In this document: positions 1 to 64,000 of the stretch, one piece after another
How the letters are laid out: the number at the start of each line of letters is the position of its first letter
Numbering within the stretch: position 1 is the stretch's first letter
Assembly: GCA_964597275.1 (NCBI GenBank)
Contig: CAZQXS010000002.1
Coordinates: 191-64,190 of the forward strand
Reading direction: 5' to 3'
DNA length: 64,000 bases
Source: an uncultured Pseudomonadota bacterium
GTDB lineage: Bacteria; SAR324; NAC60-12
Translations under genes and position numbers: made by a program
Notes under the pieces: generated by a model
Told to the model about the DNA's origin: nothing
The model's database searches: none
Seen by the model: the letters and a program-made list of their open reading frames with translations, nothing else

Positions 1-1046
1 GAGGCTTCCGACAGAAACGGCGGGGTCTTTTCTTTCTTGAGGCGGCGCAGGATCGCTGTGGCTTCGCCCTCCTTCTCGTAAAACCCGATCCGGAGCCGAT
101 ACTGCGGCTGTCCCGATTCCGAGTCCATGCGTGCCGAAAGGTACGACGCATCCACCTTTCCGGCAAGCGCGGCCACGTCCTTGAGCGCCGCCGCCAAATC
201 CGCATAGAGCGGCAGCGTCAGCACCCACGGCTTGTTGAGCGGCTTGCGCAGGTCGAGCAGTTCCTTGGAAAGCTCCTGTGAACTCGGACGCACCGGCCAG
301 AAACTTTCCGGAAACAGCTTTTCTGCCCGGAAATGCTCCAGAATCTCCTGCCCTTGGGTGCGGGCCTCGTCTGGATTCTTGAAGAAGCCCACGCGCACCC
401 GGAACCAGTGGGTGCCCTTGTAGGCGTTTTCGGTGCGGTGCAGGTAGGCGTAGTGCCCTTCGCGTTGAAGCCGACGCATCAGTTCCACCGCCTTGGCGAA
501 CTCCCGTTCCGGGAGCGAGACCATCTGCACGGCGTACTTGCCCCGATTCTTGCGTGAAAGGATGTCGCGCATAGCGTCCACCTCGGAGCGGAACTGCACC
601 TTGAGCCGCTCATCATGCTCGACCAGCAACCAATCCCGCGATGCCTCCACCCACTGTGTGGAGTCGAACTTGGTGCGGTTCTGCACCAGTACGGTGTGCC
701 AACTGCCCTCCGTCACCTCGGCGTCTTCCGAAGCCACCACGGACCAGTAGGGTTCCTCGCCAATCTCCACCAACCGCGATTTCAGCTCTGACGGAATTTC
801 CACCAGCGGTTGGGCCTCGACCGCCGGAGCCTGCCCGTCTTGAGCCGCTTCGGCCACCGCCTCTTGCAACTCCTGCGACATCCCCTCGGAGTTGGGCGGG
901 AGCAGGTGCAGGGACGCCACCACGTTGGGATGGTTCACCGTCTGCTGGAGCATCACCAAGTACCCCAAAACTCCGGCAATCAGAAAATTCAGCAGCCAGA
1001 GCGTGACCGGACGCCAGATGGGCGGATGTGGGACCGTGGCACTCAT
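1..1046 (-). CDS. SPOR-domain protein, partial (3' end beyond window start); N-terminal TM anchor and two SPOR repeats
   Basis: Manual reverse-complement translation from ATG (complement of 1044-1046): MSATVPHPPIWRPVTLWLLNFLIAGVLGYLV... Contains two SPOR-like motifs (HWFRVRVGFF, YRLRIGFYEKEGEA). Not in ORF track because it runs off the window edge. The plus-strand ORFs 232-1073 are shadows of this gene. Confidence 0.5.
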   Translation of the reverse strand, partial: MSATVPHPPIWRPVTLWLLNFLIAGVLGYLVMLQQTVNHPNVVASLHLLPPNSEGMSQELQEAVAEAAQDGQAPAVEAQPLVEIPSELKSRLVEIGEEPYWSVVASEDAEVTEGSWHTVLVQNRTKFDSTQWVEASRDWLLVEHDERLKVQFRSEVDAMRDILSRKNRGKYAVQMVSLPEREFAKAVELMRRLQREGHYAYLHRTENAYKGTHWFRVRVGFFKNPDEARTQGQEILEHFRAEKLFPESFWPVRPSSQELSKELLDLRKPLNKPWVLTLPLYADLAAALKDVAALAGKVDASYLSARMDSESGQPQYRLRIGFYEKEGEATAILRRLKKEKTPPFLSEA

Positions 1047-1162
1047 GTGCGGCTCAATCGTTGGCTGAGGTGACTATTCACTTGCGATCTTGAGTCGGGT
1101 TTCCTAACGTCAACTGCTTGCCCTCATTCAGAGGAGAACACAAACTTACGCAAAATTTCAGC

Positions 1163-2398
1163 ATGCAGGTGGTCAACAACAGGCTTTGTTTCGGCGGACT
1201 GGACGCCCCAACCCTTGTGCAGGAGTTCGGCTCGCCGCTCTACGTTTACGAAGCCGAGGTGTTGCGGGAGCGGTTCCGGAGCTTTCAGGCCGCGTTTTCG
1301 CAAAACGTCCACCTCCATTATGCTATGAAAGCAAATTCCAATCCAACGCTTCTGCGGCGGCTTCAGCAGGAGGGCGCGTGGATTGACGCGGTTTCTCCGC
1401 TGGAGGTGCGGCTGGCGCTGGACGCGGGATTTGCTCCAGAGCGCATCCTGTTCACCGGCAACAACTCGACTCCGGACGAGCTTGATTACTGCATCGCAAA
1501 AGGTGTGCCCGTCAACCTTGGTTCGCTGGAATCGTTGCGACGCTACGGCGAACGGCATCCGGGCACGGAAATCTCGGTGCGCGTGAACCCCGGCATGGGG
1601 GCGGGGCACCATTCGCACTGCATCACCGGAGGCCCGGCCTCCAAGTTCGGCATCTACCATGACCGCGTGGGCACGGCGCTGGAAATCGCCTCGGAAAACC
1701 GTGTCCGCATCATCGGGGTGCATTCCCACATCGGCACGGGCATCTTTGCGCCCGAACCGATGCTGGAGGCGATGGAACTGGTGTTGCAGACTTCCCAACA
1801 ATTTCCAGAGCTGCGCTTCATTGATTTTGGCGGTGGCTACGGCATTCCCTACCGCCCCGACCAAACCCCGCTCGACCTCCCGGAGTTGGGCCGCCAGATG
1901 CAGGAGCGCTTTGCGGCGTTCTGCACGGAATATGGACGGGAGCTGACCATGAAGCTCGAACCCGGTCGCTTCATCATCGGCCCCGCAGGCACGCTGCTGG
2001 TCACAGTGACGAACTTCACGGACACGCCCAAGTACTGCTTTGTCGGCGTGGATTCCGGGTTCAACCACCTCGTGCGTCCCACGATGTACGGCTCGTATCA
2101 CCACGTTCGCAACGCCTCTCGCGTCGAGGGGCCGGAGCAGGAGGTCGTCATCGTCGGCAACATCTGCGAAAGCGGCGACGTCTTCACCCGCAGCGAGGAG
2201 GGCATGACGCGCAAAATTCCGGAGATCGCAGTGGGCGACTGCCTCGCGCTCTGCGATGCTGGAGCCTACGGCATGTCCATGAGTTCGCAGTACAACACCC
2301 GTCCGCGTCCTGCCGAAGTGCTGGTGGAACACGGACAGGCGCAGCTCATCCGCCGCCGCGAAACCTACGAGGATTTGATCGCCTCCTTCAATATCTGA
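1163..2398 (+). CDS. lysA: diaminopimelate decarboxylase
   Basis: ORF 1118..2398; PLP-dependent Orn/DAP/Arg decarboxylase family motifs (GSPLYVYEAEVL, YAMKANSN, EPGRFIIGPAG, CESGD). Start chosen at Met16 (MQVVNN...) by N-terminal alignment to LysA. Confidence 0.85.
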   Translation: MQVVNNRLCFGGLDAPTLVQEFGSPLYVYEAEVLRERFRSFQAAFSQNVHLHYAMKANSNPTLLRRLQQEGAWIDAVSPLEVRLALDAGFAPERILFTGNNSTPDELDYCIAKGVPVNLGSLESLRRYGERHPGTEISVRVNPGMGAGHHSHCITGGPASKFGIYHDRVGTALEIASENRVRIIGVHSHIGTGIFAPEPMLEAMELVLQTSQQFPELRFIDFGGGYGIPYRPDQTPLDLPELGRQMQERFAAFCTEYGRELTMKLEPGRFIIGPAGTLLVTVTNFTDTPKYCFVGVDSGFNHLVRPTMYGSYHHVRNASRVEGPEQEVVIVGNICESGDVFTRSEEGMTRKIPEIAVGDCLALCDAGAYGMSMSSQYNTRPRPAEVLVEHGQAQLIRRRETYEDLIASFNI

Positions 2399-2400
2399 CC

Positions 2401-3804
2401 ATGATCCGCACCAAAATCATCTGCACCATCGGTCCGGTTTCCGAGTCCTACGACATGCTCAAGAGCATGTCAGGCGCAGGCATGAACGTCGCCCGACTCA
2501 ACATGTCCCACGGCGACCACGCCTGGCACCAGAAGGTCATCCGGCACATCAAGACGCTCAACCGCCAAATCCCCACGCCCATTGCGATTTTGCTCGACAC
2601 GCAGGGTCCGGAAATCCGCACCGGCTCGATCTCGGAAGACCTCGACCTTAAGCAGGGCGAGTTCATCACCATCAACGTGCGGGGCGAGAGCGATGTCGAA
2701 ACCACCTCGATCCATGTGGATTACGACGACCTCATCCGCACCGTGAACCCCGGCGACAAGATCACGGTGGACAACGGCCTCATCAACCTGGAGGTGCTGG
2801 AGAAGCACGACCGCGAGATGCGCTGTCAGGTGCTGGACGGCGGGGTGCTGAAGAGCAAGCGGCACGTCAACCTGCCCGGAGTGCGCATCAACCTGCCCGC
2901 GATCACGCAGAAGGATCGGCGCGACATCCTCTTTGGGCTGGAGAACGATGTGGACTTCATCGCCCTTTCCTTTGTGCGCGAGGCCAACGACATCCGGCAG
3001 CTCAGGGAACTGATGGACAAGAAGGTCGGCAAGATCAAGATCGTCGCCAAGATCGAGGATCAGGAAGGAGTGGCCAACTTGGAGCAGATCATCGAGGAAT
3101 CCGATGGCGTGATGGTGGCGCGGGGCGACCTTGGCGTGGAAATCCCGGTCCACACCGTGCCGTCCGTGCAGCGAGAAATCGTGCGCAAGTGCGCCGAGCG
3201 CGGACGCCGCGTGATCGTCGCCACCCACCTGCTCGAATCCATGATCAGCAACCCCATCCCCACCCGCGCCGAGGTCACGGACGTGGCCAACGCCGTCTAT
3301 GAGGAAGCCGATGCGGTGATGCTTTCCGGAGAAACCACGGTGGGCAAGTACCCGCTGCGCTGCATTGACCAACTCGTCAACATCGCCCGCACGATTGAGC
3401 AAAAACCCGGACTTCGCTTCGTCGAAAACCTGCGCTCCGATTCCGACAAGCAATCGCTCTCGAACGCCGCAGTCGCTCTGGCGGAATCGCTGGGAGTGCG
3501 CGGCCTTGTCGTGATCACTCGGCGCGGCGTGATGGCCGAGTACGTCAGCAACTGCCGTCCCACGAACAGCCTCATCTACGCCTTCACCAACGTCAGCCAA
3601 GCCCGCCGCACGATGATGCTCTGTCGGGGCTTGCGCTCCTATCGCATCAACTTCAGCGAGGATCCGGAAAAAACCCTGCAAACCGCCTTCATCGCGCTCA
3701 AGGAACGCGAGGGCTTCCAGTCCGGGGAAAAGGTCGTGGTGATCTCCGACGTGCTGGCCGGCTCCGGCAAGATTGACGCGATCCAGATCCGCCAGCTTCC
3801 CTGA
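2401..3804 (+). CDS. pyk: pyruvate kinase
   Basis: MIRTKIICTIGPVSESYDMLKSM...NVARLNMSHGDH: canonical pyruvate kinase N-terminus and barrel; 467 aa. 2-bp spacing after lysA. Confidence 0.9.
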   Translation: MIRTKIICTIGPVSESYDMLKSMSGAGMNVARLNMSHGDHAWHQKVIRHIKTLNRQIPTPIAILLDTQGPEIRTGSISEDLDLKQGEFITINVRGESDVETTSIHVDYDDLIRTVNPGDKITVDNGLINLEVLEKHDREMRCQVLDGGVLKSKRHVNLPGVRINLPAITQKDRRDILFGLENDVDFIALSFVREANDIRQLRELMDKKVGKIKIVAKIEDQEGVANLEQIIEESDGVMVARGDLGVEIPVHTVPSVQREIVRKCAERGRRVIVATHLLESMISNPIPTRAEVTDVANAVYEEADAVMLSGETTVGKYPLRCIDQLVNIARTIEQKPGLRFVENLRSDSDKQSLSNAAVALAESLGVRGLVVITRRGVMAEYVSNCRPTNSLIYAFTNVSQARRTMMLCRGLRSYRINFSEDPEKTLQTAFIALKEREGFQSGEKVVVISDVLAGSGKIDAIQIRQLP

Positions 3805-3805
3805 G

Positions 3806-5272
3806 ATGCCCCAAGTCGTGATGCTTCAGGGCACTGGCTCTGGAGTCGGGAAAAGCCTGCTCGCCGCCGGACTTTGCCGCTGGCTGGCGAACCGGGACTT
3901 CCGAGTGCTGCCCTTCAAGGCGCAGAACATGGCACTCAACTCCGGGGTCACGCCCGACGGCAAGGAAATCGGACGGGCGCAGGTGCTGCAAGCCGAGGCG
4001 TGCCGCGTAGCGCCGGACGTGCGCATGAACCCCGTGCTGCTCAAACCACAGGGGCCGGGCGTGTCGCAGTTGGTGCGCATGGGCGAAGCCATCCGGGTGT
4101 GTTCTGCACGGGAATACTACACGCTCGCCGAAGAGAATTTCCGGGTGGTGCAAAAGGCGTTTGCCTCGCTGAAAACGGAGGCGGACTGGCTCATCCTCGA
4201 AGGCGCGGGCAGTCCGGCGGAGATCAACCTGCAAGCCACCGACATCGTCAACATGCGCATGGCGGAACACGCGCAAGCCCGCGTGATCGTCGTGGGCGAC
4301 ATTGACCGGGGTGGTGTGTTCGCGTGGCTCAAGGGCACCTACGACCTCGTGCAGGACCGTCACCGCCCGCTCATTCAGGGCTTCCTCATCAATAAGTTCC
4401 GGGGAGACGTTTCCCTGCTCCAGCCCGGAATCCAGCAGTTTGGCGAACACGTCCCGGTTCCCGTGTTGGGCGTGATCCCGTGGCGCGAGTTTGCGCTGGA
4501 GGACGAGGATTCGCAGAATTTGCGTTCGCATCTCGTTCCGGGCGCACGTTTGGAAATCGCGGTGGTCCGCACCCCGTACCTCTCCAACTTCACCGACTTC
4601 GATCCACTCAAGCAGATTCCCGGCGTTTCCGTGCGTTTCACGCGCAATCCGGACGACCTCGCCTCGGCGCGCCTCATCCTCCTGCCCGGCAGCAAGAACA
4701 CCGTGCACGATCTGCGCTTCCTCCACGAATCGGGACTTTCCGACGAACTGCGAAGATTGCACGGGCGCACTTGGATCGCCGGAGTTTGCGGTGGCTACCA
4801 GATGCTCGGCACCGCAGTGGACGATCCCGACGGCATCGAAGACGGCGGTTCTCTTCCCGGACTCGGCCTCCTCAACTTGCAAACCCGCATGGCTCCCGAA
4901 AAAACGTTGGTGCGGCGCGAATACTCCGGGACGGGTTGGCTCAATGGTCTCCGCTGGCCGGCCTACGAAATCCACCACGGACGCACCGAGTTCACTGCTT
5001 CTGCAAGCCCCTCCGCCGCACCTTTTGTCGCAGATGCCCCGGACCTTGGCGTGATTGACTTCAAGAACCGCGTTCTGGGCACCTACCTCCACGGCTTTTT
5101 CGATACTCCGGAAATCGTCCGGCAAGTGCTGTCGCTGCTCACGCCGGAATCCTTCGAGCTACCTCCCGCCTTCCACGACCTCAAGGAGCGCGAACTGGAC
5201 GAACTCGCCGAGTTCCTTGACGAACACTGTGACGTGCCCCGCCTGCTCGGCATGAGTGCCTCTGGAGGGTGA
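3806..5272 (+). CDS. cobQ: cobyric acid synthase (CobQ/CbiP)
   Basis: MPQVVMLQGTGSGVGKSLLAAGLCRWL...PFKAQNMALNS: CobQ N-terminal ATP-binding domain plus C-terminal glutamine amidotransferase domain. Start taken at Met12 of ORF 3773..5272 so it does not overlap pyk. Confidence 0.85.
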   Translation: MPQVVMLQGTGSGVGKSLLAAGLCRWLANRDFRVLPFKAQNMALNSGVTPDGKEIGRAQVLQAEACRVAPDVRMNPVLLKPQGPGVSQLVRMGEAIRVCSAREYYTLAEENFRVVQKAFASLKTEADWLILEGAGSPAEINLQATDIVNMRMAEHAQARVIVVGDIDRGGVFAWLKGTYDLVQDRHRPLIQGFLINKFRGDVSLLQPGIQQFGEHVPVPVLGVIPWREFALEDEDSQNLRSHLVPGARLEIAVVRTPYLSNFTDFDPLKQIPGVSVRFTRNPDDLASARLILLPGSKNTVHDLRFLHESGLSDELRRLHGRTWIAGVCGGYQMLGTAVDDPDGIEDGGSLPGLGLLNLQTRMAPEKTLVRREYSGTGWLNGLRWPAYEIHHGRTEFTASASPSAAPFVADAPDLGVIDFKNRVLGTYLHGFFDTPEIVRQVLSLLTPESFELPPAFHDLKERELDELAEFLDEHCDVPRLLGMSASGG

Positions 5273-5294
5273 GGTGGACCGCGCCACCTTTCAC

Positions 5295-5591
5295 ATGATC
5301 CTGCATTTCGCGGTGCCGCTCGCTTTTGCGCTCGGAGGCTTCCGGGAACGCTGGCGCACGGCGTTTCTGGTGATAATGGCCACGATGGCGGTGGACCTCG
5401 ATCACTTGCTCGCCGATCCGCTCTACGATCCCTTCCGCTGCAGCATCAACTTCCATCCGCTGCACTCCGACCCCGCCATCGGAGTCTATGCCTTGCTCCT
5501 CGTGTTCCCGCTCACGCGCCTGCCCGCCCTCGGATTGCTCATCCACATGTCCCTCGACGGACTCGACTGCATCTGGATGGGCTTGGGGTGA
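5295..5591 (+). CDS. small polytopic membrane protein (hypothetical; possible YdjM-like membrane-bound hydrolase family)
   Basis: ORF 5256..5591; hydrophobic segments and a DLDHLL His/Asp motif. Start ambiguous (GTG at 5256 or ATG at 5295). Confidence 0.35.
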   Translation: MILHFAVPLAFALGGFRERWRTAFLVIMATMAVDLDHLLADPLYDPFRCSINFHPLHSDPAIGVYALLLVFPLTRLPALGLLIHMSLDGLDCIWMGLG

Positions 5592-5719
5592 GTCGGGTTT
5601 TCGCTCGATTATTGCATTCGCTTTGTGTTCAACTGAACAAAAGCACTCAACAGTGCTTCGTCCTGTGTTCACTGGAACTTCTGCGTTGTGCGGGAGCCAC
5701 TTTTTTCAGAGAGGTTGCC

Positions 5720-6781
5720 ATGCTTGCAAACGACGAGATTTCCTCCGGAGAATCCGAAGGCGCGTTCAACGAGTTCATCGAGGAGCAGCTCGAACACCTC
5801 GTGGACAACATCATCAGCGAGGGCGAAATCTCCGGGGCCGGAGAGCGCGGCAGCGAGGTCATCGTTGAGATTGATGACATTGTCGCCCCCACCTTCTCCT
5901 ACGGCGACGATGGCGAGGAGGGCGGTTCCGGAGGGCAGGGGCCGGGACGCGACGGCGGCAAGCTGCGCTTCAGCGTCCCCTTCGACTTCCTCATGGAGCG
6001 CATCGCCCGCACCCTCAAGCTCCCCAACCTCAAAAAGGAGGGCAAGGGGCGCATCAAGGAAATCTCCCACGAGTTCAAGACCTTCGCCCCCGTCGGCTCC
6101 GTGCTGGACAAGAAGCGCACCTTCAAGCGGGTGCTGCGCACCAGCATCGGCATGGAACTCTACGCCCCGGAACAAAACCGCTACGACCTCCAGTTCCGGC
6201 GACGCGACAAACGCTACAAGGTGCCGGAGCGCGTGGAGCGTCCCAAGTTCAAGGCCGTCGTCTTCTACATGGGCGACATCTCCTACTCCACCTACGGCGA
6301 ACGCCTGCGCTTGGAAAAGCGGCTGGTTGGTTTCATCCAGAACTGGATTGATTTCAACTACGGAGCCAAGAGCGTCGAACACCGCTTCTTTGTCCACGAT
6401 GCCGAAGCCTATGAAGTGGAAGAGGAAAACTTCTACCGCGTCGGCAACGCCGGAGGCACCCTCGCCTCGCCGGTCTATCGGCTCGTTCACCAAATCGCCA
6501 CCAACGAGTACGACCCCGGAACCACCAACTTCTACGCCTTCTACTTCGGCGACGGCGAGCTGTTTGACGAGGACGCCAAGGAAATCGTCGGGTTGCTCGA
6601 AGAGCAGATGCGCCCGATCTTCAACCGCATCGGCATCGTCGAGGTCCAGCCCGGACGCCTGAGCCTGCTCAACCGCCAAGTCGCCACGCAGTTCCACCGC
6701 GATGCCGTGATCCGGCTGGGCGAGTTGAATGACCGCCTCGAAACCATCGAGGTGATCAAGACCCTCTTCACGGAGCGCTGA
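5720..6781 (+). CDS. yeaH: YeaH/YhbH family protein (DUF444, vWA-like)
   Basis: Aligns by eye to E. coli YeaH: acidic N-terminus, Gly-rich stretch (GGSGGQGPGRDGG), LPNLKKEG, C-terminal vWA-like region. Start at MLANDEISSGE (Met45 of ORF 5588..6781). Confidence 0.8.
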   Translation: MLANDEISSGESEGAFNEFIEEQLEHLVDNIISEGEISGAGERGSEVIVEIDDIVAPTFSYGDDGEEGGSGGQGPGRDGGKLRFSVPFDFLMERIARTLKLPNLKKEGKGRIKEISHEFKTFAPVGSVLDKKRTFKRVLRTSIGMELYAPEQNRYDLQFRRRDKRYKVPERVERPKFKAVVFYMGDISYSTYGERLRLEKRLVGFIQNWIDFNYGAKSVEHRFFVHDAEAYEVEEENFYRVGNAGGTLASPVYRLVHQIATNEYDPGTTNFYAFYFGDGELFDEDAKEIVGLLEEQMRPIFNRIGIVEVQPGRLSLLNRQVATQFHRDAVIRLGELNDRLETIEVIKTLFTER

Positions 6782-6782
6782 G

Positions 6783-8405
6783 ATGCGCAGCATTCGCACC
6801 GACTCCGCCCTTCACGCACTGGAACAGCGGGTGGTCCATCACGCCAGTGAGTTTGGCCGCACGCTTCCGGAGATGCGCTTTTTCATCCTCGACAGCATGG
6901 AGTTCATGTCACTGCTGGAAAAGGGGGTGTACCCGACCAGCCCGGTCAACATCTGGGAGGGCAAGCGCATGGTCAGCCGCAAGCATCGCGTGGAGACGGG
7001 ACAGGAGTCCGCGATTTACTACGAGGTGGTGCAGACGGGCAATCCCTCCTACGCCTACCTCAACCACACCAACTCGCCAATGATGCAGGCCTCCGTGATG
7101 GCGCATGTCGTGGGGCACTGCGAGTTTTCGGAACTGAACGTGCTTCAGGATTCCACGCAGGACCGCACCGAGTTTGTGATGCACCTGTCCAAAAAGGTGG
7201 ACCTTGCGCGCCAGCAAATGGGCGAGGTGCATTACTCGCAGTACTGGAACGCCTGCGAGTCGCTGCTGCCCCTGATCGCTCCGCACTCGCAGTTCAACCT
7301 CGCCCGCTCCATCGAGACCGACTCGCCCGCGCTCCAGCAGGAAACCGACACCGCCGTTTCCGAATCCCGTGCAATTCCGCCGTTCACGCCAATCTCCGAA
7401 ACGCTGGACAGCCTGCTGCACCCCACCAACCCGGAAGAAGCGTGGCAGCAGGAGTTGCAGACGAAGCTGCGGCAGGAAACCATCAGCCGCAAGGGCTACA
7501 AGCTGCGGGCACCCTGTCAGGACATCTTCGGCTTCCTTCGCGCTCATGCGCCCACCAGCACGGCTGAACGCACCCTGCTGGACTACCTCTACACGGTTCA
7601 CTCCACCCACGATTTCATCCTCCGCACCCAGATCATGAACGAGGGCTGGGCGATGTATTGGGAGAAGAAGATCATGCTGGAACTCTTCAAGGAGCGGGCG
7701 GTGACGGGTATCATTGACTACGCCCGCGTCTTCTCCGGAGTCTGCTTCCCCCGACCCTACTTCGCCCGCAATCCCTACCACCTCGGCTTCCACCTCTGGA
7801 ATCATGTGGAGGAACTGTTTCAGGACGGCAAGGTTTCGCTGGAATACGTCGAGGAAACCGACCAACACGCCAAGGAGACCTGGAAGCGTGAGCCGCGCAA
7901 AAACCCGGTGCGGCACATGGAAGACCTCATCCGCAGCACCACGGATTACGAGTTCCTGCGGCGCTTCCTGACCCCGGAACTCGCGCATGAATTGCACCTC
8001 AACCGCCTTCACAAATCCGAGGCCCAACGGCTGCGGATTCCCCCGGACAGCATCGTCAAAGACGAAGGACCGTGGGTGTGGATGGACCCGGAGCCGATCA
8101 AGGAGGAGATGCTCAACTTCTTCACCCACTTCGCCCGGCCCCGCGTGTACATCATTGACACCGACTTTCAGGATGGCGGCCTGCTGCTCTACCACCGCGA
8201 CGACGGGCGGCGGCTCCGCAAGGACTGGATCAAGCCGACCCTCAAGAACCTCAACATGCTCTGGAAAGGTCCGGTGTACCTGATCTCCCGGAACTGGCTC
8301 TACTCGTTCTCCGCCAACCTTTTCAAGGAAACCGTGGTCACGGAACTGCGCTTCGAGAAAATCCTGGAGCGTGTTCAAAACTCGGAGAAGCCGTTCAAGA
8401 TGTAA
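6783..8405 (+). CDS. spoVR: SpoVR/YcgB family protein
   Basis: 540 aa; conserved SpoVR motifs (MAHVVGHCEF, NEGWAMYWEKKIM). Starts 2 bp after the yeaH stop. Confidence 0.8.
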   Translation: MRSIRTDSALHALEQRVVHHASEFGRTLPEMRFFILDSMEFMSLLEKGVYPTSPVNIWEGKRMVSRKHRVETGQESAIYYEVVQTGNPSYAYLNHTNSPMMQASVMAHVVGHCEFSELNVLQDSTQDRTEFVMHLSKKVDLARQQMGEVHYSQYWNACESLLPLIAPHSQFNLARSIETDSPALQQETDTAVSESRAIPPFTPISETLDSLLHPTNPEEAWQQELQTKLRQETISRKGYKLRAPCQDIFGFLRAHAPTSTAERTLLDYLYTVHSTHDFILRTQIMNEGWAMYWEKKIMLELFKERAVTGIIDYARVFSGVCFPRPYFARNPYHLGFHLWNHVEELFQDGKVSLEYVEETDQHAKETWKREPRKNPVRHMEDLIRSTTDYEFLRRFLTPELAHELHLNRLHKSEAQRLRIPPDSIVKDEGPWVWMDPEPIKEEMLNFFTHFARPRVYIIDTDFQDGGLLLYHRDDGRRLRKDWIKPTLKNLNMLWKGPVYLISRNWLYSFSANLFKETVVTELRFEKILERVQNSEKPFKM

Positions 8406-8414
8406 GGAGGCCTC

Positions 8415-10952
8415 ATGGAAAAAACAGCCCTCACCGCACCCGAAACCGAACCCAATCCCTTCAACGTCCGCGACTTGCTGGGCCTGCGCCAGCGACGCAC
8501 CCTGCGGTTCTCGGAATTCGTGCAGGAGTTTTTGGAGCATCCGGATGACTACCTGCACACCTCGTCCTCGCTGATTGCCGCCGCGATCAAGCATTTCGGC
8601 TTCGAGATCGTGGTGCGCAGCGGCGAGCCGGTGTTGTCCTACAACATCTTCCGGGATCCCTTCAGCAGCGGCATCAACGCGGTGTTTGGTCAGGAGTTCT
8701 GCATCAAGCAGATTCTGGAGATCATCGAATCGGCGGACAAGGAGGTCGGCCCCAACCGGGGCATCATCCTCGTCGGCCCACCTGCGTCTGGAAAGACCAA
8801 CGTGGTGGACTTGCTGGTGCGGGCCTTGGAAGAGTACCTCAAGCAGGCCAACGTGCGGCTCTATTCCTTCCTCTTCCATTTCGAGGGACGCTCAGGGCGC
8901 ACCGTGGACATCCGCTCGGAGTTCCAGCAAAGCCCGGTGCTGCTCTTCCCCACGCTGCTTCAGGGAGAGAACGGCACGCTCTCGCGCCCTCGACAGGAGT
9001 TGTTTGAACACCTTGAGCGACAGCGTCGGGCCGCCGCAAGCGTCCACATTCCGGTGTATTACCAGAACGCCTCGCTCGACAAGCGCACCCTCGATGTGTT
9101 TGAGGGATTGCTGCACAACCCGCGCAATCAGGACAAGTCGCTGTTCGAGCTGCTGGAGGAGTACGTGCGCATCGAGGAGACGGAGTTCTCTGCCGCACAG
9201 GCCAAGGGCATCGCCAACATTGACGAGATGGCGCAACTGCACGTCCAGACCGTTCCCGTGGTGCTGGGGCAGGACGACCTTGAAGTCCTCCGCGAACACA
9301 TTCCGGGCTTCAACCCCTACCGCTACGAAGGCGCAACCGTCGGCTCCAACCGGGGCATCCTGCACATCCACGATGCCTTCGGGGTCAACGGAGAGCGCAT
9401 CCGTGAGAGCGATTACAAGCCGCTGCTCATGCTGCTCGGCAGCGGGCGGGTTTCCGTGGAGTCCACGCAGACTCCGGTGGACACCAACGTCGTCCTCACC
9501 ACCAACATCGAGGAGATGGAACTGCTGGATCACCAGCTCACCTCTTCCAAGCTGCTCGACCGCATCGAGAAGGTGCCCGTCAACTACCTGCTCGATGCCC
9601 GTGGCGAAATGGACATCCTGCGCCGCGACATGGCCAACATCAGCGAGAAGTACGAGGTGGACCCCAACCTCTTCCGGGTCGCGGCCTACTATTCCGTGAT
9701 GACGCGGCTGCTACCGCCCATGCGCCGCAAGTTTCCTCTCGGCTGGAGCGTTGAGAAAACCGAACTCTACCTTGGCATCACACCAGAACAAAAGCTGCTC
9801 ATCTACTCCTCGCTCAACGAGGATCCCGTCGGCACTATCCAGAAACTCCCGCACTGGCACCCGTTCCGAAACGAGGCGCTACGCATGGGCCTGAACCTCT
9901 CCCACCCCGAACACTTCGCCCCCTTCATCAAGCAGCATCCAGATGCCGTGGCCCTGCGGCATTCCGAAATGTTCGAGGAGGAGGAACTCAAGCTCATTGA
10001 CGACGAGTTCATGCGCATGCTGCTTCAGGAGCACTACCCCAACGAGGGGCGCAACGGCATCTCCATCCGGCAGCTTCAGAACGTGATGCGCAACACCATC
10101 GCCAACTCCGACGGCCACAAGGTCCACGTGGGCATCTTCCTCAGCCAACTCAAGAAGATGATTTCGGAGGGGCCGGAATTCCACCACTGGCTGGAAATTG
10201 ACGCGCAGTACACCAGCAAGCGCCGTCCCATCCCGGAGCGCACCCTCGATGGCCTTGACCTCATCGAAGGCGAGGGCGACTTTGGCGATTTTCAGGGGCT
10301 GGTTTCGGTCGTCAAGGCGCTCTACCACACCCTCATCCGCCGCGAGATCACGGTCTGCACGGTGGACCGCGACCCGCTCCAGATCGAAGCCGACCTGCGC
10401 CGCTACCTCCAGCACGCCCTGCTCGCCCGCGCCACCCGCAACAAGGCGTTCGCGCATGTCATGGTGCCGCGCTTCACCTTCATTGACCCCCTTTCCGGAC
10501 GCAAGGTGGACGAACCGGACCTCAACTACATGGCGTCCATCGAGGCGATCCTCACCCCAGACGAAGACTCCACCGAGGCGTTTCGGCAGGAAGTCGCCCA
10601 AAAGTTTCTGGACCTGCAATCCTCCGGAGACCTCGTGCTGGAATCGGACAAGGCCATCCTCACCTCCCGCAACGACAACCTCTTGCAGTGCTTCTCGAAG
10701 GAGTACGCGCAACTGCTCTCGCACCGCAAGGTGGACGACGAGATTGATCCAGAGCTACTGAGCAACGCCTTCTTCCAAAAGCTCAACGACCCGGAAGCCT
10801 TTGAGCGGGCCGTTCCGGCGGTGCGGCAATTCGTCGAGCGCATCCTCCAGAACATGCGGACGCGCTACCGCTACCCCAACTCTATCGCGCTCGCCACCAT
10901 CGTCTTCGCCCTGCGCAAAGGAGTGATTGACTTCCGCAACATCCTCAGCTGA
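8415..10952 (+). CDS. prkA: PrkA-family serine protein kinase (AAA+ N-domain, YeaG-like), unusually long at 845 aa
   Basis: Walker A GPPASGKT. Overall N-to-C collinearity with B. subtilis PrkA / E. coli YeaG (LLGPVGGGKS..., LKANGERSPV...PLCLF vs FHFEGRSG...SPVLLFP). Follows spoVR by 10 bp. Confidence 0.75.
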   Translation: MEKTALTAPETEPNPFNVRDLLGLRQRRTLRFSEFVQEFLEHPDDYLHTSSSLIAAAIKHFGFEIVVRSGEPVLSYNIFRDPFSSGINAVFGQEFCIKQILEIIESADKEVGPNRGIILVGPPASGKTNVVDLLVRALEEYLKQANVRLYSFLFHFEGRSGRTVDIRSEFQQSPVLLFPTLLQGENGTLSRPRQELFEHLERQRRAAASVHIPVYYQNASLDKRTLDVFEGLLHNPRNQDKSLFELLEEYVRIEETEFSAAQAKGIANIDEMAQLHVQTVPVVLGQDDLEVLREHIPGFNPYRYEGATVGSNRGILHIHDAFGVNGERIRESDYKPLLMLLGSGRVSVESTQTPVDTNVVLTTNIEEMELLDHQLTSSKLLDRIEKVPVNYLLDARGEMDILRRDMANISEKYEVDPNLFRVAAYYSVMTRLLPPMRRKFPLGWSVEKTELYLGITPEQKLLIYSSLNEDPVGTIQKLPHWHPFRNEALRMGLNLSHPEHFAPFIKQHPDAVALRHSEMFEEEELKLIDDEFMRMLLQEHYPNEGRNGISIRQLQNVMRNTIANSDGHKVHVGIFLSQLKKMISEGPEFHHWLEIDAQYTSKRRPIPERTLDGLDLIEGEGDFGDFQGLVSVVKALYHTLIRREITVCTVDRDPLQIEADLRRYLQHALLARATRNKAFAHVMVPRFTFIDPLSGRKVDEPDLNYMASIEAILTPDEDSTEAFRQEVAQKFLDLQSSGDLVLESDKAILTSRNDNLLQCFSKEYAQLLSHRKVDDEIDPELLSNAFFQKLNDPEAFERAVPAVRQFVERILQNMRTRYRYPNSIALATIVFALRKGVIDFRNILS

Positions 10953-10953
10953 C

Positions 10954-11484
10954 ATGAAGCCAAAACCCTTGGAGCCAATGCGGATTCGTCCGGAAACCGA
11001 AGCCGATCACGCCGGAGTCCGGCAGGTGCATCTTGAAGCGTTTGGGGGTGCGGAAGAAGCCGATTTGGTGGATCGCCTGCGGGATGCCGGAGCCGACAAG
11101 GTCGCGCTTGTTGCGGAAGTGTCTGGAGTGATTGCGGGGCAGGTGCTGTTCAGTCCCGTCACAGTGGAGAGTTCCCCTGACGATTCGGCAGCACTCGGAC
11201 TCGCGCCGCTCGGAGTCTTTCCCGCTCACCAACGCCAAGGCATCGGCAGTGCCCTCACCCACGCTGGGCTTGCGGCGTGTCGGGACTTGGGCTGCGGGGC
11301 CGTCTTCGTGCTGGGGCACCCGGAATACTACCCGCGCTTCGGCTTCCAACCCGCCTCCGACCACGGACTCTGGTTCGCCGACCTCGGCTTCCGGCCTGCC
11401 TTCATGGCCCTTGAACTGAAGCCAGAAGCACTTGCCCACCTCTCCGGCTCCGTTTCCTACCATCCTGAGTTTGCAGGAGTGTAG
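10954..11484 (+). CDS. GNAT-family N-acetyltransferase
   Basis: 177 aa; acetyl-CoA binding motif region (QRQGIGSAL...G). Start at MKPKPLEPMRIRPET. Confidence 0.7.
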   Translation: MKPKPLEPMRIRPETEADHAGVRQVHLEAFGGAEEADLVDRLRDAGADKVALVAEVSGVIAGQVLFSPVTVESSPDDSAALGLAPLGVFPAHQRQGIGSALTHAGLAACRDLGCGAVFVLGHPEYYPRFGFQPASDHGLWFADLGFRPAFMALELKPEALAHLSGSVSYHPEFAGV

Positions 11485-11500
11485 ATCTTCCTACATTCGT

Positions 11501-13159
11501 TCAATCCGGCTCAATAACGTAGTAGGGGATTTTTTGAGTAGTCGTTTCATAATCTCTCTTAAACATCGGTTTGACCTTGTTCAAAAGCGTCATGTCCAGC
11601 TTGCGATCACCCTTTTCAAGCACAATCTGAGAGAGGTATAGCGTGTTGCCAATTCGATGTAATCCAGCATGGGCAAGGTGATAATTTTCGACAATGTACT
11701 TCCATGACTCCCATGATGCCGCCTGCTTGAGATAGCGTGCGTTAATGTAGATGAAGCGTGAATTGAAGACATCTTCATAATTTCTGATGGCTTCCGTTGA
11801 TGCAGAAAGGTTGGAGCAGTACCTTTGAGCAAAATAACAGGTCGCCACATTTTGAGCAGAGCCAAGTGCAAACATTTTATCTGAGGGGTTTGTTCGTGAT
11901 TTCACATACTCTCCAGCAACGTCCAATCCAAAAAACTGAACATTGTACTGCCGATCAATGCTTGCTTTGACTTCACCATACGCATAACCCAGAATCACAA
12001 TGGAGCCAATGATTGACAAATAGGGTATTTTTATAAATTTTGATATTATCAAAAACACACTATGCAGACTGTATGCAACTCCGAATGAAAACAAATAGAC
12101 ATACGGCATTTGATAGTAATTATGCTGGTTGACATGGTCACTAAAGACAATCATGAAAGGAATGATTGAAAGCAAATTGAGCAATATGAAATAGCGAAAA
12201 TTACTCTTCACAAACAACATGAACAACAACCCAACAGTGAAAATATAAATCAACAAGTACGTGTAATTGTCCAGAAAATACCCAATGGAATCTATCGCCT
12301 TCCAGTATTCAAGGTCAAACGACTGTAACGGCTTGATCCGGCTACTCGCATAGCCCGAATGTCCCGGATTGAGCATCAGACTGGAGATGATGTAGATTGG
12401 AAAAATCAGGACGCTCAAAAATCCGGACCACGGGATCAATTCACGAATCCGGTTGCTTGACCGGAAGGCACGGAACAATTCTTGGTAGGGGATCAAGGCA
12501 AGCAGGGCAATCGAGGGGATCACAAACGCAGACTTGTAAAATCCGGTCAGCGTCCACGCAAGCCCGGTCAGGAGGGAGAACTGCCAAGAAGGCCGAGCTT
12601 TCCATCGGTTGAACAAGACGAAAGTCAGCAGCAGGCAGGCCAACCCCGGAGCTTCCGGTTGGATGTTCCTGCCAAAAAAAACATTGAGCGGCAGGATCGC
12701 CATCACCAAAGCCGTCAGCAAAGACAGGGTCTTGTCCTTGCTGAGTTGTTGTGTGAGGACAAACGAAAGGAAGATCGAACCCAGTGAAAAGAGAATCATT
12801 TGCAGACGGACGCTCCAGACATTCTCTCCCGTGACCTCCCAAACCAGTGCCGCCACATAGGAAATCAAGGGCACTTGAGCATAGGTGTCGAAATCCTTGT
12901 CATCGTAAAAGAACACCTTCCGCTCCAAGGAGAAGCCCTCATGGAAATAATGATGGGCCATGCTCAGGTATTCATTCTCCTTCATGTTGTGATACCCGAT
13001 GCTTGGATAATCCATGTGATAGGAGCGAAGATACGCACCAAACGCGAGAATCACGATCAATCCAAGGTACACCTGATGCTTGAGTGCAAAGGCGAGCAGG
13101 CGTTCCGCATTGATTGCTGGAGTGGGGGTTTCTGCAGGAGATTCGTTCTCTTGCGGCAT
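11501..13159 (-). CDS. GT-C fold glycosyltransferase, family 39 (PMT/ArnT-like) polytopic membrane protein
   Basis: 552 aa, 10+ predicted TM segments; N-terminal loop with DxD-like acidic motif typical of ArnT/PMT_2. The gene and its flanks are markedly AT-richer (~42-45% GC) than the surroundings. Confidence 0.6.
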   Translation of the reverse strand: MPQENESPAETPTPAINAERLLAFALKHQVYLGLIVILAFGAYLRSYHMDYPSIGYHNMKENEYLSMAHHYFHEGFSLERKVFFYDDKDFDTYAQVPLISYVAALVWEVTGENVWSVRLQMILFSLGSIFLSFVLTQQLSKDKTLSLLTALVMAILPLNVFFGRNIQPEAPGLACLLLTFVLFNRWKARPSWQFSLLTGLAWTLTGFYKSAFVIPSIALLALIPYQELFRAFRSSNRIRELIPWSGFLSVLIFPIYIISSLMLNPGHSGYASSRIKPLQSFDLEYWKAIDSIGYFLDNYTYLLIYIFTVGLLFMLFVKSNFRYFILLNLLSIIPFMIVFSDHVNQHNYYQMPYVYLFSFGVAYSLHSVFLIISKFIKIPYLSIIGSIVILGYAYGEVKASIDRQYNVQFFGLDVAGEYVKSRTNPSDKMFALGSAQNVATCYFAQRYCSNLSASTEAIRNYEDVFNSRFIYINARYLKQAASWESWKYIVENYHLAHAGLHRIGNTLYLSQIVLEKGDRKLDMTLLNKVKPMFKRDYETTTQKIPYYVIEPD

Positions 13160-13272
13160 GGCAACTTTCCGGGAAGGTTAAACTTAAAGTATAGATTCAG
13201 TCAATCCTAGGAAAAGCAGATCATAGGACGCTTGGGAAAATACTCAACGTATTATTTTCCCGCACCTCCACA

Positions 13273-14499
13273 TCACCCGATCACCCCAGCCGCTTTCCAC
13301 TCGGCAAGCTGCGCGTCGGTCACGTTCAGGGATGCTCGCAACACGTCCTCGGTGTGCTGTCCCAACGTGGGCGGCGAGTGGCGGTAGGAAACCGGAGTCT
13401 CCGACATCCGGACGGGGCTGGCCAGTAGCCGCAGCGGGTCTCCGGCAAGCGGGTGTTCCATTTCGTGGACCATGCCCCGATGCTGGATTTGCGGGTCGTC
13501 GAGCATTTCCGGCACGGAGTTCACGGGGCCAACGGGCACTCCCAGCGCGGCCAGCCCTTCCAGCCAGTGTTGCTTGGAGCGTTTCCGGGTGAGGTCGTTG
13601 ATGAGGGGAAGGAGGGCGATCCGGTTCTTGACACGGTTCTGGTTGGTGTTGAAGCGGGGATCATCGGCAAGCTCCGGAGCCTCGGCAAACTCGCAGAACT
13701 TGCGAAACTGTCCTTCGTTGCCGATGGCAAGAATGAAGTGGCCGTCCGAGGTGGGGAACACCTGATAGGGCGAGATGTTCGCGTGGGCGTTGCCGTAGCG
13801 TTTGGGCGGCTCCCCGGAGGTGAGGTAGTTGAGGCCGACGTTGACCAGCCACGCCGCATGGGAGTCCAGCAGGGAAAGGTCAATGTGCTGGCCCACGCCG
13901 CCTTGCTCGCGGTGCCGAACGGCAGAGAGAATGGACACTGCCGCGTACATCCCGCACATCACGTCCGCAATCGCCACCCCCACCTTCACCGGCTCCCCTT
14001 CCGGTTCTCCCGTGATGCTCATGATGCCCCCCATGCCCTGGACCATCAGGTCGTATCCAGCTTGGCTGGCGCGGGGTCCGGTTTGTCCAAAGCCCGTGAT
14101 CGAGCAGTAGATCAAGTTCGGAAATTCGGCGTGCAGGGATTCGTAGTCGAGTCCGTACTTCTTCAGGCCGCCGACCTTGAAGTTCTCCAGAAAAATGTCG
14201 CTTTGCTCTGCAAGTTGTCGGATGAGCTGCTGCCCTTCGGGATGGGCAAGGTCAATGGCGACCGAGCGCTTGTTGCGGTTGGCGCTCAAGTAGTAGGCAC
14301 TTTCGGTGGTGTCGTCGCCCTGCGCATCCTTGGCAAAAGGCGGCCCCCAGTTGCGAGTGTCGTCGCCTGCTCCGGGCTTTTCGATCTTGAGGACATCGGC
14401 TCCCAAATCGCCCAGCAGTTGGGCGCAAACGGGTCCGGCAAGGATGCGGCTGAGGTCGAGGATGCGAAGCCCCGCGAGGGGGCCAGTGTTGGTGGTCAT
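13273..14499 (-). CDS. CoA-transferase family III protein (CaiB/BaiF; formyl-CoA transferase-like)
   Basis: MTTNTGPLAGLRILDLSRILAGPVCAQLLGDLGADVLKIEKP...: canonical family III CoA-transferase N-terminus. Confidence 0.85.
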   Translation of the reverse strand: MTTNTGPLAGLRILDLSRILAGPVCAQLLGDLGADVLKIEKPGAGDDTRNWGPPFAKDAQGDDTTESAYYLSANRNKRSVAIDLAHPEGQQLIRQLAEQSDIFLENFKVGGLKKYGLDYESLHAEFPNLIYCSITGFGQTGPRASQAGYDLMVQGMGGIMSITGEPEGEPVKVGVAIADVMCGMYAAVSILSAVRHREQGGVGQHIDLSLLDSHAAWLVNVGLNYLTSGEPPKRYGNAHANISPYQVFPTSDGHFILAIGNEGQFRKFCEFAEAPELADDPRFNTNQNRVKNRIALLPLINDLTRKRSKQHWLEGLAALGVPVGPVNSVPEMLDDPQIQHRGMVHEMEHPLAGDPLRLLASPVRMSETPVSYRHSPPTLGQHTEDVLRASLNVTDAQLAEWKAAGVIG

Positions 14500-14561
14500 G
14501 GAAGGTGAATCACGGATTACAGGTTAACAATAGTTTTCGCAATTTTCTGAATCTAGGCACT

Positions 14562-14649
14562 CCGTTCGCCCTGAGCTTGTCAAAGCCTGTCCTGAGCCAA
14601 GCCGAAGGGGGCGCTTCCGTTCGTACTCCGACAAGCTCAGCACGAACGG
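14562..14649. repeat. REP-like palindromic element, family A ('LSLSKG' repeat), copy 1
   Basis: Inverted repeat CCGTTCGCCCTGAGCTTGTC ... GACAAGCTCAGCACGAACGG. Related copy at 28193-28256. Confidence 0.7.
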
Positions 14650-14791
14650 GAATGCTGTCACCGCAAAAAATTGCGTAAAGTTCTGAAAGCTTTGCACGAA
14701 TCGCCGCCTTCGGCAACCCGAAAGGGAATCCGGACTGGTGTTGCGCCCGGAATCCCGTAAAATCGTCGGGTCACGTTTGCTCGAACCCTGT

Positions 14792-16666
14792 ATGGCCCAA
14801 ACTCCCAACACCGTCCGCATCCTCCCGGAATCGCTGATCAACAAGATCGCCGCCGGAGAAGTCGTGGAACGCCCAGCCTCGGTCGTCAAGGAACTGGTCG
14901 AAAACGCGATTGATGCCGGAGCGAATCAGATTCTGGTGACGGTCAAGAACGGAGGCAAGGATCTGATCTCGGTCGTGGACAACGGCTGCGGGATGACGGA
15001 GGAGAACGCCCGGCTCGCGGTGGAGCGCCACGCGACCAGCAAAATCCAAGACGAGGACGATCTCTTTCGCATCCGCACCCTCGGATTCCGGGGCGAGGCA
15101 CTGGCTTCGATCGCCGCCGTTTCGCAGTTTGAGTTGCTGACCTGCGCAGACGAAGCCGAGGGCGGCATCCGCTTGGCGATTCAGGGCGGCTTCCTCGATC
15201 ACCTTGGGCGCACTGGATTTCCGCAGGGCACCAAAATCACCATCGAGCGGCTCTTCTACAACACCCCCGCCCGCCTCAAGTTCCTCAAGACCACCGCGAC
15301 CGAACTGCACCACATCCAGTCGTGGATCACCCAGCAGGCGCTCTCGCATCCAGAAATCCAATTCCGGCTCACGCACAACCAGCAACTGCTGTTGCACCTG
15401 CCCGGCAGTCAATCGCTGGAGGCGCGGGTGCAACAGTTGTTCGGGGAGGAGTTCCGGGACACCCTGCTGGAAGTTGCGCACAAGGAGGCGTACCTGCGCT
15501 ACGATGGTCTCGTTTCGCTGACCTCAAAACCGCGCACCAGCCGCCGCTGGCAGTACCTTTTCGTTAACGGACGCTCGGTCAAGTGTCCCGCCGTGGCACA
15601 TGGACTCTACGATGGCTACCGCACCTTCCTCGCCAAGGGGCAGCATCCGGCGTTCTTCCTGCGGCTGGAGGTGGACCCCACCGAGATTGATGTCAACGTC
15701 CATCCCGCGAAAACCGAAATCCGCTTCCGCAACAGCCAGATCGTCCACGCGATTCTTGCGGATCAACTGGCGAAGACGCTCAAGGAAGGGGCAAGCCGCC
15801 GCTTCTTCGGGCGCAGCCATGAGGCGGTGTTGCGGCCTTCCGGCCCTGTGGAACAAGCTGGGCTTCCGCTTCCAGAGGATCTGCCCATCGCGCAACCAGA
15901 CGTTGCGGCAGAGCAACGAACCGATCCCCGCGAACTTCCGCCCAAGGGCTCGCTGAAAGCACGAAAACTCACGCCATCCCCAACAACCAGCGGCCCGCCA
16001 TCCGCGACCCGCACGACGGCCCCGGAGCCGATCGAGCAGCAATCGCCTCCGCCTGAAAACCTGATCGTGCTGGAACCTCTGCCGGACGGCCCCAGCCTTT
16101 GGCATCCGTTGGGGCAGCTCGCGCCCGGCTGGTTGCTGGCGGAATCCTCGTCCGGATTAGCGGTGCTTTCGAGCCATGCGTTGCACAGCCATTTGCTCCA
16201 CGAAGCCTACCGCGAAGCGTTTCACAAGAACTCGGTTCCGGTGCGCGAATTCGAGGTGCCGCCTCTGCTGGAACTGCCCCCGCAGGAAACCGTGCTGCTG
16301 GAGCAGAACCAAGCGGCCCTCCAGCAAGGCGGTTTCCGGCTGGATTCCTTCGGCCCCCGGACCTATGCCGTGCAGGCCGTTCCGCGCTGGCTTCCCGAAT
16401 CCGCACTGCGCCCCCTGCTCGACGACTGGATGCGGCGCATTGGCCTGTTTGGCAAACGAGCGCGGCGCGAGGAAACGCATCACGATCTCTGGAAAGTGCT
16501 GGCCGAACATGCCGCCGTCCCGGGCTCGCAGCCACTCTCCCGGCACGATCAGGCGATGCTGCTCGCGCAGTGGGAATTTCTGGGCCGTCCGGTGCGTTCT
16601 GCACTAGGTTCCCGGATTCTCTCGGAGTTTCCATTTGATGAACTCTCCCGACGCATGAAAAACTGA
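14792..16666 (+). CDS. mutL: DNA mismatch repair protein MutL
   Basis: INKIAAGEVVERPASVVKELVENAIDAGA (GHKL ATPase), DNGCGM, transducer and C-terminal dimerization domains. Start at Met19 of ORF 14738..16666. Confidence 0.9.
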   Translation: MAQTPNTVRILPESLINKIAAGEVVERPASVVKELVENAIDAGANQILVTVKNGGKDLISVVDNGCGMTEENARLAVERHATSKIQDEDDLFRIRTLGFRGEALASIAAVSQFELLTCADEAEGGIRLAIQGGFLDHLGRTGFPQGTKITIERLFYNTPARLKFLKTTATELHHIQSWITQQALSHPEIQFRLTHNQQLLLHLPGSQSLEARVQQLFGEEFRDTLLEVAHKEAYLRYDGLVSLTSKPRTSRRWQYLFVNGRSVKCPAVAHGLYDGYRTFLAKGQHPAFFLRLEVDPTEIDVNVHPAKTEIRFRNSQIVHAILADQLAKTLKEGASRRFFGRSHEAVLRPSGPVEQAGLPLPEDLPIAQPDVAAEQRTDPRELPPKGSLKARKLTPSPTTSGPPSATRTTAPEPIEQQSPPPENLIVLEPLPDGPSLWHPLGQLAPGWLLAESSSGLAVLSSHALHSHLLHEAYREAFHKNSVPVREFEVPPLLELPPQETVLLEQNQAALQQGGFRLDSFGPRTYAVQAVPRWLPESALRPLLDDWMRRIGLFGKRARREETHHDLWKVLAEHAAVPGSQPLSRHDQAMLLAQWEFLGRPVRSALGSRILSEFPFDELSRRMKN

Positions 16667-18253
16667 ATGGTTGATGTTGCAAAACGCAGGCGGCTGGGGC
16701 AGGAACGCTCCGGAGGCCGTGCGGCCCGCAGAGCCTTGCGGAAAGCCGAAACCCCGCAGGTCGTGCAGGCCGGAATGCTGGGAGGCGCGTACAAGCCCTT
16801 GCGAGAGGCCGATTTGGAGAAAATCCACTACGCGGCGCTGGAAATCCTCGAAACCGTGGGCATCGGCGAGGCTACCCCGGAGGTGATCGAACTGGCGACC
16901 GAGCGCGGCTGCATCCTCAGCGAGGCCGGGCGACTCTGCTTTCCTCGCGCCTTGGTTGAAGATGTGCTGGCTCAAGCCGCCAACGAGTATGTGGTGCAGA
17001 GCCGTAACCCCGCCCATGCGGATTTGCAGGTGGGCGGCTATCGCGTGCATTACGCCACCAGCGGCGAGGCGGTCACGATCTTTGAATACTCCTCCAAAAC
17101 CTTCCGGCCCTCCACCCTGCTCGACCTCTACGATGCTTGCCGGCTCACCGATCGACTCGAACACATTCACCAGTTCGGACAAACCGTGATTCCCACCGAG
17201 ATCACGGACCTCGACGAACACGACCTGAATGTCGCTTACGCGCTAGTGGCGGGGACGGAGAAGCCCTTCGAGATGACCTTCAACCGCGCCCGGAACATCA
17301 AGCCTGCGGTGGAGCTGTTCGACATGGTTTTGGGCGGCACAGGACGATTTGCCGAAAAGCCCTTCTGCACCTTCGGCGGCTGCCCCATCGTCTCGCCTCT
17401 GCGCTTCGGTGAGGACAGTCTGGACATTCTCGTTGAAACCAGCCGTCTGGGCCTGATCAACGACATCGCCATCGCTCCGCAGGCCGGAGCTACCGCCCCC
17501 GCGCCGCTGGCAGGCTCGTTGGCGCAAGTGACGGCAGAAGGCTTGGCGTGTCTGGCGATTGTGAACCTCATCCGTCCGGGCTGTCCGATGAGCTTTGCGA
17601 TCTGGCCCTTCATCAGCGATTTGCGCACCGGCTCCTTTTCCGGAGGCAGTGGTGAGGAAGCTCTGATCGTCGCGGCGGCGGTACAGATCGGGAAGTTCTA
17701 CAACCTGCCGACCACCGTGCCCTCCAGCATGACCGACTCCAAAATTCCGGATGCGCAGGCAGGCTACGAAAAAGGCATCAGCGCCGTGCTGGCCGGACTG
17801 GCGGGCGGCAACCGGATTCTGGAATCGGCGGGGATGCTCGGCAGCCTGATGGGCTGTTCCTTCGAGGCGCTGGTGATCGACAACGACATGCTCGGCATGG
17901 TGCAGCGCGTGATTCGCGGCATCGAGGTCACGGACGAAACCCTGAGTCTGGACGTGATCAAAGAGGTTGCGCTGGGACCGGGGCACTACCTCGGACACCC
18001 CCAAACGCTGGAGCGGATGCAGAGCGAGTTTTTGTACCCGAAGCTCGCCGACCGCGCTACCCCCGGAGCTTGGGAGCAGGACGGCTCCAAGGACATGCTC
18101 GAACGCGCTCACGAAACCGCCCGTGAAATTCTGTCCGCCCACTACCCGGATCACCTTGACCCAAAAACCGATGCGGCGATTCGAGCAAAATTCCCGATTC
18201 TGCTGCCCCGCGATGCCATGAAACCCAGTTCCCGCTGGACTCCCGTAACTTGA
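16667..18253 (+). CDS. MttB-superfamily methyltransferase homologue (trimethylamine:corrinoid methyltransferase family, no in-frame amber codon), paralogue 1
   Basis: 528 aa. N-terminal GGRAARRALR...GGAYKPL...LEKIHYAALEILETVG and TIM-barrel body typical of the MttB family. Paralogous to 37123..38670. ATG abuts the mutL stop. Confidence 0.85.
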   Translation: MVDVAKRRRLGQERSGGRAARRALRKAETPQVVQAGMLGGAYKPLREADLEKIHYAALEILETVGIGEATPEVIELATERGCILSEAGRLCFPRALVEDVLAQAANEYVVQSRNPAHADLQVGGYRVHYATSGEAVTIFEYSSKTFRPSTLLDLYDACRLTDRLEHIHQFGQTVIPTEITDLDEHDLNVAYALVAGTEKPFEMTFNRARNIKPAVELFDMVLGGTGRFAEKPFCTFGGCPIVSPLRFGEDSLDILVETSRLGLINDIAIAPQAGATAPAPLAGSLAQVTAEGLACLAIVNLIRPGCPMSFAIWPFISDLRTGSFSGGSGEEALIVAAAVQIGKFYNLPTTVPSSMTDSKIPDAQAGYEKGISAVLAGLAGGNRILESAGMLGSLMGCSFEALVIDNDMLGMVQRVIRGIEVTDETLSLDVIKEVALGPGHYLGHPQTLERMQSEFLYPKLADRATPGAWEQDGSKDMLERAHETAREILSAHYPDHLDPKTDAAIRAKFPILLPRDAMKPSSRWTPVT

Positions 18254-18263
18254 TGAGATTGCC

Positions 18264-19655
18264 ATGAGCCTAGAAAACTTTGAACAAATCCGAAGCTTCG
18301 ACAACGAGAACTTCGTGCATCCGTGGGAGAGCATGAAGGCCGTCGGAAGCAACACCCGCACGTTTGCGGAAAATGCGGAAGGCATCTACCTCTATGACGA
18401 AAACGGCCAGAAGCTGATTGACGGCCCCGGCGGGATGTGGTGCGTGCAGATCGGCTACGGACGCAAGGAGATGGCCGAGGCGATTGCCGAACAAGTCCTC
18501 AAGATGCCGTACTACTCGCCGTGGAACATGAGCGCGTCACCGAGCGCGGTGTTGGCCAACAAACTGGCCGAGTTAGCTCCGGGAGACCTGAACCACGTCT
18601 TCTTCACAACCTGCGGCTCCACTGCGGTGGACACCGCCATCCGCTTCGTGCAGTTCTACAACAACGTGCGGGGCTTCCCCCGGAAGAAGCGAATCATCTC
18701 GCGGGAAAAAGCCTACCACGGCAGCACCTTCCTCAGCGCGACCATGAGCGGCAAGGCCCGTGACAAGGATTGGCTGGACACCGCCCGCGAACTGGTGCAT
18801 TTCCTCCCGGATGTCAACCCCAGCCGCCGCCCGGAAGGAGTGGGCCTTGAGGAGTTTCTTGAGGCAAAAATCAGTGATCTCGAAACGGCGATCCAGACGC
18901 TCGGCGCAGAGAACGTCGGTGCCTTCATCGCCGAGCCGGTGCTGGCTTCCGGCGGGGTGATCGTCCCGCCCGCAGGCTATCACCAACGCTGTCTGGAGGT
19001 CTGCCGCAAGCACGATGTGCTGTACATCTCCGATGAGGTCGTGACGGGGTTTGGCCGTTTGGGGCACTGGTTTGCGTCCAAGGAGGTGTTCGGCATCGAG
19101 CCGGACCTGATCACCTGTGCCAAGGGGCTGACCTCCGGCTATGTGCCGATGGGCGCCTGCCTGATCTCCGACCGCATCTTCCGCGAAATCTCCGGAGAAC
19201 GCTCGCAGGGCGCGTCCTTCAGCAACGGCTACACCTACTCCGGACATCCCGTGGCCGCCGCCGCCGCGCTCAAGAACTTGGAGATCATTGAAAACGAGGG
19301 ACTGCTGGAGCATGTCCGCGAAATCTCGCCCTACTTTCAGCAGCGGCTCCGGGAACTGCGCAAGCTGCCGCTGGTGGGCGACACCCGTGGCGTCGGGCTG
19401 GTCGGTTGCATTGAGGGCTGCATCGTGGATCCGGACAATCCGGACGCGCTGGCCATGGACATAGCGATGGGTTCGCGCATTGACAAGCACTGCCAGGCAC
19501 TGGGGCTGATCGTGCGTCCGCTTTTGAACATGTGCGTGTTCTCGCCCCCGCTGATCATCACCCCGGAGCAGATTGACGAAATGTTCAACCTCCTCGAACA
19601 GGGCATCCTCCGGGCGACGGAGGACTTGCGCCAAGAAGGTTTGTGGAAAGGATAA
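18264..19655 (+). CDS. class III (omega) aminotransferase, PLP-dependent
   Basis: 463 aa; class III aminotransferase family architecture with conserved ...AKGLTSGYVPMGA Lys-containing motif and DEVVTGFGRLG. Confidence 0.85.
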   Translation: MSLENFEQIRSFDNENFVHPWESMKAVGSNTRTFAENAEGIYLYDENGQKLIDGPGGMWCVQIGYGRKEMAEAIAEQVLKMPYYSPWNMSASPSAVLANKLAELAPGDLNHVFFTTCGSTAVDTAIRFVQFYNNVRGFPRKKRIISREKAYHGSTFLSATMSGKARDKDWLDTARELVHFLPDVNPSRRPEGVGLEEFLEAKISDLETAIQTLGAENVGAFIAEPVLASGGVIVPPAGYHQRCLEVCRKHDVLYISDEVVTGFGRLGHWFASKEVFGIEPDLITCAKGLTSGYVPMGACLISDRIFREISGERSQGASFSNGYTYSGHPVAAAAALKNLEIIENEGLLEHVREISPYFQQRLRELRKLPLVGDTRGVGLVGCIEGCIVDPDNPDALAMDIAMGSRIDKHCQALGLIVRPLLNMCVFSPPLIITPEQIDEMFNLLEQGILRATEDLRQEGLWKG

Positions 19656-19661
19656 TCCAAG

Positions 19662-21764
19662 ATGACACAACGCGATCCCCGCTACGACATTCTCTTTGAG
19701 CCGGTGCAAATTGGTCCGGTGACGGCCCGCAACCGCTTTTACCAAGTGCCGCACTGCAACGGCATGGGCTATGTGCGGCCCAACACGCTCGCCGCCATGC
19801 GCGGCATCAAGGCCGAGGGTGGCTGGGCGGTGGTCTGCACCGAGGAGGTGGAAATCCACGCCAACTCCGACAACGGCTCGGCGGCGGAAGGGCGGCTCTG
19901 GGACGACGGCGACATTCCGGCACTGGCGAAAATGGCAACCGCGGTGCATGAGCATGGGGCGCTGGCCGGAATCGAGCTCGTTCACGGCGGCTATTCCAAC
20001 GCCAACCACTACAGCCGGATTCCACCGATTGCCCCCAGCGTGGCCTCCGTCAATTCCTACGATCCGGTGCAGGCGCGTGCGATGACCAAGGCCGACATCC
20101 GCGATTTTCGCAAATGGCACCGTCAGGCGGCCCTGCGGGGCAAGCAAGCGGGCTTCGATCTCGTTTATGTCTATGCCGGGCACAACCTGACGCTACTGAT
20201 GCACTTCCTCTCCCGCCGCTTCAACCAGCGCACAGACGAATACGGCGGCTCGCTGGAGAATCGGGTGCGCCTCTTCCGGGAGGTGCTGGAAGACACCAAG
20301 GAGGCCGTGGGCGACCACTGTGCCATTGCGGTGCGTTTTGCGGTGGATGAACTGCTCGGCCCCAAAGGCATCACCAGCGAAAACGAAGGCCGAGAGGTCA
20401 TCGAGATGCTGGCGGAGTTGCCGGACCTCTGGGACGTGAACATCAGCGAGTGGGAAAACGACTCGGCCACCTCGCGCTTTGAGAAAGAGGGCTATCAGGA
20501 ACCGTACATCGGCTTCGTCAAGTCGCTCACCTCCAAGCCCGTGGTGGGCGTGGGGCGCTACACCTCCCCGGACACGATGGTTTCGCTGATCCAGCGCGGC
20601 GTGATGGACATGATCGGCGCGGCGCGGCCCTCGATTGCCGATCCGTTCCTGCCCAAGAAAATCGAGGAGGGCCGCCTTGACGAAATCCGAGAGTGCATCG
20701 GCTGCAACATCTGCGTCGCCGGAGACTGGCTGTCGGTGCCGATGCGCTGCACGCAGAACCCGACGATGGGCGAGGAGTGGCGACGGGGCTGGCATCCAGA
20801 GAAAATCGAAGCCCGCAAGAGCGACGAGGGGGTGTTGGTCGTGGGCGGCGGACCTGCCGGGCTGGAATGCGCCCTCGCGCTCGGCCAGCGCGGCTATCGT
20901 GTGATGCTGGCGGAAGCCTCGGAGGAACTTGGCGGGCGCGTCAGCCGAGAAAGCCGACAGCCCGGACTCGCCGAGTGGGGACGTGTGCGGGATTATCGGG
21001 TAACGCTGCTGGAGAAGCTGGAGCATGTGACCCTTTACCGGGGAAGCGAACTGAGCGCGGACGACATCCTGGAGTTCAGCGCGAAAGACAAATTCGGATT
21101 CTCCCATGTGTTTCTGGCGACTGGAGCGACATGGAGGCGGGACGGCATTGCGCGGGAACACCGCGAGCCGATTCCAGGATTGGATCGTATGACCGTACTC
21201 ACCCCGGACGATCTGATGGACGGACTTTCCGCAAGCGGGCGGGTGGTGATTTTTGACGACGAGCATTACTACATGGGCGGGGTGCTGGCCGAAAAGCTGC
21301 GGCTCGATGGCCATGAGGTTCGGCTGGTCACTCCGGCTCCCGATGTTTCCAACTGGACGCACCACACGATGGAGCAAGGGCGCATCCAGACGCGACTGTT
21401 GGAACTCGGCGTGGAACTCGCGCCGCAACACAATCTTGTTTCCGTGCATTCCGGGGAAGTCGAATTGACCTGTGTCTTCACGGATCGGCGCACGCGCCAT
21501 GCCTGCGACACCTTGGTGTTGGTCACGGAACGCCTGCCGAACAACGGGCTGCACCATGCCTTGCAGGCCAACCCGGAAGCACTCGCTCATGCGGGCATCA
21601 AGACGCTCCGCTGCATCGGCGACTGCTTCGCGCCCGGAATCATCGCCGCCGCCGTGCATTCCGGCCACCTCGCCGCCCGCGAATTTGAGGCCGAGGCTCC
21701 GGGCGAGGTTCCGTTCCTGCGCGAGCGCGTGGTGGTGGAAGGGGTTGACTTCTCAGGGTTTTGA
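19662..21764 (+). CDS. FMN / [4Fe-4S] / ADP-binding amine dehydrogenase of the TMADH / DMADH / DgcA / N-methylproline demethylase family
   Basis: 700 aa. OYE-like TIM barrel N-terminus (FEPVQIGPVTARNRFYQVPHC), CIGCNICVAG...C ferredoxin-like motif, C-terminal GGGPAG nucleotide-binding fold. Confidence 0.8.
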   Translation: MTQRDPRYDILFEPVQIGPVTARNRFYQVPHCNGMGYVRPNTLAAMRGIKAEGGWAVVCTEEVEIHANSDNGSAAEGRLWDDGDIPALAKMATAVHEHGALAGIELVHGGYSNANHYSRIPPIAPSVASVNSYDPVQARAMTKADIRDFRKWHRQAALRGKQAGFDLVYVYAGHNLTLLMHFLSRRFNQRTDEYGGSLENRVRLFREVLEDTKEAVGDHCAIAVRFAVDELLGPKGITSENEGREVIEMLAELPDLWDVNISEWENDSATSRFEKEGYQEPYIGFVKSLTSKPVVGVGRYTSPDTMVSLIQRGVMDMIGAARPSIADPFLPKKIEEGRLDEIRECIGCNICVAGDWLSVPMRCTQNPTMGEEWRRGWHPEKIEARKSDEGVLVVGGGPAGLECALALGQRGYRVMLAEASEELGGRVSRESRQPGLAEWGRVRDYRVTLLEKLEHVTLYRGSELSADDILEFSAKDKFGFSHVFLATGATWRRDGIAREHREPIPGLDRMTVLTPDDLMDGLSASGRVVIFDDEHYYMGGVLAEKLRLDGHEVRLVTPAPDVSNWTHHTMEQGRIQTRLLELGVELAPQHNLVSVHSGEVELTCVFTDRRTRHACDTLVLVTERLPNNGLHHALQANPEALAHAGIKTLRCIGDCFAPGIIAAAVHSGHLAAREFEAEAPGEVPFLRERVVVEGVDFSGF

Positions 21765-21824
21765 GCCTATAGTTGCTGGGTTTTGGCTGGATTGGAGTAT
21801 TCTTTGTGAAATTCGGCCAACATC

Positions 21825-21909
21825 GTCATTCCGGACGAAGCAAAGCGGAGACCCGGAATCCAGAGCAAACGGCCGTGTGGACTGAATTCCCGCCTGCGCG
21901 GGAATGACA
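21825..21909. repeat. REP-like palindromic element, family B ('VIPAQAGIQ' repeat), copy 1
   Basis: GTCATTCCGGACGAAGC...GGAATCCAGAGCAAACGGCCGTGTGGACTGAATTCCCGCCTGCGCGGGAATGACA. Near-identical to 34342-34426. Confidence 0.7.
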
Positions 21910-22002
21910 AGGAATTGTGGATCAACCGGAATGGCTTTAGCGGTCAGAGCAATTTCGTTTTTTCAGTGAATTCAAAGCCAAACCATTGCAAGGAGAGAGA
22001 CA

Positions 22003-23067
22003 ATGAAACAGACACTCAAACGCATGGCCGGGGCGGTCCTCGGACTGCTGATGCTGGGAGGCGTCGCGCACGCCGGAGGCGAAGAACTAGTGGTGTTCGA
22101 CTGGGCAGGGTATGACGACCCGGCCTTCATGGATGCCTATGTGAAGAAGCACGGCAGCATGCCCACCTTCGCGTTTTTCGCGGACGAGGAAGAGGCGTTC
22201 CAGAAAATCCGGGCGGGCTTCCGGGCCGATCTGGCGCATCCCTGCTCGCAGTCGGTGGTGAAGTGGCGCGAAGCCGGGATCATCGAACCTATTGACACCT
22301 CGCGGCTCAAGAACTGGTCTAAGGTGATTTCAAACTTCCGCAACATGGAAGGCTTCGCGGTGGACGGCCAGCAGTGGGTGGTGCCCGTTGATTGGGGTGC
22401 CACGGCCATGACCTACCGCACGGACCAGGTCAGTGCCGCCGATGCCGCCACCTTGCAGTCCTTCGCCAATCCGAAGTTCCAAGGGCGCGTCTCTGTGGGT
22501 GACAACGTGGACGATGCTTACGGGCTGGCGTTCCTCGCCATTGGCATCACGGACTGGACCACAGCGACCGATGCCGATTTGGACAAGGCATCCGCCTTTT
22601 TGCGGAAAGTCCACCAGAACGTCCGCACCTACTGGCAGGATCCCGCCGAACTGCGCCAGCTCATGGCCAGCGGGGAAATCCTGATCTCGTGGGCGTGGAA
22701 CGAAGTCGCGGTGATTCTGGCGGGAGAGGGGCATCCGGTGGCCCTGAAGCGTGACACCAAGGAGGGCGCGTCCACCTGGGTGTGCGGCTACGTGAACATG
22801 GTGGATGGGCCGAACAGCGAGGACATGCTTTACGACTTCCTTGACGCTTGGCTGGATGATGCCACGGCGACCTATCTGGTCACGGCGTGGGGCTACGGCC
22901 ACACCAATGGCGTGGCGATGAACGCCCTAGGGGCCGATGCCTTGGCCGACCTTGGCTTTGGCAGCATCGAGAGCTACTCCAAGAACACGCTCTGGCAGGC
23001 ACCGCTGAACTCCAGAATGCGCGAGAAGATGATCAAGGAATTCGAGCTGATCAAGGCCGGATTCTGA
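22003..23067 (+). CDS. polyamine-type ABC transporter periplasmic substrate-binding protein (PotD/PotF family)
   Basis: 354 aa with signal peptide (MKQTLKRMAGAVLGLLMLGGVAHAG), SBP_bac_1/PotD-like fold. Convergent with the ureohydrolase gene (stops abut at 23067/23068). Confidence 0.8.
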   Translation: MKQTLKRMAGAVLGLLMLGGVAHAGGEELVVFDWAGYDDPAFMDAYVKKHGSMPTFAFFADEEEAFQKIRAGFRADLAHPCSQSVVKWREAGIIEPIDTSRLKNWSKVISNFRNMEGFAVDGQQWVVPVDWGATAMTYRTDQVSAADAATLQSFANPKFQGRVSVGDNVDDAYGLAFLAIGITDWTTATDADLDKASAFLRKVHQNVRTYWQDPAELRQLMASGEILISWAWNEVAVILAGEGHPVALKRDTKEGASTWVCGYVNMVDGPNSEDMLYDFLDAWLDDATATYLVTAWGYGHTNGVAMNALGADALADLGFGSIESYSKNTLWQAPLNSRMREKMIKEFELIKAGF

Positions 23068-24075
23068 TCAGCCTGCGGCAAAGCCGCTGGAGACTTCATC
23101 AAGCCGGGTGCCGATGTGCCCGGCCTGCGCCCCCTTCTTTTGCGCCAGCAGGCACAGGTAGTTGTGGCCGAGGGTTGCTGCCGCCAAGGCGGTGATCTCC
23201 GCATGGTCGTAGGCGGGCGCGACCTCCACAATGTCCATTCCAATCAAATTGAGATCACCCAAGGAGTGCAGGATCGGCAAGGCTTGGGCGGTACTCAAGC
23301 CTCCCACCACCGGAGTCCCGGTTCCCGGAGCAAAGGCCGGGTCGAGACAATCCACGTCAAACGTGATGTAAACCGGATCGTCGGGGGAGACGATGTTATG
23401 GATCGTGTCAATCACGGCCTGCACACCGTGGGCATGCACCCAAGGGGCGTGCAAAACGTTGAAGCCGTGAGTGCAGTAGTTCTGGGTCCGGATTCCGATT
23501 TGCACCGACTTTTCCGGAATCACGATTCCTTCCCGTGCGGCCCGCAAGAACATGGAGCCGTGATCCAGCCGCTCGCCGTCGTCATCCCATGTGTCCGAAT
23601 GCGCGTCAAAGTGGATCAGGGAAAGCGGACCATGCACCTTGTGGTGGGCGCGGAGCAGGGGGTAGGTGATGAAGTGATCGCCCCCAAAACTCAAGAGTGA
23701 GGTGCCCTGCTTCAAAATCGTGTCCGCGTGCCTTTCCACCTTCTCCACCACATTTTGCGGATAGCCGTAGTCCAGCCAGACATCCCCGTAATCCACAACC
23801 GCCAAGTGATCGAAAGGATCGAAGTTGAAGGGGAAGGCGTCCAGTGACGCGATTTCCGTAGAGGCCGCTCGAATTCCACGAGGCCCGAAGCGGGCTCCCG
23901 GACGGTTGCTGGTCGCGCAATCATACGGAATCCCGGTCACGGCCACGTCCACCCTGGTCAGGTCACGGGTGTAGTTGCGGCGCAAGAAACTGAGCGCCCC
24001 AGAGTAGGTCATGTCATTCGAGCGACCGTATAAGCTTTCTCGGCGAAAAGCGCCGTCCCCCACTGGTTTCGTCAT
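23068..24075 (-). CDS. agmatinase / guanidino-acid ureohydrolase (arginase family)
   Basis: 335 aa; arginase-family Mn-binding motifs (GGDHFITYP, DAHSDT, DVDCLDPAFAPGTGTP). Confidence 0.85.
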   Translation of the reverse strand: MTKPVGDGAFRRESLYGRSNDMTYSGALSFLRRNYTRDLTRVDVAVTGIPYDCATSNRPGARFGPRGIRAASTEIASLDAFPFNFDPFDHLAVVDYGDVWLDYGYPQNVVEKVERHADTILKQGTSLLSFGGDHFITYPLLRAHHKVHGPLSLIHFDAHSDTWDDDGERLDHGSMFLRAAREGIVIPEKSVQIGIRTQNYCTHGFNVLHAPWVHAHGVQAVIDTIHNIVSPDDPVYITFDVDCLDPAFAPGTGTPVVGGLSTAQALPILHSLGDLNLIGMDIVEVAPAYDHAEITALAAATLGHNYLCLLAQKKGAQAGHIGTRLDEVSSGFAAG

Positions 24076-24090
24076 GTTCGGTTTGAAAGG

Positions 24091-25221
24091 CTAATTTTGA
24101 GATGAGGATTCCGCCAGCAGCACCAGCGATTCTGCGCCCCAGCCGACGCGGGTGGAGGCACCGTCTGGCAGCACACGCCGTCCGGCGGTGTTGCGCATCG
24201 AGATTGTCAACGGGGTGTCGAGTCCCGCGACTGTGACGGTGTAGTAGGTCATGTCGCCAAGGTAAGCGCTTTCGAGGATTTCGCCCCGCAACTCGAACTC
24301 AGCGCGGTCCTGCTCGTCAAACAGCACGGTGAGCATTTCCGGACGAATGCCGATCGTCACGGCTCCGGGACTGACGGGAGCAGGGATTTGCTCCGGTGCA
24401 ATCGTCACCGTGCCCAGCACTCCGGCATCCACGGTGGGGGCTTCGTCCGCCTCGGAAATCAGCGTTCCCTGAATGAAGTTCATCACGCCAATGAACGAGG
24501 CCACCCGCTTGGAAACGGGTCGGCGGTAGAGTTCCTGCGGCGAGGCCAGTTGGGCGATTTGGCCATCGAACATCACGGCGATCCGGTCGCTCATGGTCAG
24601 GGCTTCCTCCTGATCATGGGTGACGAGGATGAACGTGATGCCCACCGAACGCTGCAAGTGCCGCAGTTCCACCTGCATCTGCTCCCGGAGCTTCTTGTCG
24701 AGCGCGGAAAGCGGCTCGTCGAGCAGCAGCACCTTGGGTTGCATGACCAGCGCACGAGCCAGTGCCACCCGCTGCCGCTGGCCTCCGGAAAGCGCATACG
24801 CAGGCCGCTGGTTGTAGTCCGCCAAGTCCACCAGCTTCAGCACCTCGTTCACACGGCGGGTGGTTTCGGCCTTTCCGAGCTTGAGGCGCTTGAGTCCGTA
24901 ACCGACATTCTCCTCCACGTTGAGGTGCGGAAAAATCGCGTAGGACTGGAACACCATGTTGGTCGGACGCTCGTTCGCCTCGACCCCCTGCATGGAGGTT
25001 CCGGCGATGGCGATGCTGCCGTCAGTGGGCTGCTCGAATCCGGCAATCATCCGGAGCAGGGTGGTCTTGCCGCATCCAGACGGTCCCAGCAACGAGAAGA
25101 ACTCGCCCTCACGGATGTTGGCGCTCACGCCGTTGACCGCTGCAACCGCCCCGAAATGCTTCACGACTCCATCCAGTTCCACGATGGGCCGGACCGTTTG
25201 CGTTGTTTGTGAATCCGTCAT
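24091..25221 (-). CDS. polyamine-type ABC transporter ATP-binding protein (PotA-like)
   Basis: Walker A GPSGCGKTT, signature LSGGQRQRVALARAL, Walker B LLLDEPLSALD, C-terminal TOBE domain. Start at internal Met229 (MTDSQTTQTV...) of ORF 24091..25905, overlapping potC stop by 4 bp. The 228-aa upstream extension is a GC-rich antisense artefact. Confidence 0.85.
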   Translation of the reverse strand: MTDSQTTQTVRPIVELDGVVKHFGAVAAVNGVSANIREGEFFSLLGPSGCGKTTLLRMIAGFEQPTDGSIAIAGTSMQGVEANERPTNMVFQSYAIFPHLNVEENVGYGLKRLKLGKAETTRRVNEVLKLVDLADYNQRPAYALSGGQRQRVALARALVMQPKVLLLDEPLSALDKKLREQMQVELRHLQRSVGITFILVTHDQEEALTMSDRIAVMFDGQIAQLASPQELYRRPVSKRVASFIGVMNFIQGTLISEADEAPTVDAGVLGTVTIAPEQIPAPVSPGAVTIGIRPEMLTVLFDEQDRAEFELRGEILESAYLGDMTYYTVTVAGLDTPLTISMRNTAGRRVLPDGASTRVGWGAESLVLLAESSSQN

Positions 25222-26039
25222 GGTTCCGGCAGTCCTCCAAGTTGGACTTGCCCCCCCGTCAGCCGATTCATGCGCCTCCGGAAATACTCTCCGAGCGAGA
25301 GCAGCACCAGCGAAAGCAACAGCAGCAGAAAACCGAGTGCCATCACGCCCGGAAGCTTGGCCGGAAAGCGGAGCTGCCCCCAGATGTAAACGGGCAGGGT
25401 GGCTTGCGTGCCCGTCAGAAAAAACGCGATGATGAACTCGTCGAGCGAGAGCGTGAACGCGATCAGGAAGCTGGAGAGCAACCCCGGAGTGACCAGCGGC
25501 AGGATCACCCTCCGGAAAGTGCCCCAGCGCGTTTCGCCCAGGTCCAGCGAAGCTTCCTCCAGACTCTGGTCCATGTTCGCAAACGCCGAGGAGAGAATCG
25601 CAATCGAGAAGGGCATGCAGAGCAGGGTGTGCCCAAGGATCACCGTCCAAAGCGAGAGCGGCAGCCCCAACTGCATCAACACCACCAGCAGGGACACGCC
25701 GATGATGATCTCCGGAAGCACGAGGGGCAGCATCAGGAACGAGACCATCGCCTTCTTCCCGAAAAACTCGTAACGCGCCGAAGCCCGTGAGGCCAGCACA
25801 CCGAGGCAGGTGCTGAGAATCGCGGTACTGATGGCCACGAGCAAGGAGTTTTGCAGAGAGCCTTGAAGCGAGGTTTCCTTGGCCAAGCCCGTGAACCAGC
25901 CCCAAGTGAAGCTCTTGAGGGGGAAGGCGATGATGGTGCTGTCGTTGAAGGCGAACACGGGCAGCAGCAGCACTGGAGCATAGAGGAACCCTAGGTAGGT
26001 GATCGCAAACAGCTTCAGGGAGCGGGAGCGGTCGTTCAT
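25218..26039 (-). CDS. ABC transporter permease (PotC/PotI-like)
   Basis: 273 aa, 6 TM, EAA-like loop (SLDEFIIAFFLTG). 4-bp overlaps on both sides. Confidence 0.85.
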   Translation of the reverse strand: MNDRSRSLKLFAITYLGFLYAPVLLLPVFAFNDSTIIAFPLKSFTWGWFTGLAKETSLQGSLQNSLLVAISTAILSTCLGVLASRASARYEFFGKKAMVSFLMLPLVLPEIIIGVSLLVVLMQLGLPLSLWTVILGHTLLCMPFSIAILSSAFANMDQSLEEASLDLGETRWGTFRRVILPLVTPGLLSSFLIAFTLSLDEFIIAFFLTGTQATLPVYIWGQLRFPAKLPGVMALGFLLLLLSLVLLSLGEYFRRRMNRLTGGQVQLGGLPEP

Positions 26040-26914
26040 GTGCTGTGCTTCCTCAGCCAGCGGCGGTTGAGCGCGACAAACATCAGGGCGATCATGCTGA
26101 CAATGCCCATCGCCGAAACCGCGAGTGCCGCTCCCAGCGGGGCGTTGTTGGCCTTGCTGAACTGCACCTGAATCATGTTGGCGATCATCAGCCCGTCCTT
26201 GCCGCCCACCAGTTTCGGGGTCACATAGTCGCCGATGGTGGGGATGAAGACGATCAAGGCGGCGGCCACTACTCCGGGCATGGACAGGGGCAGGGTAACG
26301 CGCAAGAACCTCCGCAGCGGGCTGTCCCCCAGGTCCGTGGCGGCTTCCAGCAGGCTGCGGTCAACCTTTTCCAGTGCCACGAAGATCGGCAGAATCGCAA
26401 ACGGTGCCCACGCATGGGTGAGCGCGATGATGACTGCGTTGGCGTTGTAGAGGATGAAGGTCAGCGGCTCCTCGATCACGCCCAGCCATTCCAGCGAGCT
26501 GTTCAGCACCCCGTTGTAGCCAAGAATCACCTTCCAGAGGAACACGCGCAGGAGGTAGCTCGTCCAGAACGGAATGGTGACCAGAAACAGCCACAGCGCT
26601 TTGCGGTTGCCGCCGTAGAAGGAGATGAAGTAGGCCATCGGGTAGGCAAGCAGCACCGTCGCCAGTGTCACTGCCGCCGAGATGCCCAGCGACCGCAACA
26701 TCAGCAGACGGTAGAGCGGATGCGTCCACGCCTCGATGTAGTTGTCAAGCTTGAAGCTGCGGTCCAGCACTAGGTAGTCCTGCGTCCAGAACCCCAGCAG
26801 GACGATCAACAACAACGGAGCCGCCAGCAACAGCAGGGAATAGCCGAAGGGCAATCCGATGAGCGCCAGCCCCCGGCGGGAGTCGCTGCCGGTCCATGAT
26901 CGAGCCGTGGTCAC
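26036..26914 (-). CDS. ABC transporter permease (PotB/PotH-like)
   Basis: 292 aa, 6 TM, BPD_transp_1 topology. Confidence 0.85.
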   Translation of the reverse strand: MTTARSWTGSDSRRGLALIGLPFGYSLLLLAAPLLLIVLLGFWTQDYLVLDRSFKLDNYIEAWTHPLYRLLMLRSLGISAAVTLATVLLAYPMAYFISFYGGNRKALWLFLVTIPFWTSYLLRVFLWKVILGYNGVLNSSLEWLGVIEEPLTFILYNANAVIIALTHAWAPFAILPIFVALEKVDRSLLEAATDLGDSPLRRFLRVTLPLSMPGVVAAALIVFIPTIGDYVTPKLVGGKDGLMIANMIQVQFSKANNAPLGAALAVSAMGIVSMIALMFVALNRRWLRKHST

Positions 26915-28131
26915 TCGGCCTCCAAAAAGGCAGCTTGCGCCGCGTTGTTGCGTTCGGCGACCCTGCCACGGGACGGTTCTGCGTCCTGACGCATCACGGG
27001 CAGGATTTCGCGTAGCGCATCGTGGTAGGAGCGCACTCCGTATTCGAGATCCGAAAGCAGGATGCCCTCGTAGCCGCTGGATTTCATCGCCTCGAAGGAC
27101 CAGAGCGTCAACTGCCGATCCTCCTCCACGGCGGTCGCGTCAATGCGGGTGGAGAGGTAGCGGGCCAGTCGCAGGGGTCGGCTTTCGTCCGGACGCTTGT
27201 AAATCGCGCCGCGCACTCCCGCGCTTTGTGCGGAAAAAGGGATGTCCTGATAAAACATCACGCAGTCCGGATACAGCCCCAGCACCAAATTCGGGAACAT
27301 CCCAAGATACACCCACGCCCGTGGCAGTTCCCGGTACGGCGATTCCAGTTGGTCGAGCAGTTTTTTGTAGTGCCGCACACTCCAGAGCCGCCCGGAGCCT
27401 TCGTTGAAGGGAGCGTAGGAGCGGCAGATTCCATTCACAAACGGCTCGTCCAGATAACCATTGCCGTACAAGTCGTGCAGGGAGGGGTGGGCGCGGGCGA
27501 CGTGGTAGCCTTCGTTGTCCACATCGCGGATGGATTTCCAGTTGATGGCTTCCGGAGGGGTGCAGGAAATCGGCTCGACGGGCAGCAGGTCTGCGGGGAA
27601 GTAGCTCACCATTTCCTCGTCAAACTGCGCCAGCACCTCGGCGACCGCAGGCTGGGGGCCGGGCTTGAAGCGCACGAAGACGAAGCCGTGCCAGATTTCC
27701 ATCTCCAGCGGCTTCAGCCCCCACTGCTCGGAGTCCAGTTCCGGGAACGTCCGGGCCTTGGCCGCGCCCCGCAATTTTCCGTCCAAGCCATAGGACCAGC
27801 CGTGAAACGGACAGATGATCGCCCCCCGGCAACGTCCTTCGGCGGCCTCCACCACGCGGGAACCGCGATGCCGGCAGACATTGTGAAACGCCCGGACCTG
27901 ATGGTCGTCGCCCCGCACGATCAGTGCCCGCTCGTTCACCAGATCGAAGGTGAGGTAGCTCCCCGGCTCCGGAAGGTCGCAGACATGACACGCCAGTTGC
28001 CAGTGCCTCCGAAACAGTTCCTCGGCCTCCAGCTCAAACAGTTCCTCACTGAAGTAGGTCCATGCGGGCAGGCCGGAGCGGTCCCAGCCGGGCGGCGGCT
28101 CAAGACCGGGAGCAAGGGCGATGGCATTCAT
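26911..28131 (-). CDS. Rieske [2Fe-2S] non-haem iron oxygenase, alpha-subunit-like (GbcA/Stc2/CntA-type)
   Basis: Rieske motif CRHRG-x17-CPFHGW, catalytic domain with mononuclear iron ligands (NEGYHVARAHP). Start at Met52 (MNAIALAPG...) of ORF 26911..28284; the upstream extension reads through repeat A2. First gene of the minus-strand operon Rieske-potB-potC-potA-ureohydrolase. Confidence 0.8.
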   Translation of the reverse strand: MNAIALAPGLEPPPGWDRSGLPAWTYFSEELFELEAEELFRRHWQLACHVCDLPEPGSYLTFDLVNERALIVRGDDHQVRAFHNVCRHRGSRVVEAAEGRCRGAIICPFHGWSYGLDGKLRGAAKARTFPELDSEQWGLKPLEMEIWHGFVFVRFKPGPQPAVAEVLAQFDEEMVSYFPADLLPVEPISCTPPEAINWKSIRDVDNEGYHVARAHPSLHDLYGNGYLDEPFVNGICRSYAPFNEGSGRLWSVRHYKKLLDQLESPYRELPRAWVYLGMFPNLVLGLYPDCVMFYQDIPFSAQSAGVRGAIYKRPDESRPLRLARYLSTRIDATAVEEDRQLTLWSFEAMKSSGYEGILLSDLEYGVRSYHDALREILPVMRQDAEPSRGRVAERNNAAQAAFLEAE

Positions 28132-28192
28132 GCGGAATGTTTTTTTCGTCGCAAGCAGGACTCTCCCAAAATTCGGGCAATGGTGGAACTCT

Positions 28193-28256
28193 CCGTTCGT
28201 GCTGAGCCTGTCGAAGCATGAACGGAAGCGCCCTTCGACAGGCTCAGGGCGAACGG
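28193..28256. repeat. REP-like palindromic element, family A ('LSLSKG' repeat), copy 2
   Basis: CCGTTCGTGCTGAGCCTGTCGAAG-loop-CTTCGACAGGCTCAGGGCGAACGG, perfect 24-bp stem. Generates spurious ORF 28128..28328 (…FALSLSKGASVHAS…). Confidence 0.75.
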
Positions 28257-28568
28257 GATCTCCAAATTTCGACAATCCATGCAAGCCCTGACCGTTTCAA
28301 ATCCGACGTATCCTAAGTCACCAAGCAATTCCTGTCAAGCCAGTGCTATTTTTCCTCATCGCTCAGTGTGAGCGATTTGGGACTTTCAGTCTCAAAAGCA
28401 ATAGAAATTTTTTCGTAACGCCTTTACATTTTCCGGGTTTCTCATAAGATACTGGTTGCCTGCCTGTTCTGGAAGGCAGGAACACTATCGGCTGCCACAA
28501 CGGAGTGAGTCCTTCATACGTTTTCGGTAAGTCGTCTTTTCTTCAACCCTCTTTTTGGAGAGGCTTCA

Positions 28569-30149
28569 ATGCGATCAAAAGCAATCAAACTCATCTCCCT
28601 GCTGGGAATGGCAGTGCTGGCGTTGGCAGTGGCCAATGTGCAGGCTGGCACCCCAAAGCGTGGTGGCACCCTGATCTGGAGTGTCAGTGGAACGCCCCGT
28701 CACCTCAACCCGGCGGTGCAGTCCGGCATTGCCACGGGGCAGCCCGGAGCGCAGCTTTTTGCCACTCCGCTGCGCTTTGACGAGAACTGGAACCCGCAAC
28801 CCTATCTGGCCCAGTCTTGGAGCATCTCCGACGACGGTCTTTCGGTGACGCTCAACCTTGTGGAAGGCGCGACCTTCCACGACGGCAAGCCAATCACCTC
28901 CAAGGACGTCAAGTTCTCCATCAACACGATCAAGGCCAACCATCCGTTCAAGACGATGTTTGCTCCGGTTAAAGACGTTGAGACTCCGGACAAACACACG
29001 GCGGTGATCAAGCTCTCCAAACCACACCCTGCCTTGTTACTGGCACTGTCCTCGCAGTTGGGTGCCATCATTCCAGAACATATCTATGGCGATGGACAGG
29101 ACCCCAAGAAGCATCCGCGCAACTCTGAGAATGTCGTGGGTTCCGGCCCCTTCAAGCTGGTGGAGTTTGTCCGCGATCAGCACATCATCATGGAGCGCTA
29201 CGACGGTTTCTTCATTAAGGGTCGTCCGTATCTTGACAAGATCGTGCAACGCATTATTAGGGACGGCTCTGTAAGGGTTTTGGGCCTCAAGAACGGAGAA
29301 ATTCACATCTCTCCGTTTGAAGCCCTGCCTCAGAATATCAACTCCTCCAAGAAGGAAGCGCACCTGACGGCAACCGATCAGGGTTATGCTGCGATTGGCC
29401 CAATCGTCTGGTTGGCGTTCAACACTAAGCGTGAGCCTACGAGCGACAAGCGTGTTCGGCAGGCTATCGCCCATGCGGTGGACCGAAATTTCATCGTCAA
29501 GGCAATCATGCTCGGGTCCTCGAAACCAGCGTACACTGGCATTCACCCGGACAGTGTCTTCCACGAACCGAATGTGGACCGCTACGACCTTGACCTCGAA
29601 AAGGCCAATGCCATCCTTGATGAGGCGGGATATGCACGAGGGAGCGACGGCATGCGCTTCAAGCTCCACATTGACTACGGTTGGGCAGGAGTCAAAAATC
29701 TCGCTGAGTACCTCAAGCCTCAACTCAAAAAGATCGGCATTGACGTAACCGTGAGGGCCTCTCCTGATTTCCCATCTTGGGCCAAGCGCATTTCCACTTG
29801 GGATTTCGACATGACTTGGGACGTGGTCTTCAACTGGGGTGACCCCGTGATTGGTGTCCACCGCACCTACCTGTGCAACAACGCCAAAAACGGCGTGATC
29901 TGGTCTAACACCCAGCAGTACTGCAACCCGATCGTTGATTCGGTGCTGGATCTGGCTGGAAAGGAGAACAACCAAGATAAACGCATCGCGCTCTACTCCA
30001 TTGCTCAGAGAATGCTGGCCGAAGACTTGCCGGTTTACTGGACCCATACCCTCCCCTACCACACCATTTACAACCACACCAAGGTAGGCAATCCTCCCCA
30101 GACCATTTGGGGAACGTCCTCTCCGCTGGATGAAGTCTATCTGAAGTAG
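28569..30149 (+). CDS. ABC transporter substrate-binding protein, family 5 (peptide/opine/nickel-type, DppA/OppA-like)
   Basis: 526 aa with signal peptide (MRSKAIKLISLLGMAVLALAVANVQA), SBP_bac_5 architecture. Confidence 0.85.
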   Translation: MRSKAIKLISLLGMAVLALAVANVQAGTPKRGGTLIWSVSGTPRHLNPAVQSGIATGQPGAQLFATPLRFDENWNPQPYLAQSWSISDDGLSVTLNLVEGATFHDGKPITSKDVKFSINTIKANHPFKTMFAPVKDVETPDKHTAVIKLSKPHPALLLALSSQLGAIIPEHIYGDGQDPKKHPRNSENVVGSGPFKLVEFVRDQHIIMERYDGFFIKGRPYLDKIVQRIIRDGSVRVLGLKNGEIHISPFEALPQNINSSKKEAHLTATDQGYAAIGPIVWLAFNTKREPTSDKRVRQAIAHAVDRNFIVKAIMLGSSKPAYTGIHPDSVFHEPNVDRYDLDLEKANAILDEAGYARGSDGMRFKLHIDYGWAGVKNLAEYLKPQLKKIGIDVTVRASPDFPSWAKRISTWDFDMTWDVVFNWGDPVIGVHRTYLCNNAKNGVIWSNTQQYCNPIVDSVLDLAGKENNQDKRIALYSIAQRMLAEDLPVYWTHTLPYHTIYNHTKVGNPPQTIWGTSSPLDEVYLK

Positions 30150-30255
30150 ATTTCACCCTTGCACAAATGGCTCCCATGCTTTGCGTGGGAGCCTCTGGCA
30201 ACATTAGGATTTCGGATAGTGACCCAAGGGAATGTGATCGCCGCTTCCCTTTTTT

Positions 30256-30333
30256 GTCATCCCCGCACAGGCGGGAATCCAGAATTTTCAGTGAGTTACA
30301 GGCTCCCTGGATCCCCGCCTGTGCGGGGATGAC
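30256..30333. repeat. REP-like palindromic element, family B variant ('VIPAQAGIQ'), copy 3
   Basis: GTCATCCCCGCACAGGCGGGAATCCAG-loop-CTGGATCCCCGCCTGTGCGGGGATGAC. Generates spurious peptide ...FVIPAQAGIQ... Confidence 0.7.
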
Positions 30334-30344
30334 GAATTGCAGAA

Positions 30345-30377
30345 GACGCGATTCGCGGGCATGGCTCGCTCCTACGG
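30345..30377. repeat. REP-like element, family C ('VGAGHARESR'), copy 1
   Basis: ACGCGATTCGCGGGCATGGCTCGCTCCTACGG. Near-identical to 35385-35417. Contains palindrome GCGGGCATGGC(T/C)CGC. Confidence 0.65.
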
Positions 30378-30417
30378 ATTCTCGAAGAAGCAACCCACTC
30401 CTTTTCTCCAAACCACG

Positions 30418-31398
30418 GTGCAATTCCTTTCGATCACGATCAAGCGGGTCGGCTTTGGGCTGGTGCTGCTACTGGCCGTGCTGGTGCTGAATTTTTCCCT
30501 GATGCACCTCGCTCCGGGAGACATTGCGGACACTATCGCCATTGATGCCGGAGGTGCGGACGAGGAGGTGATGGCCGCGATCCGCAAGGACTACGGTCTG
30601 GACCTGCCTGTCTGGCAGCAGTTGCTGAAGTACCTCGCCAAGGTCGCCGTCCTCGATCTGGGCTACTCCTTCTACTACAACATCTCCGTTACCGACCTGA
30701 TTCTCGAACGCCTGCCCGCAACGCTCCTGCTGGTGATCAGCGCCCAGATGTTGGCGATCACGGTTGGGGTCGTACTTGGCGTGATGGCCGCCCGCAAACC
30801 CAAGGGACTCACGAGCCACTTCGTCACCGTGCTCGCGCTGGTAGGCTACTCCGCCCCCGTGTTCTGGACGGGGATCATGCTGATCATCCTATTTTCCTCC
30901 ACCTTCCCTGTCTTTCCGATTGCAGGAATGATGGATGTCTCGGTGGAACGCGAGGGATTTGCCCACGTGCTGGATGTCTTGCACCACCTCGCGTTGCCCT
31001 CCGTCACGCTCGCTTCTATCTTCCTTGCTCTTTACAGTCGTCTTGCGCGGGCGAGCATGCTGGATGTGCTGGGGTCGGACTATGTGCGCACTGCACAGGC
31101 TAAAGGACTGTCGGAGTTTCTGGTCGTGTACAAGCATGCCCTGCGCAATGCATTGCTTCCGGTGGTAACGATGGCAGGGCTAGTATTTTCCGGGGTAATT
31201 TCAGGGGCCGTGCTGGTGGAAACCGTCTTTAGCTGGCCGGGATTGGGCACACTGGCTGTGCAGGCCATCGTGGCCCGTGACACGCCTACGATTCTCGGCA
31301 TTCTCTTCTTTTCCTCGCTGGTGGTGGTGGTGGCCAACCTGCTCACCGATCTTGTGTACCGCGTCATTGACCCCCGCATCAAGACCTCCAATGCCTGA
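30418..31398 (+). CDS. ABC transporter permease (DppB/OppB-like)
   Basis: ORF 30337..31398. The N-terminal 27 codons lie inside repeat C1 (MARSYGFSKK...), so a GTG start at 30418 (VQFLSITIKRVGFGLVLLLAVLVLNFSLMHLAPGD) is preferred; start uncertain. Confidence 0.7.
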   Translation: MQFLSITIKRVGFGLVLLLAVLVLNFSLMHLAPGDIADTIAIDAGGADEEVMAAIRKDYGLDLPVWQQLLKYLAKVAVLDLGYSFYYNISVTDLILERLPATLLLVISAQMLAITVGVVLGVMAARKPKGLTSHFVTVLALVGYSAPVFWTGIMLIILFSSTFPVFPIAGMMDVSVEREGFAHVLDVLHHLALPSVTLASIFLALYSRLARASMLDVLGSDYVRTAQAKGLSEFLVVYKHALRNALLPVVTMAGLVFSGVISGAVLVETVFSWPGLGTLAVQAIVARDTPTILGILFFSSLVVVVANLLTDLVYRVIDPRIKTSNA

Positions 31399-32284
31399 AC
31401 CACAAGCCGCGCAAGCCAAGCCCGAATTGGAGGCGGTCCGGGAGGAGCATCCCCTGATGGAAACCGTCCGCATGTTCGCCAAGAACTACTCGGCAGTGGC
31501 TGGGTTCTCCGTGTTGTCCGTCATCGTGGTTGTCTCTCTGATCGGACCGCTCGTTTACACCACTGATCCATTTGAGATGGTTTGGGCACCCTTCACCCAT
31601 CCTGGAAATGAAGGTTTCATTTTGGGAACCGATTACCTAGGACGCGACCTGCTGGCCCAAATCATCCACGGCGGAAAAGCCACATTGGCTGTCGGCTGCG
31701 CGGCGGCTTTGCTCAGTGTCTTCATCGGCATCACCATCGGCGCCCTCTCCGGGTTCTACCGGGGCTGGGTGGAAGAGGTGTTGATGCGCATCACGGAGTT
31801 TTTTCAGGTGCTGCCGACTTTGCTGTTCTCAATGGTGATTGTCGCGCTTTTTGGTGCCTCGCTTCCGGTGATCACCTTCGCCATCGGCATTGTGAGTTGG
31901 ACGGCGGTGGCCCGGATCACGCGGGCGGAGTTCTTGCGCATCCGTGAACTCGAATACGTCACGGCCTCGCGCTCGGTCGGGGCACGGAACTTTTACCTGA
32001 TGATGCAGGTGATCCTGCCCAACGCGCTTCCGCCGATTGTCGTGCAGGCCACACTGATGGTTGGCTCGGCCATCCTCTTCGAGGCCGGACTGAGCTTCCT
32101 CGGACTCAGCGACCCCAACGTGATGAGTTGGGGAGCGATCATGGGCAACAACCGTCAGTACATCTTGCAGGAGAGTTTCACGCTCATGTATCCCGGACTG
32201 GCGATCTTCATCACCGTGCTGGCCATCAGTCTCGTCGGTGACGGTCTCAATGACGCGCTCAATCCCAAACTGCGTCAGCGCTGA
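31391..32284 (+). CDS. ABC transporter permease (DppC/OppC-like)
   Basis: Start at MPEPQAAQAKPE (Met39 of ORF 31277..32284), overlapping the upstream permease stop by 8 bp. Five to six TM segments, EAA loop. Confidence 0.8.
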   Translation: MPEPQAAQAKPELEAVREEHPLMETVRMFAKNYSAVAGFSVLSVIVVVSLIGPLVYTTDPFEMVWAPFTHPGNEGFILGTDYLGRDLLAQIIHGGKATLAVGCAAALLSVFIGITIGALSGFYRGWVEEVLMRITEFFQVLPTLLFSMVIVALFGASLPVITFAIGIVSWTAVARITRAEFLRIRELEYVTASRSVGARNFYLMMQVILPNALPPIVVQATLMVGSAILFEAGLSFLGLSDPNVMSWGAIMGNNRQYILQESFTLMYPGLAIFITVLAISLVGDGLNDALNPKLRQR

Positions 32285-33292
32285 ATGATGCCCGATTCGA
32301 TTCTTTCCGTCGAAAACCTGACCGTCACCTTCAAGACCCGCTTTGGGTTGATCCCGGTGATTGACGATGTTTCCTTCGGCATTGCGCCGGGGGAGATTCT
32401 GGGGATTGTCGGGGAGTCCGGTTGTGGAAAAACGATGACCTCGCTGGCGATCATGCGGCTGATGCCGGAACAGGGCAAGGTCACGGGCGGGACAATCCGC
32501 CTTGCCGGGGAAGACTTGGTGCTGGCCTCGGAGCCGCGCATGCGGGACATCCGGGGCAACGAAATCTCGATGGTCTTTCAGGAGCCGATGACCTCGCTCA
32601 ATCCCGTCTTCAGTGTGGGTGAGCAAATCGCCGAGGTGCTGATCGCCCATCAGGGCTTGAGCAAGCGCGAAGCCAAGTCACAGGCGGTGGGGTTGTTGGA
32701 AGCGGTCAAGATTCCCCTGCCCGCCCGCCGCGTCAATGACTACCCGCATCAGCTTTCCGGAGGCATGCGCCAGCGCGTGATGATCGCCATCGCGCTCGCC
32801 TGCAAGCCCAAGGTGCTGATCGCGGACGAGCCGACCACCGCACTGGACGTGACCGTGCAGGCGCACATCTTCGAGCTGCTTCAGGAACTCCGGGACCAGA
32901 CCGGAACCTCGATCATCCTCATCACCCACGACATGGCCTCGGTCGCCGAGATGGCCGAGCGCGTGATGGTCATGTACGCCGGACGCAAGGTGGAGGAAGG
33001 CCCGGTGCGCGAAGTGCTGACCAATCCACTGCATCCCTACACGCAAGGGTTGATCGCCTGCGTGCCGCACCTCACAGAAACGATCACTCCGGAACGGCAC
33101 GACCTGCTGGAGATTCCGGGCATGGTGCCCCCGATGCGGCATTTTGGGCGCAACGAATGCCTGTTTGCGCCGCGTTGCAAGTTTGTCGAGGAGCGTTGCC
33201 GCAACGAGCGTCCGATGGACGGCGAACGCGCCGCCAATCACCTTGCCGCCTGCTGGGTGGAAAACCCGAACGCCGAGAAGGTTTTCGCATGA
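32285..33292 (+). CDS. ABC transporter ATP-binding protein (DppD/OppD-like)
   Basis: Walker A GESGCGKT, signature [12 protein letters not shown], Walker [12 protein letters not shown], oligopeptide C-terminal domain. Confidence 0.85.
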
Positions 33293-34263
33293 CCGCCGAA
33301 GCCACTGTCCTCGAAGTCAACGATCTGGCGGTGCGTTTTCGTATGAAGCGCAAGCACCTTTTTGATCCGCCGAGCCATGTCCATGCCGTGGATGGCGTGT
33401 CCTTCACGGTGGAGCGCGGCAAGACGCTGGGACTCGTCGGCGAATCCGGTTCCGGGAAAACGACGACCGGGCTGGCGATTGCCCGCTTAGTTGAGGCCAA
33501 CGGCGGTTCTGTGAAGATCAAGGGCACCGAGGTCTTGGGGCTGGAAGGCGAAGCTCTCCGCAATCAGCGACAGCACATCCAGTTCGTCTTTCAGGATCCC
33601 TATTCCTCGCTGAATCCGCGATTGCGGGCGGGTCGGCTGGTCCGGGAAGCGTTGGACCGCCTCAAGGTGGGAACGCCCGCCGAGCGCAGTCAGCGCGTCA
33701 GCGAGTTGTTCGGGCAGGTGGGGCTGAGTCGGGAGCAGGAGCGGCTGTTTCCGCATCAATTTTCCGGCGGGCAACGACAACGACTGGGCATCGCCCGTGC
33801 GCTGGCGTCGCATCCGGATTTGCTGATTTGCGACGAGCCGGTTTCTGCGCTGGACGTGGCGGTGCAGGCACAAATCCTCAACCTGCTCCGACGGCTCCAG
33901 CAGGACATGGGCCTGACCTACCTCTTCATCTCCCACGACCTCGGTGTGGTCCAGCACATGTGCGACGAAATCGCGGTCATGTACGTTGGGCAGATCGTGG
34001 AGCAGACCGACCGCGTGTCGCTCTTCCAGAATCCGTTGCACCCCTACACCAAGGGCTTGCTTGCCTCGGTGCCGTCCGCCGACCCCAACCGCCAACGCAC
34101 CAAGCAGACGAGCATCATGGGCGAGCCACCGAGTCCGGTGGACCCGCCTCCGGGCTGCCGCTTCGCCTCACGCTGTCCGCTTGCGGAAGACCGTTGCCGC
34201 GCCGAAACTCCCGCCCTGCGCCCCATCGAATCCGGACACCGCGTGGCCTGCCACTTGGTGTAG
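33289..34263 (+). CDS. ABC transporter ATP-binding protein (DppF/OppF-like)
   Basis: Start at [15 protein letters not shown] (Met45 of ORF 33157..34263), 4-bp ATGA overlap. GESGSGKTT, FSGGQRQRLGIA, LICDEPVSALD. Confidence 0.85.
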   Translation: MTAEATVLEVNDLAVRFRMKRKHLFDPPSHVHAVDGVSFTVERGKTLGLVGESGSGKTTTGLAIARLVEANGGSVKIKGTEVLGLEGEALRNQRQHIQFVFQDPYSSLNPRLRAGRLVREALDRLKVGTPAERSQRVSELFGQVGLSREQERLFPHQFSGGQRQRLGIARALASHPDLLICDEPVSALDVAVQAQILNLLRRLQQDMGLTYLFISHDLGVVQHMCDEIAVMYVGQIVEQTDRVSLFQNPLHPYTKGLLASVPSADPNRQRTKQTSIMGEPPSPVDPPPGCRFASRCPLAEDRCRAETPALRPIESGHRVACHLV

Positions 34264-34341
34264 TTTCAAACACAACACCTGAGTTGCACATTCCGTTTCC
34301 GACTGGGCAGTGGTTTTTGTGTAAATGATGCCCTCTCCTCC

Positions 34342-34426
34342 TGTCATTCCGGGCGGAGCGGAGCGGAGACCCGGAATCCAGAGCAAACGGCCGTGTGGCT
34401 GGATTCCCGCCTGCGCGGGAATGACA
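34342..34426. repeat. REP-like palindromic element, family B ('VIPAQAGIQ'), copy 2
   Basis: Near-identical to 21825-21909. Generates spurious ORF 34168..34446 (MSVFTSAVIPAQAGIQPHG...). Confidence 0.7.
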
Positions 34427-34484
34427 GCAGAGGTGAAGACGCTCATTGAACGGCCCCCACCCTCAATTTTTGCGCAAGCCCTGT

Positions 34485-35243
34485 TCAGACCGTGAAAAGC
34501 TTACCGAATTGCGGCAGGGCATCGTCAACTCCGGCCAGCCGCAGGCAGTGCCACGCGAGCGCGTGGTTGCTGGAGGTGACGGGCTTGCCCAACTCGTCCT
34601 CCAGCCGCTTCACCTCGGCGGCGATGCGCAGGTTGGTGCAGGAGACAAACACGGTGTCCACTGACTCGTGCTGTCCCAATTCCAGCACCACCTTCCCAAT
34701 GCACTCCGGGGTCATCTGCCCTACCTTGTTGTCGTCCTCCTCGTTGAACGATCCGATCACCGGGATTTCAAACCCCTGATTCTCAAAGTAATCCCGCAGG
34801 TCTTGGTTGATCTCGTCACGATAGGGCGTGATCAGCGCAAAATTGCAAGTGTGCATCGCCGAAAGCGCGGCCACGGTCGCCGTGATCGGATTGGTCGTCT
34901 TCACCTCCGGGCGCACCGAGCGGATGCAGCGGTCCACCTCCCTCTCTCCGATGTAGAGCGATCCGGAAGTGCAGCCGTAGCCGATCACATCCAGCGGCAT
35001 TCCAGGCAGGATCACGTCCGCGCAATCGGCAAGCTTGTCCTGCATCGCCCGCAAGGTGTCCGGGGTGATGGTCGCCGCATTGGCCAGCCGGTTACCATAA
35101 ATCGCCACGCCGGGCAGGTTGAGCAGTAGCCGGAACTCATGCTCAATCACATGATCGGTTGCCAGCGTCAGCAGGCCGATAGCCGCCTGTGAGCGGATTT
35201 CCGCACTCAGTTCATAGGGCAGAGATTGCAGGTTGATCGACAT
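34485..35243 (-). CDS. Asp/Glu/hydantoin racemase superfamily protein (maleate isomerase / arylmalonate decarboxylase / EutA-like)
   Basis: 252 aa; two catalytic Cys-containing motifs in the characteristic positions (IGYGCTSGS and VFVSCTNLR). Confidence 0.7.
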   Translation of the reverse strand: MSINLQSLPYELSAEIRSQAAIGLLTLATDHVIEHEFRLLLNLPGVAIYGNRLANAATITPDTLRAMQDKLADCADVILPGMPLDVIGYGCTSGSLYIGEREVDRCIRSVRPEVKTTNPITATVAALSAMHTCNFALITPYRDEINQDLRDYFENQGFEIPVIGSFNEEDDNKVGQMTPECIGKVVLELGQHESVDTVFVSCTNLRIAAEVKRLEDELGKPVTSSNHALAWHCLRLAGVDDALPQFGKLFTV

Positions 35244-35366
35244 GGTCGGTTCCTGTGGTGCAACGGTTAGTGGAGTTTAAGGGCGAGTACACTTTCAAGA
35301 AAATCGTAGCTCCAGAACCGCAGAAAAGCAACCTATAGTGATTCTGATTAACTTTTGAACACCTCG

Positions 35367-35417
35367 TTGTAGGAGCGTTCCCTGGACGCGATTCGCGGGC
35401 ATGGCCCGCTCCTACGG
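35367..35417. repeat. REP-like element, family C ('VGAGHARESR'), copy 2, within a longer hairpin
   Basis: GTAGGAGCG-TTCCCTGGACGCGATTCGCGGGCATGGC-CCGCTCCTAC. Generates spurious ORFs 35348..35575(-) and the MARSYGAS... start of 35401..36267. Confidence 0.65.
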
Positions 35418-35487
35418 TGCTTCGGGTTCGGAAGAAACAAAAACAGATACAATTCTTGTTCAGAATCACTACACATGCGAGCAGGCA

Positions 35488-36219
35488 TCAGGGCAGGGGC
35501 AGCTTGGCCATGCGTCCGCCGTCCACGGTGTAGATTTGTCCAGTCACAAATGCCGCCGCGTCCGAGGCCAGCCACGCCACGAGTTCCGCGACTTCTTCAG
35601 GAGTTCCGGTGCGCCCCACCGGATGGATGCCTCCGATGTCCTTGCGAAACTGCTCCGGAGCGGGCATGGCGTTGATGAAATCCACGTTGAGTTCGGTGTC
35701 AATCCAGCCCGGTGCCACGGCGTTGCAGCGAATCCCCTCCGGGCCATGATCCACCGCAACCGCACGGGTGAGCCCATGCAACCCGGCCTTGGAGGCGCAG
35801 TAAGCTGGATGCCGGGGATTCGACCCCAGCCCCTCGATGGAGCCGATGTTGACAATCGCCCCCCGCCCGCGCAAGAGCGGGAGGGCGTGCTTGATCAGCA
35901 GGAACGGTGCCCGCAGGTTGACCGCGAGGGTGCGCTCCCAATCGGTCAGCGGCATTTCCGCCACCGTGCCTTCGAGCATCACGCCCGCATTGTTGACCAG
36001 AATGTCCAGCCGACCTGCTTGAGATTTCAGTTGGGCGATGACCGCTTCCGGCACTTCCGGATCAGCAAGGTCCGCCCGGATGGTCTCGAAGCCGTCCGCA
36101 TTCTGCCGCTGGGCGGTGAACACGCGGATGCCGTCCACCGCAAAACGCCGGGCACAGGCCAGCCCGATTCCGCTGCGACCGCCCGTCACCAGTGCCACCT
36201 TTTGCACCGACTCGCTCAT
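35488..36219 (-). CDS. short-chain dehydrogenase/reductase (SDR)
   Basis: Start at MSESVQKVALVTGGRSGIG (Met15 of ORF 35488..36261). TGxxxGxG, NNAG, catalytic YxxxK (YCASK). Confidence 0.85.
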   Translation of the reverse strand: MSESVQKVALVTGGRSGIGLACARRFAVDGIRVFTAQRQNADGFETIRADLADPEVPEAVIAQLKSQAGRLDILVNNAGVMLEGTVAEMPLTDWERTLAVNLRAPFLLIKHALPLLRGRGAIVNIGSIEGLGSNPRHPAYCASKAGLHGLTRAVAVDHGPEGIRCNAVAPGWIDTELNVDFINAMPAPEQFRKDIGGIHPVGRTGTPEEVAELVAWLASDAAAFVTGQIYTVDGGRMAKLPLP

Positions 36220-36956
36220 GCGACCGCCTTTCCGCCGTTGACCTCCACCAGTGCCCCACACATGTAGCGCGACTGCTCCGAGGCCAGAAATCGCACCACG
36301 TCGGCGATGTCCTCTGGCTCCGCGATCCGGCCCAGCGGCACTGAGGCGTTCAGTTCTGAAACGGCACGATCCGGGTCAAGTCCGCGAATCTCGAATCCCG
36401 TCCGCAGCATCGGCGTGTTGACCTCGTTGGGGCAGACGGCGTTGACCCGGATGCCCTGATGCGCATGGTCCTTGCCCAAGCACTGCGTCAAGGAGGCCAG
36501 CGCCGCCTTGGACATGCAGTAGAGCGGATGGTTCGGCCCCGGATAGACCCCCCAGCACGATGCGACGTTGACAATGGCCCCGCCACCCCGCTCGGCAAGC
36601 ATCGGAATCGCCGCCCGGCAAATGCGAAACGGCGCTTCGACATTGACGGTCACCGAAAGCTGGAAATCCTCGTCGCTGGCTTCCGTCACCGGACCACGGC
36701 GGATGATGCCCGCGTTGTTGACCACGATGTCCAGCCCGCCCAAAGCTTCCACCGCTCGCTGCGGCAGGGCATCGCAATAGTCCGGATCAGACAAATCACC
36801 CGGAAGCTTCACATCCCCGGCAATTTCCCCTGCGTGTTGGTCCGCTCCGGCGACCGCCGCACCGGACGCAGACAGGGCTTTCACAATCGCCTGCCCAATG
36901 CCGCCCGCTGCACCCGTGACCAACGCCTTCTTTCCGGACAAATCTATCAAGTCCAT
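36216..36956 (-). CDS. short-chain dehydrogenase/reductase (SDR)
   Basis: MDLIDLSGKKALVTGAAGGIG, NNAG, YCMSK. 4-bp overlap with the downstream SDR gene (tandem pair). Confidence 0.85.
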   Translation of the reverse strand: MDLIDLSGKKALVTGAAGGIGQAIVKALSASGAAVAGADQHAGEIAGDVKLPGDLSDPDYCDALPQRAVEALGGLDIVVNNAGIIRRGPVTEASDEDFQLSVTVNVEAPFRICRAAIPMLAERGGGAIVNVASCWGVYPGPNHPLYCMSKAALASLTQCLGKDHAHQGIRVNAVCPNEVNTPMLRTGFEIRGLDPDRAVSELNASVPLGRIAEPEDIADVVRFLASEQSRYMCGALVEVNGGKAVA

Positions 36957-37122
36957 CCTCTTCCTCTTTTTACCAATTCAAGCACACTTATTTCTTCTGA
37001 AAAAACACGGCTCCATCTTGATCTTTCGGATTCTCTGAGGCAAGGTGAAACGCTCTCTTTTTTGCGACGGGCGGAGAGTGCCTCCGCCCGATGCCATTCA
37101 TTCTTTCCACCACCGGACTGTC

Positions 37123-38670
37123 ATGAGCGCATCCCGTCCGCGCAAACGCGGAGGCAGCGAGGCCCGCCGCCGTTTCACTGCCGAGCGCCGTGATCCCATG
37201 CTGGGAACCCTCTCCCGCAACCTGCCGATTGTCGAACCGCTGGATCCGGAGCAGGTCGAGCGCATTGACCACGAATCCATGCGCATCCTCGAAGAGGTCG
37301 GCGTGATCTTCCGCGACCCGATTGCGCTGGAGGACTGGAAGCAGGCAGGAGCGAGAGTGGATGGCGAGCGCGTGTACTTTGATCGAGGGCACATCCGGGA
37401 GCTGATTGCCAGCATTCCCTCCAACATCACGCTCCACGCCCGCGATCCCAAAAAGACCGTCCAACTTGGCGGTCCGCACTCGATCTTCGTGCCAATGACC
37501 GGAGCGCCCTACTTGCGCGACTTGGAGGACGTGCGGCGCAATCCGACGCTGGAGGACTTGGCGACCTTCCACAAGCTCTGCCAGATGCTGCCTGCGATTC
37601 ACTCCTCTGCGCATCACATCGTGGAACCGATGGACCATCCGGTGCCGCATCGCCACCTGCGCATCACCTACTCGTCCATGAAGCACTCGGACAAGACCTT
37701 CATGGGCATGACCACCTCCGGGAAGAACGCCGAGGATGTTCTGGACCTGTGCGCAATCCTCTTCGGTGCGGATTTTCTGGAAGAGCATCCGGTGGTGACG
37801 GGCAACATCAACGGCAACTCGCCGCTCGTCTGGGACGCGACCATGCTCGGTGCGCTGCGGGCCTTTTCCCGGCGCAACCAGTCGGTGCTGTGTTCGCCGT
37901 TCGTGCTGGGCGGGGCAAACACCCCGGCTTCTGTGGTTCCCTCGGTGGTGCAACTCAACGCCGAGGCGCTTTCCGCGCTGGCCTACACGCAGGTGGTGCG
38001 CAAGGGCACCCCGGCGATTTACGGGCACTACCTCTCCACCGTCTCCATGCAGTCTGGCGCACCGATGGCCGGGACTCCGGAAATCTCGCTGATGAACTTC
38101 ATGATCGGGCAGCTGGCACGGTTCTACGACGTGCCGTGGCGCACCTCCAACACGCTCGGCGGGGCAAAGACCTTCGATGCCCAGGCCGGCTACGAAAGCG
38201 CCTCGACGCTGATGGCGGTCCTGCTTGCCGGAGCGCACTACCTCTGGCATTCTGCTGGGTGGAACGAAGCCGGAATGCACTGCTCAATTGCCAAGTTTGT
38301 CGTGGATGCCGAACAGTGCGCAATGGGCTACCGCATGACCGAAGGCCCACGCTGGGACGACTTTGACGAGGCGCTGGCCGCCGTCCGCGACATCGGCCCC
38401 GGCGGACACTACCTCGGCCATCCGCACACGCTGGCCAACTTCGAGCGGGCCTTCTTCATGCCCCAACTCTTTGACAACAACTCCATCGAGCAGTGGAAGG
38501 CCGAAGGCTCCAAGGAAATCACGGAACGGGCACTGGGCTACGCCAAGAAATTGCTGCGCGACTACGAAGAGCCTAAACTGGATCAAGCCGTCAACGAGGC
38601 ACTGCTGGACTACATCGCCCGCCGCGAACGGGAAATCCCGGAAGATCAGGGCTTGAATGAAACCTATTAA
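37123..38670 (+). CDS. MttB-superfamily methyltransferase homologue (no in-frame amber codon), paralogue 2
   Basis: Start at MSASRPRKRGGSEARRRF... (Met27 of ORF 37045..38670), chosen by alignment with paralogue 1. Shared motifs (…GHYLGHP…TL..…) with 16667..18253. Confidence 0.8.
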   Translation: MSASRPRKRGGSEARRRFTAERRDPMLGTLSRNLPIVEPLDPEQVERIDHESMRILEEVGVIFRDPIALEDWKQAGARVDGERVYFDRGHIRELIASIPSNITLHARDPKKTVQLGGPHSIFVPMTGAPYLRDLEDVRRNPTLEDLATFHKLCQMLPAIHSSAHHIVEPMDHPVPHRHLRITYSSMKHSDKTFMGMTTSGKNAEDVLDLCAILFGADFLEEHPVVTGNINGNSPLVWDATMLGALRAFSRRNQSVLCSPFVLGGANTPASVVPSVVQLNAEALSALAYTQVVRKGTPAIYGHYLSTVSMQSGAPMAGTPEISLMNFMIGQLARFYDVPWRTSNTLGGAKTFDAQAGYESASTLMAVLLAGAHYLWHSAGWNEAGMHCSIAKFVVDAEQCAMGYRMTEGPRWDDFDEALAAVRDIGPGGHYLGHPHTLANFERAFFMPQLFDNNSIEQWKAEGSKEITERALGYAKKLLRDYEEPKLDQAVNEALLDYIARREREIPEDQGLNETY

Positions 38671-38757
38671 GACACGACTTTCCTTGTGCCTGCATAAGGC
38701 CTTGTTTAATGTGTAATTACACATTAAAGTAAGTCAACCCTTCTCCTAGAGGAGAAC

Positions 38758-38937
38758 ATGACCAAACGCGAACTTCTGAAGGTGCTTAAGAAGGCGGGAT
38801 GGCAGCTCATCCGAGAAGGAAAGCACGAAGTGTAGGGAAAGGACGGGCAAACGATTCCGATCCCAAGACACAAGGGGGACATTCCGGTTGGGACAGCCAA
38901 CAACATCCTCAAGCGAGCCGGAATCAAGCAGAGCTAG
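38758..38937 (+). pseudogene. hicA: hicA toxin gene inactivated by an amber nonsense mutation (TAG at 38821-38823)
   Basis: Manual translation: MTKRELLKVLKKAGWQLIREGKHEV*GKDGQTIPIPRHKGDIPVGTANNILKRAGIKQS*. Matches the HicA consensus (GSHHvY..DG...tiP.H.gKDi..GTl..ILKQAGI). The stop replaces the conserved aromatic (Tyr). Confidence 0.6.
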
Positions 38938-38957
38938 CGAGCTACGAAAAAAGGATT

Positions 38958-39347
38958 ATGGAATACTTCAATGCGGTTTTCACAGAAGAAGACGCTTCTG
39001 TTTTAGTCTCGATTCCTGATGTGGAAATCTGTGAGACGTTCGGGGGTTGTTGGGAGGAAGCCTACGAAAATGCGGTGGATGCCCTCGCTGCCTGCCTATC
39101 GGTTCCAGAAACGATCGTTCATGCCAAGAGTTCGCTCGACCTATTGCAATCGAAGCACCCAGACGCTCAGATTATCCCGATTCCGGTGGACGAGAAAATC
39201 AAGCAGTCCTACGAACAAACCAAGCGGTTTAACGTGATTTTCCCTCAGAGCTTGCTGACTGCTGTTGATGAGTACCGAGCCAAAACAGGCTGGAAGCGCT
39301 CCGCATTTTTGGCGGTTGCCGCTAAGGAGTATATTGAATCTCACTAA
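38958..39347 (+). CDS. hicB: HicB-family antitoxin with C-terminal ribbon-helix-helix
   Basis: MEYFNAVFTEEDASVLVSIPDVEICETFGGCWEEAYENAVDAL... plus C-terminal RHH (FNVIFPQSLLTAVDEYRAKTGWKRSAFLAVAAKEYI). Low-GC region. The ORF track's 38799 start is an upstream read-through. Confidence 0.65.
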   Translation: MEYFNAVFTEEDASVLVSIPDVEICETFGGCWEEAYENAVDALAACLSVPETIVHAKSSLDLLQSKHPDAQIIPIPVDEKIKQSYEQTKRFNVIFPQSLLTAVDEYRAKTGWKRSAFLAVAAKEYIESH

Positions 39348-39361
39348 AACCAAGGAGATCT

Positions 39362-40267
39362 GTGCAATTTGAAGGAATCTACACCCCGATCATCACGCCG
39401 CACACGGAAGACGGGGCCATTGACAAGGAAGCCTTTGCGGAGGTGGCGGAGTACCTGATCGCCTCTGGAGTCCACTGCATCGTGGTGGGTGGCTCCACCG
39501 GAGAGTACTACGCCCAGACCAACGAGGAGCGCATCGAGTTGATGAATTTCGCCCGCGAGGTCATCAACCAGCGCACCCTGCTGATGGTCGGAACCGGAGC
39601 CACGCGCACGGAGGATTGCGTGATGTTCGCCAAGGCCGCCAAGGAGTCGGGGGCGGATTTTCTGCTGATCAACTCCCCGCCGTATGCCGTGCCGACCGAT
39701 CTGGAGAACGCAATGCACGCGCTTCAGATTGACCGGGCCGCAAACCTGCCGATCATGCTCTACAACTATCCCGGACGCACCGGAACCCACATGGGCGAGG
39801 AGTTTCTGGACCGGGTGGGACGCTCGCCGAATTTCTGCGGCATCAAGGAAAGTTCCGGGGACATCAACCGCGTCCACCTGCTCGCCCGCGACTATCCGCA
39901 CATCGGACTGTGCTGCGGCATGGACGACCAAGCGCTGGAGTTCTTCGCGTGGGGAGCGCGGTGTTGGGTTTGCGCTGGCTCCAACTTCCTTCCCAAGGAA
40001 CACAACGCCCTCTACGAAGCCTGCGCCCTCGAAGGCGATTACACCAAGGGGCGGCGCATCATGTCAGCGCTGTTGCCTTTGATGCGCGTGCTGGAGCAGG
40101 GCGGAAAGTTCGTGCAGAGCGTCAAGTACGGCTGCGAGTTGGAAGGGCTGCGCCCCGGATCGCCGCGAGCGCCGCTACGCCCCCTCACCAAAGACGAGAA
40201 GCGCGAACTGGAGCAGGTGATTCGCACCCTGAAAACCACGATTTCCAACATCCTAGCGGAAGGCTGA
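39362..40267 (+). CDS. DapA/NAL-family class I aldolase/lyase (dihydrodipicolinate synthase family; e.g. pyrroline-hydroxy-carboxylate deaminase or keto-deoxy-acid aldolase)
   Basis: 301 aa; GSTGE motif, Schiff-base Lys in ...GIKESSGD..., TIM barrel length typical of the family. Confidence 0.8.
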   Translation: MQFEGIYTPIITPHTEDGAIDKEAFAEVAEYLIASGVHCIVVGGSTGEYYAQTNEERIELMNFAREVINQRTLLMVGTGATRTEDCVMFAKAAKESGADFLLINSPPYAVPTDLENAMHALQIDRAANLPIMLYNYPGRTGTHMGEEFLDRVGRSPNFCGIKESSGDINRVHLLARDYPHIGLCCGMDDQALEFFAWGARCWVCAGSNFLPKEHNALYEACALEGDYTKGRRIMSALLPLMRVLEQGGKFVQSVKYGCELEGLRPGSPRAPLRPLTKDEKRELEQVIRTLKTTISNILAEG

Positions 40268-40270
40268 TCC

Positions 40271-41788
40271 ATGTCTGATTTGTTGACTCACGAAGAATAT
40301 CTTGCGCTCGCCAAGAACCTCAGCTTCCCGAGCACCAGCTTTGTGGATGGCTCCTTCCGGGCGGCACAGTCCGGTAAGACCTTTCCTACGATCAATCCCG
40401 CCACGGGAGCAACGCTCGCCGAAGTCGCGGCGTGTGGTCCGGAAGATGTGGACTTCGCCGTGCAGAAAGCACGGGAGGCGTTTGACGACGGTCACTGGCG
40501 CTGCCAGCATCCGAACGAACGCAAGGAGGTGCTGATCCGGCTGGCCAAGTTGATTTCCCGAAATCGGCGGGAACTCGCCGTGATGGAAAGCCTCGACAGC
40601 GGCAAGCCGATCCGCGACTGCGAGACGATTGACGTTCCGGAGACAATCCACACGCTCAAGTGGCACGCGGAGCTGATTGACAAGCTCTACGACCAAACCG
40701 CCCCTGTGGGCGAGGATGCACTGGCGGTGATCAGCCGTGAGCCGATTGGCGTGGTTGGAGCCGTGTTGCCGTGGAACTTTCCGATGCTGATGCTGGCATG
40801 GAAGATCGGCCCTGCGCTTGCCGCCGGGAATTCCGTGATCGCCAAGCCCGCCGAACAGACTTCGCTGACCGCTCTGCGGATTGCCGAACTGACGATGGAG
40901 GCAGGGGTTCCTGCGGGAGTGCTGAACGTGCTGACCGGATTCGGCCCGGAGGTGGGCGAACCGCTCGGTCGGCATCCGAACGTGGACATGGTGAGCTTCA
41001 CCGGGTCCACCGAAACGGGGCGGCGCTTCCTGCACTACGCGGCGGACTCCAACCTCAAGAAGGTGGTGCTGGAGTGCGGCGGCAAGAACCCGTTCGTGGT
41101 CTTCGACGACGCGGAGGAACTCGACTTGATCGCCGAGCATGTCGTCAACGGAGCCTTCTGGAACATGGGAGAGAACTGCTCGGCGGCCTCCCGGCTGATT
41201 GTCCATGAGGCGGTCAAGCAGCCCCTGCTGGAACGCGTACTGGCCCGGGCCGGGGAATGGCGCACGGGCGATCCGCTCAATCCGGTCAACCAGCTTGGGG
41301 CGCTCGTGGATCAGGAACACTTCGACAAGGTCTGCTCCTATTTGGAGCAAGGCAAGACAGCGAAGGCAAAACTCATTTTGGGTGGCAGCGCGGTTGATGG
41401 CGTTTACGTCGAGCCGACTATCTTCGATGGGGTGTCCCCAGAAGCTTCGCTGGCCCGCGAGGAAATCTTCGGCCCGGTCCTCTCCGTCCTCACCGTCACC
41501 AGCAACGATGCCGCCATCGCTCTGGCAAACGACACCGATTATGGCCTGACCGCCTCGGTCTTTTCTGGAAACGCCAAACGCGCCCTCCGCGCCGCCCGCG
41601 CCCTGCGGGCCGGGACCGTCACCGTCAACTGCTACGGCGAAGGTGACATCACCACGCCTTTTGGCGGATACAAGCAGTCCGGCTTCGGCGGACGCGACAA
41701 TTCGATCCACGCCCACGACCAGTACACGGAACTCAAGACCATCTGGGTGGACCTCTCCGACCGAGCCGCTGGGGAGGCGGTGGAATGA
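40271..41788 (+). CDS. NAD(P)-dependent aldehyde dehydrogenase
   Basis: 505 aa; catalytic Cys in ...GENCSAASR..., Glu in LECGGKNP, GxGxxG-like FTGSTETG. Confidence 0.85.
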   Translation: MSDLLTHEEYLALAKNLSFPSTSFVDGSFRAAQSGKTFPTINPATGATLAEVAACGPEDVDFAVQKAREAFDDGHWRCQHPNERKEVLIRLAKLISRNRRELAVMESLDSGKPIRDCETIDVPETIHTLKWHAELIDKLYDQTAPVGEDALAVISREPIGVVGAVLPWNFPMLMLAWKIGPALAAGNSVIAKPAEQTSLTALRIAELTMEAGVPAGVLNVLTGFGPEVGEPLGRHPNVDMVSFTGSTETGRRFLHYAADSNLKKVVLECGGKNPFVVFDDAEELDLIAEHVVNGAFWNMGENCSAASRLIVHEAVKQPLLERVLARAGEWRTGDPLNPVNQLGALVDQEHFDKVCSYLEQGKTAKAKLILGGSAVDGVYVEPTIFDGVSPEASLAREEIFGPVLSVLTVTSNDAAIALANDTDYGLTASVFSGNAKRALRAARALRAGTVTVNCYGEGDITTPFGGYKQSGFGGRDNSIHAHDQYTELKTIWVDLSDRAAGEAVE

Positions 41789-41864
41789 CAAAAGAGCCTG
41801 GGGTGGAATGTCCACCCCAAAACCCAATCGGGACTTCCTGAACCCTAACCCATCCCATGCAATG

Positions 41865-42995
41865 TCCAATCGCTTGAAAAGTGTTCTGCTCCTTGTGCTT
41901 TTTGCATCCGTTGCATGCTCCAAGGCGGTGACCACCAGCAAAACGATCCCCATGCCAAGTGGGCCGATTGAGACGGTGAACCAGTGCCAAGTTCTGGACA
42001 CCCACACCTACTGCTTGTCCGCTCAAGCCCCGGCTCCTCCCGCGACACCCGGACCATGGGGAGAGCTTTCGGCCTACTCCCCTGAAGTGTTCTGTGCTTC
42101 TGACTTGCCCGCCAACATTTGTGACGAAATCACAACCGCCCTGCTGGCAGCGGCTGTAGAATGGGGGAACTATGGTCCACTGGAGTACTGGGTCTTGGGC
42201 ATTGACCAACCAGCGGCTCAGACCCTGACTAAGCTTTACTGTGGACGACGTGACCAGCGGGGACAGTTTGCCAAGGCCCGCTGCCTGCGGAGGCACAACA
42301 ACTCGCGACATGGATTTGAGTCCTATCGTGCAACCGGAGCAGAAGCCGTTGCCTCTGGCAGGCCCAGAGGAAGTGCGGGTCTGAATGGAAATCGTGACTG
42401 GGGAATTCATTTTTTCACATCGTCACTCCCCGTCGGGTTCACGGATCTGTTCAAGGTTCCGGGGGTCGAAGAGCAGAAGACGGTCTTTCACGAGTACTTT
42501 CATGCCGTGCAGCACTCACACATCCAAACCAAAGACCGGAACCAGCGGGATCAACTCCTTGGCCCGGTCTGGTTCAACGAAGGAGGTGCCGAGTACATGG
42601 CCCAAAAGGCGACCAAGAAGTTGCGAGAGTCTGGGGCACTCCCTGAATTGAACGAAACGGGCCGCTGGCCCTTTGTCTTCAAAGAAAAAATGCAGAGAAA
42701 GCTCAGGAAGGGTCTGAAAAAGCTGAAAAGCTGCTCTGGCCTACGGTTGCAGGACTTGACCTACGAGACACCTTGCAAAGGCGCCCACTACGATTTGGGA
42801 GCTTGGGCACATGCCTACCTTGACCATAAGTTCGGCTCGCAGGCATTGCTGGGAACCTTCTACCCCAGCCTCAACGAATTGGGCTGGGAGGGGGCGTTCA
42901 CGAAGGCTTACGGCATAACCTCCGAAGAGTTCTATACGGAGTTCGATCAATTTCTGAAGCTGCCGCTCAATCAGCAGATGGCGATCCTCCCCTAG
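41865..42995 (+). CDS. secreted/lipoprotein-like hypothetical protein with HExxH motif (putative zinc-dependent hydrolase)
   Basis: Start at MSNRLKSVLLLVLFASVAC (signal peptide with possible lipobox), taken instead of ORF start 41643, which overlaps the ALDH gene. HEYFHAVQH motif. Somewhat lower GC. Confidence 0.45.
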   Translation, partial: SNRLKSVLLLVLFASVACSKAVTTSKTIPMPSGPIETVNQCQVLDTHTYCLSAQAPAPPATPGPWGELSAYSPEVFCASDLPANICDEITTALLAAAVEWGNYGPLEYWVLGIDQPAAQTLTKLYCGRRDQRGQFAKARCLRRHNNSRHGFESYRATGAEAVASGRPRGSAGLNGNRDWGIHFFTSSLPVGFTDLFKVPGVEEQKTVFHEYFHAVQHSHIQTKDRNQRDQLLGPVWFNEGGAEYMAQKATKKLRESGALPELNETGRWPFVFKEKMQRKLRKGLKKLKSCSGLRLQDLTYETPCKGAHYDLGAWAHAYLDHKFGSQALLGTFYPSLNELGWEGAFTKAYGITSEEFYTEFDQFLKLPLNQQMAILP

Positions 42996-43062
42996 CCTAA
43001 GCGATTTTTCCACAGAGCGGCTAAATCCAGAGACGGCACGGAATCACACTTCATCAGAGACC

Positions 43063-44409
43063 ATGTCCCAATCCATCAAGGTCGGCAACATCAATCACGG
43101 CAACCCCGGGGTTTCGGGGTGGTACGCGATTCTTCCAGAGCCGGAGCCGCCCCGGATTTTGGAGGAAGCGATCACCGCCGGCTGGCTGGTGATCGGCGGT
43201 GGCTTTGCGGGGCTGTCGGCGGCCCGGCGGCTCCAGCAACTCCGGGAGGGAGAGCGCATCGTGTTACTGGACGCAATCCGCATCGGCGAGGGCAGTTCCG
43301 GGCGCAACTCCGGTTTCATGATTGATCTCCCCCACGACATCAGCACGGACAGCTACGCCGGAGCCGTGGAGCGCGATGTCCAGCAAACCCGGCAAAACCG
43401 CTACGCCATTGACTTTGCCGCCGGAGCCGCCGAGGAATACGGATTTGCGCAAGAGGTGTTCAATCCGTGCGGGAAGATCAACGCCGCCGCCAGTGAATCC
43501 GGAGATCAGCACAACCGGGAGTACGTGGAACACCTGAAGGCGATGGGGGAAGAGGCCACCTGGCTGGATGCGGCAGACATGAAGCGCATCACCGGAAGCG
43601 ACTACTACCTGAGTGGGCTACTCACGCCCAAAACGGTGACGATCCAGTCGGCGGCCTACGTCCGGGGCTTCGCGGCGGGGCTTTCCCCGCAGGTGGAGAT
43701 TTACGAAAACACGCCCGTGGTTGCGCTGGAGCGGCGCGATGGCGTTTGGACCGCACGCACACCGCAAGGCTCCGTCTCCGCACCCAAGGTGATCCTCAGC
43801 GTCAACGGACACCTCCAGAGCTTCGGCTTCCTCAAGCGGCGGCTGATGCACATCTTCCTCTACGCCTCGATGACCCGTGCCCTGAGCGAAGCAGAGATGC
43901 ACAAGCTTGGAGGCGAACCGAGTTGGGGCGTGGCTCCGGCCAATCCCTTCGGCTCGTCGGTCCGCAAGATTTCCGGGGTCGGCGGACACCGCATCCTGAC
44001 GCGCAACAAGTTCCACTTCTCGGCCTCGCTGGAAGCGTCCGAACGCGACATCCAGCGGGCGGTGCGGGATCACGACCGCAGCTTTCGGCGGCGCTTCCCG
44101 ATGCTCAAGGATGTGGAGATGGAATACCGCTGGGGCGGACGCTTGTGCCTGAGTTGGAATAGCGTCCCGGTGTTTGGCGAATTGGAAGAGGGACTGTTTG
44201 CGGCCTGCTGCCAAAACGGGCTGGGCGCATCCAAAGGCACACTCTCTGGAATGCTGGCGGCAGAATACGCCTCCGGGTTCGAGAACTCCTACATCAAGGA
44301 CTACCTCAACGAAGCCCAACCCACCCGTCTGCCTCCGGAGCCGTTTGCCACGATTGGTGCCACCGCCTACCTCAACTGGCAAGAGTGGCGGGCGGGGCTG
44401 GAAAAATGA
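43063..44409 (+). CDS. FAD-dependent oxidoreductase, PuuB/OrdL-like (gamma-glutamylputrescine oxidase / DAO family)
   Basis: N-terminus WYAILPEPE...VIGGGFAGLSAARRL...GSSGRNSGF is characteristic of the PuuB/OrdL branch of the DAO family. Confidence 0.75.
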   Translation: MSQSIKVGNINHGNPGVSGWYAILPEPEPPRILEEAITAGWLVIGGGFAGLSAARRLQQLREGERIVLLDAIRIGEGSSGRNSGFMIDLPHDISTDSYAGAVERDVQQTRQNRYAIDFAAGAAEEYGFAQEVFNPCGKINAAASESGDQHNREYVEHLKAMGEEATWLDAADMKRITGSDYYLSGLLTPKTVTIQSAAYVRGFAAGLSPQVEIYENTPVVALERRDGVWTARTPQGSVSAPKVILSVNGHLQSFGFLKRRLMHIFLYASMTRALSEAEMHKLGGEPSWGVAPANPFGSSVRKISGVGGHRILTRNKFHFSASLEASERDIQRAVRDHDRSFRRRFPMLKDVEMEYRWGGRLCLSWNSVPVFGELEEGLFAACCQNGLGASKGTLSGMLAAEYASGFENSYIKDYLNEAQPTRLPPEPFATIGATAYLNWQEWRAGLEK

Positions 44410-44449
44410 GCCGCCGCTGAACGGCTTAGAGTTCCGGGAGAATTCCGGC

Positions 44450-45485
44450 CTAGTAGAGTTCGCCCAACTGCTCTCGATAGGGTGTCAGGTCAAAGCCTTT
44501 TTCCTGAAGCCAGCCCTCATTGTAGTACGTCTCCAAGTAGCGTTCTCCGCCATCACAAATCATGGAGACGACACTGCCGTTCTCTCCGCGCTGGTTCAGT
44601 TCCGAGATGAGTTGGAAGGCCGCATAGACGTTGGTTCCGGTGGAGCCGCCGCATTTGCGGTTCAGGAGCTTTTCCAGAAAATGGATCGTGGCATAGGCGG
44701 CGGCATCCGGGACCTTGATCATCCGGTCAATGACCGAGGGGAGGAAGGAAGGCTCCACACGAGGCCGACCAATGCCCTCGATGTTGGAGGCTTTCCAGAA
44801 AGTCAGAGTGGAGTCTCCTGTTTGGAAAGCGTCATAAAACACCGAATTCTGAGGGTCCGGAACACAAAGCCGAGTCTGACGGCGCTTGTAGCGGAGGTAG
44901 CAGCCAATCGTGGCGGACGTTCCGCCCGTGCCCGCGCTGATCACGATCCAAGAGGGTTCGGCAAACCGTTCGCGCTGCATCTGCGTGAAGATGGACTCGG
45001 CGATGTTGTTGTTGCCCCGCCAGTCCGTCGCCCGTTCGGCAAAGGTGAACTGGTCCATGTAGTGTCCGTTTTGCGCTTTTGCCAACCTCGCGGCCTCCGA
45101 GTAGATGTCCTTGGCCTCCACAAAGTGGCACTGCCCATCATAAAAGTTGATCTGATCAATCTTCTCCTGCGAGGTGCCTTTGGGCATGACCGCGATGAAG
45201 GGTAAGCCGAAGTCTTGCGAAGTAGGCTTCGGAAACCGCCGTGCTGCCCGAAGAGGATTCGATGATCGGGGTGCCCTCGGAAATCAAGCCGTTGCAGAGT
45301 CCGTAGAGGAACAAGGAGCGGGCGAGGCGGTGCTTGAGGCTCCCCGTCGGATGGGTGGATTCATCCTTCAGGTAGAGGTCAACCTACTTGGCCGAGGGCA
45401 AGTCCACCCAGATGAGGTGGGTGTCCGACGAGCGTTGGAAATCCGCTTCAATCGTGGTGATCGCTTGGTTGACCCAATCTCTCAT
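44450..45485 (-). pseudogene. fold-type II PLP-dependent enzyme (Trp-synthase-beta superfamily, cysteine-synthase/threonine-dehydratase-like), disrupted by in-frame TAG and a frameshift
   Basis: Manual minus-strand translation from ATG at 45485: [67 protein letters not shown]...[21 protein letters not shown]-Lys motif SLKHR. Then a frame change near 45190 into ORF 44450..45187 ([12 protein letters not shown]...GGTSATIG...). Confidence 0.5.
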
Positions 45486-45490
45486 CCGAG

Positions 45491-46123
45491 TCACTTTGTC
45501 CCGAAAATCCGGTCTCCGGCATCGCCGAGTCCGGGAAGGATGTAGGCGTGGTCGTTGAGCTTGTCGTCGAGGGCTGCCGCATAGACAGGCACATCGGGAT
45601 GCTCCTCGTTAAAATGCCGCACACCTTCCGGGGCGGCGAGCAGGCAGACGAAGCGGATGGAGGTCGCACCGCTTTCCTTGAGCCGGGAAACGGCGGCGGC
45701 TGAGGAATGTCCGGTGGCCAGCATCGGGTCCAGCACGATCACGAGCCGCTCCTCCACGGGATCAGGAAGCTTGAGATAGTACTCCACTGCCGCCAGCGTT
45801 TCCGGATCGCGGTAGAGGCCGATGTGCCCCACACGGGCGGAAGGGATCATGGCCAAGAAACCGTCCAGCAATCCCATTCCGGCCCGCAGGATCGGCACGA
45901 GGCAGAGCTTCTTGCCGCCCAAAAACGGTGCGTTCATCTTCTGCAACGGCGTTTCGATCTCCTCGTACTTCAACGGCAAATCCTTGGTCACCTCATAGGC
46001 CAGCAGCATTCCGACCTCGCGGACGAGATCGCGGAAGCCCTTGGTGGAGGTGTCCTTGATGCGCATCAGCGAGAGCTTGTGCTGCACGAGTGGGTGGTTG
46101 ATGTGAGTAAACTTTTCAGACAT
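45491..46123 (-). CDS. upp: uracil phosphoribosyltransferase
   Basis: Start at [21 protein letters not shown] (Met38 of ORF 45491..46234). Canonical Upp motifs ([16 protein letters not shown]). Confidence 0.85.
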
Positions 46124-46151
46124 GGAATTCTCCTGAACGGGTGAGCAAAAA

Positions 46152-47402
46152 TCAGAACACGGTGCCGTCGCTGGCAATTTGGATTGGCGGCGCACCGTCC
46201 GGACGTTTGGTGTGAGCAAGGGCGCGTCCGGCACTCCAGGTGCCGCCTTGCAGAATGCGGCTCAGCGGCAACGCTTCCGGAGTGCGCTTCAACTCGGCGC
46301 GAACACCTTGGGCGATTTCATCGAGCAGGCAAACGGTCAGCGCCCGCCACTCGACAATCACCTCCGAATCCACCGCATGAGTGGACTTCAGAACCTCTGA
46401 ATGCTTGGGTTCCAGCACCCCAAGGTCCACGAACAGCCCGCCATTGCGATACTCTGGAAGTCCGGTGAGTGCGTCCAAGTCCACAATGCGCAGGCCCGAT
46501 TCCTCCAGCGGCTCCACCAGCGAGTACGCCAGCCACTGCGAAAGCTTGTGAAACGGAATCAAGCCGTCGGTGAGGCCATCGGCCTGCACCACCGGATGCC
46601 GCCAAACATCGCCGAGCGGCTGTCCGTCCATTTCCAGACGTGAGGGCCAGATGCGGCTGAAGCAGTCCAGCAACGCACGCAAGATGGCCGCTGCCGGAAG
46701 CGAATGGGAGCCGTCCTCATTTGGAGTGGCTTCGCCCCAAAACCAGTCGGCCAAATCGCCGATGCGGGCTGGAGCGCCACCAAATTGGCTGGGGCGGGTG
46801 GTCAGCCCCTCGCCAAGTTTCCGGAGCAGTTCCGCCCGTGCCTCCAAGCCCACCAGCGGGTTGTCGTCCGTAACCTGAAACCCCTCCGCCAGCTTTTCGG
46901 TGCGGAAGTTTCGGAGTCCTTCGGCATCCGCCTGAAAAGGCCTGCCCGGATTGCTGGAAAACGCACCATCGGCGAACAGGTAGAAGCTGGCAAGGGCAAG
47001 TCCTTCGGAGCGTCCGTGGGTGCGACGGTCCAGAGGGTTCTGAAACCACCAATCGGCTCCGGCTCCGGCATCCAGCAACACGCTGGTGACGGCGAGTTCA
47101 AACTGCACGCGCAGGCGTTCGCGGGCATCGGTTTCGGCACGAGGCCGCAAAACCGGAGTGGCGTGGTCCACGCCATCCACCACAAAATGCCGCCAGCGGC
47201 TGTGGTGCGGGATGTCGAGTTCGGGATAGTTCTTTCGGATTTCGGCGACCACCGTTTTCACTGCTTCGGGCAGGCGTTCCGGAACCAGCCGGAAATGCTC
47301 CAGCCGATCCGCTTGTGCCGCGTCGTACACCATTCTGCAACGTTCCCGGATCATCTCTGGAGAACGCAAGTGCGTGATGGCTGCCTCTGCGTCCATGCTC
47401 AA
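46152..47402 (-). CDS. URC4-like protein (DUF1688 family, uracil catabolism-associated)
   Basis: 416 aa. Size and conservation pattern of DUF1688/URC4. 4-bp overlap with the upstream URC1-like gene; immediately followed by upp. Confidence 0.6.
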
Positions 47403-48652
47403 AACTCTCCCAAGTCGCGTCCCGTGGTTTCTCCCAACGCGCCGGGGTCGATGGTTTCGGCAGTGAAGTAGCCCGCCGCTTTTTTTGCGTCCATTTCTAC
47501 CTTCGCATCGTCCGGAATCTGGTCGTCTGGAATCGCCACGCGCTCGCCGACTGTGATGCCCTGCCCAGCGATGGCGTCGTATTTCATGTTGCTCATCGAA
47601 ACGAGATGGTCAATGTGGGTGATCCCCAGCCAGTGCAGCACGTCTGGCATGAGCTGCTGAAAGCGCATGTCCTGCACTCCCGCGATGCACTCGGTGCGCT
47701 CAAAGTAGGTTTCGGCGCGGTCCCCGCCCTCCTGCCGCTTGCGGGCGTTGTACACGAGAAACTTCGTGACCTCGCCCAAGGCGCGGCCTTCCTTGCGGAA
47801 GTACGCGATCACGCCCGCGCCTCCCTGCTGGGCGGTTTCCACACAGACCTCGATGCCGTGGATGAGGTAGGGGCGGCAGGTGCAGATGTCCGAGCCGAAC
47901 ACGTCCGAGCCGTTGCATTCGTCGTGAACGCGGCAAGCGAGCTTGCGCTTGGAATCGGTGATCGCCTCCGGATCGCCCACGATGTACACCGTGATGCTGC
48001 CAATCGGCGGAAGAAACACATGGTGGTCCGGTCGGGTGACAAGTTCCGGAAACATGCCCCCGGTTTGCTCAAAAAGACTGCGGCGCAGTTGCGACTCGTC
48101 AATGCCAAAGCGCTTGGCCACGCCCGGAAGATGCCAGACCGGTTCGACCGCAACCTTGGTCACGGCGACCTCACCGGACTCCAGCAGGAAGGTTCCGTCC
48201 GGCTCCAGACGCCCTTCCTTGACGGCCATCTGGAATTCTGGAAGGTGCAGCCGCGCCTTCGTCACCGCAATCGTTGGGCGGACATCCAAGCCGGAGTTCA
48301 ACTCATCCGCAAACACTTCTCCAACGAGGTGACCAAAGGGATCGAGCGATACAATCTTTTCCGGGTCGCTCCACTGCGGATACGGCCCGAATGGTACAAT
48401 CGGCGTGGTGTCGGTGAGGTCCGGCACGTGGTCCGCATCCAGTTGCCCGGAGGCCACCGCAAGGGCGCGGTAGATGGCATACGAACCGGAGTGGGTGCCG
48501 ATGACGTTGCGCTTGGCCGGGGTTTGCACCGAACCGATCACCGGGCCTCGGATTTTGGGATCGGCCTCCCCCCACTGGATTTTCGGGCCGCGCTGTTCCT
48601 TACGCCCCGGATGGGAGGTCAATACGATGTGTTTGGGTTTGTCCATGCTCAT
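47399..48652 (-). CDS. URC1-like GTP cyclohydrolase II paralogue (RibA family)
   Basis: RibA zinc motif CNGSDVFGSDICTC with an N-terminal extension (about 418 aa versus about 200 for RibA). Start at MSMDKPKHIVL (ATG at 48652). Confidence 0.7.
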   Translation of the reverse strand: MSMDKPKHIVLTSHPGRKEQRGPKIQWGEADPKIRGPVIGSVQTPAKRNVIGTHSGSYAIYRALAVASGQLDADHVPDLTDTTPIVPFGPYPQWSDPEKIVSLDPFGHLVGEVFADELNSGLDVRPTIAVTKARLHLPEFQMAVKEGRLEPDGTFLLESGEVAVTKVAVEPVWHLPGVAKRFGIDESQLRRSLFEQTGGMFPELVTRPDHHVFLPPIGSITVYIVGDPEAITDSKRKLACRVHDECNGSDVFGSDICTCRPYLIHGIEVCVETAQQGGAGVIAYFRKEGRALGEVTKFLVYNARKRQEGGDRAETYFERTECIAGVQDMRFQQLMPDVLHWLGITHIDHLVSMSNMKYDAIAGQGITVGERVAIPDDQIPDDAKVEMDAKKAAGYFTAETIDPGALGETTGRDLGEF

Positions 48653-48817
48653 TGCTGGTTGAGGGAGTTCCCGTGCCGAAGCGCGACAACAAATCACTAC
48701 CATACCCAAAAATTGCCTAGGAAGGCAACCCGGAAAAGCAGATTGGGTGCGGAAAATTTCAGAATGCCGCCGTCGGCAAAGTCCGGCGGGCTTTGGAACG
48801 GAAGGCGATTTGGAAGC

Positions 48818-50446
48818 TCACGCCCCCTTGGATTCCTGCCGAACTTCGGAGGCCAGCCGCCCCAAGGCGTAGTCGTCAAGGTCGGCGAATTTCATCCACT
48901 CGGCCAACCGGGGCTGCACGCGCCGCACTTCCCGAAAGAGTTCCTGCGCGATGTGGCGGTAGCCCGGATGTCCTTGGGGGGTGCTGCGCAACTCCACGAG
49001 CCATGTCAGCGCCCGCAGGTTGACGTGCATGGACCAGCGGATGCGATAGGCCATCGGCACCACATACTGGGCTTCGTGCGGAAAATCCTCTGCAATCGTC
49101 TCAAACGCTTCCGCCGCCTGCGCCATTGCATCATGGTAGGGCTGGGAGAGCTTGGTGTCTTCCAGTTCCGCTGGGGTGTCGTAGCCGAAGCGTGTGGTCA
49201 GCGGCTGCCGCCATTGCGTGAGCATCCGGTGGCGGTGCAGGTCGCGGTACATGCCGTAGTCGCCCAGCAGGTCGAAGGTGTAGAACACGCGCTCCAACGC
49301 CCGTGGTGGCTTGTGGCGGCGGTGTTCGCGCAGGGCAATGCTTTCCCGGACAAGGCGCTCGCGCTCAGCGTCGGGCAGTTCCCGTACCTGCGCCTGCACC
49401 TGCGGAAGCGGCAATGCGGTGTGTTCGTACAGCAAGGCCGCAATCAGTTTTTCCTCGGCATCCGCATCCCATTCCACCAAACGCACTTCCCCGGAAGATC
49501 CGGGCGGGATCGCAAGCGGCTCGGCACTAGCTGACTCAAGCTGTGCCGCCACCGACCGAATGTGCTGCTGCAAGGCTCCCGTGAAGTCCGCATAGCTTTG
49601 GAAGTGCCGATGCTCCGGATGGGCGCGGCGGATGAAGGACGGGGCGACCTTCGCCAGTTCCTCCCACGCGGTTTGGGCGATGTCCTGAAACTCCTGAAGC
49701 GGTTCAATGCGAAGCCGGGCGATGAGGCTTTCAAAGAACCGTCCGTTACCGAACACACCCATGTTCGTGAGGGTTGCGGCGGGTAGCAGCCCTCGGATGA
49801 GGTCGAAGCCCAAGGCGCGGACTGAGCGTTCGTAAGCGGCCTCCGGCGTGTCCGGATCGCGGGGCAGGCGGCTGCGGACGTACTCGCGGACGGGTTCGTT
49901 GAGTTGAACGTAGGTGTCGAACAGCGTGCGGCAGGCGCTCAGGTAGCGTTCCCGATGCTCCGAATTGAGCAGACGCGGCTCCTTGTAAAAGCGATAATCG
50001 CCCGCAACTTTCTGTCCGAACGAAACATAGCGCGTGGACTTCTCCAGCGGCGAGCCGCCGATGCGGGCGTCTTCCAGCGTTTTGGTCGCCAGAATCGAGA
50101 CTTCCTCCACCGCCAGATGTGCCCCGCCGAGTTCGCCGATGGAGTCGTCCCCGTAGCCATCGAGAATGCGGTCGTAGAACGACTGGGCGCGTCCGACTGC
50201 CAGTGCGGAGGCTTGGGCGGAACTTCCCGTGCCGCCCTGAATCGCGGAAAATTCAGCGGCCTCGTCATCAATGAACTCCCGAAGCAACAGCCGCCGCAAC
50301 CCCAGCGTGGAGCGGGAGTAGCGGGAGAAGAGTGCGCCCTTGATCACCTCCGGGAGGTTCGTGAGCGCAAAGATGGAGCGATCGGTGTTGGTGACGTAGG
50401 GCGCGAGCCGCGCTTGTTCGTCTGGAGTGAAGGACTCGCCAGTCAA
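48818..50446 (-). CDS. thyX: FAD-dependent thymidylate synthase ThyX, long (about 540 aa) two-lobed form
   Basis: ThyX-type RHR motif region (HRHRML..), about 2x canonical ThyX length. First codon is TTG (complement of 50444-50446); there is no in-frame ATG near the N-terminus. Confidence 0.55.
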   Translation of the reverse strand: MTGESFTPDEQARLAPYVTNTDRSIFALTNLPEVIKGALFSRYSRSTLGLRRLLLREFIDDEAAEFSAIQGGTGSSAQASALAVGRAQSFYDRILDGYGDDSIGELGGAHLAVEEVSILATKTLEDARIGGSPLEKSTRYVSFGQKVAGDYRFYKEPRLLNSEHRERYLSACRTLFDTYVQLNEPVREYVRSRLPRDPDTPEAAYERSVRALGFDLIRGLLPAATLTNMGVFGNGRFFESLIARLRIEPLQEFQDIAQTAWEELAKVAPSFIRRAHPEHRHFQSYADFTGALQQHIRSVAAQLESASAEPLAIPPGSSGEVRLVEWDADAEEKLIAALLYEHTALPLPQVQAQVRELPDAERERLVRESIALREHRRHKPPRALERVFYTFDLLGDYGMYRDLHRHRMLTQWRQPLTTRFGYDTPAELEDTKLSQPYHDAMAQAAEAFETIAEDFPHEAQYVVPMAYRIRWSMHVNLRALTWLVELRSTPQGHPGYRHIAQELFREVRRVQPRLAEWMKFADLDDYALGRLASEVRQESKGA

Positions 50447-50498
50447 TGGGGAAGCAAGCTAGTGGGGCGGAACCGGAGGCACGGCCCCGCCCTCAAGA

Positions 50499-51095
50499 TT
50501 ATGCCGCAGGGAGGCCGACCGAATTGGGCAGTGCCTCGGCTTGGGACTTGGGTTTTGGGAGGTCCGCATCCAAGAACTTAGTGACTTCGTTGGGCTGGTA
50601 CTCGTCCTTGAGCAAATCACGGGTGAAGTCGAAGGTGGTGCGGGACGCATAGGCCATCGAGATCACGCCCGTGTCCATCCGGATCGCCTCCTTCGGGCAC
50701 GCCTCCACGCAAAGCCCACAAAAGACGCAGCGCAGCTCGTCAATGTCGAAGCGCACCGGGTACTTCTCCACCGAAAGATCCGGGTGATCGCCCGCGTCAA
50801 TGTGGATGCACTTGGCCGGACACACGGTCTCACACATGTAGCAGGCCACGCACTTGAGGAAGCCATCCTCCCGGCGCGTGAGCCGATGCCGTCCGCGCCA
50901 GCGCATCGACACGGGCCGCTGCTCTTCCGGATACTGTACCGTCACCACGTCCTTCGCCCCAAAGAGGTTGCGGAAGAAGTGGCTGACGGTCAGCCGGAAT
51001 CCAGTGAAGATCGCCGGCAGATAGAGGGACTCCTTGAATCCGTCCACCCGCTGCATCTGTTTGACTTTGAGTTCCATCGAAAATCCTCCAATCAA
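50499..51095 (-). CDS. nuoI: NADH-quinone oxidoreductase subunit I
   Basis: Two 4Fe-4S ferredoxin motifs (CVACYMCETVCP, CVFCGLCVEACP). Start may be Met1, Met7 (51077) or Met14. Confidence 0.85.
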   Translation of the reverse strand: MIGGFSMELKVKQMQRVDGFKESLYLPAIFTGFRLTVSHFFRNLFGAKDVVTVQYPEEQRPVSMRWRGRHRLTRREDGFLKCVACYMCETVCPAKCIHIDAGDHPDLSVEKYPVRFDIDELRCVFCGLCVEACPKEAIRMDTGVISMAYASRTTFDFTRDLLKDEYQPNEVTKFLDADLPKPKSQAEALPNSVGLPAA

Positions 51096-51109
51096 TTGTT
51101 GATGCTCAA

Positions 51110-51229
51110 TTAATGTGTCGCTTCGGCAGGTTGGCTCTTCGAGGACTTGGCTGCATGCCTTAGGGCATCAAACATAACCAACACAATCCCCCCCAGAAAA
51201 ACCAGAAACGAAACAATCAGCCATTCCAT
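51110..51229 (-). CDS. possible 39-aa single-TM membrane peptide between nuoH and nuoI
   Basis: MEWLIVSFLVFLGGIVLVMFDALRHAAKSSKSQPAEATH. AT-rich, no homology assignable. Confidence 0.2.
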   Translation of the reverse strand: MEWLIVSFLVFLGGIVLVMFDALRHAAKSSKSQPAEATH

Positions 51230-51307
51230 TTTACAAATCCTCCAATTCATCAATTTTTCGATAGGCCGCTTTTCGGATTTCGACATTCTGTGTTCACGAT
51301 ACAAGCC

Positions 51308-52381
51308 TTAGACAAAGATCAGGATGACCGCTGCCGTGGCCACGGTGTTCGCCAGCGAGAGCGGCAGCAGCTTTTTCCAGCCGAGCGCCATCGTCTGGTC
51401 AAAGCGGAACTTCGGCACGGTCCAGCGCAGTTGAATCTGGAACCAGCAACAGAAGACCACGAACACGGTGAACTTGGTGAACTGAAGCACCCGCACCAGC
51501 CACTCCGGGGCACTTTCCCAAAGATGGAGCCACGGCACATGGTAGCCGCCAAAGAAGAGCGTGGTGATCAGCGCGGCAACCCCAACGATGGCCACGTACT
51601 CCGCCAGCATGAACGCCGACCAGCGCATTCCCGAATACTCCAAGAAGTAGCCCGCGACAATTTCGGATTCGCCCTCCGGTGCGTCAAACGGCGCCCGCTT
51701 GGTTTCCGCCACCAAGGCCGTGGTGAAGAGCAGGAAGCCGAGCGGCTGGGTCAGGATTCCCCACTTGGGAATCAGGCTTCCGAACCAGTAGGCGTTTTGG
51801 CCGTCCACGATTTCACTGACACGGGTGGAGCCATAGACCATGAAGATGCCCATCAGCGCAAGCCCCATGAAGACCTCGTAGGAAATCATCTGCGCCGAAG
51901 CGCGGGTGCCGCCGAGCAGGGCGAACTTGCTGTTGGAACTGGCCCCGGCGAGGACTGCGCCATAAACACTCAGGGAGGTGATGGCGAAGATGAAGAGCAG
52001 TCCGGGCTCGATGTCCGTGATCTGAAAGGTGAAGCCTCCGAGGGGTGCAGCAATGGGCACAATCGCAAAAACCGAAACCCCGGCGATCAGCCCAAAGAAC
52101 GGCGCAATCAGGTAGAGGAAGCGATCCGAGCCTTCCGGCATCGTGTCTTCCTTAAAGATGGATTTGAGGCCATCAGCGGCAATGTGCGCCAGCCCACGCC
52201 CCCGGAAGCTGCCAACGTTCGCCCGATTCGGGCCGACCCGATCCTGCACCATCGCGCTCCACTTGCGCTCCATCAGCGTCATCAAAGTGCCGAGCGGCAT
52301 GGCGAACAGCATGATCATGAAAACAATCTTCAGGATCGTCTGGACCAGCGGAATCGAGAGAATTTCAAGCAGTAGGTTCAT
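51308..52381 (-). CDS. nuoH: NADH-quinone oxidoreductase subunit H
   Basis: 357 aa, 8 TM; ...VQDRVGPNRA... and other NuoH/ND1 signature regions. Confidence 0.9.
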   Translation of the reverse strand: MNLLLEILSIPLVQTILKIVFMIMLFAMPLGTLMTLMERKWSAMVQDRVGPNRANVGSFRGRGLAHIAADGLKSIFKEDTMPEGSDRFLYLIAPFFGLIAGVSVFAIVPIAAPLGGFTFQITDIEPGLLFIFAITSLSVYGAVLAGASSNSKFALLGGTRASAQMISYEVFMGLALMGIFMVYGSTRVSEIVDGQNAYWFGSLIPKWGILTQPLGFLLFTTALVAETKRAPFDAPEGESEIVAGYFLEYSGMRWSAFMLAEYVAIVGVAALITTLFFGGYHVPWLHLWESAPEWLVRVLQFTKFTVFVVFCCWFQIQLRWTVPKFRFDQTMALGWKKLLPLSLANTVATAAVILIFV

Positions 52382-52409
52382 TTCCGTTCTCGGCCTTGCG
52401 GCAAAGGGT

Positions 52410-53018
52410 TCACACGTTGTCGAGGATTTGAAAGTGTGCTTCGGTGGGCGCTCGCATCACGCCGTTGATCGGCAGGATGTCCTGCGGGCACGCCGAAAAC
52501 GCGACCACCACATCCACCTCGGCCCGTAGCACCACATAGCTCCCCGGAGTCGAAACCGGAGCCTCCCACGCCAAGCCGCCCTCCACGGTCCACGGGATGT
52601 GCATGAAGAGGTTGAGCGGACTCGGCGTTTCCGGCTCCTTGAGGCCGAGTTCCTTCATGCCTGCGGTGAGGTTGTCGGTGCAGTTGTCGTGATACTCCGT
52701 GCAGCCGAGCAAGCCAAAGCGCGGGTTGTCACACGCCGCCATCAGGGTGTCGTGAACGCCTCCGGACGTGTCCTCCATCAAGGTGAGGATCGGGCGTCGC
52801 TGGTTGGTCACGAGCGTGTCGCCCACCTCTGGACGCAGTTTCATGTAGTAGGGACGGCTGTGTTCCATGGACATGAACTCCGACAGGTCATCGGCCCGGA
52901 AGGCCCAAGTGTCCACCACCTGCGCTCCATGCGTGTTGATGACCTTCACGCCCTGTCCGGCCTTCACCTGAGCCGCCTTGCCTCGGCGGGCGGGGATGGT
53001 GATCACTTCGTTTGACAT
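52410..53018 (-). CDS. DUF1989 ('urea carboxylase-associated') family protein, lone copy
   Basis: 202 aa; family otherwise found as tandem pairs next to urea/guanidine carboxylase (carboxyguanidine deiminase subunits). Confidence 0.55.
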   Translation of the reverse strand: MSNEVITIPARRGKAAQVKAGQGVKVINTHGAQVVDTWAFRADDLSEFMSMEHSRPYYMKLRPEVGDTLVTNQRRPILTLMEDTSGGVHDTLMAACDNPRFGLLGCTEYHDNCTDNLTAGMKELGLKEPETPSPLNLFMHIPWTVEGGLAWEAPVSTPGSYVVLRAEVDVVVAFSACPQDILPINGVMRAPTEAHFQILDNV

Positions 53019-53031
53019 TTCACTCTCTTTA

Positions 53032-53331
53032 CTAAATCGTAGGCTGAATGGCTTTGTTCGGCCAACTGTTCTCCACCGTAAACGACTGACCCAACGTTCT
53101 CAAGTGGCTGAATTCCTGCTCCCGCAGTTTTCCCCGGATTTCTTCAAAGGATTTCACCACATCCTCGGCATACAACTTTTCTCCACAATGCAGGCACACC
53201 TCCGCAGAGACTTTCATGGAAACCGTGTGTCCCCCACCGCTCAGGAGCTTTTCGACCTGCTTGCTCTGCAAGTCACCACCACAGACAGGGCATTTTTCAA
53301 ATGGCCTCATTTTTTCATTCTCATTTTCCAA
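53032..53331 (-). CDS. YgiT-type zinc-finger protein (MqsA-N-like; putative antitoxin)
   Basis: CPVCGG...CLHCGE zinc ribbon. 99 aa, low GC. Overlaps the upstream DUF4258 gene by 25 bp. Confidence 0.6.
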   Translation of the reverse strand: MENENEKMRPFEKCPVCGGDLQSKQVEKLLSGGGHTVSMKVSAEVCLHCGEKLYAEDVVKSFEEIRGKLREQEFSHLRTLGQSFTVENSWPNKAIQPTI

Positions 53332-53621
53332 TCAACCCACCGATCAGGATCTGGCCGATAGACCGTGATCAAAACAGCCCACGAGTTTTCTTGATTGTAG
53401 GCCCAAACACTATGGATTGGCTCCCCTGTAAAATTCTTACCCAGAATCAGACAGCTTGGATAAGGTTTGTCGGTTGGGTAATCCTCAATGATTTCGCCTT
53501 GAATCACCGAAGTGTAAATTTCTTCGTAGGTCAGATTGTCATCAACCGCCTCCTCGTCTGCGTGATTAGTGATTCTTACTTGAGTCTCCCGGATTGCCTG
53601 AATGATACTCTCTATCTCCAT
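53307..53621 (-). CDS. DUF4258-domain protein (putative toxin partner of YgiT zinc-finger protein)
   Basis: Start at MEIESIIQAIRETQVRITNHADEE (Met54 of ORF 53307..53780). 104 aa, low GC, matching DUF4258 length and pattern. Confidence 0.5.
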   Translation of the reverse strand: MEIESIIQAIRETQVRITNHADEEAVDDNLTYEEIYTSVIQGEIIEDYPTDKPYPSCLILGKNFTGEPIHSVWAYNQENSWAVLITVYRPDPDRWVDWKMRMKK

Positions 53622-53640
53622 CCTTACCGATCCAGTTCCC

Positions 53641-54603
53641 CTACGGGGTCTGTCCGCCAAGAATCCCTGCCAGCTTGTCCGAATCCACGTTGCCCCCGGA
53701 CACGACACAAACCACGTTTCCGCCTCCCGCTTGGCCGGAGAGTGCGGCCGCAACCGGGGCGGCTCCTGCCCCCTCAGCAATCACGTGATTCCGTTCGGCG
53801 ACAATCCTGAGCGCGGAAGTCACTTCCTCCAGCGAAGTCACCAAGGAGCCATCCAGCAACCGACTCGCCAGCGGGAACATCTCCGGGAAGACCCTGGGAG
53901 AACTGATGCCATCCACCAAGCTAGGCGTGTGCTCGACTTCCGTCGGCTCGCCCGCAGCCAATGATGCGGCAAACGGCGCTCCCGTCTCCACCTCAGAGGC
54001 GAATAACTTCACCTCCGGTTTGAGCGAGCGCAGGGTGGAGGCAATACCGCAACTGAGACCACCGCCTCCATACGGGGTGATGATGGTCTCCACCTCGGGC
54101 AAATCCTCAAGGATTTCAAGGCCAATCGTGCCATTGCCCGCCATCACGGTCGGATTGCTGAACGGGTGAACAAAGAACCCCTCCATCCCTTCGAGCCTGT
54201 GAGTCTGGGCGACCTGCATCAATTCGGCGAACGAAGTTTTGACAACCTCCCCTCCGAGCCGTGCAATTGCGGCCAGCTTTGACTCGGGAGCGCGTTCAGG
54301 CACGACGACGGTGCAGGGTACCCCCAAGTGCTTGGCGCACCAAGCAACCGCTTGTCCGGTATTCCCAGGACTGACCGTCCACAATCCTTGACTGAGCTGT
54401 TCCTTGCTGGCCAAGCTCACGGTGTTAAACACCCCCCGCAGCTTGAAGGAGCCTACGGGCTGCAAATTCTCCAGCTTCAGGTAGATTCGGGCAGGCGCAT
54501 CCTCCACGTTCAACCGCACCAGTGGAGTGCGAACCGCCACGCCAGCAATCCTGCTCTGTGCCGCTCGCACCTCCTCAATGCGAATCGGTTCATGAGGCTT
54601 CAC
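53641..54603 (-). CDS. PLP-dependent threonine/serine dehydratase family enzyme (fold-type II)
   Basis: LKLENLQPVGSFKLRG (PLP-Lys motif), GGGGL glycine loop; 320 aa. Confidence 0.8.
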   Translation of the reverse strand: MKPHEPIRIEEVRAAQSRIAGVAVRTPLVRLNVEDAPARIYLKLENLQPVGSFKLRGVFNTVSLASKEQLSQGLWTVSPGNTGQAVAWCAKHLGVPCTVVVPERAPESKLAAIARLGGEVVKTSFAELMQVAQTHRLEGMEGFFVHPFSNPTVMAGNGTIGLEILEDLPEVETIITPYGGGGLSCGIASTLRSLKPEVKLFASEVETGAPFAASLAAGEPTEVEHTPSLVDGISSPRVFPEMFPLASRLLDGSLVTSLEEVTSALRIVAERNHVIAEGAGAAPVAAALSGQAGGGNVVCVVSGGNVDSDKLAGILGGQTP

Positions 54604-54773
54604 AAAGTACCTTCCTTACCGTTGAAGTTAAGCGGGCAATTGTGAAAACAATTTGATCATCATCCAGATAATCGCAACCACCCCGGCAAAAGTAGCTCCC
54701 AATATCCACTGGATCAAAGTGATTCGTCCTTCAATACCGATCATGTCCGCTTTTGCGACAAGCACGGTCTCCC

Positions 54774-56003
54774 TCACCGATCCAACTCTCCTCCGATCAT
54801 GTTGATGGAGCCGAAGATCGGCACGATGTCGGCGATGTAGTGTCCAACGGTCATGTGCTTCATGGCCTGGACGTAGTTGAAGCACGGGGGCCGCAACCGG
54901 ACCCGCACGGGGTCGCCGGAGCCGTCCGAGACAACATAGAAGCCGACCTCGCCATTGCCGCCCTCGACGGCTGTGTAGGCTTCCCCTTCCGGAGGCTGGT
55001 GGCCTTCCATGACCATCTTGAAGTGCTCGATCAGCCCCTCGATGTTGCCGTAAACCTCCTTCTTGTCCGGATAATGCACCCAGCGCTGGTCGGTCATGAT
55101 CGGGCCGTAGGGCATCTTGTCGGCGGCCTGCTCGATGATGGAAATGCTCTGGCGCATTTCCTCCATGCGCACGAGATAGCGGTCGAAGCAGTCCCCGACG
55201 GTGCCCACCGGAATCTCGAAATCAAGCTCGTCATAAACCGAGTGGGCATCGGAACGCCGCACGTCAAACGGCACCCCGCAGGCTCGCAACATCGGCCCGG
55301 AGAAACCGAAGGAAAGCGCGTCTTCCTTGGAGATCGGCCCCACGTCCTTGACGCGGTCAATGAAAATCTTGTTCTTCGAGAGCAGCTTGTCGCATTCGTC
55401 AAGGATGTCCTTCACCTTATCGAGCCGTTCCTGCAAGTCGTCAAGGAAACCGTCCGGAAGGTCGGTGGCGTTGCCGCCGAAGCGTGTCCAGTTGGTCGTC
55501 AGCCGTGCCCCGCTGACTTGCTCGACGAGTTCCCACAGGTACTCGCGGGCCTTGATGAACCAGAGGAAGAAGGTGAAGGCTCCCACTTCCATCGCCGCCG
55601 CGCCCACGCAGGTGAGGTGGTCGGTGATCCGGGAGATCTCGCCCATGATGACGCGGGTGAACTCAGCACGGCGCGGCACCTCGACCCCGTAGAGCTTTTC
55701 CACCGCCATCGAGTAGCCGATGTTGTTGAGCAGAGGCGAGACGTAGTTGAGGCGGTCGGTGTAGGGAATCACCTGAATCCACTTCGAGTTCTCGGACTCC
55801 TTCTCGAAGCCCCGATGCAGGTAGCCGATTTCCGGAACCATGTCCACGATCATCTCGCCATCCACATAGGTGGTGAAGCGCACGATTCCGTGCATGGCGG
55901 GATGGGCCGGCCCCACCTCAATCGCCATGATCGAGGTGTCCTCGTCCGCTTCGATAGGAATTCCGGAAAGCCGGGGTTCTGCGAGTGCGGTGTCCATGCT
56001 CAT
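54774..56003 (-). CDS. nuoD: NADH-quinone oxidoreductase subunit D
   Basis: 409 aa; [NiFe]-hydrogenase large-subunit-like fold with NuoD motifs. 4-bp overlap with nuoC. Confidence 0.9.
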   Translation of the reverse strand: MSMDTALAEPRLSGIPIEADEDTSIMAIEVGPAHPAMHGIVRFTTYVDGEMIVDMVPEIGYLHRGFEKESENSKWIQVIPYTDRLNYVSPLLNNIGYSMAVEKLYGVEVPRRAEFTRVIMGEISRITDHLTCVGAAAMEVGAFTFFLWFIKAREYLWELVEQVSGARLTTNWTRFGGNATDLPDGFLDDLQERLDKVKDILDECDKLLSKNKIFIDRVKDVGPISKEDALSFGFSGPMLRACGVPFDVRRSDAHSVYDELDFEIPVGTVGDCFDRYLVRMEEMRQSISIIEQAADKMPYGPIMTDQRWVHYPDKKEVYGNIEGLIEHFKMVMEGHQPPEGEAYTAVEGGNGEVGFYVVSDGSGDPVRVRLRPPCFNYVQAMKHMTVGHYIADIVPIFGSINMIGGELDR

Positions 56004-56548
56004 GCCCTTCCGTACTGGTTGCGTTCGTCAATTTCTCGCAGTTCGATGATCGGCTGCTGGCGGTCCATGGGATAGTCCTTGCGGAGGGGGTGCCCTTCGA
56101 ACTGGTCGTACATGAGCAGGCGCGTGAGGTTGGGGTGTCCGGTGAACTCGATGCCGAACATGTCCCAGCACTCGCGCTCGTACCAGTTGACGACCTCCCA
56201 AAGCTCGTGGATCGAATCCACCCGGCAGTCGTCTTCCGGCAGCGGGGTCTTGACGCGCAGGCGGTGGCCGTGGGTGAGCGACTTGAAGTGATAGACCACT
56301 TCAAAGCGCGGATCGCGGCCTTGTTCAAAATAATCGACGGCGGTGAGGTCCACCATCAGCTCGAACTTGCAACGCGGGTCGTCGCGCAGGAACTGGCAGA
56401 CGGGCACAATCGCGTCGCGCTTGATGCGGACGGTCTCATCGCCCCGGTGGTTGTGGAAGTCAAGCAGCGTGTCTGGAAACTGCTGCTGGAGCAGGGCGGT
56501 GAGCATCCCCGGGGCTTCAGATTCCGAAGCGGTAGTGGTCTTAGTCAT
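56000..56548 (-). CDS. nuoC: NADH-quinone oxidoreductase subunit C
   Basis: 182 aa; NuoC/30-kDa subunit motif ...ERECWDMFGI.F.GHP.LRR.L. Confidence 0.85.
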   Translation of the reverse strand: MTKTTTASESEAPGMLTALLQQQFPDTLLDFHNHRGDETVRIKRDAIVPVCQFLRDDPRCKFELMVDLTAVDYFEQGRDPRFEVVYHFKSLTHGHRLRVKTPLPEDDCRVDSIHELWEVVNWYERECWDMFGIEFTGHPNLTRLLMYDQFEGHPLRKDYPMDRQQPIIELREIDERNQYGRA

Positions 56549-56580
56549 GGGCGTGGGTCAGGACGGATTTTACCGCAGGG

Positions 56581-57285
56581 TCAGGACTCTTCGCGGAGTG
56601 CCTCTTTCTTGCGCTGATCGGCAGGGGAGTCGTAGCCCATGTGCGGGCGCACGACCACGTTTTCATCGGAGTACACATAGCCGGGCTTGGTGCTGCGGTT
56701 GCTCTTGGGGTTCTGCATGTTCTCCAGCACCTGCTTGTCCGAAATCTGGAAGTAGCGGCTGAGTTGATCCAGCTTTTGCTCGCGGTGCCGAGCCATCTCC
56801 GGGTTGAGCATCCCGCTCTTGACGGTCGGCCCGTCGTTCTGGATGCGGTGCTGCAACTCCATCAGGCCATCCAGCACCGCTTCCGGACGCGGCGGGCAGC
56901 CCGCGATGTACACGTCCACTGGAATCAGGCGGTCAATGCCCTGAAGCACCGAATAGTTCTGGTAGAAGCCGCCGGAGGACGCACACGCTCCAAAGGCCAT
57001 CACCCACTTCGGCTCCGCCATCTGGTCGTAGATCGTCTTCAGCACCGGAGCCATCTTGTGCGTGATCGTGCCCACCACCCAGAGGACATCCGACTGCCTA
57101 GGCGAAAAACGCGGGATTTCCGCGCCAAAGCGCGAGATGTCGTAGTGGGAACACGCCGCCGCCATGTACTCCATCCCGCAACATGCGGTCACGAAGGGGT
57201 ACTGGAACAGCGAGAATTTGCGCGACCAGTTGACCACGTTGTCGAAGGTGGTGGTCAGAAAGTCACCGTAGTTTGCAGCAGCCAT
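56581..57285 (-). CDS. nuoB: NADH-quinone oxidoreductase subunit B (with C-terminal extension)
   Basis: CCGMEYM...GACASSGG...GCPPRPE cluster N2 ligands; about 60-aa extra C-terminal tail. Confidence 0.9.
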
Positions 57286-57309
57286 GATTCTCCTAAGTTC
57301 GTGGTTCTG

Positions 57310-57672
57310 TCACTCCCATTCGAGCGCACCTTTTTTCCAATCATAGACCAACCCGAGCGTCAGCACCAAAATGAACACCATGCTGGCGATGAAGCCGAAC
57401 CAGCCGAGTTCCCGGATCTGCACCGTCCACGGGTAGAGAAAGACGATCTCGACGTCGAACACCAGAAACACCAGCGCGGTCATGAAGAACTTGACGTCGT
57501 AGCGGTGCCCCTCCATGCCCTCACGAATGAATCCGGATTCAAACGGAGCCGCCTTTTCACGAGTGCGCAGCTTGGGGCCGATCACCAAACCAACGATGGT
57601 GAACACCCCCGCAAGGCCAACGCCCACAAGGATCAGGATCAGGATGGGAAGGTAGTCGTTGGTGATGGTCAT
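57310..57672 (-). CDS. nuoA: NADH-quinone oxidoreductase subunit A
   Basis: 120 aa, 3 TM; ...PFESGF...RYDVKFFMTALVFLVFDVEIVFLYPW. Confidence 0.85.
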   Translation of the reverse strand: MTITNDYLPILILILVGVGLAGVFTIVGLVIGPKLRTREKAAPFESGFIREGMEGHRYDVKFFMTALVFLVFDVEIVFLYPWTVQIRELGWFGFIASMVFILVLTLGLVYDWKKGALEWE

Positions 57673-57755
57673 GCAACGTTTCTTGGAGTGGACGAACAGG
57701 TCCGGTTAAAGTCTTCGCAGTATTTCATCGGCCCCTTGGATTGTCAATGGAATTC

Positions 57756-59696
57756 CTAGCGCACTGCCGTACCCGGAGCCGCGGCTTCCGGTGCCTCGAC
57801 CACAGTGATCGTGATACCGTCGTCCGACGCGAGGACCATGCCTTCCGAAAGCTCCCCGCGCAGCTTAGCAGGCTTGAGGTTGGCCACGACCACCACGCGC
57901 TTGCCGAGCATTTGCTCCGGAGCGTAGAACTCCGCCACGCCGGAAACGATGCTGCGCAAGCGTCCCTCGCCCAAATCCACCTGCGAAACCAGCAGCTTGT
58001 CCGATTTCTCCACACGGCGGCACTCCCGGATGACCCCCACCTTCAACTCAATCTGCTGGAAGGTGTCAATACCGATTTCGTTTCCAGAGTCCGCAGCCTC
58101 AGCTTTTGGCTTGGGGGCGGCTTCGGGCTTGGCTTTTTTCTCTGGTTTGGGAGCCGATTGTGTGGAAGTCGCCTGCAATTTAGGAAACAGCGGGAACGGT
58201 TCGGGAAGCGTCGTGCCCGGCTGCAAACCTCCGGGAGTCAGTTGCTCAAACGCAAGCGTCTGCTCGGACAAGCCCAGCAGCCGACTCGCCTCTGCCATCT
58301 TTTCCGGCATAACCGGCTGGAGCAGTCCGACCAGAATGCGCGAGCAGTCCAACGCCGTGTACAGCACCGTTCCGAGCAGTTCGTGCTGGTCCGGCTCCTT
58401 GGCCAGCTTCCACGGCTTGTGTTCGTCAATGTACTTGTTGACCGCACTCGCGAGTTGGGTCACCAGTTCCAGCGCACGATGCGGCTGAAACTCGCGCACC
58501 CGTTCCCGGACGCGGCCCACGCCTTCCACAAACTCGCGGCGCAGGTTGGTTTCCAACTCGGCCAGTTCGCCGCACAGGGGCACCTGCCCGTCAAAGTTCT
58601 TACGGGAAAGCGTGATCGAGCGGCTGATGAGGTTGCCGAGGTTGTTGGCGAGATCACCGTTGTAGCGGGCAAGCGCGAGTTCTTCCGTGAAATTCGAGTC
58701 CTCCCCAAAGCTCATTTCGCGCAACAGGAAATAGCGCAGTGCGTCCACGCCCACGGTGTCCTTCAGGTCCAGCGGGCTGACGACGTTCCCCAGCGACTTG
58801 CTCATCTTGCTGCCGCCGATCACCCAGTGTCCGTGAACCACCAGCTTTTGGTAAACGGGCATCCCTGCCGCCTTGAGCATGCACGGCCAGTAGATGCCGT
58901 GCGTCTTGAGGATGTCCTTGCCGATGATGTGGTGGCAGTGCGGCCAGAACTTCTGGTAGTTCGGAGCGTCCGGCCAGCCGAGGGCATTGGGGTAGTTCAG
59001 CAGGGCATCGAACCAGACGTAGGTGACGAACTCACGGTCGAATGGCAACTCAATGCCCCAACTCAGACGGCTTTTGGGACGCGAAATACAGAGGTCTTGC
59101 AGAGGGGCTTCGAGAAAACGCAACAGTTCGTTGCGATAGCGTCCGGGATAGACCAACTCCGGATTGCCCTCCAACAACTGCACCAGCCAGTCCTGATAGG
59201 CGCTCATCCGAAAGAAGTAATTCTGCTCCTTGTGCGGTTGGGGCGGCTTTTGGTGGTCCGGACAGTCGCCCTCCGGGGTCAGTTCCGACTCGTCCAAGAA
59301 ACGCTCGCAGCCGACGCAGTACAGCCCCTCGTATTCCTTGAGGTAGATTTCGCCCTGATCGTGGATTTTCTGCAACACCGCCTGCACCCGCGACTTGTGT
59401 TCCGGGTCGGTCGTGCGGATGAACTGGTCGTGCGCAATGTGCAACGGCGGCCACAATTCCCGGAACTCCGAAGCCATGCGGTCCACGAATTCCTGCGGGG
59501 CGATTCCGGCCTGTGCCGCCGACTCCGCGATCTTCTGCCCGTGTTCGTCCGTGCCCGTCAGAAAATACGCCTCCTCGCCAAACAGCCGCCGATAGCGCAC
59601 AAACACATCCGTCGCAATCGTCGTGTACGCATGCCCGATGTGCGGGTGGCTGTTGACGTAGTAGATCGGAGTGGTGACGTAGAAAGTTTCGCTCAT
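57756..59696 (-). CDS. metG: methionine--tRNA ligase with C-terminal EMAP-like tRNA-binding domain
   Basis: HIGH motif (HPHIGHAY), zinc knuckle CVGCERF...CPDH, KMSKS. 646 aa. Confidence 0.9.
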   Translation of the reverse strand: MSETFYVTTPIYYVNSHPHIGHAYTTIATDVFVRYRRLFGEEAYFLTGTDEHGQKIAESAAQAGIAPQEFVDRMASEFRELWPPLHIAHDQFIRTTDPEHKSRVQAVLQKIHDQGEIYLKEYEGLYCVGCERFLDESELTPEGDCPDHQKPPQPHKEQNYFFRMSAYQDWLVQLLEGNPELVYPGRYRNELLRFLEAPLQDLCISRPKSRLSWGIELPFDREFVTYVWFDALLNYPNALGWPDAPNYQKFWPHCHHIIGKDILKTHGIYWPCMLKAAGMPVYQKLVVHGHWVIGGSKMSKSLGNVVSPLDLKDTVGVDALRYFLLREMSFGEDSNFTEELALARYNGDLANNLGNLISRSITLSRKNFDGQVPLCGELAELETNLRREFVEGVGRVRERVREFQPHRALELVTQLASAVNKYIDEHKPWKLAKEPDQHELLGTVLYTALDCSRILVGLLQPVMPEKMAEASRLLGLSEQTLAFEQLTPGGLQPGTTLPEPFPLFPKLQATSTQSAPKPEKKAKPEAAPKPKAEAADSGNEIGIDTFQQIELKVGVIRECRRVEKSDKLLVSQVDLGEGRLRSIVSGVAEFYAPEQMLGKRVVVVANLKPAKLRGELSEGMVLASDDGITITVVEAPEAAAPGTAVR

Positions 59697-59705
59697 TTGA
59701 TGCGT

Positions 59706-59999
59706 TCAGTCCGAGGGCAACACAATCCCCGGCTCTTCCGGGTGGGGACGATAGAGGACCAGCGTTTTGCCGATCACCTGCACCACCGCCACCTCCTCGC
59801 GTCCGTCCAACTCGGCGGCGCACTCCTTCTGCGAGATCGGACTGTTTTCCATCACCTTCACCTTGATCAACTCGTTGGCGAGCAGGCGGGCTTCGATCTG
59901 CTTGAAGGCGTCGTCGGTGAGTCCGGCCTTGCCGATGTTGACCACGGGTTTGAGGGCGTGGGCGAGTCCGCGCAGGTAGCGTTTTTGTGATCCGGTCAT
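59706..59999 (-). CDS. yhbY: ribosome assembly RNA-binding protein YhbY (CRS1/YhbY domain)
   Basis: 97 aa; LTGSQKRYLRGLAH...VNIGKAGLTD...KVK motif set. Confidence 0.75.
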   Translation of the reverse strand: MTGSQKRYLRGLAHALKPVVNIGKAGLTDDAFKQIEARLLANELIKVKVMENSPISQKECAAELDGREEVAVVQVIGKTLVLYRPHPEEPGIVLPSD

Positions 60000-60138
60000 G
60001 CGGAAGGTGCAGTCGTCAGTGGTCAGTGGTCGGTTGCTCGATGCGGCGGGCGCAGCGAGTCCCTCAAGCCTTGATCTCCAAGCAAGCAGGCTACCAAGCG
60101 GCTCTGCGCCTCACAAGCCGATTCCCCCCCAATACATT

Positions 60139-61248
60139 TCAGCGCAGGGGCGGGTAGATGAAGCGGAAGTGGATCACCAGTTCGTCCTCCGTGAAGTCCT
60201 CTGGCAGCGCAGGCAGTTGCCCGGAAGCCAGCAGAGCGGAGATCACCGAGGCTTCCATCTCCGGCGAGGCCAGCACGACGTTGGTGACTTCGTAGGAATT
60301 CAGCATTCCAGAGCGGGACACGCGCACCAGCACAAAGACATCGCCTCCCTGCGGACGCAGGCCGCGTGCGTAATCCAGCGGCGGGTTGTTGCCCCAGGTG
60401 TAGCGCAGCGTCTTCGCCCAGCGGCCCATGTACGATTCATAGGGCCAGTCGTAGGAGTTGAGCGTGAAGAAGCCCCCGCCGGGCTGCCCGGAGTCTCCCA
60501 TGCCCGGAGGTGGGGGAATGGCCGATGGTTGGTTTTGGGAAAGCGCTGGATTCGCGGGCTTGGGCAGTTCCCCCCCAGCTTGGAGCGCCCCGGAGAGTTT
60601 CAGGAGTTTCGGAGGCTCCGTCATGCCTTCGCGCAGAAACCACTGCTTCGGAAGCGGAGGAGGCTCCGCCACCTGTGGCACCACTCCGGCGGACTGCGGC
60701 TGGGGCGGGAGCGCGGGCTGACCCGGACTCCGTGCGGGACTCGGCAGATTGGGCTCCAGCCGCGCCAGCAGCTTTTCTTCAGATTCGGCGGATTCCGCAT
60801 CCGTTTCCGCAGGTTGGGGCGTGGGGGCTGCGGCATCCGTGGACCGTTGCGTTTGAGGTTGTTCCGCAGGTTTCGGCTCCGGGGCGGGAGGCTTAGGTTC
60901 GGGCGGGCGGGAAGCGCTCTTGAGCTGCTTCATGCTCAACTGCTCCGCCGGAGTTTCCTGAATGAGGTCTTCGAGTTGATCAGTTTCCAGTTCCTCCACG
61001 GGAGGTTGCGGGACGGGGGGCTTTTCCGCAGGCGACGGCGCGGCAAGCGGTTGCGATGAAAGTTCTGGCTGGGAACCCGGAAGCATGGGCGCGGGCGGTG
61101 TCCAGTGTTCCAGTTCGATGAGCAGGGGATTTTCCAGAGGCGGCGGGGGCCGGAACCACTGCACCACCAGCGGAATCAGCGCGACGTGGAGTCCAAGGAC
61201 CAGCCCAAGGATGCCCAGCCGGAGCGGCAGCGGCGTCCCGGTCGGCAT
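60139..61248 (-). CDS. TonB-family energy transducer (N-terminal TM anchor, Pro-rich linker, C-terminal TonB domain)
   Basis: N-terminal hydrophobic helix, extended P/E/K-rich spacer, C-terminal beta-rich domain (DVFVLVRVSRSGMLNSYEV...). Preferred over antisense ORF 59998..61059(+). Confidence 0.6.
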   Translation of the reverse strand: MPTGTPLPLRLGILGLVLGLHVALIPLVVQWFRPPPPLENPLLIELEHWTPPAPMLPGSQPELSSQPLAAPSPAEKPPVPQPPVEELETDQLEDLIQETPAEQLSMKQLKSASRPPEPKPPAPEPKPAEQPQTQRSTDAAAPTPQPAETDAESAESEEKLLARLEPNLPSPARSPGQPALPPQPQSAGVVPQVAEPPPLPKQWFLREGMTEPPKLLKLSGALQAGGELPKPANPALSQNQPSAIPPPPGMGDSGQPGGGFFTLNSYDWPYESYMGRWAKTLRYTWGNNPPLDYARGLRPQGGDVFVLVRVSRSGMLNSYEVTNVVLASPEMEASVISALLASGQLPALPEDFTEDELVIHFRFIYPPLR

Positions 61249-61251
61249 CGC

Positions 61252-61536
61252 TCACGCCTCAATGACGCGGGGCACCTTGAAGAAGCGGTTTTCCAGATAG
61301 GGGCTGAACTGCTCCGGGGAAACCGGAGAGTCGGCGGCGCGGTCCTCCCGTACCCGTGGGGCCAACACCGATTCGGCAGCCTCGGCGTTTTCCGGAAGTT
61401 CCACCGCGTTGAGCCGCTCAAAGTAATCGAGAATGGTACCGAACTGCTGGGCAAACTCCTGCTCCTCCTCCGGAGTCAGTTCCAGCGAGGCGAGCTTGGC
61501 GATCTTGCGGACGTCCTCGATGCTGAAGGCGCTCAT
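61252..61536 (-). CDS. gatC: Asp-tRNA(Asn)/Glu-tRNA(Gln) amidotransferase subunit C
   Basis: 94 aa; MSAFSIEDVRKIAKLASLELTPEE...ILDYFERLN typical GatC. Confidence 0.8.
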   Translation of the reverse strand: MSAFSIEDVRKIAKLASLELTPEEEQEFAQQFGTILDYFERLNAVELPENAEAAESVLAPRVREDRAADSPVSPEQFSPYLENRFFKVPRVIEA

Positions 61537-61970
61537 GCAGACCCCATCAGCCGGACCTCGGCCTGCGCGACCACCTTCTCGTCCACAAAGGCTTTGGCGC
61601 TGAAGACCCAGAACTGCTTCTTGCGGTTGGCCAGCGTGGACTCGATCACCAACTGGTCTCCGGGCACGACCTGCTTGCGGAACTTCGCGTCGTTGACTCC
61701 CGCATAAAACGCCATCAGTCCGTGGTCCTCCGGCATCACCGAGTCAATGATGAACGCGCTCGTCTGCGCCATCGCCTCCAGTTGCAGCACGCCCGGAAAC
61801 ACTGCCATCTCCGGGAAGTGCCCTTGGAAAATCTGCTCGTTGATGGTCACGTTCTTGACCGCCCTGCAGAACTCCCCCTCGCGCACCTCCAGCACGCGGT
61901 CAATCATCAAAAAGGGGTAGCGGTGCGGCAGAATCTTGCGGATTGCTTCAATGTCCTTGGTCACGGTCAC
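61533..61970 (-). CDS. fabZ: 3-hydroxyacyl-[ACP] dehydratase FabZ
   Basis: LPHRYPFLMIDRV...HFPEMAVFPGVL hot-dog fold with catalytic His/Glu. Confidence 0.9.
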   Translation of the reverse strand: MTVTKDIEAIRKILPHRYPFLMIDRVLEVREGEFCRAVKNVTINEQIFQGHFPEMAVFPGVLQLEAMAQTSAFIIDSVMPEDHGLMAFYAGVNDAKFRKQVVPGDQLVIESTLANRKKQFWVFSAKAFVDEKVVAQAEVRLMGSA

Positions 61971-62491
61971 TCCGAGGCTTTGAGGGCGTTGTAGTGATCA
62001 ATCACCTTTTGGGTGAGGTCGGTGGTCTCCTGCTTCATGTAAAGGATCACCTGTGCGGCGTTGCGCTCCAGCACAAGGTCGAACTGCTCGCGGATCGAAA
62101 CCGTGCGGATCGAGCCTTTGAGTTCGCTGAAAATCCCCTCCGTCAACTGGCGTTCCTGTGCCCGTAGTTCCTGCTCGAACTGCCGCGCCTGCTCCTGCAA
62201 CTGCTGCTGGCGGCGCTGCAACTCCTGCTCCTTCTGCTGACGCGCCGACTGCGTGAGCAGCGGGTTGTTGCGCAATTCCTCCACCAACTGCCGCAGTTCC
62301 TCCTCCTCGGCCTGAAACTCCTTCTGCTTCTGCCGACCCCGCGCCTCCAGCACGTTGCGCGAGCGGATGCCCGCCTCCGATTCGTTGAGGGCGCGGCTGA
62401 GGTCCACCACCCCGATCTTGAACGCCCACGCCGGCGACGCCACCCCCAGTAGGGCCACCACCAACCAGAGCACCAGATGCTGCTTTTTCAT
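61967..62491 (-). CDS. skp: OmpH/Skp-family periplasmic chaperone
   Basis: Signal peptide MKKQHLVLWLVVALLGVASPAWA, then a long coiled-coil with Q/E/R-rich repeats. Alternative start Met1 at 62509. Confidence 0.7.
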   Translation of the reverse strand: MKKQHLVLWLVVALLGVASPAWAFKIGVVDLSRALNESEAGIRSRNVLEARGRQKQKEFQAEEEELRQLVEELRNNPLLTQSARQQKEQELQRRQQQLQEQARQFEQELRAQERQLTEGIFSELKGSIRTVSIREQFDLVLERNAAQVILYMKQETTDLTQKVIDHYNALKASE

Positions 62492-62651
62492 AAACGTCCT
62501 GTGTTCCATACCCCGATGAGTCTAACGGACTGACGCAGGAACTCAAGCCCGGAAGCACTCAGGGTGCCGCCGCCCCTGCGCTTGACTTCTGAAACAGGAT
62601 TGCTAGCCTTTGCACACTCAAGTACTTCATGAAAAAATACAGAAACCTTGA

Positions 62652-63209
62652 ATGAACCTGCAAGCCTCTGTCTTTATCGCGACCAGCCTTGATGGTTACA
62701 TCGCACGGGAGAACGGCGATGTGGACTGGCTCATTGCCGCAAACACTCAAGTCCCCGCAGGGGAAGATTGCGGCTTTTTCGTGTTTATGGAATCCGTAGA
62801 TGTTCTGGTGATGGGGAGCCGATCCTTTGAGAAGGTGCTTTCCTTCGGAGAGTGGCCCTACGGAGAGAAAGCCGTCGTGGTTCTCAGTCACCGGAACCTC
62901 ACCATTCCGGGGCCTTTGCAAAACACCGTCACGCTCTCCTCCGAATCCCCTGCTGCTCTGTGTGACCGTTTGTCTCAAAACGGCGTGAAACGCCTCTATG
63001 TGGATGGCGGTGCCATCATCCAAAGCTTCCTGAAAGCCGGGTTGCTTACCGATTTCACCATCACGGCCATTCCCGTGTTGTTAGGCAAGGGCATCCCGCT
63101 TTTTGGCGACCTTGAAGCCGACCTTCCTTTGGAACATCAAGAAACAAAGGTTTACGACTTTGGCTTTGTTCAATCCAAGTATCGCATGAACCCACACCTG
63201 AGTCGGTAA
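62652..63209 (+). CDS. dihydrofolate reductase-family protein (RibD C-terminal / YwjB-like)
   Basis: 185 aa; IATSLDGYIA...DW motif, LVMGSRSF, GG..IQ: RibD_C/DHFR-like fold. Confidence 0.7.
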   Translation: MNLQASVFIATSLDGYIARENGDVDWLIAANTQVPAGEDCGFFVFMESVDVLVMGSRSFEKVLSFGEWPYGEKAVVVLSHRNLTIPGPLQNTVTLSSESPAALCDRLSQNGVKRLYVDGGAIIQSFLKAGLLTDFTITAIPVLLGKGIPLFGDLEADLPLEHQETKVYDFGFVQSKYRMNPHLSR

Positions 63210-63211
63210 AG

Positions 63212-64000
63212 ATGTCCCAACCCGACATTGCGATCATCGGCGGCGGCATCATCGGGTCCGCCCTCGCATACTTTCTGGCGCGGAGCGGACGGGCGGGGGC
63301 CATCGTGGTGCTGGAAGCTGATCTCGATTATCAACGGGCGACCACCCCCACAGGCGCGGGCGGCATCCGGCAGTTGTTCAGCCTTCCGGAAAATATCTGG
63401 ATGTCGCAGCACTCGCTTCAGTTCTACCGGGAGTTTGCCGAGACGATGGCACTGGACGGGACGACGGCGGACATTGATTTTGAGCAGCGCGGCTACCTGT
63501 TTGTGGTGGTCGAATCCGGGACCAAGCAACTGGAGGCCAACCATCGGCTGCAAGTGTCGCAGGGGGTGAACGCCCAACTGCTGACCCGGGCGGAACTGCA
63601 AACCCGCTTTCCCTCGCTGGGGCTGGACAACATCGCGCTCGGCTGCTTTTCCCCGGACGATGGCACGATCACGACCACCAAGGCGTTGCAGGGGTTCCGC
63701 CGCCAAGCCGAAGCCTTGGGCGTGACTTACCGACAAGCACGGGTGGCCGGATTGGAGTTCGCCAACGGACGGGTGCAGTCCGCCTTGCTGGACGGAGGGG
63801 AGACTGTCAGGGCCAAGGCGTTTGCGTGTGCGGCAGGGGCGTGGTCTCAGGAGGTAGTGGCGATGGCCGGGTTGCCGCTTCCGGTGGTGCCGCTCTGCCG
63901 CGTCAAGCACTACTGGGAGTGCGATTCAGTAACCGAGCCGCTCCCGCTCGTCAAGGACGAATCCGGGATGTTCTTTCGTCCGCAAGGCGCGGGCTTTGTG
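63212..64000 (+). CDS. FAD-dependent oxidoreductase (DAO family), partial; runs off window end
   Basis: ATG at 63212: MSQPDIAIIGGGIIGSALAYFLAR... (GxGxxG dinucleotide fold). Not in ORF track because no stop lies within the window. Confidence 0.6.
   Translation, partial: MSQPDIAIIGGGIIGSALAYFLARSGRAGAIVVLEADLDYQRATTPTGAGGIRQLFSLPENIWMSQHSLQFYREFAETMALDGTTADIDFEQRGYLFVVVESGTKQLEANHRLQVSQGVNAQLLTRAELQTRFPSLGLDNIALGCFSPDDGTITTTKALQGFRRQAEALGVTYRQARVAGLEFANGRVQSALLDGGETVRAKAFACAAGAWSQEVVAMAGLPLPVVPLCRVKHYWECDSVTEPLPLVKDESGMFFRPQGAGFV

What the first reader, a model, noticed from the sequence alone, without database searches (positions are those of the whole stretch)
45491..48652. Bacterial URC-type pyrimidine catabolism cluster: URC1-like GTP-cyclohydrolase-II paralogue, URC4/DUF1688 and upp
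Three co-directional, overlapping or tightly spaced genes are present. They encode an extended RibA-family protein that retains the CxxG…CxC zinc motif (URC1-like), a DUF1688 protein (URC4-like) and uracil phosphoribosyltransferase (URC6/FUR1 equivalent). This is exactly the gene triad of the poorly understood URC uracil-degradation pathway first defined genetically in the yeast Lachancea kluyveri. Bacterial versions are bioinformatically predicted but biochemically uncharacterised. The URC4/DUF1688 reaction is unknown.
Basis: partly seen in the sequence, partly recalled or inferred. Interest (0 to 1): 0.65.

Follow-up and report, generated by a model that had tools for sequence, protein, structure and literature searches.

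The report
Bacterial uracil-breakdown (URC) operon, SAR324
Three adjacent genes in an uncultured marine SAR324 bacterium form the known URC uracil-breakdown operon; its one step of unknown chemistry (URC4/DUF1688) turns out to share its fold and key residues with the nucleotide-cleaving enzyme Qng1, which gives a testable reaction.

Summary
On the minus strand lie a two-domain RibA-family gene (48652..47399, 417 aa), a DUF1688/URC4 gene (47396..46152, 414 aa) and upp (46123..45491, 210 aa). They are 2 nt and 28 nt apart. All three match their families with very strong profile scores.

The interpretation as a URC-type pyrimidine catabolism cluster is supported. The same gene order recurs next to DUF1688 in 74 of 80 (cyclohydrolase) and 62 of 80 (upp) genomes from several bacterial phyla.

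The claim that the bacterial versions are biochemically uncharacterised is out of date for the first gene. It is 66% identical to crystal structures 7EEV and 7EJ3, whose titles read "UTP cyclohydrolase" (Zhang et al., ACS Catal 2021).

This cluster is therefore a new member of a known kind, from a SAR324 bacterium.

The added value concerns DUF1688:
- A profile-profile comparison agrees (89.6% probability).
- The helix-hairpin-helix Lys, the catalytic acid (Asp replaced by Glu), the Tyr, the Trp, two of the five phosphate-contact positions (both Arg here) and an aromatic C-terminal residue are all conserved.

I infer that DUF1688 hydrolyses N-ribosylurea 5'-phosphate to urea and ribose 5-phosphate. 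This has not been tested experimentally.

The parts
47399..48652 (-). urcA: URC1-type UTP cyclohydrolase, 417 aa. It has an N-terminal GTP_CH_N domain and a C-terminal GTP cyclohydrolase II-like zinc domain (C246, C257, C259; Y301, D328 and R330 are equivalent to RibA Y105, D126 and R128).
   Evidence: Pfam and NCBIfam matches. 66% identity over 408 aa to PDB 7EJ3/7EEV, whose titles read 'UTP cyclohydrolase'. Alignment to E. coli RibA 2BZ0.
46152..47396 (-). URC4/urg3-family gene (DUF1688), 414 aa. Inferred to be a Qng1-like N-glycosidase acting on N-ribosylurea 5'-phosphate. Candidate active-site residues are D109, K284, S292, E315, Y316, R317, W387, R391 and the C-terminal F414.
45491..46123 (-). 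upp: uracil phosphoribosyltransferase, 210 aa (functional equivalent of URC6/FUR1).
   Evidence: Pfam UPRTase E 8e-74. TIGR01091 275.9 bits against a cut-off of 208; NF001097 286 bits.
46130..46134 (-). AGGAG ribosome-binding site, 6 nt upstream of the upp ATG.
   Evidence: Read directly from the sequence.
47394..47402 (-). urcA/DUF1688 junction. The TGA stop (47401-47399) is followed 2 nt later by the ATG at 47396, which indicates translational coupling.
   Evidence: Read directly from the sequence. Gene calls on public contigs give the same 2-nt spacing.
48653..48817 (-). 165-nt spacer upstream of urcA. This is the only place for an operon-specific promoter or regulator, but no element was recognised in it.
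   Evidence: No sigma-70-like site and no Rfam match.
48818..50446 (-). Context: a long (542 aa) two-domain ThyX-like FAD-dependent thymidylate synthase directly upstream. The synteny is conserved in SAR324 relatives but not in other phyla.
   Evidence: Pfam Thy1, two matched stretches. Same position in relatives. Absent from the 80 loci of other phyla.
44450..45485 (-). Context: a disrupted Cds1-like PLP-enzyme gene that starts 5 nt after the upp stop codon. It carries an in-frame TAG at 45386-45384 and a frameshift near 45212. A terminator-like hairpin follows at 44426-44409.
   Evidence: Three-frame translation. NCBIfam Cds1 match to the C-terminal 245 aa only. The gene is called at only 245-271 aa on all six independent contigs shown. 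Hairpin.

Best explanation
The region is a URC-type uracil catabolism operon, urcA-urc4-upp, in a marine SAR324-cluster bacterium.

Proposed pathway:
1. Upp attaches uracil to PRPP to give UMP.
2. Housekeeping kinases convert UMP to UTP.
3. UrcA, a zinc enzyme derived from GTP cyclohydrolase II, releases pyrophosphate and hydrolytically opens the uracil ring. C4-C6 leave as a three-carbon acid (malonic semialdehyde, the precursor of 3-hydroxypropionate). N1, C2 and N3 remain as a urea group on ribose 5-phosphate.
4. The DUF1688/URC4 protein then cleaves the N-glycosidic bond of N-ribosylurea 5'-phosphate. This gives urea, a nitrogen source, and ribose 5-phosphate, which can be recycled to PRPP.

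What is shown here: the gene identities, the conserved operon, the close homology of UrcA to a solved UTP cyclohydrolase, and the homology of DUF1688 to Qng1 with conserved catalytic, ribose-binding and phosphate-binding positions.

What is inferred: the exact UrcA products (by analogy with GTP cyclohydrolase II and from yeast end products), the DUF1688 substrate and reaction, and the physiological role in SAR324.
For: Gene identities.

UrcA:
- It is 66% identical to PDB 7EEV and 7EJ3, titled 'UTP cyclohydrolase'.
- The zinc triad and the equivalents of RibA Y105, D126 and R128 are kept.
- Scores against bona fide RibA models are far below their cut-offs (57 against 148 bits; 42.5 against 206 bits).

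Operon conservation:
- Of the 80 best DUF1688 loci from Alpha- and Gammaproteobacteria, Cyanobacteria, Myxococcota and Bdellovibrionota, 74 have urcA next to DUF1688, upstream and on the same strand in all but one.
- 62 have upp downstream.
- No other gene is conserved next to the triad.

Yeast counterparts:
- urg1, urg2 and urg3 are clustered and induced by uracil (PMC2174524).
- URC1 and URC6 yield ribosylurea and 3-hydroxypropionate, and URC4 converts ribosylurea to urea (PMC7530994).

DUF1688 fold and homology:
- The AF2 model has pLDDT 93.5 and pTM 0.91.
- In Foldseek only Qng1 entries are significant (E 1.4e-9).
- hhalign of the DUF1688 profile against a Qng1 profile gives 89.6% probability, E 1.9e-6, over 303 columns. 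A control against an unrelated profile gives 0.14%.
- There are recurrent weak Pfam Q_salvage hits: 9 of 48 members, best E 1.5e-4.

Residue mapping onto the Qng1 roles described in PMC9881137, written Qng1 to DUF1688:
- D69 to D109
- K199 to K284
- D231 to E315
- Y232 to Y316
- K233 to R317
- W302 to W387
- Q306 to R391
All of these are 96-100% conserved among 150 diverse representatives.

In Qng1 the C-terminal Tyr and its carboxylate are part of the active site. DUF1688 proteins end in ...DGT[VLI]F, with Phe as the last residue in 145 of 150.

Against: - No experiment was done. The DUF1688 reaction rests on fold and residue homology only.
- The catalytic Asp of Qng1 and HhH-GPD enzymes is a Glu in DUF1688.
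- Qng1 D207 is a Ser in DUF1688, and Qng1 R80 has no aligned basic residue.
- The match to Pfam Q_salvage is below the gathering score (15.9 against 25 bits).
- The hhalign probability is 89.6%, not above 95%.
- The published yeast intermediate is the nucleoside ribosylurea, not its phosphate.
- I could not read the UTP cyclohydrolase paper, so the UrcA products are not verified here.
- The window holds no urease or urea amidolyase, so the fate of the urea in this organism is unknown.
- The rest of the genome, including a separate ribA/ribBA, could not be inspected.
Confidence: 0.7

Rival explanations
1. DUF1688 is a glycosidase of the same kind but acts on the unphosphorylated nucleoside ribosylurea, as the yeast literature writes the step. 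Alternatively it acts on an earlier ring-opened intermediate such as N-ribosyl-ureidoacrylate 5'-phosphate.
For: Yeast models state that 'URC4 degrades ribosylurea to urea' (PMC7530994). Qng1 also has weak activity on the nucleoside (PMC9881137). Qng1 R80, one of its phosphate ligands, has no aligned basic residue in DUF1688.
Against: Two phosphate-contact positions of Qng1 (K233 and Q306) are near-invariant Arg in DUF1688 (R317 and R391). By analogy with GTP cyclohydrolase II, which is established knowledge, the cyclohydrolase product should be a 5'-monophosphate. A nucleoside that accumulates in mutants can arise through phosphatases.
Confidence: 0.2
2. The RibA-family gene is an ordinary GTP cyclohydrolase II for riboflavin synthesis, as every public database names it, and its position next to upp and DUF1688 is incidental.
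For: All source names for its homologues read 'GTP cyclohydrolase II'. NCBIfam PRK07198 is labelled an equivalog of GTP cyclohydrolase II. The catalytic residues of RibA are kept.
Against: It is 66% identical to structures titled 'UTP cyclohydrolase'. Scores against true RibA and RibBA models are 4 to 15 times below their cut-offs. It carries an extra 190-residue GTP_CH_N domain. It is linked to DUF1688 in 74 of 80 loci, and no other gene, rib genes included, is conserved beside the triad.
Confidence: 0.03
3. The triad is real, but DUF1688 does something other than hydrolyse a glycosidic bond. It could be a group transferase or a lyase, or it could be a non-catalytic partner that channels the UrcA product.
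Confidence: 0.07
4. The operon does not serve nitrogen acquisition in SAR324. Instead it controls the pyrimidine pool or removes excess or damaged uracil nucleotides.
For: It lies next to thyX, another pyrimidine-metabolism gene, in SAR324 lineages. No urea-utilisation genes and no nucleobase transporter lie within the window.
Against: In yeasts the pathway supports growth on uracil as nitrogen source, and the genes are induced by uracil. In other phyla ABC-transporter genes, a cytosine-deaminase-like amidohydrolase and a ureidoglycolate-lyase-like gene recur near the triad in a minority of loci. The window is otherwise rich in organic-nitrogen catabolism genes.
Confidence: 0.1

Closest known systems
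URC pathway of Lachancea kluyveri and Schizosaccharomyces pombe (URC1/urg1, URC4/urg3, URC6/urg2; Andersen et al. 2008, reference 13 in PMC12507026)
   Same: The same three protein families are present. They are clustered, as in S. pombe where they are also induced by uracil. The end products expected are the same: urea and a C3 acid.
   Different: Here the genes form a bacterial operon with translational coupling. The UPRTase is of the bacterial Upp type (TIGR01091). The window holds no urea amidolyase (URC3,5) and no regulator (URC2), and no reductase (URC8) lies beside the triad; the nearest short-chain dehydrogenase gene (36216..36956) is about 9 kb away and unlinked.
Bacterial UTP cyclohydrolase UrcA (PDB 7EEV, 7EJ3; Zhang et al., ACS Catal 2021;11:8895)
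   Same: 66% identity over 408 residues and the same two-domain architecture. The zinc triad and catalytic Tyr and Arg are conserved.
   Different: It comes from a different organism (SAR324). Its activity has not been tested. Public databases still call it GTP cyclohydrolase II.
Qng1/QNG1 (DUF2419), queuosine 5'-phosphate N-glycosylase (PDB 7U07, 7UGK; PMC9881137)
   Different: Sequence identity is only 13-17%. The catalytic Asp is a Glu. The base-specific Asp298 and Asp207 are not kept. DUF1688 has about 100 extra residues. The match is below the Pfam Q_salvage threshold. The genomic context is pyrimidine catabolism, not queuine salvage.
Endonuclease III (Nth), the urea-DNA glycosylase of the HhH-GPD superfamily
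   Different: It acts on DNA, has an Fe-S cluster and AP-lyase activity, and is much more distant in structure than Qng1.
GTP cyclohydrolase II (RibA, PDB 2BZ0)
   Same: The catalytic domain fold, the zinc Cys triad and the Tyr and Arg residues are shared with UrcA.
   Different: Identity is only about 17%. RibA lacks the GTP_CH_N domain. The window protein fails all RibA and RibBA model cut-offs. RibA is linked to rib genes, not to upp and DUF1688.

Membership tests
URC uracil catabolism gene set | URC1-type cyclohydrolase (GTP_CH_N plus GTP cyclohydrolase II domain) | tested here: met
   Pfam E 1.1e-84 and 5.2e-14; PRK07198 735 bits.
URC uracil catabolism gene set | URC4 (DUF1688) gene present and linked to the cyclohydrolase | tested here: met
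   Pfam E 1.3e-144. It lies 2 nt downstream of urcA. The two genes are linked in 74 of 80 loci from other phyla.
URC uracil catabolism gene set | Uracil phosphoribosyltransferase (URC6 equivalent) | tested here: met
   TIGR01091 275.9 bits against a cut-off of 208. It lies downstream of DUF1688 in 62 of 80 loci.
URC uracil catabolism gene set | A route for urea utilisation (URC3,5 urea amidolyase, or urease) | tested here: not met
   None was found among the window's genes. A DUF1989 protein at 52410..53018 scores far below the cut-offs of the urea-amidolyase-associated protein models (103 against 285 bits). The rest of the genome could not be inspected.
URC uracil catabolism gene set | Growth on uracil as nitrogen source, or induction by uracil | not testable with these tools
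   The organism is uncultured and known only from metagenome contigs.
UTP cyclohydrolase (UrcA) | Close homology to the structurally characterised enzyme | tested here: met
   66% identity over 408 aa. Foldseek TM 0.83-0.87 to 7EJ3/7EEV, titled 'UTP cyclohydrolase'; the query model had only moderate confidence (pLDDT 64).
UTP cyclohydrolase (UrcA) | Zinc Cys triad and catalytic Tyr and Arg of the GTP cyclohydrolase II core | tested here: met
   C246, C257, C259, Y301 and R330 align with RibA C54, C65, C67, Y105 and R128. All are invariant in 28 homologues.
UTP cyclohydrolase (UrcA) | UTP as substrate, and identity of the products | not testable with these tools
   The paper (ACS Catal 2021;11:8895) is not in the held library. 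Only its title and the PDB titles were seen.
Bona fide RibA/RibBA (riboflavin synthesis) | Score above the curated cut-offs of the RibA and RibBA models | tested here: not met
   NF001591 57 against 148 bits; TIGR00505 42.5 against 206 bits; the RibBA models score 32-53 bits against cut-offs of 486-764 bits.
Qng1 / Q_salvage (DUF2419) family | Match to Pfam PF10343 above the gathering score | tested here: not met
   15.9 bits against 25. The best family member reaches 22.5 bits. DUF1688 is a sister family, not a member.
Qng1-like branch of the HhH-GPD glycosylase fold | Overall fold | tested here: met
Qng1-like branch of the HhH-GPD glycosylase fold | HhH-motif Lys that positions the ribose (StQng1 K199) | tested here: met
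   It aligns with K284, which is conserved in 145 of 151 sequences.
Qng1-like branch of the HhH-GPD glycosylase fold | Catalytic Asp after the HhH motif (StQng1 D231) | tested here: inconclusive
   The aligned residue is Glu315 (Glu in 145 of 151 sequences, Asp in 3). The acid is retained but one methylene longer. Its position in three dimensions could not be inspected, because no coordinates were available.
Qng1-like branch of the HhH-GPD glycosylase fold | C-terminal aromatic residue whose carboxylate completes the active site (StQng1 Y323) | tested here: met
   DUF1688 proteins end in ...DGT[VLI]F. The last residue is Phe in 145 of 150 representatives. This equivalence rests on position in the sequence only.
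Qng1-like branch of the HhH-GPD glycosylase fold | 5'-phosphate pocket (StQng1 R80, K233, Q306, Y232) | tested here: inconclusive
   K233 maps to R317, Q306 to R391 and Y232 to Y316, all near-invariant. R80 aligns with a non-conserved Asp.

The most novel reading that the evidence does not exclude
DUF1688/URC4 has been the enzyme of unknown chemistry in the URC pathway since 2008. The most novel reading is that it is a divergent homologue of the queuosine-5'-phosphate N-glycosylase Qng1, and that it is the missing N-ribosylurea-5'-phosphate N-glycosidase, producing urea and ribose 5-phosphate.

If so, the URC route is a closed ribose-phosphate carrier cycle:
1. ribose 5-phosphate to PRPP
2. 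PRPP plus uracil to UMP, then UTP
3. UTP to ribosylurea 5'-phosphate
4. ribosylurea 5'-phosphate back to ribose 5-phosphate, releasing urea

I found no paper in the searchable library that links URC4 or DUF1688 to Qng1. NCBI's 2026 models still give the protein no functional name.
Probability: 0.6. Interest if true: 0.65.

Novelty: new member of a known kind. Interest (0 to 1): 0.45.

Why it matters
The cluster itself is ordinary. It is a widespread, already annotated bacterial operon, and its first enzyme has been characterised and crystallised.

Three things make it useful.

1. It places the URC route in SAR324, an abundant uncultured deep-ocean lineage. The identical protein occurs on 22 contigs from marine metagenomes. 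This suggests that pyrimidines serve as a nitrogen source there.

2. It exposes a systematic mis-annotation. Every public homologue of the UTP cyclohydrolase is still named 'GTP cyclohydrolase II', which can corrupt predictions of the riboflavin pathway.

3. The DUF1688-Qng1 relationship turns the open URC4 question into a simple assay with a defined substrate, defined products and specific mutants. It would also show that the Qng1 branch of the DNA-glycosylase fold has been recruited at least twice for free-nucleotide metabolism.

Tried and rejected
- **Sequence searches of the PDB with DUF1688.** The single sequence and the 48-sequence profile gave nothing meaningful. The link to Qng1 appeared only through fold and profile-profile comparison.
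- **AlphaFold database fold library (afdb50).** It was not available.
- **Regulatory elements.** I found no sigma-70-like promoter, no convincing terminator within the triad and no Rfam family; the only hit was a chance snoRNA match at E 0.028.
- **Other conserved neighbours of the triad.** Clustering all ORFs of the 80 loci gave only the three genes, antisense ORF artefacts and lineage-specific genes. These include transporters, a cytosine-deaminase-like amidohydrolase, a ureidoglycolate-lyase-like gene, a TPR protein and a cyclase. ThyX, the PLP gene, the DAO oxidoreductase and DUF1989 are not linked to the triad outside SAR324, so I do not count them as pathway parts.
- **Domain fusions of DUF1688.** The longer family members carry no extra Pfam domain.
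- **Literature on URC4.** Searches for a published URC4 function or a UrcA product description found nothing. The ACS Catal paper is not held.
- **AF2 model of UrcA.** It reached only moderate confidence (pLDDT 64) and was used only to retrieve the PDB entry titles.
- **Assembly error as the cause of the PLP-gene disruption.** I rejected this because the truncated gene recurs on independent contigs.


Full report
**Observation**

- The first runs 48652..47399 (417 aa). It combines the Pfam GTP_CH_N domain (E 1.1e-84) with a GTP cyclohydrolase II domain (E 5.2e-14), and matches NCBIfam PRK07198 at 735 bits.
- The second runs 47396..46152 (414 aa). It matches Pfam DUF1688 end to end (E 1.3e-144).
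- The third runs 46123..45491 (210 aa). It is uracil phosphoribosyltransferase (TIGR01091, 275.9 bits against a cut-off of 208).

The stop codon of the first gene lies 2 nt before the ATG of the second. The third follows after 28 nt with an AGGAG ribosome-binding site. Codon-position GC is that of coding sequence for the first two genes (upp was not scored). Gene calls on public contigs give the same products.

**Origin**

The window proteins are identical, or at least 90% identical, to proteins of metagenome-assembled genomes named 'SAR324 cluster bacterium'. The identical DUF1688 protein is on record on 22 contigs from ENA, JGI and Logan assemblies of marine samples. All six places shown have the same order: nuoH-nuoI-thyX-urcA-DUF1688-upp-truncated PLP gene-DAO oxidoreductase. 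No close relative is among the GTDB species representatives; the best DUF1688 match there is 54% identical.

**The RibA-like gene**

It is not a riboflavin enzyme.
- Its scores against RibA and RibBA models are 4 to 15 times below their curated cut-offs.
- It is 66% identical over 408 residues to PDB chains 7EJ3 and 7EEV.
- Those entries are titled 'UTP cyclohydrolase' and 'Structure of UTP cyclohydrolase', released in 2022 and 2021.
[quoted passage not shown] A later paper cites this work as the reference for the URC pathway (PMC12507026). I could not read the paper itself.
- The catalytic core of GTP cyclohydrolase II is kept. C246, C257 and C259 align with the zinc ligands C54, C65 and C67 of E. 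coli RibA. Y301, D328 and R330 align with Y105, D126 and R128. All are invariant in 28 homologues.

All public names of its homologues still read 'GTP cyclohydrolase II'.

**Conservation of the triad**

A scan of one genome per bacterial species found more than 580 DUF1688 loci. Among the 80 best:
- 74 have the cyclohydrolase next to DUF1688, upstream and on the same strand in all but one.
- 62 have upp immediately downstream.
- They come from Alpha- and Gammaproteobacteria, Cyanobacteria, Myxococcota and Bdellovibrionota.

Clustering of all ORFs in these loci showed no other conserved neighbour. Only lineage-specific genes appeared: ABC-transporter components, a cytosine-deaminase-like amidohydrolase, a ureidoglycolate-lyase-like protein, a TPR protein and a cyclase. 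The long ThyX, the PLP gene, the DAO oxidoreductase and DUF1989, which flank the triad in the window, are not linked to it elsewhere. ThyX does keep its position in an 86%-identical SAR324 relative.

In fission yeast the three counterparts (urg1, urg3, urg2) are neighbours and are the genes most strongly induced by uracil (PMC2174524). In Lachancea kluyveri, URC1 and URC6 convert uracil to ribosylurea and 3-hydroxypropionate, and URC4 converts ribosylurea to urea (PMC7530994). The interpretation as a URC-type operon is therefore supported.

**DUF1688/URC4**

No solved structure matches by sequence. No NCBIfam model names it. NCBI calls it only 'URC4/urg3 family protein'.

An AlphaFold2 model built on 48 homologues is confident (mean pLDDT 93.5, pTM 0.91).
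- In Foldseek only the Qng1 entries are significant (E 1.4e-9, target-normalised TM-score 0.74-0.79).

There is also sequence-level support.
- The window protein hits Pfam Q_salvage weakly (E 0.0099).
- 9 of 48 family members do so at E 0.1 or better, best 1.5e-4. No other family recurs.
- A profile-profile comparison of 48 DUF1688 sequences with 40 Qng1 sequences gives 89.6% probability, E 1.9e-6, over 303 aligned columns.
- The same comparison against an unrelated profile gives 0.14%.

**Active-site mapping**

Qng1 hydrolyses the N-glycosidic bond of queuosine 5'-monophosphate. The residue roles below are taken from PMC9881137.

| StQng1 residue | Role in Qng1 | DUF1688 residue |
|---|---|---|
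| K199 (HhH motif) | orients the ribose | K284 |
| D231 | nucleophile, or stabiliser of the oxocarbenium ion | E315 |
| Y232 | packs against the ribose | Y316 |
| K233 | contacts the 5'-phosphate | R317 |
| Q306 | contacts the 5'-phosphate | R391 |
| R80 | contacts the 5'-phosphate | no aligned basic residue |
| W302 | stacks on the base and hydrogen-bonds the ribose ring oxygen | W387 |
| D69 | implicated in catalysis | D109 |
| D207 | implicated in catalysis | S292 |
| N72 | implicated in catalysis | not mapped |
| D298 | reads the 7-deazaguanine base | not kept |
| Y323 (C-terminal) | its carboxylate is part of the active site | F414 (C-terminal) |

Loss of the base-reading D298 is expected if the leaving group is urea.

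Among 150 representatives that are at most 50% identical to one another, the mapped residues are conserved in 145-151 of 151 sequences. The last residue is Phe in 145 of 150 representatives, within a ...DGT[VLI]F end.

Cleavage of a (deoxy)ribosylurea glycosidic bond by this fold has a classical precedent. Endonuclease III is the urea-DNA glycosylase (references in PMC8845263).

**Mechanism proposed**

1. Upp makes UMP from uracil and PRPP. The family assignment is shown; the reaction follows from established knowledge of the family.
2. Housekeeping kinases make UTP (inferred).
3. UrcA releases pyrophosphate and opens the ring. This leaves ribosylurea 5'-phosphate and a C3 acid. The step is inferred from the GTP cyclohydrolase II mechanism, the PDB title and the yeast end products; it was not verified here.
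4. DUF1688 hydrolyses ribosylurea 5'-phosphate to urea and ribose 5-phosphate. This is inferred from the Qng1 homology and from the yeast genetics that place URC4 at the step from ribosylurea to urea.

Ribose 5-phosphate would return to PRPP, so the sugar phosphate acts as a recycled carrier.

**Weak points**

- The canonical Asp is replaced by Glu.
- The R80 equivalent is missing.
- The hhalign probability is below 95%.
- The yeast intermediate was reported as the nucleoside, not the phosphate.
- The window holds no urea-utilisation genes.
- I could not inspect the model coordinates.

**Rivals considered**

- DUF1688 acts on the nucleoside or on an earlier ring-opened intermediate (0.2).
- The operon has a role in pyrimidine-pool control rather than nitrogen acquisition (0.1).
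- DUF1688 performs some chemistry other than glycosidic hydrolysis (0.07).
- The first gene is an ordinary RibA (0.03).

**Novelty and score**

As a genomic feature this is a new member of a known kind: an annotated, widespread operon whose first enzyme is already characterised. The specific structural link between URC4/DUF1688 and Qng1 was not found in any searchable paper. It turns a question open since 2008 into a direct assay. The insight is generic to the family rather than special to this window, so I score overall interest at 0.45. For the most novel reading, I give a probability of 0.6 and an interest of 0.65 if true.

Noticed in passing
window 44450-45485 (-): A Cds1-like (L-cysteine desulfhydrase family) PLP-enzyme gene starts 5 nt after the upp stop codon. 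It is broken by an in-frame TAG at 45386-45384 and by a frameshift near 45212. On all six independent metagenome contigs shown it is called at only 245-271 aa, so this looks like a real pseudogene in the population and not an assembly error.
   Followed up: partly
window 50499-57285 (-): The nuo (complex I) genes are interrupted. nuoB, nuoC and nuoD (57285..54774) are separated from nuoH and nuoI (52381..50499) by three insertions: a PLP-dependent enzyme gene (53641-54603), a DUF4258/MqsA-like toxin-antitoxin pair (53032-53780) and a DUF1989 gene (52410-53018). No nuoE, nuoF or nuoG lies between nuoD and nuoH. In an 86%-identical relative (L082) DUF1989 also sits between nuoD and nuoH.
   Followed up: partly
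window 48818-50446 (-): A long (542 aa) ThyX-like protein with two Thy1 stretches lies directly upstream of urcA. It scores below the TIGR02170 thyX cut-off (62 against 87.9 bits). NCBI names it FAD-dependent thymidylate synthase. Its position next to the URC genes is kept within SAR324 but not in other phyla.
   Followed up: partly
window 47399-48652 (-) and all homologues: There is a systematic annotation problem. Every public source names this family 'GTP cyclohydrolase II', and NCBIfam PRK07198 is labelled an equivalog of that enzyme. Yet the solved homologue is a UTP cyclohydrolase. The family is also unusually conserved, at about 70% identity across phyla.
   Followed up: yes
L082 7935-8354 (+): In the 86%-identical SAR324 relative, the gene that follows upp after 28 nt belongs to the OMP decarboxylase/HUMPS family (Pfam E 1.5e-26). 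It takes the place of the PLP pseudogene. It is a sugar-phosphate enzyme of unknown relation to the operon.
   Followed up: no
window 16667-18253 (+) and 37045-38670 (+): Two MttB-family (trimethylamine methyltransferase-like) genes have uninterrupted reading frames, so they are presumably non-pyrrolysine members. They lie among aminotransferase, arginase-family, Rieske oxygenase and ABC-transporter genes, which makes this an organic-nitrogen catabolism neighbourhood.
   Followed up: no
window 11501-13159 (-): A PMT_2-family glycosyltransferase gene lies in a low-GC patch: GC 0.53 against about 0.61 for the window, and GC3 0.56 against about 0.8. It may have been acquired horizontally.
   Followed up: no
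L006, L010, L020, L021, L036, L041, L067, L077 (Microcoleus and related cyanobacteria): In these loci about 1.2 kb separates urcA from DUF1688. In eight loci the gap holds a gene with an adenylate/guanylate cyclase domain (representative: L020 8892-9974).
   Followed up: no
window 5588-10952 (+): A DUF444 - SpoVR-like - PrkA-like gene set is present. This is the conserved yeaH-ycgB-yeaG type stress module, here in the reverse of its usual order.
   Followed up: no

What the first reader, a model, noticed from the sequence alone, without database searches (positions are those of the whole stretch)
50499..57672. Partial, mosaic complex-I operon: nuoABCD - [PLP dehydratase, toxin-antitoxin pair, DUF1989] - nuoHI, with no nuoEFG or nuoJKLMN
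On the minus strand nuoA, B, C, D and nuoH, I are present with tight or overlapping junctions. The NADH-dehydrogenase module nuoEFG is replaced by three unrelated cargo genes: a threonine/serine-dehydratase-like PLP enzyme (53641..54603), a DUF4258 + YgiT-zinc-finger pair (53032..53621) and a lone DUF1989 protein (52410..53018). Downstream of nuoI the operon stops, and thyX follows instead of nuoJKLMN. This could be an 11-subunit-type (EFG-less) NDH-1/Fpo-like complex whose operon has been split and invaded. It could also be a decaying second nuo copy. Either way, the co-transcription of amino-acid/guanidino-metabolism genes inside a respiratory operon is unusual.
Basis: partly seen in the sequence, partly recalled or inferred. 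Interest (0 to 1): 0.7.

Follow-up and report, generated by a model that had tools for sequence, protein, structure and literature searches.

The report
Split complex-I locus with inserted cargo
This is one half of an intact but split NADH dehydrogenase (complex I) gene set in a marine SAR324 bacterium; one species recently gained four unrelated genes between two of its genes, so it is ordinary genome plasticity and not a new kind of respiratory complex.

Summary
On the minus strand lie nuoA-B-C-D, then a PLP dehydratase-like gene, a DUF4258/YgiT toxin-antitoxin pair and DUF1989, then nuoH, nuoI and thyX.

The organism is a SAR324 cluster bacterium. The "missing" modules are not missing. On the same contig and strand, 7-14 kb beyond the window's right end, lie nuoE-F-G-J-K-L. 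Only nuoM and nuoN were not located.

In about 40 SAR324 species-level genomes the order metG-nuoABCD-nuoH-nuoI-thyX is conserved, and nuoD usually sits 12-60 bp from nuoH. In the most abundant lineage, nuoEFGJKL-ompH-fabZ-gatC-yhbY-metG-nuoABCDH-pdxH-nuoI-thyX lies on one strand. So nuoABCDHI is a phylum-wide sub-cluster of a split, 14-subunit-type complex I. It is not an EFG-less or decaying copy: nuo dN/dS is 0.02-0.10.

The 2.4-kb cargo is specific to this species. The nearest relatives carry only DUF1989 or a 33-codon DUF1989 remnant. The toxin gene is frameshifted in 4 of 6 assemblies. The PLP gene has no close SAR324 orthologue. Other SAR324 lineages carry other small inserts (HicA, DUF4160/DUF2442, cupin, PdxH) at other nuo junctions.

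Co-transcription of the cargo is inferred, not shown. Interest is low to moderate.

The parts
57719..57747 (-). Sigma-70-like promoter match (TTGACA-17-AATACT with TG) 47 bp upstream of nuoA. Candidate promoter of the nuoABCD...HI sub-cluster.
   Evidence: Consensus match only; SAR324 promoter rules are unknown.
57310..57672 (-). nuoA (120 aa)
   Evidence: Pfam PF00507, E 1e-33. 62-93% identical orthologues at the same position in SAR324 loci. dN/dS 0.05-0.10.
56581..57285 (-). nuoB (234 aa), with an extra C-terminal tail of about 80 residues. N2 cluster cysteines are present ([17 protein letters not shown]).
   Evidence: TIGR01957, 217 bits against cutoff 143, matching residues 9-150 only. 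Sequence read. dN/dS 0.04-0.08.
56000..56548 (-). nuoC (182 aa). Overlaps nuoD by 4 nt.
   Evidence: TIGR01961, 151 bits against cutoff 122.
54774..56003 (-). nuoD (409 aa)
   Evidence: NF004739, 488 bits against cutoff 360, and TIGR01962, 480 against 459. dN/dS 0.03-0.05.
54604..54773 (-). 170-bp spacer between nuoD and the cargo. It holds a possible 49-aa one-helix ORF (54628-54777) that some pipelines call. It marks the left boundary of the species-specific insertion.
   Evidence: Homology to L009 and L011 stops at the nuoD stop codon. The ORF is called in L002, L004 and L006. No family match.
53641..54603 (-). Fold-type II PLP enzyme of the threonine/serine dehydratase / serine racemase family (320 aa, no ACT domain). 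The SFK lysine motif and GGGG loop are present. Cargo found only in this species.
   Evidence: PF00291, 240 bits. Best NCBIfam equivalogs all score below cutoff. Closest PDB entries are TdcB 2GN0 (E 9e-56) and serine racemases. The nearest non-self homologues are at most 73% identical and lie in unrelated contexts.
53307..53621 (-). DUF4258 protein (104 aa), a putative RelE/ParE-superfamily type II toxin. Intact here. Frameshifted by a 1-nt T insertion in 4 of 6 other assemblies of the same species.
   Evidence: PF14076, 83 bits against cutoff 25. Family listed as a BECR-fold TA toxin of unknown activity in PMC11980606. Frameshift seen. Local GC is 0.48-0.50 against about 0.60 in the flanks.
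53032..53310 (-). YgiT/MqsA-type zinc-ribbon protein (92-99 aa), the putative antitoxin. It overlaps the toxin stop by 4 nt. No HTH domain was detected.
   Evidence: TIGR03831, 35 bits against cutoff 20. MqsA models match only their N-terminal half and score below cutoff. DUF4258-MqsA fusions are known (PMC11980606).
52410..53018 (-). Stand-alone DUF1989 protein (202 aa). This is the older cargo, shared with one sister species and reduced to a remnant in another.
   Evidence: PF09347, 168 bits. PDB 3ORU, E 5e-61. L008, L100 and L101 carry a 93% identical orthologue at the same site. L007 keeps only the last 33 codons. dN/dS 0.075 with dS 0.49, like its neighbours.
51308..52381 (-). nuoH (357 aa). 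Homology to relatives without the insert resumes exactly at its start codon.
   Evidence: PF00146, 331 bits. dN/dS 0.02-0.04.
51078..51307 (-). 230-bp low-GC spacer specific to this species. It holds a 64-aa ORF (51110-51304) with one predicted hydrophobic helix. The sister species have only about 8-10 bp here.
   Evidence: No Pfam or NCBIfam match. It is not a pdxH remnant.
50499..51077 (-). nuoI (192 aa from the conserved MELKVK start). Both CxxCxxCxxxCP motifs are present.
   Evidence: NuoI NCBIfam models, E 1e-34, just below the subfamily cutoff (110.6 against 113). Fer4 domains. Gene calls. dN/dS 0.02-0.04.
48818..50446 (-). thyX (542 aa, double length). It is the conserved downstream neighbour of nuoI across SAR324 and marks the normal end of the sub-cluster.
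   Evidence: PF02511. Follows nuoI in about 35 SAR324 loci.
57756..62509 (-). Conserved housekeeping block that separates the two nuo sub-clusters in SAR324: ompH (61967-62509), fabZ (61533-61964), gatC (61252-61536), a species-specific TonB_C-like gene (60139-61248), yhbY (59706-59999) and metG (57756-59696).
   Evidence: Gene calls and Pfam. Same order in L025, L027, L098 and L099, without the 369-aa gene. TonB_2 match is weak.
62652..64000 (+). Start of an 8.4-kb opposite-strand block: RibD_C, DAO, a five-gene LIV-type ABC transporter and a 251-aa ORF. In this species it separates ompH from nuoL-K-J-G-F-E. Those nuo genes lie at about 70.9-77.1 kb in window coordinates, outside the window.
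   Evidence: L086-L092. The block is absent in L098, L099, L025 and L027, where nuoL abuts ompH.

Best explanation
The window holds the nuoABCD-HI sub-cluster of a complete-type, NADH-oxidising complex I in a SAR324 cluster bacterium. This sub-cluster encodes the Q-module plus NuoH and NuoA.

In this phylum the complex-I genes are permuted and split. The order is nuoE-F-G-J-K-L, then five housekeeping genes (ompH, fabZ, gatC, yhbY, metG), then nuoA-B-C-D-H-I, then thyX. nuoM and nuoN are somewhere else.

In the lineage of this window, the normally 12-60-bp nuoD|nuoH junction was invaded in at least two steps.
1. A stand-alone DUF1989 gene came first. It has been kept under purifying selection in two species and lost from a third.
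2. Later, only in this species, a PLP-dependent Thr/Ser-dehydratase-like gene and a DUF4258/YgiT type II toxin-antitoxin cassette arrived. The toxin is already frameshifted in part of the population.

The cargo lies on the same strand, with short spacers and no terminator-like signals. nuoH and nuoI are therefore most likely still transcribed by read-through from the promoter upstream of nuoA, and the cargo is expressed as a passenger. This last step is inferred. The cargo has no demonstrated role in respiration.
For: Gene identities.

Organism: NuoD is 68-96% identical in about 40 SAR324 MAGs and SAGs.

Conserved order: metG-nuoABCD-nuoH-nuoI-thyX recurs across these loci. The nuoD|nuoH gap is 12-60 bp in most. 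It is 280 bp in L007, 857 bp in L008, L100 and L101, and 2392 bp only in this species.

Insertion boundaries fall exactly at the nuoD stop and the nuoH start.

Same contig and strand: nuoE(162)-F(419)-G(561)-J(170)-K(100)-L(635). NuoE, NuoF, NuoK and NuoL pass curated NCBIfam cutoffs.

One-strand super-locus nuoEFGJKL-ompH-fabZ-gatC-yhbY-metG-nuoA-BCD-H-pdxH-I-thyX in the most abundant SAR324 lineage, and in L025 and L027.

Selection: nuo dN/dS is 0.02-0.10, and DUF1989 is 0.075 with the same dS as its neighbours.

Cargo history: the PLP gene has no homologue above 73% identity outside this species. The TA region has low GC. The toxin frameshift is polymorphic.

Assembly: the same junctions appear in at least 7 independent assemblies.

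Transcription signals: a promoter-like site lies upstream of nuoA and no terminator-like sites lie in the spacers.

Literature: split complex-I clusters are common across bacteria (PMC12361115).
Against: - nuoM and nuoN were not found in the window or in about 94 kb of contiguous sequence examined. Completeness of the membrane arm in this genome is therefore not shown.
- No expression data were available. Read-through and co-transcription are inferred from spacing and from simple consensus scans that may not suit SAR324.
- The order of the insertion events is a parsimony argument from three species only.
- No flanking repeats, integrase or other insertion mechanism were found.
Confidence: 0.85

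Rival explanations
1. It is an 11-subunit, EFG-less (NDH-1/Fpo-like) complex that takes electrons from a donor other than NADH, with its operon broken up.
For: nuoD is followed by nuoH with no nuoEFG between them in all SAR324 loci. This is the gene order typical of 11-subunit operons such as L085, L079 and L080.
Against: nuoE, nuoF (TIGR01959, 566 bits against cutoff 559) and nuoG sit directly upstream of nuoJKL on the same contig and strand, and likewise in another SAR324 lineage. NuoD scores best against the NuoD equivalogs and not FpoD or NdhH.
Confidence: 0.03
2. It is a decaying second nuo copy that is being eroded by insertions.
For: Foreign genes sit inside the cluster, and within the window the cluster looks truncated.
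Against: All six nuo ORFs are full length and their Fe-S ligands are intact. dN/dS is 0.02-0.10 against two sister species. The same six-gene cluster is conserved across the phylum. Only one nuoD locus per SAR324 genome appeared in the genome scan.
Confidence: 0.02
3. The mosaic is an assembly chimera joined at about 50450 or 54700.
For: None found.
Against: Identical junctions occur in three JGI and three ENA metagenome assemblies and in an NCBI MAG. Intermediate states exist in sister species.
Confidence: 0.01
4. The cargo is functionally tied to complex I. DUF1989, the PLP enzyme or PdxH could act as accessory or assembly factors, or supply a metabolite. Their position inside the operon would then be selected.
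For: DUF1989 has been kept under purifying selection at this site in two species. pdxH sits between nuoH and nuoI in at least 14 SAR324 loci. Cargo genes have their own Shine-Dalgarno-like sequences.
Against: The cargo differs between lineages and junctions: HicAB, cupin, DUF4160/DUF2442, PdxH, DUF1989, PLP. DUF1989 was lost in L007 while the nuo genes stayed intact. Of 80 metagenome loci with DUF1989 relatives at 66% identity or more, only the two of the L008 type are next to nuo genes, and none has a close PLP homologue nearby. Relatives of the PLP gene lie in unrelated contexts.
Confidence: 0.07
5. SAR324 complex I truly lacks NuoM and NuoN and has a shortened membrane arm (A, H, J, K, L only).
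For: No NuoM or NuoN homologue occurs in any of the SAR324 loci held, including about 94 kb around this locus.
Against: Only a small part of each genome was visible. Published SAR324 genome surveys report complex I as present, but without subunit detail (PMC9031357 and PMC4782131). Split nuo clusters are common.
Confidence: 0.04

Closest known systems
Canonical 14-subunit bacterial complex I (nuoA-N operon of E. coli, Paracoccus, Thermus)
   Same: It has the same subunit families, with conserved cofactor ligands: NuoA, B, C, D, H and I in the window, and NuoE, F, G, J, K and L on the same contig. An NADH-oxidising N-module is present.
   Different: The gene order is permuted and split (EFGJKL ... 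ABCDHI ... M and N elsewhere). Five housekeeping genes sit between the parts, and lineage-specific inserts sit at the A|B, D|H and H|I junctions. NuoB has a C-terminal tail of about 80 aa, and NuoG is a short 561-aa form.
Split (non-clustered) complex-I gene sets described in the genome-wide HMM survey (Genome Biol Evol 2025, PMC12361115), and the scattered ndh genes of cyanobacteria
   Same: The complex-I genes are distributed over more than one cluster. That survey states that most clades hold a mix of split and single-cluster complex I. From my own knowledge, cyanobacterial ndhCKJ (A-B-C) and ndhAIGE (H-I-J-K) are likewise separate.
   Different: The particular SAR324 partition (EFG joined to JKL, ABCD joined to HI) and its conserved housekeeping spacer were not mentioned in the papers I could search. 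SAR324 does not occur in that paper's text.
11-subunit complex-I-like enzymes lacking NuoEFG (e.g. Desulfitobacterium hafniense, PMC11238625; Bacteroidetes)
   Same: nuoD is immediately followed by nuoH.
   Different: Here nuoEFG exist and are linked to nuoJKL. The defining absence of the N-module is not met.
DUF4258 (PF14076) - MqsA/YgiT type II toxin-antitoxin modules of the RelE/ParE (BECR-fold) superfamily (PMC11980606)
   Same: A DUF4258 protein is followed, with a 4-nt overlap, by a small YgiT zinc-ribbon protein. DUF4258-MqsA pairings and fusions are catalogued.
   Different: The putative antitoxin is only 92-99 aa and shows no HTH domain. Activity is untested for the whole family. The toxin is frameshifted in part of this population.
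Catabolic threonine dehydratase TdcB / serine racemase family, and the DUF1989 family (PDB 3ORU; N-domain of TMAO demethylase; UAAP/CgdAB-type proteins)
   Same: Clear sequence membership at superfamily level.
   Different: No equivalog cutoff is reached for either protein. DUF1989 lacks the paralogue partner and the carboxylase of the urea/guanidine systems, and the GcvT domain of Tdm. Substrates are unknown.

Membership tests
14-subunit NADH:quinone oxidoreductase (complex I, Nuo14) | Q-module subunits NuoB, C, D and I with N2 and 2x[4Fe-4S] ligands | tested here: met
   NCBIfam and Pfam hits. Cysteine motifs read.
14-subunit NADH:quinone oxidoreductase (complex I, Nuo14) | N-module NuoE, NuoF and NuoG encoded in the genome | tested here: met
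   Same contig, outside the window. NuoE TIGR01958 scores 165 against 142. NuoF TIGR01959 scores 566 against 559. NuoG TIGR01973 scores 446 against 470, slightly below cutoff because it is a short form.
14-subunit NADH:quinone oxidoreductase (complex I, Nuo14) | Membrane subunits NuoA, H, J, K and L | tested here: met
   A and H in the window. J, K and L on the same contig.
14-subunit NADH:quinone oxidoreductase (complex I, Nuo14) | Antiporter-like subunits NuoM and NuoN | tested here: inconclusive
   Not found in the window or in about 94 kb of contiguous sequence, nor in any SAR324 locus held.
11-subunit EFG-less complex-I-like / Fpo-like enzyme | No NuoE, F or G associated with the complex | tested here: not met
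   nuoEFG lie directly upstream of nuoJKL.
Decaying or pseudogenised gene cluster | Disrupted ORFs or relaxed selection (dN/dS near 1) | tested here: not met
   ORFs are intact. dN/dS is 0.02-0.10 against L007 and L008.
Type II toxin-antitoxin module, DUF4258 / MqsA-like | Toxin domain PF14076 | tested here: met
   83 bits against cutoff 25.
Type II toxin-antitoxin module, DUF4258 / MqsA-like | Adjacent small partner with a YgiT/MqsA zinc ribbon; overlapping genes | tested here: met
   TIGR03831 scores 35 against 20. 4-nt overlap.
Type II toxin-antitoxin module, DUF4258 / MqsA-like | C-terminal HTH DNA-binding domain of MqsA | tested here: not met
   MqsA models align only to their N-terminal half (profile positions 2-62 of 131) and score below cutoff. 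The protein is 92-99 aa.
Type II toxin-antitoxin module, DUF4258 / MqsA-like | Toxicity of the toxin and its neutralisation by the partner | not testable with these tools
   Needs expression experiments. The family's activity is listed as unknown (PMC11980606).
Threonine/serine ammonia-lyase (TdcB/IlvA) equivalogs | Score above the curated equivalog cutoff | tested here: not met
   Best is TIGR01127 at 243 against 379. NF006094 scores 214 against 331. Superfamily membership only (PF00291).
Urea/guanidine-associated DUF1989 pairs (UAAP1/UAAP2) | Score above cutoff, plus a paralogous partner and a carboxylase nearby | tested here: not met
   TIGR03424 scores 103 against 285. There is no partner or carboxylase in the locus.

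The most novel reading that the evidence does not exclude
The intergenic junctions of the SAR324 complex-I clusters (A|B, D|H, H|I, L|ompH) may be recurrent landing sites. Toxin-antitoxin cassettes and small metabolic genes (pdxH, cupin, DUF1989, a PLP dehydratase) would settle there and be expressed as passengers of a strongly and constantly transcribed respiratory operon. This would be a phylum-wide case of operon hitchhiking. A stronger version is that one of these passengers, PdxH or DUF1989, has become a true accessory factor of SAR324 complex I.
Probability: 0.1. Interest if true: 0.5.

Novelty: new member of a known kind. Interest (0 to 1): 0.25.

Why it matters
Practical point: a window-sized view of SAR324 genomes makes complex I look partial or EFG-less when it is not. 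Automated metabolic reconstructions that require a contiguous nuo operon could mis-score this abundant dark-ocean phylum.

Biological point: the locus gives a dated series of operon invasion. Most species have an empty junction. Others carry DUF1989 only, a DUF1989 remnant with toxin-antitoxin-like debris, or the full cargo with a toxin that is decaying within the population. An essential respiratory operon therefore tolerates 2.4 kb of foreign genes between nuoD and nuoH.

This fits the reported finding that nuo gene order is not essential for assembly in E. coli (Oppermann et al. 2022; seen only as a title in the reference list of PMC12361115, not read). It does not reveal a new type of enzyme.

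Tried and rejected
- Search for nuoM and nuoN. I ran tblastn with NuoL, M and N from three organisms and with SAR324 NuoL against the window and all 179 loci. I also walked the contig to the left and to the right. Neither gene was found.
- Insertion mechanism. I looked for flanking direct or inverted repeats around 52382-54773. Only short Shine-Dalgarno-like similarities turned up, with no att-like repeats and no integrase or transposase.
- Spacers in the sister species. By eye, the L007 and L008 nuoD|nuoH spacers look like HigB-like and HigA-like N-terminal remnants. Pfam and NCBIfam gave no significant match. This stays an untested impression.
- pdxH remnant. I tested whether the 230-bp nuoH|nuoI spacer in the window is a remnant of pdxH. 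There was no similarity.
- Link between the PLP enzyme and DUF1989. Neither the neighbours of PLP homologues nor 78 DUF1989 loci outside the nuo context show the pairing, so I rejected a conserved link.
- P0122. This 549-aa top PLP hit is an unrelated tandem-domain protein.
- Literature. SAR324 papers report complex I as present but give no subunit or gene-order detail.

Full report
OBSERVATION

The minus strand of 50499-57672 encodes, in order:
- nuoA (57310-57672)
- nuoB (56581-57285)
- nuoC (56000-56548)
- nuoD (54774-56003)
- a 320-aa PALP-family enzyme (53641-54603)
- a 104-aa DUF4258 protein (53307-53621)
- a 92-99-aa YgiT zinc-finger protein (53032-53310/53331)
- a 202-aa DUF1989 protein (52410-53018)
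- nuoH (51308-52381)
- nuoI (50499-51077, from the conserved MELKVK start)
- a 542-aa thyX, which follows nuoI

The ORFs come, and the assignments from Pfam and NCBIfam. nuoB, nuoC and nuoD pass curated cutoffs. nuoC and nuoD overlap by 4 nt, and the other nuo spacers are 24-32 bp. tblastn with NuoE, F, G, J, K, L, M and N queries taken from canonical operons finds nothing else in the 64-kb window.

NOT AN ASSEMBLY ARTEFACT

A look-up of the exact NuoD sequence returns 23 contigs. The six shown come from three JGI and three ENA assemblies, and all carry the same gene order and junctions. An NCBI MAG, GCA_036337075.1, does too.

ORGANISM AND CONSERVED CONTEXT

A scan of one genome per GTDB species with NuoD gives about 40 loci at 68-96% identity. 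Nearly all are labelled SAR324 cluster or "Deltaproteobacteria" MAGs and SAGs.

tblastn of the window's proteins against these loci shows a phylum-wide order of metG-nuoA-B-C-D-H-I-thyX. The nuoD|nuoH gap is:
- 12-60 bp in most loci
- 100-204 bp in five loci
- 280 bp in L007
- 857 bp in L008, L100 and L101
- 2392 bp only in the window's species

thyX follows nuoI in about 35 loci. So "nuoD next to nuoH" and "no nuoJ after nuoI" are the normal SAR324 state. They are not a peculiarity of this window.

WHERE THE "MISSING" GENES ARE

In eleven SAR324 loci the region upstream of metG, on the same strand, holds nuoG-nuoJ-nuoK-nuoL followed by ompH-fabZ-gatC-yhbY.

I walked the window's own contig from RibD_C and then from NuoL. 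This shows nuoE (162 aa), nuoF (419), nuoG (561), nuoJ (170), nuoK (100) and nuoL (635), tightly packed on the nuoA strand. In window coordinates they lie at about 70.9-77.1 kb, just outside the window. NuoE, NuoF, NuoK and NuoL pass curated NCBIfam cutoffs, and NuoG falls slightly short as a short form.

In this species an 8.4-kb opposite-strand block lies between nuoL and ompH. It holds a 251-aa ORF, a five-gene LIV-type ABC transporter, DAO and RibD_C. A 369-aa TonB_C-like gene lies between gatC and yhbY.

In the most abundant SAR324 lineage both of these are absent. There the whole set nuoEFGJKL-ompH-fabZ-gatC-yhbY-metG-nuoA-nuoBCD-nuoH-pdxH-nuoI-thyX lies on one strand in about 16 kb, with the same upstream flank (DUF3501, CCG protein, rubrerythrin, ilvHB).

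The enzyme is therefore a normal NADH-oxidising complex I whose genes are permuted and split.

nuoM and nuoN were not found. They are absent from the window, from about 94 kb of contiguous sequence, and from every SAR324 locus held. I could not search the rest of the genome. Published SAR324 surveys report complex I as present, but without subunit detail (PMC9031357, PMC4782131).

NOT DECAYING

Against the two sister species, L008 and L007, dN/dS for nuoA, B, C, D, H and I is 0.02-0.10, with dS of 0.46-0.83. All ORFs are intact. The Fe-S cysteine motifs of NuoB and NuoI are present.

THE CARGO IS A RECENT, STEPWISE INSERTION

Nucleotide homology to relatives without an insert (L009, L011) stops at the nuoD stop codon and resumes at the nuoH start codon.

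- L008, and the metagenome contigs L100 and L101, carry only DUF1989 at this site. It is 93% identical in protein sequence. Its dN/dS is 0.075 and its dS is 0.49, like its neighbours, so it was inherited vertically and is under selection.
- L007 keeps only the last 33 codons of DUF1989.
- The spacers upstream of DUF1989 in L007 and L008 are unrelated to the window's sequence. By eye they resemble HigB-like and HigA-like fragments. Profile searches do not confirm this.
- The PLP gene and the DUF4258/YgiT pair occur only in the window's species.
- The closest non-self relatives of the PLP enzyme are at most 73% identical. Where they are named, they come from Chloroflexota, Armatimonadota and other groups, and they lie in unrelated contexts.
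- The TA region has GC of 0.48-0.50 against about 0.60 around it.
- A single T insertion frameshifts DUF4258 in four of six otherwise identical assemblies. The toxin is therefore dispensable and is decaying within the population.
- No flanking repeats or recombinase genes were found.

WHAT THE CARGO GENES ARE

DUF4258 (PF14076) is listed among the BECR-fold RelE/ParE-superfamily type II toxins. Its activity is unknown, and DUF4258-MqsA fusions are known (PMC11980606). The partner here has the YgiT zinc ribbon but no detectable HTH domain.

The PLP enzyme is a fold-type II Thr/Ser dehydratase / racemase-family protein without an ACT domain. Its closest solved structure is TdcB 2GN0, followed by serine racemases. 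It is below every equivalog cutoff, so its substrate is unknown.

DUF1989 is closest to the stand-alone protein 3ORU (E 5e-61), and more distantly to the N-domain of TMAO demethylase. It does not meet the UAAP models and lacks their partners. Among 80 metagenome loci with relatives at 66% identity or more, only the two of the L008 type are next to nuo genes, and none has a close PLP homologue nearby. I found no evidence that the three cargo units form a pathway or relate to respiration.

THE SAME THING HAPPENS ELSEWHERE IN THE PHYLUM

Other SAR324 lineages carry different small genes at other nuo junctions:
- A HicA toxin (PF07927, E 1e-10) with a HicB-like partner, or remnants of these, between nuoA and nuoB.
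- A cupin at the same nuoA|nuoB junction.
- pdxH between nuoH and nuoI in at least 14 loci.
- A DUF4160/DUF2442 pair between nuoH and nuoI in L025.

The window's species also has its own 230-bp low-GC spacer between nuoH and nuoI, holding a 64-aa ORF with one hydrophobic helix. It is not a pdxH remnant.

Insertions also occur between the housekeeping genes of the super-locus. I therefore cannot say that nuo junctions are preferred sites.

HOW IT MOST LIKELY WORKS

Shown:
- The gene content and its conservation.
- The selection on the nuo genes and on DUF1989.
- The insertion boundaries.
- The toxin polymorphism.

Inferred:
- The sub-cluster is transcribed from a promoter upstream of nuoA. A TTGACA-17-AATACT match lies at 57747-57719.
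- Transcription reads through the cargo to nuoH and nuoI. The cargo spacers are 13-28 bp apart from one of 170 bp, everything is on one strand, and there are no terminator-like hairpins in the spacers.
- The cargo is expressed as a passenger.

Split complex-I clusters are common in bacteria (PMC12361115). That paper's reference list also cites Oppermann et al. 2022, whose title states that nuo gene order is not essential for assembly in E. coli; I did not read that paper. Both points fit such an arrangement being tolerated.

VERDICT

The interpretation as a partial, EFG-less or decaying complex is not supported. "Split and invaded" is correct.

This is a new member of known kinds: a split complex-I locus that has taken up lineage-specific cargo, including a toxin-antitoxin cassette. 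Interest is low to moderate. Its main values are as a caution for metabolic annotation of SAR324 and as a tidy natural series of operon invasion.

Noticed in passing
window 46152-48709 and beyond (L001 17352-20513): Directly downstream of thyX lies a URC-type cluster: a GTP cyclohydrolase II-like protein with a GTP_CH_N domain, then DUF1688, then a uracil phosphoribosyltransferase. From my own knowledge this resembles the URC1/URC4/URC6 uracil-catabolism set of yeasts and some bacteria. It is conserved in L008 and L009.
   Followed up: partly
window 48818-50446: thyX is 542 aa, about twice the usual ThyX length. It is the conserved neighbour of nuoI across SAR324 (540-545 aa in L025, L027 and L098).
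   Followed up: no
window 56581-56830 (C-terminal third of nuoB); also nuoI 50499-50600: NuoB carries a C-terminal extension of about 80 residues beyond the NuoB family model, which matches residues 9-150 of 234. NuoI has a C-terminal tail of about 35 residues. Both are conserved in other SAR324 lineages (L025, L027).
   Followed up: no
window 51110-51304 and 54628-54777: Two species-specific small ORFs (64 aa and 49 aa) lie in the nuoH|nuoI and nuoD|PLP spacers. Each has one hydrophobic helix and neither matches a family. They could be small membrane proteins or chance ORFs in inserted DNA.
   Followed up: partly
L003-L006, position 12596 (between window 53411 and 53412): A single T insertion frameshifts the DUF4258 toxin gene in four of six assemblies of the same population. 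The flanking sequence is identical and the site is not a homopolymer run.
   Followed up: yes
L014, L017, L018, L020, L022-L024, L027, L039, L044, L057, L098, L099 (between nuoH and nuoI): A full-length pdxH (pyridoxamine 5'-phosphate oxidase, 205-212 aa as called) sits between nuoH and nuoI in a large SAR324 clade. It is absent from the window, and no pdxH was found anywhere in the 64 kb.
   Followed up: partly
L018 8261-8639; L015, L022, L044; L023, L039, L044 (between nuoA and nuoB); L025 12476-12967: HicB-like and HicA cassettes or their remnants, and a small cupin gene, lie between nuoA and nuoB. A DUF4160/DUF2442 pair lies between nuoH and nuoI in L025. Toxin-antitoxin-type cassettes recur at different nuo junctions in different SAR324 lineages.
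   Followed up: partly
L045 7155-8687 and L058 11342-12937: In the two closest non-SAR324 relatives by NuoD (52-55% identity), a NuoG-like gene alone sits between nuoD and nuoH. No nuoE or nuoF lies there and no nuoJKL follows nuoI. This is another unusual gene order.
   Followed up: no
window 16667-19655: An MttB-superfamily methyltransferase-like ORF (528 aa) and an aminotransferase (463 aa) sit next to mutL. With the DAO gene and the LIV-type ABC transporter just past the window's right end, this hints at methylated-amine or amino-acid catabolism. The assignments for 16667-19655 are by eye only.
   Followed up: no
window 60139-61248: A 369-aa proline-rich protein with a weak TonB C-terminal match is inserted between gatC and yhbY in this species only. 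It is absent from L025, L027 and L098.
   Followed up: partly
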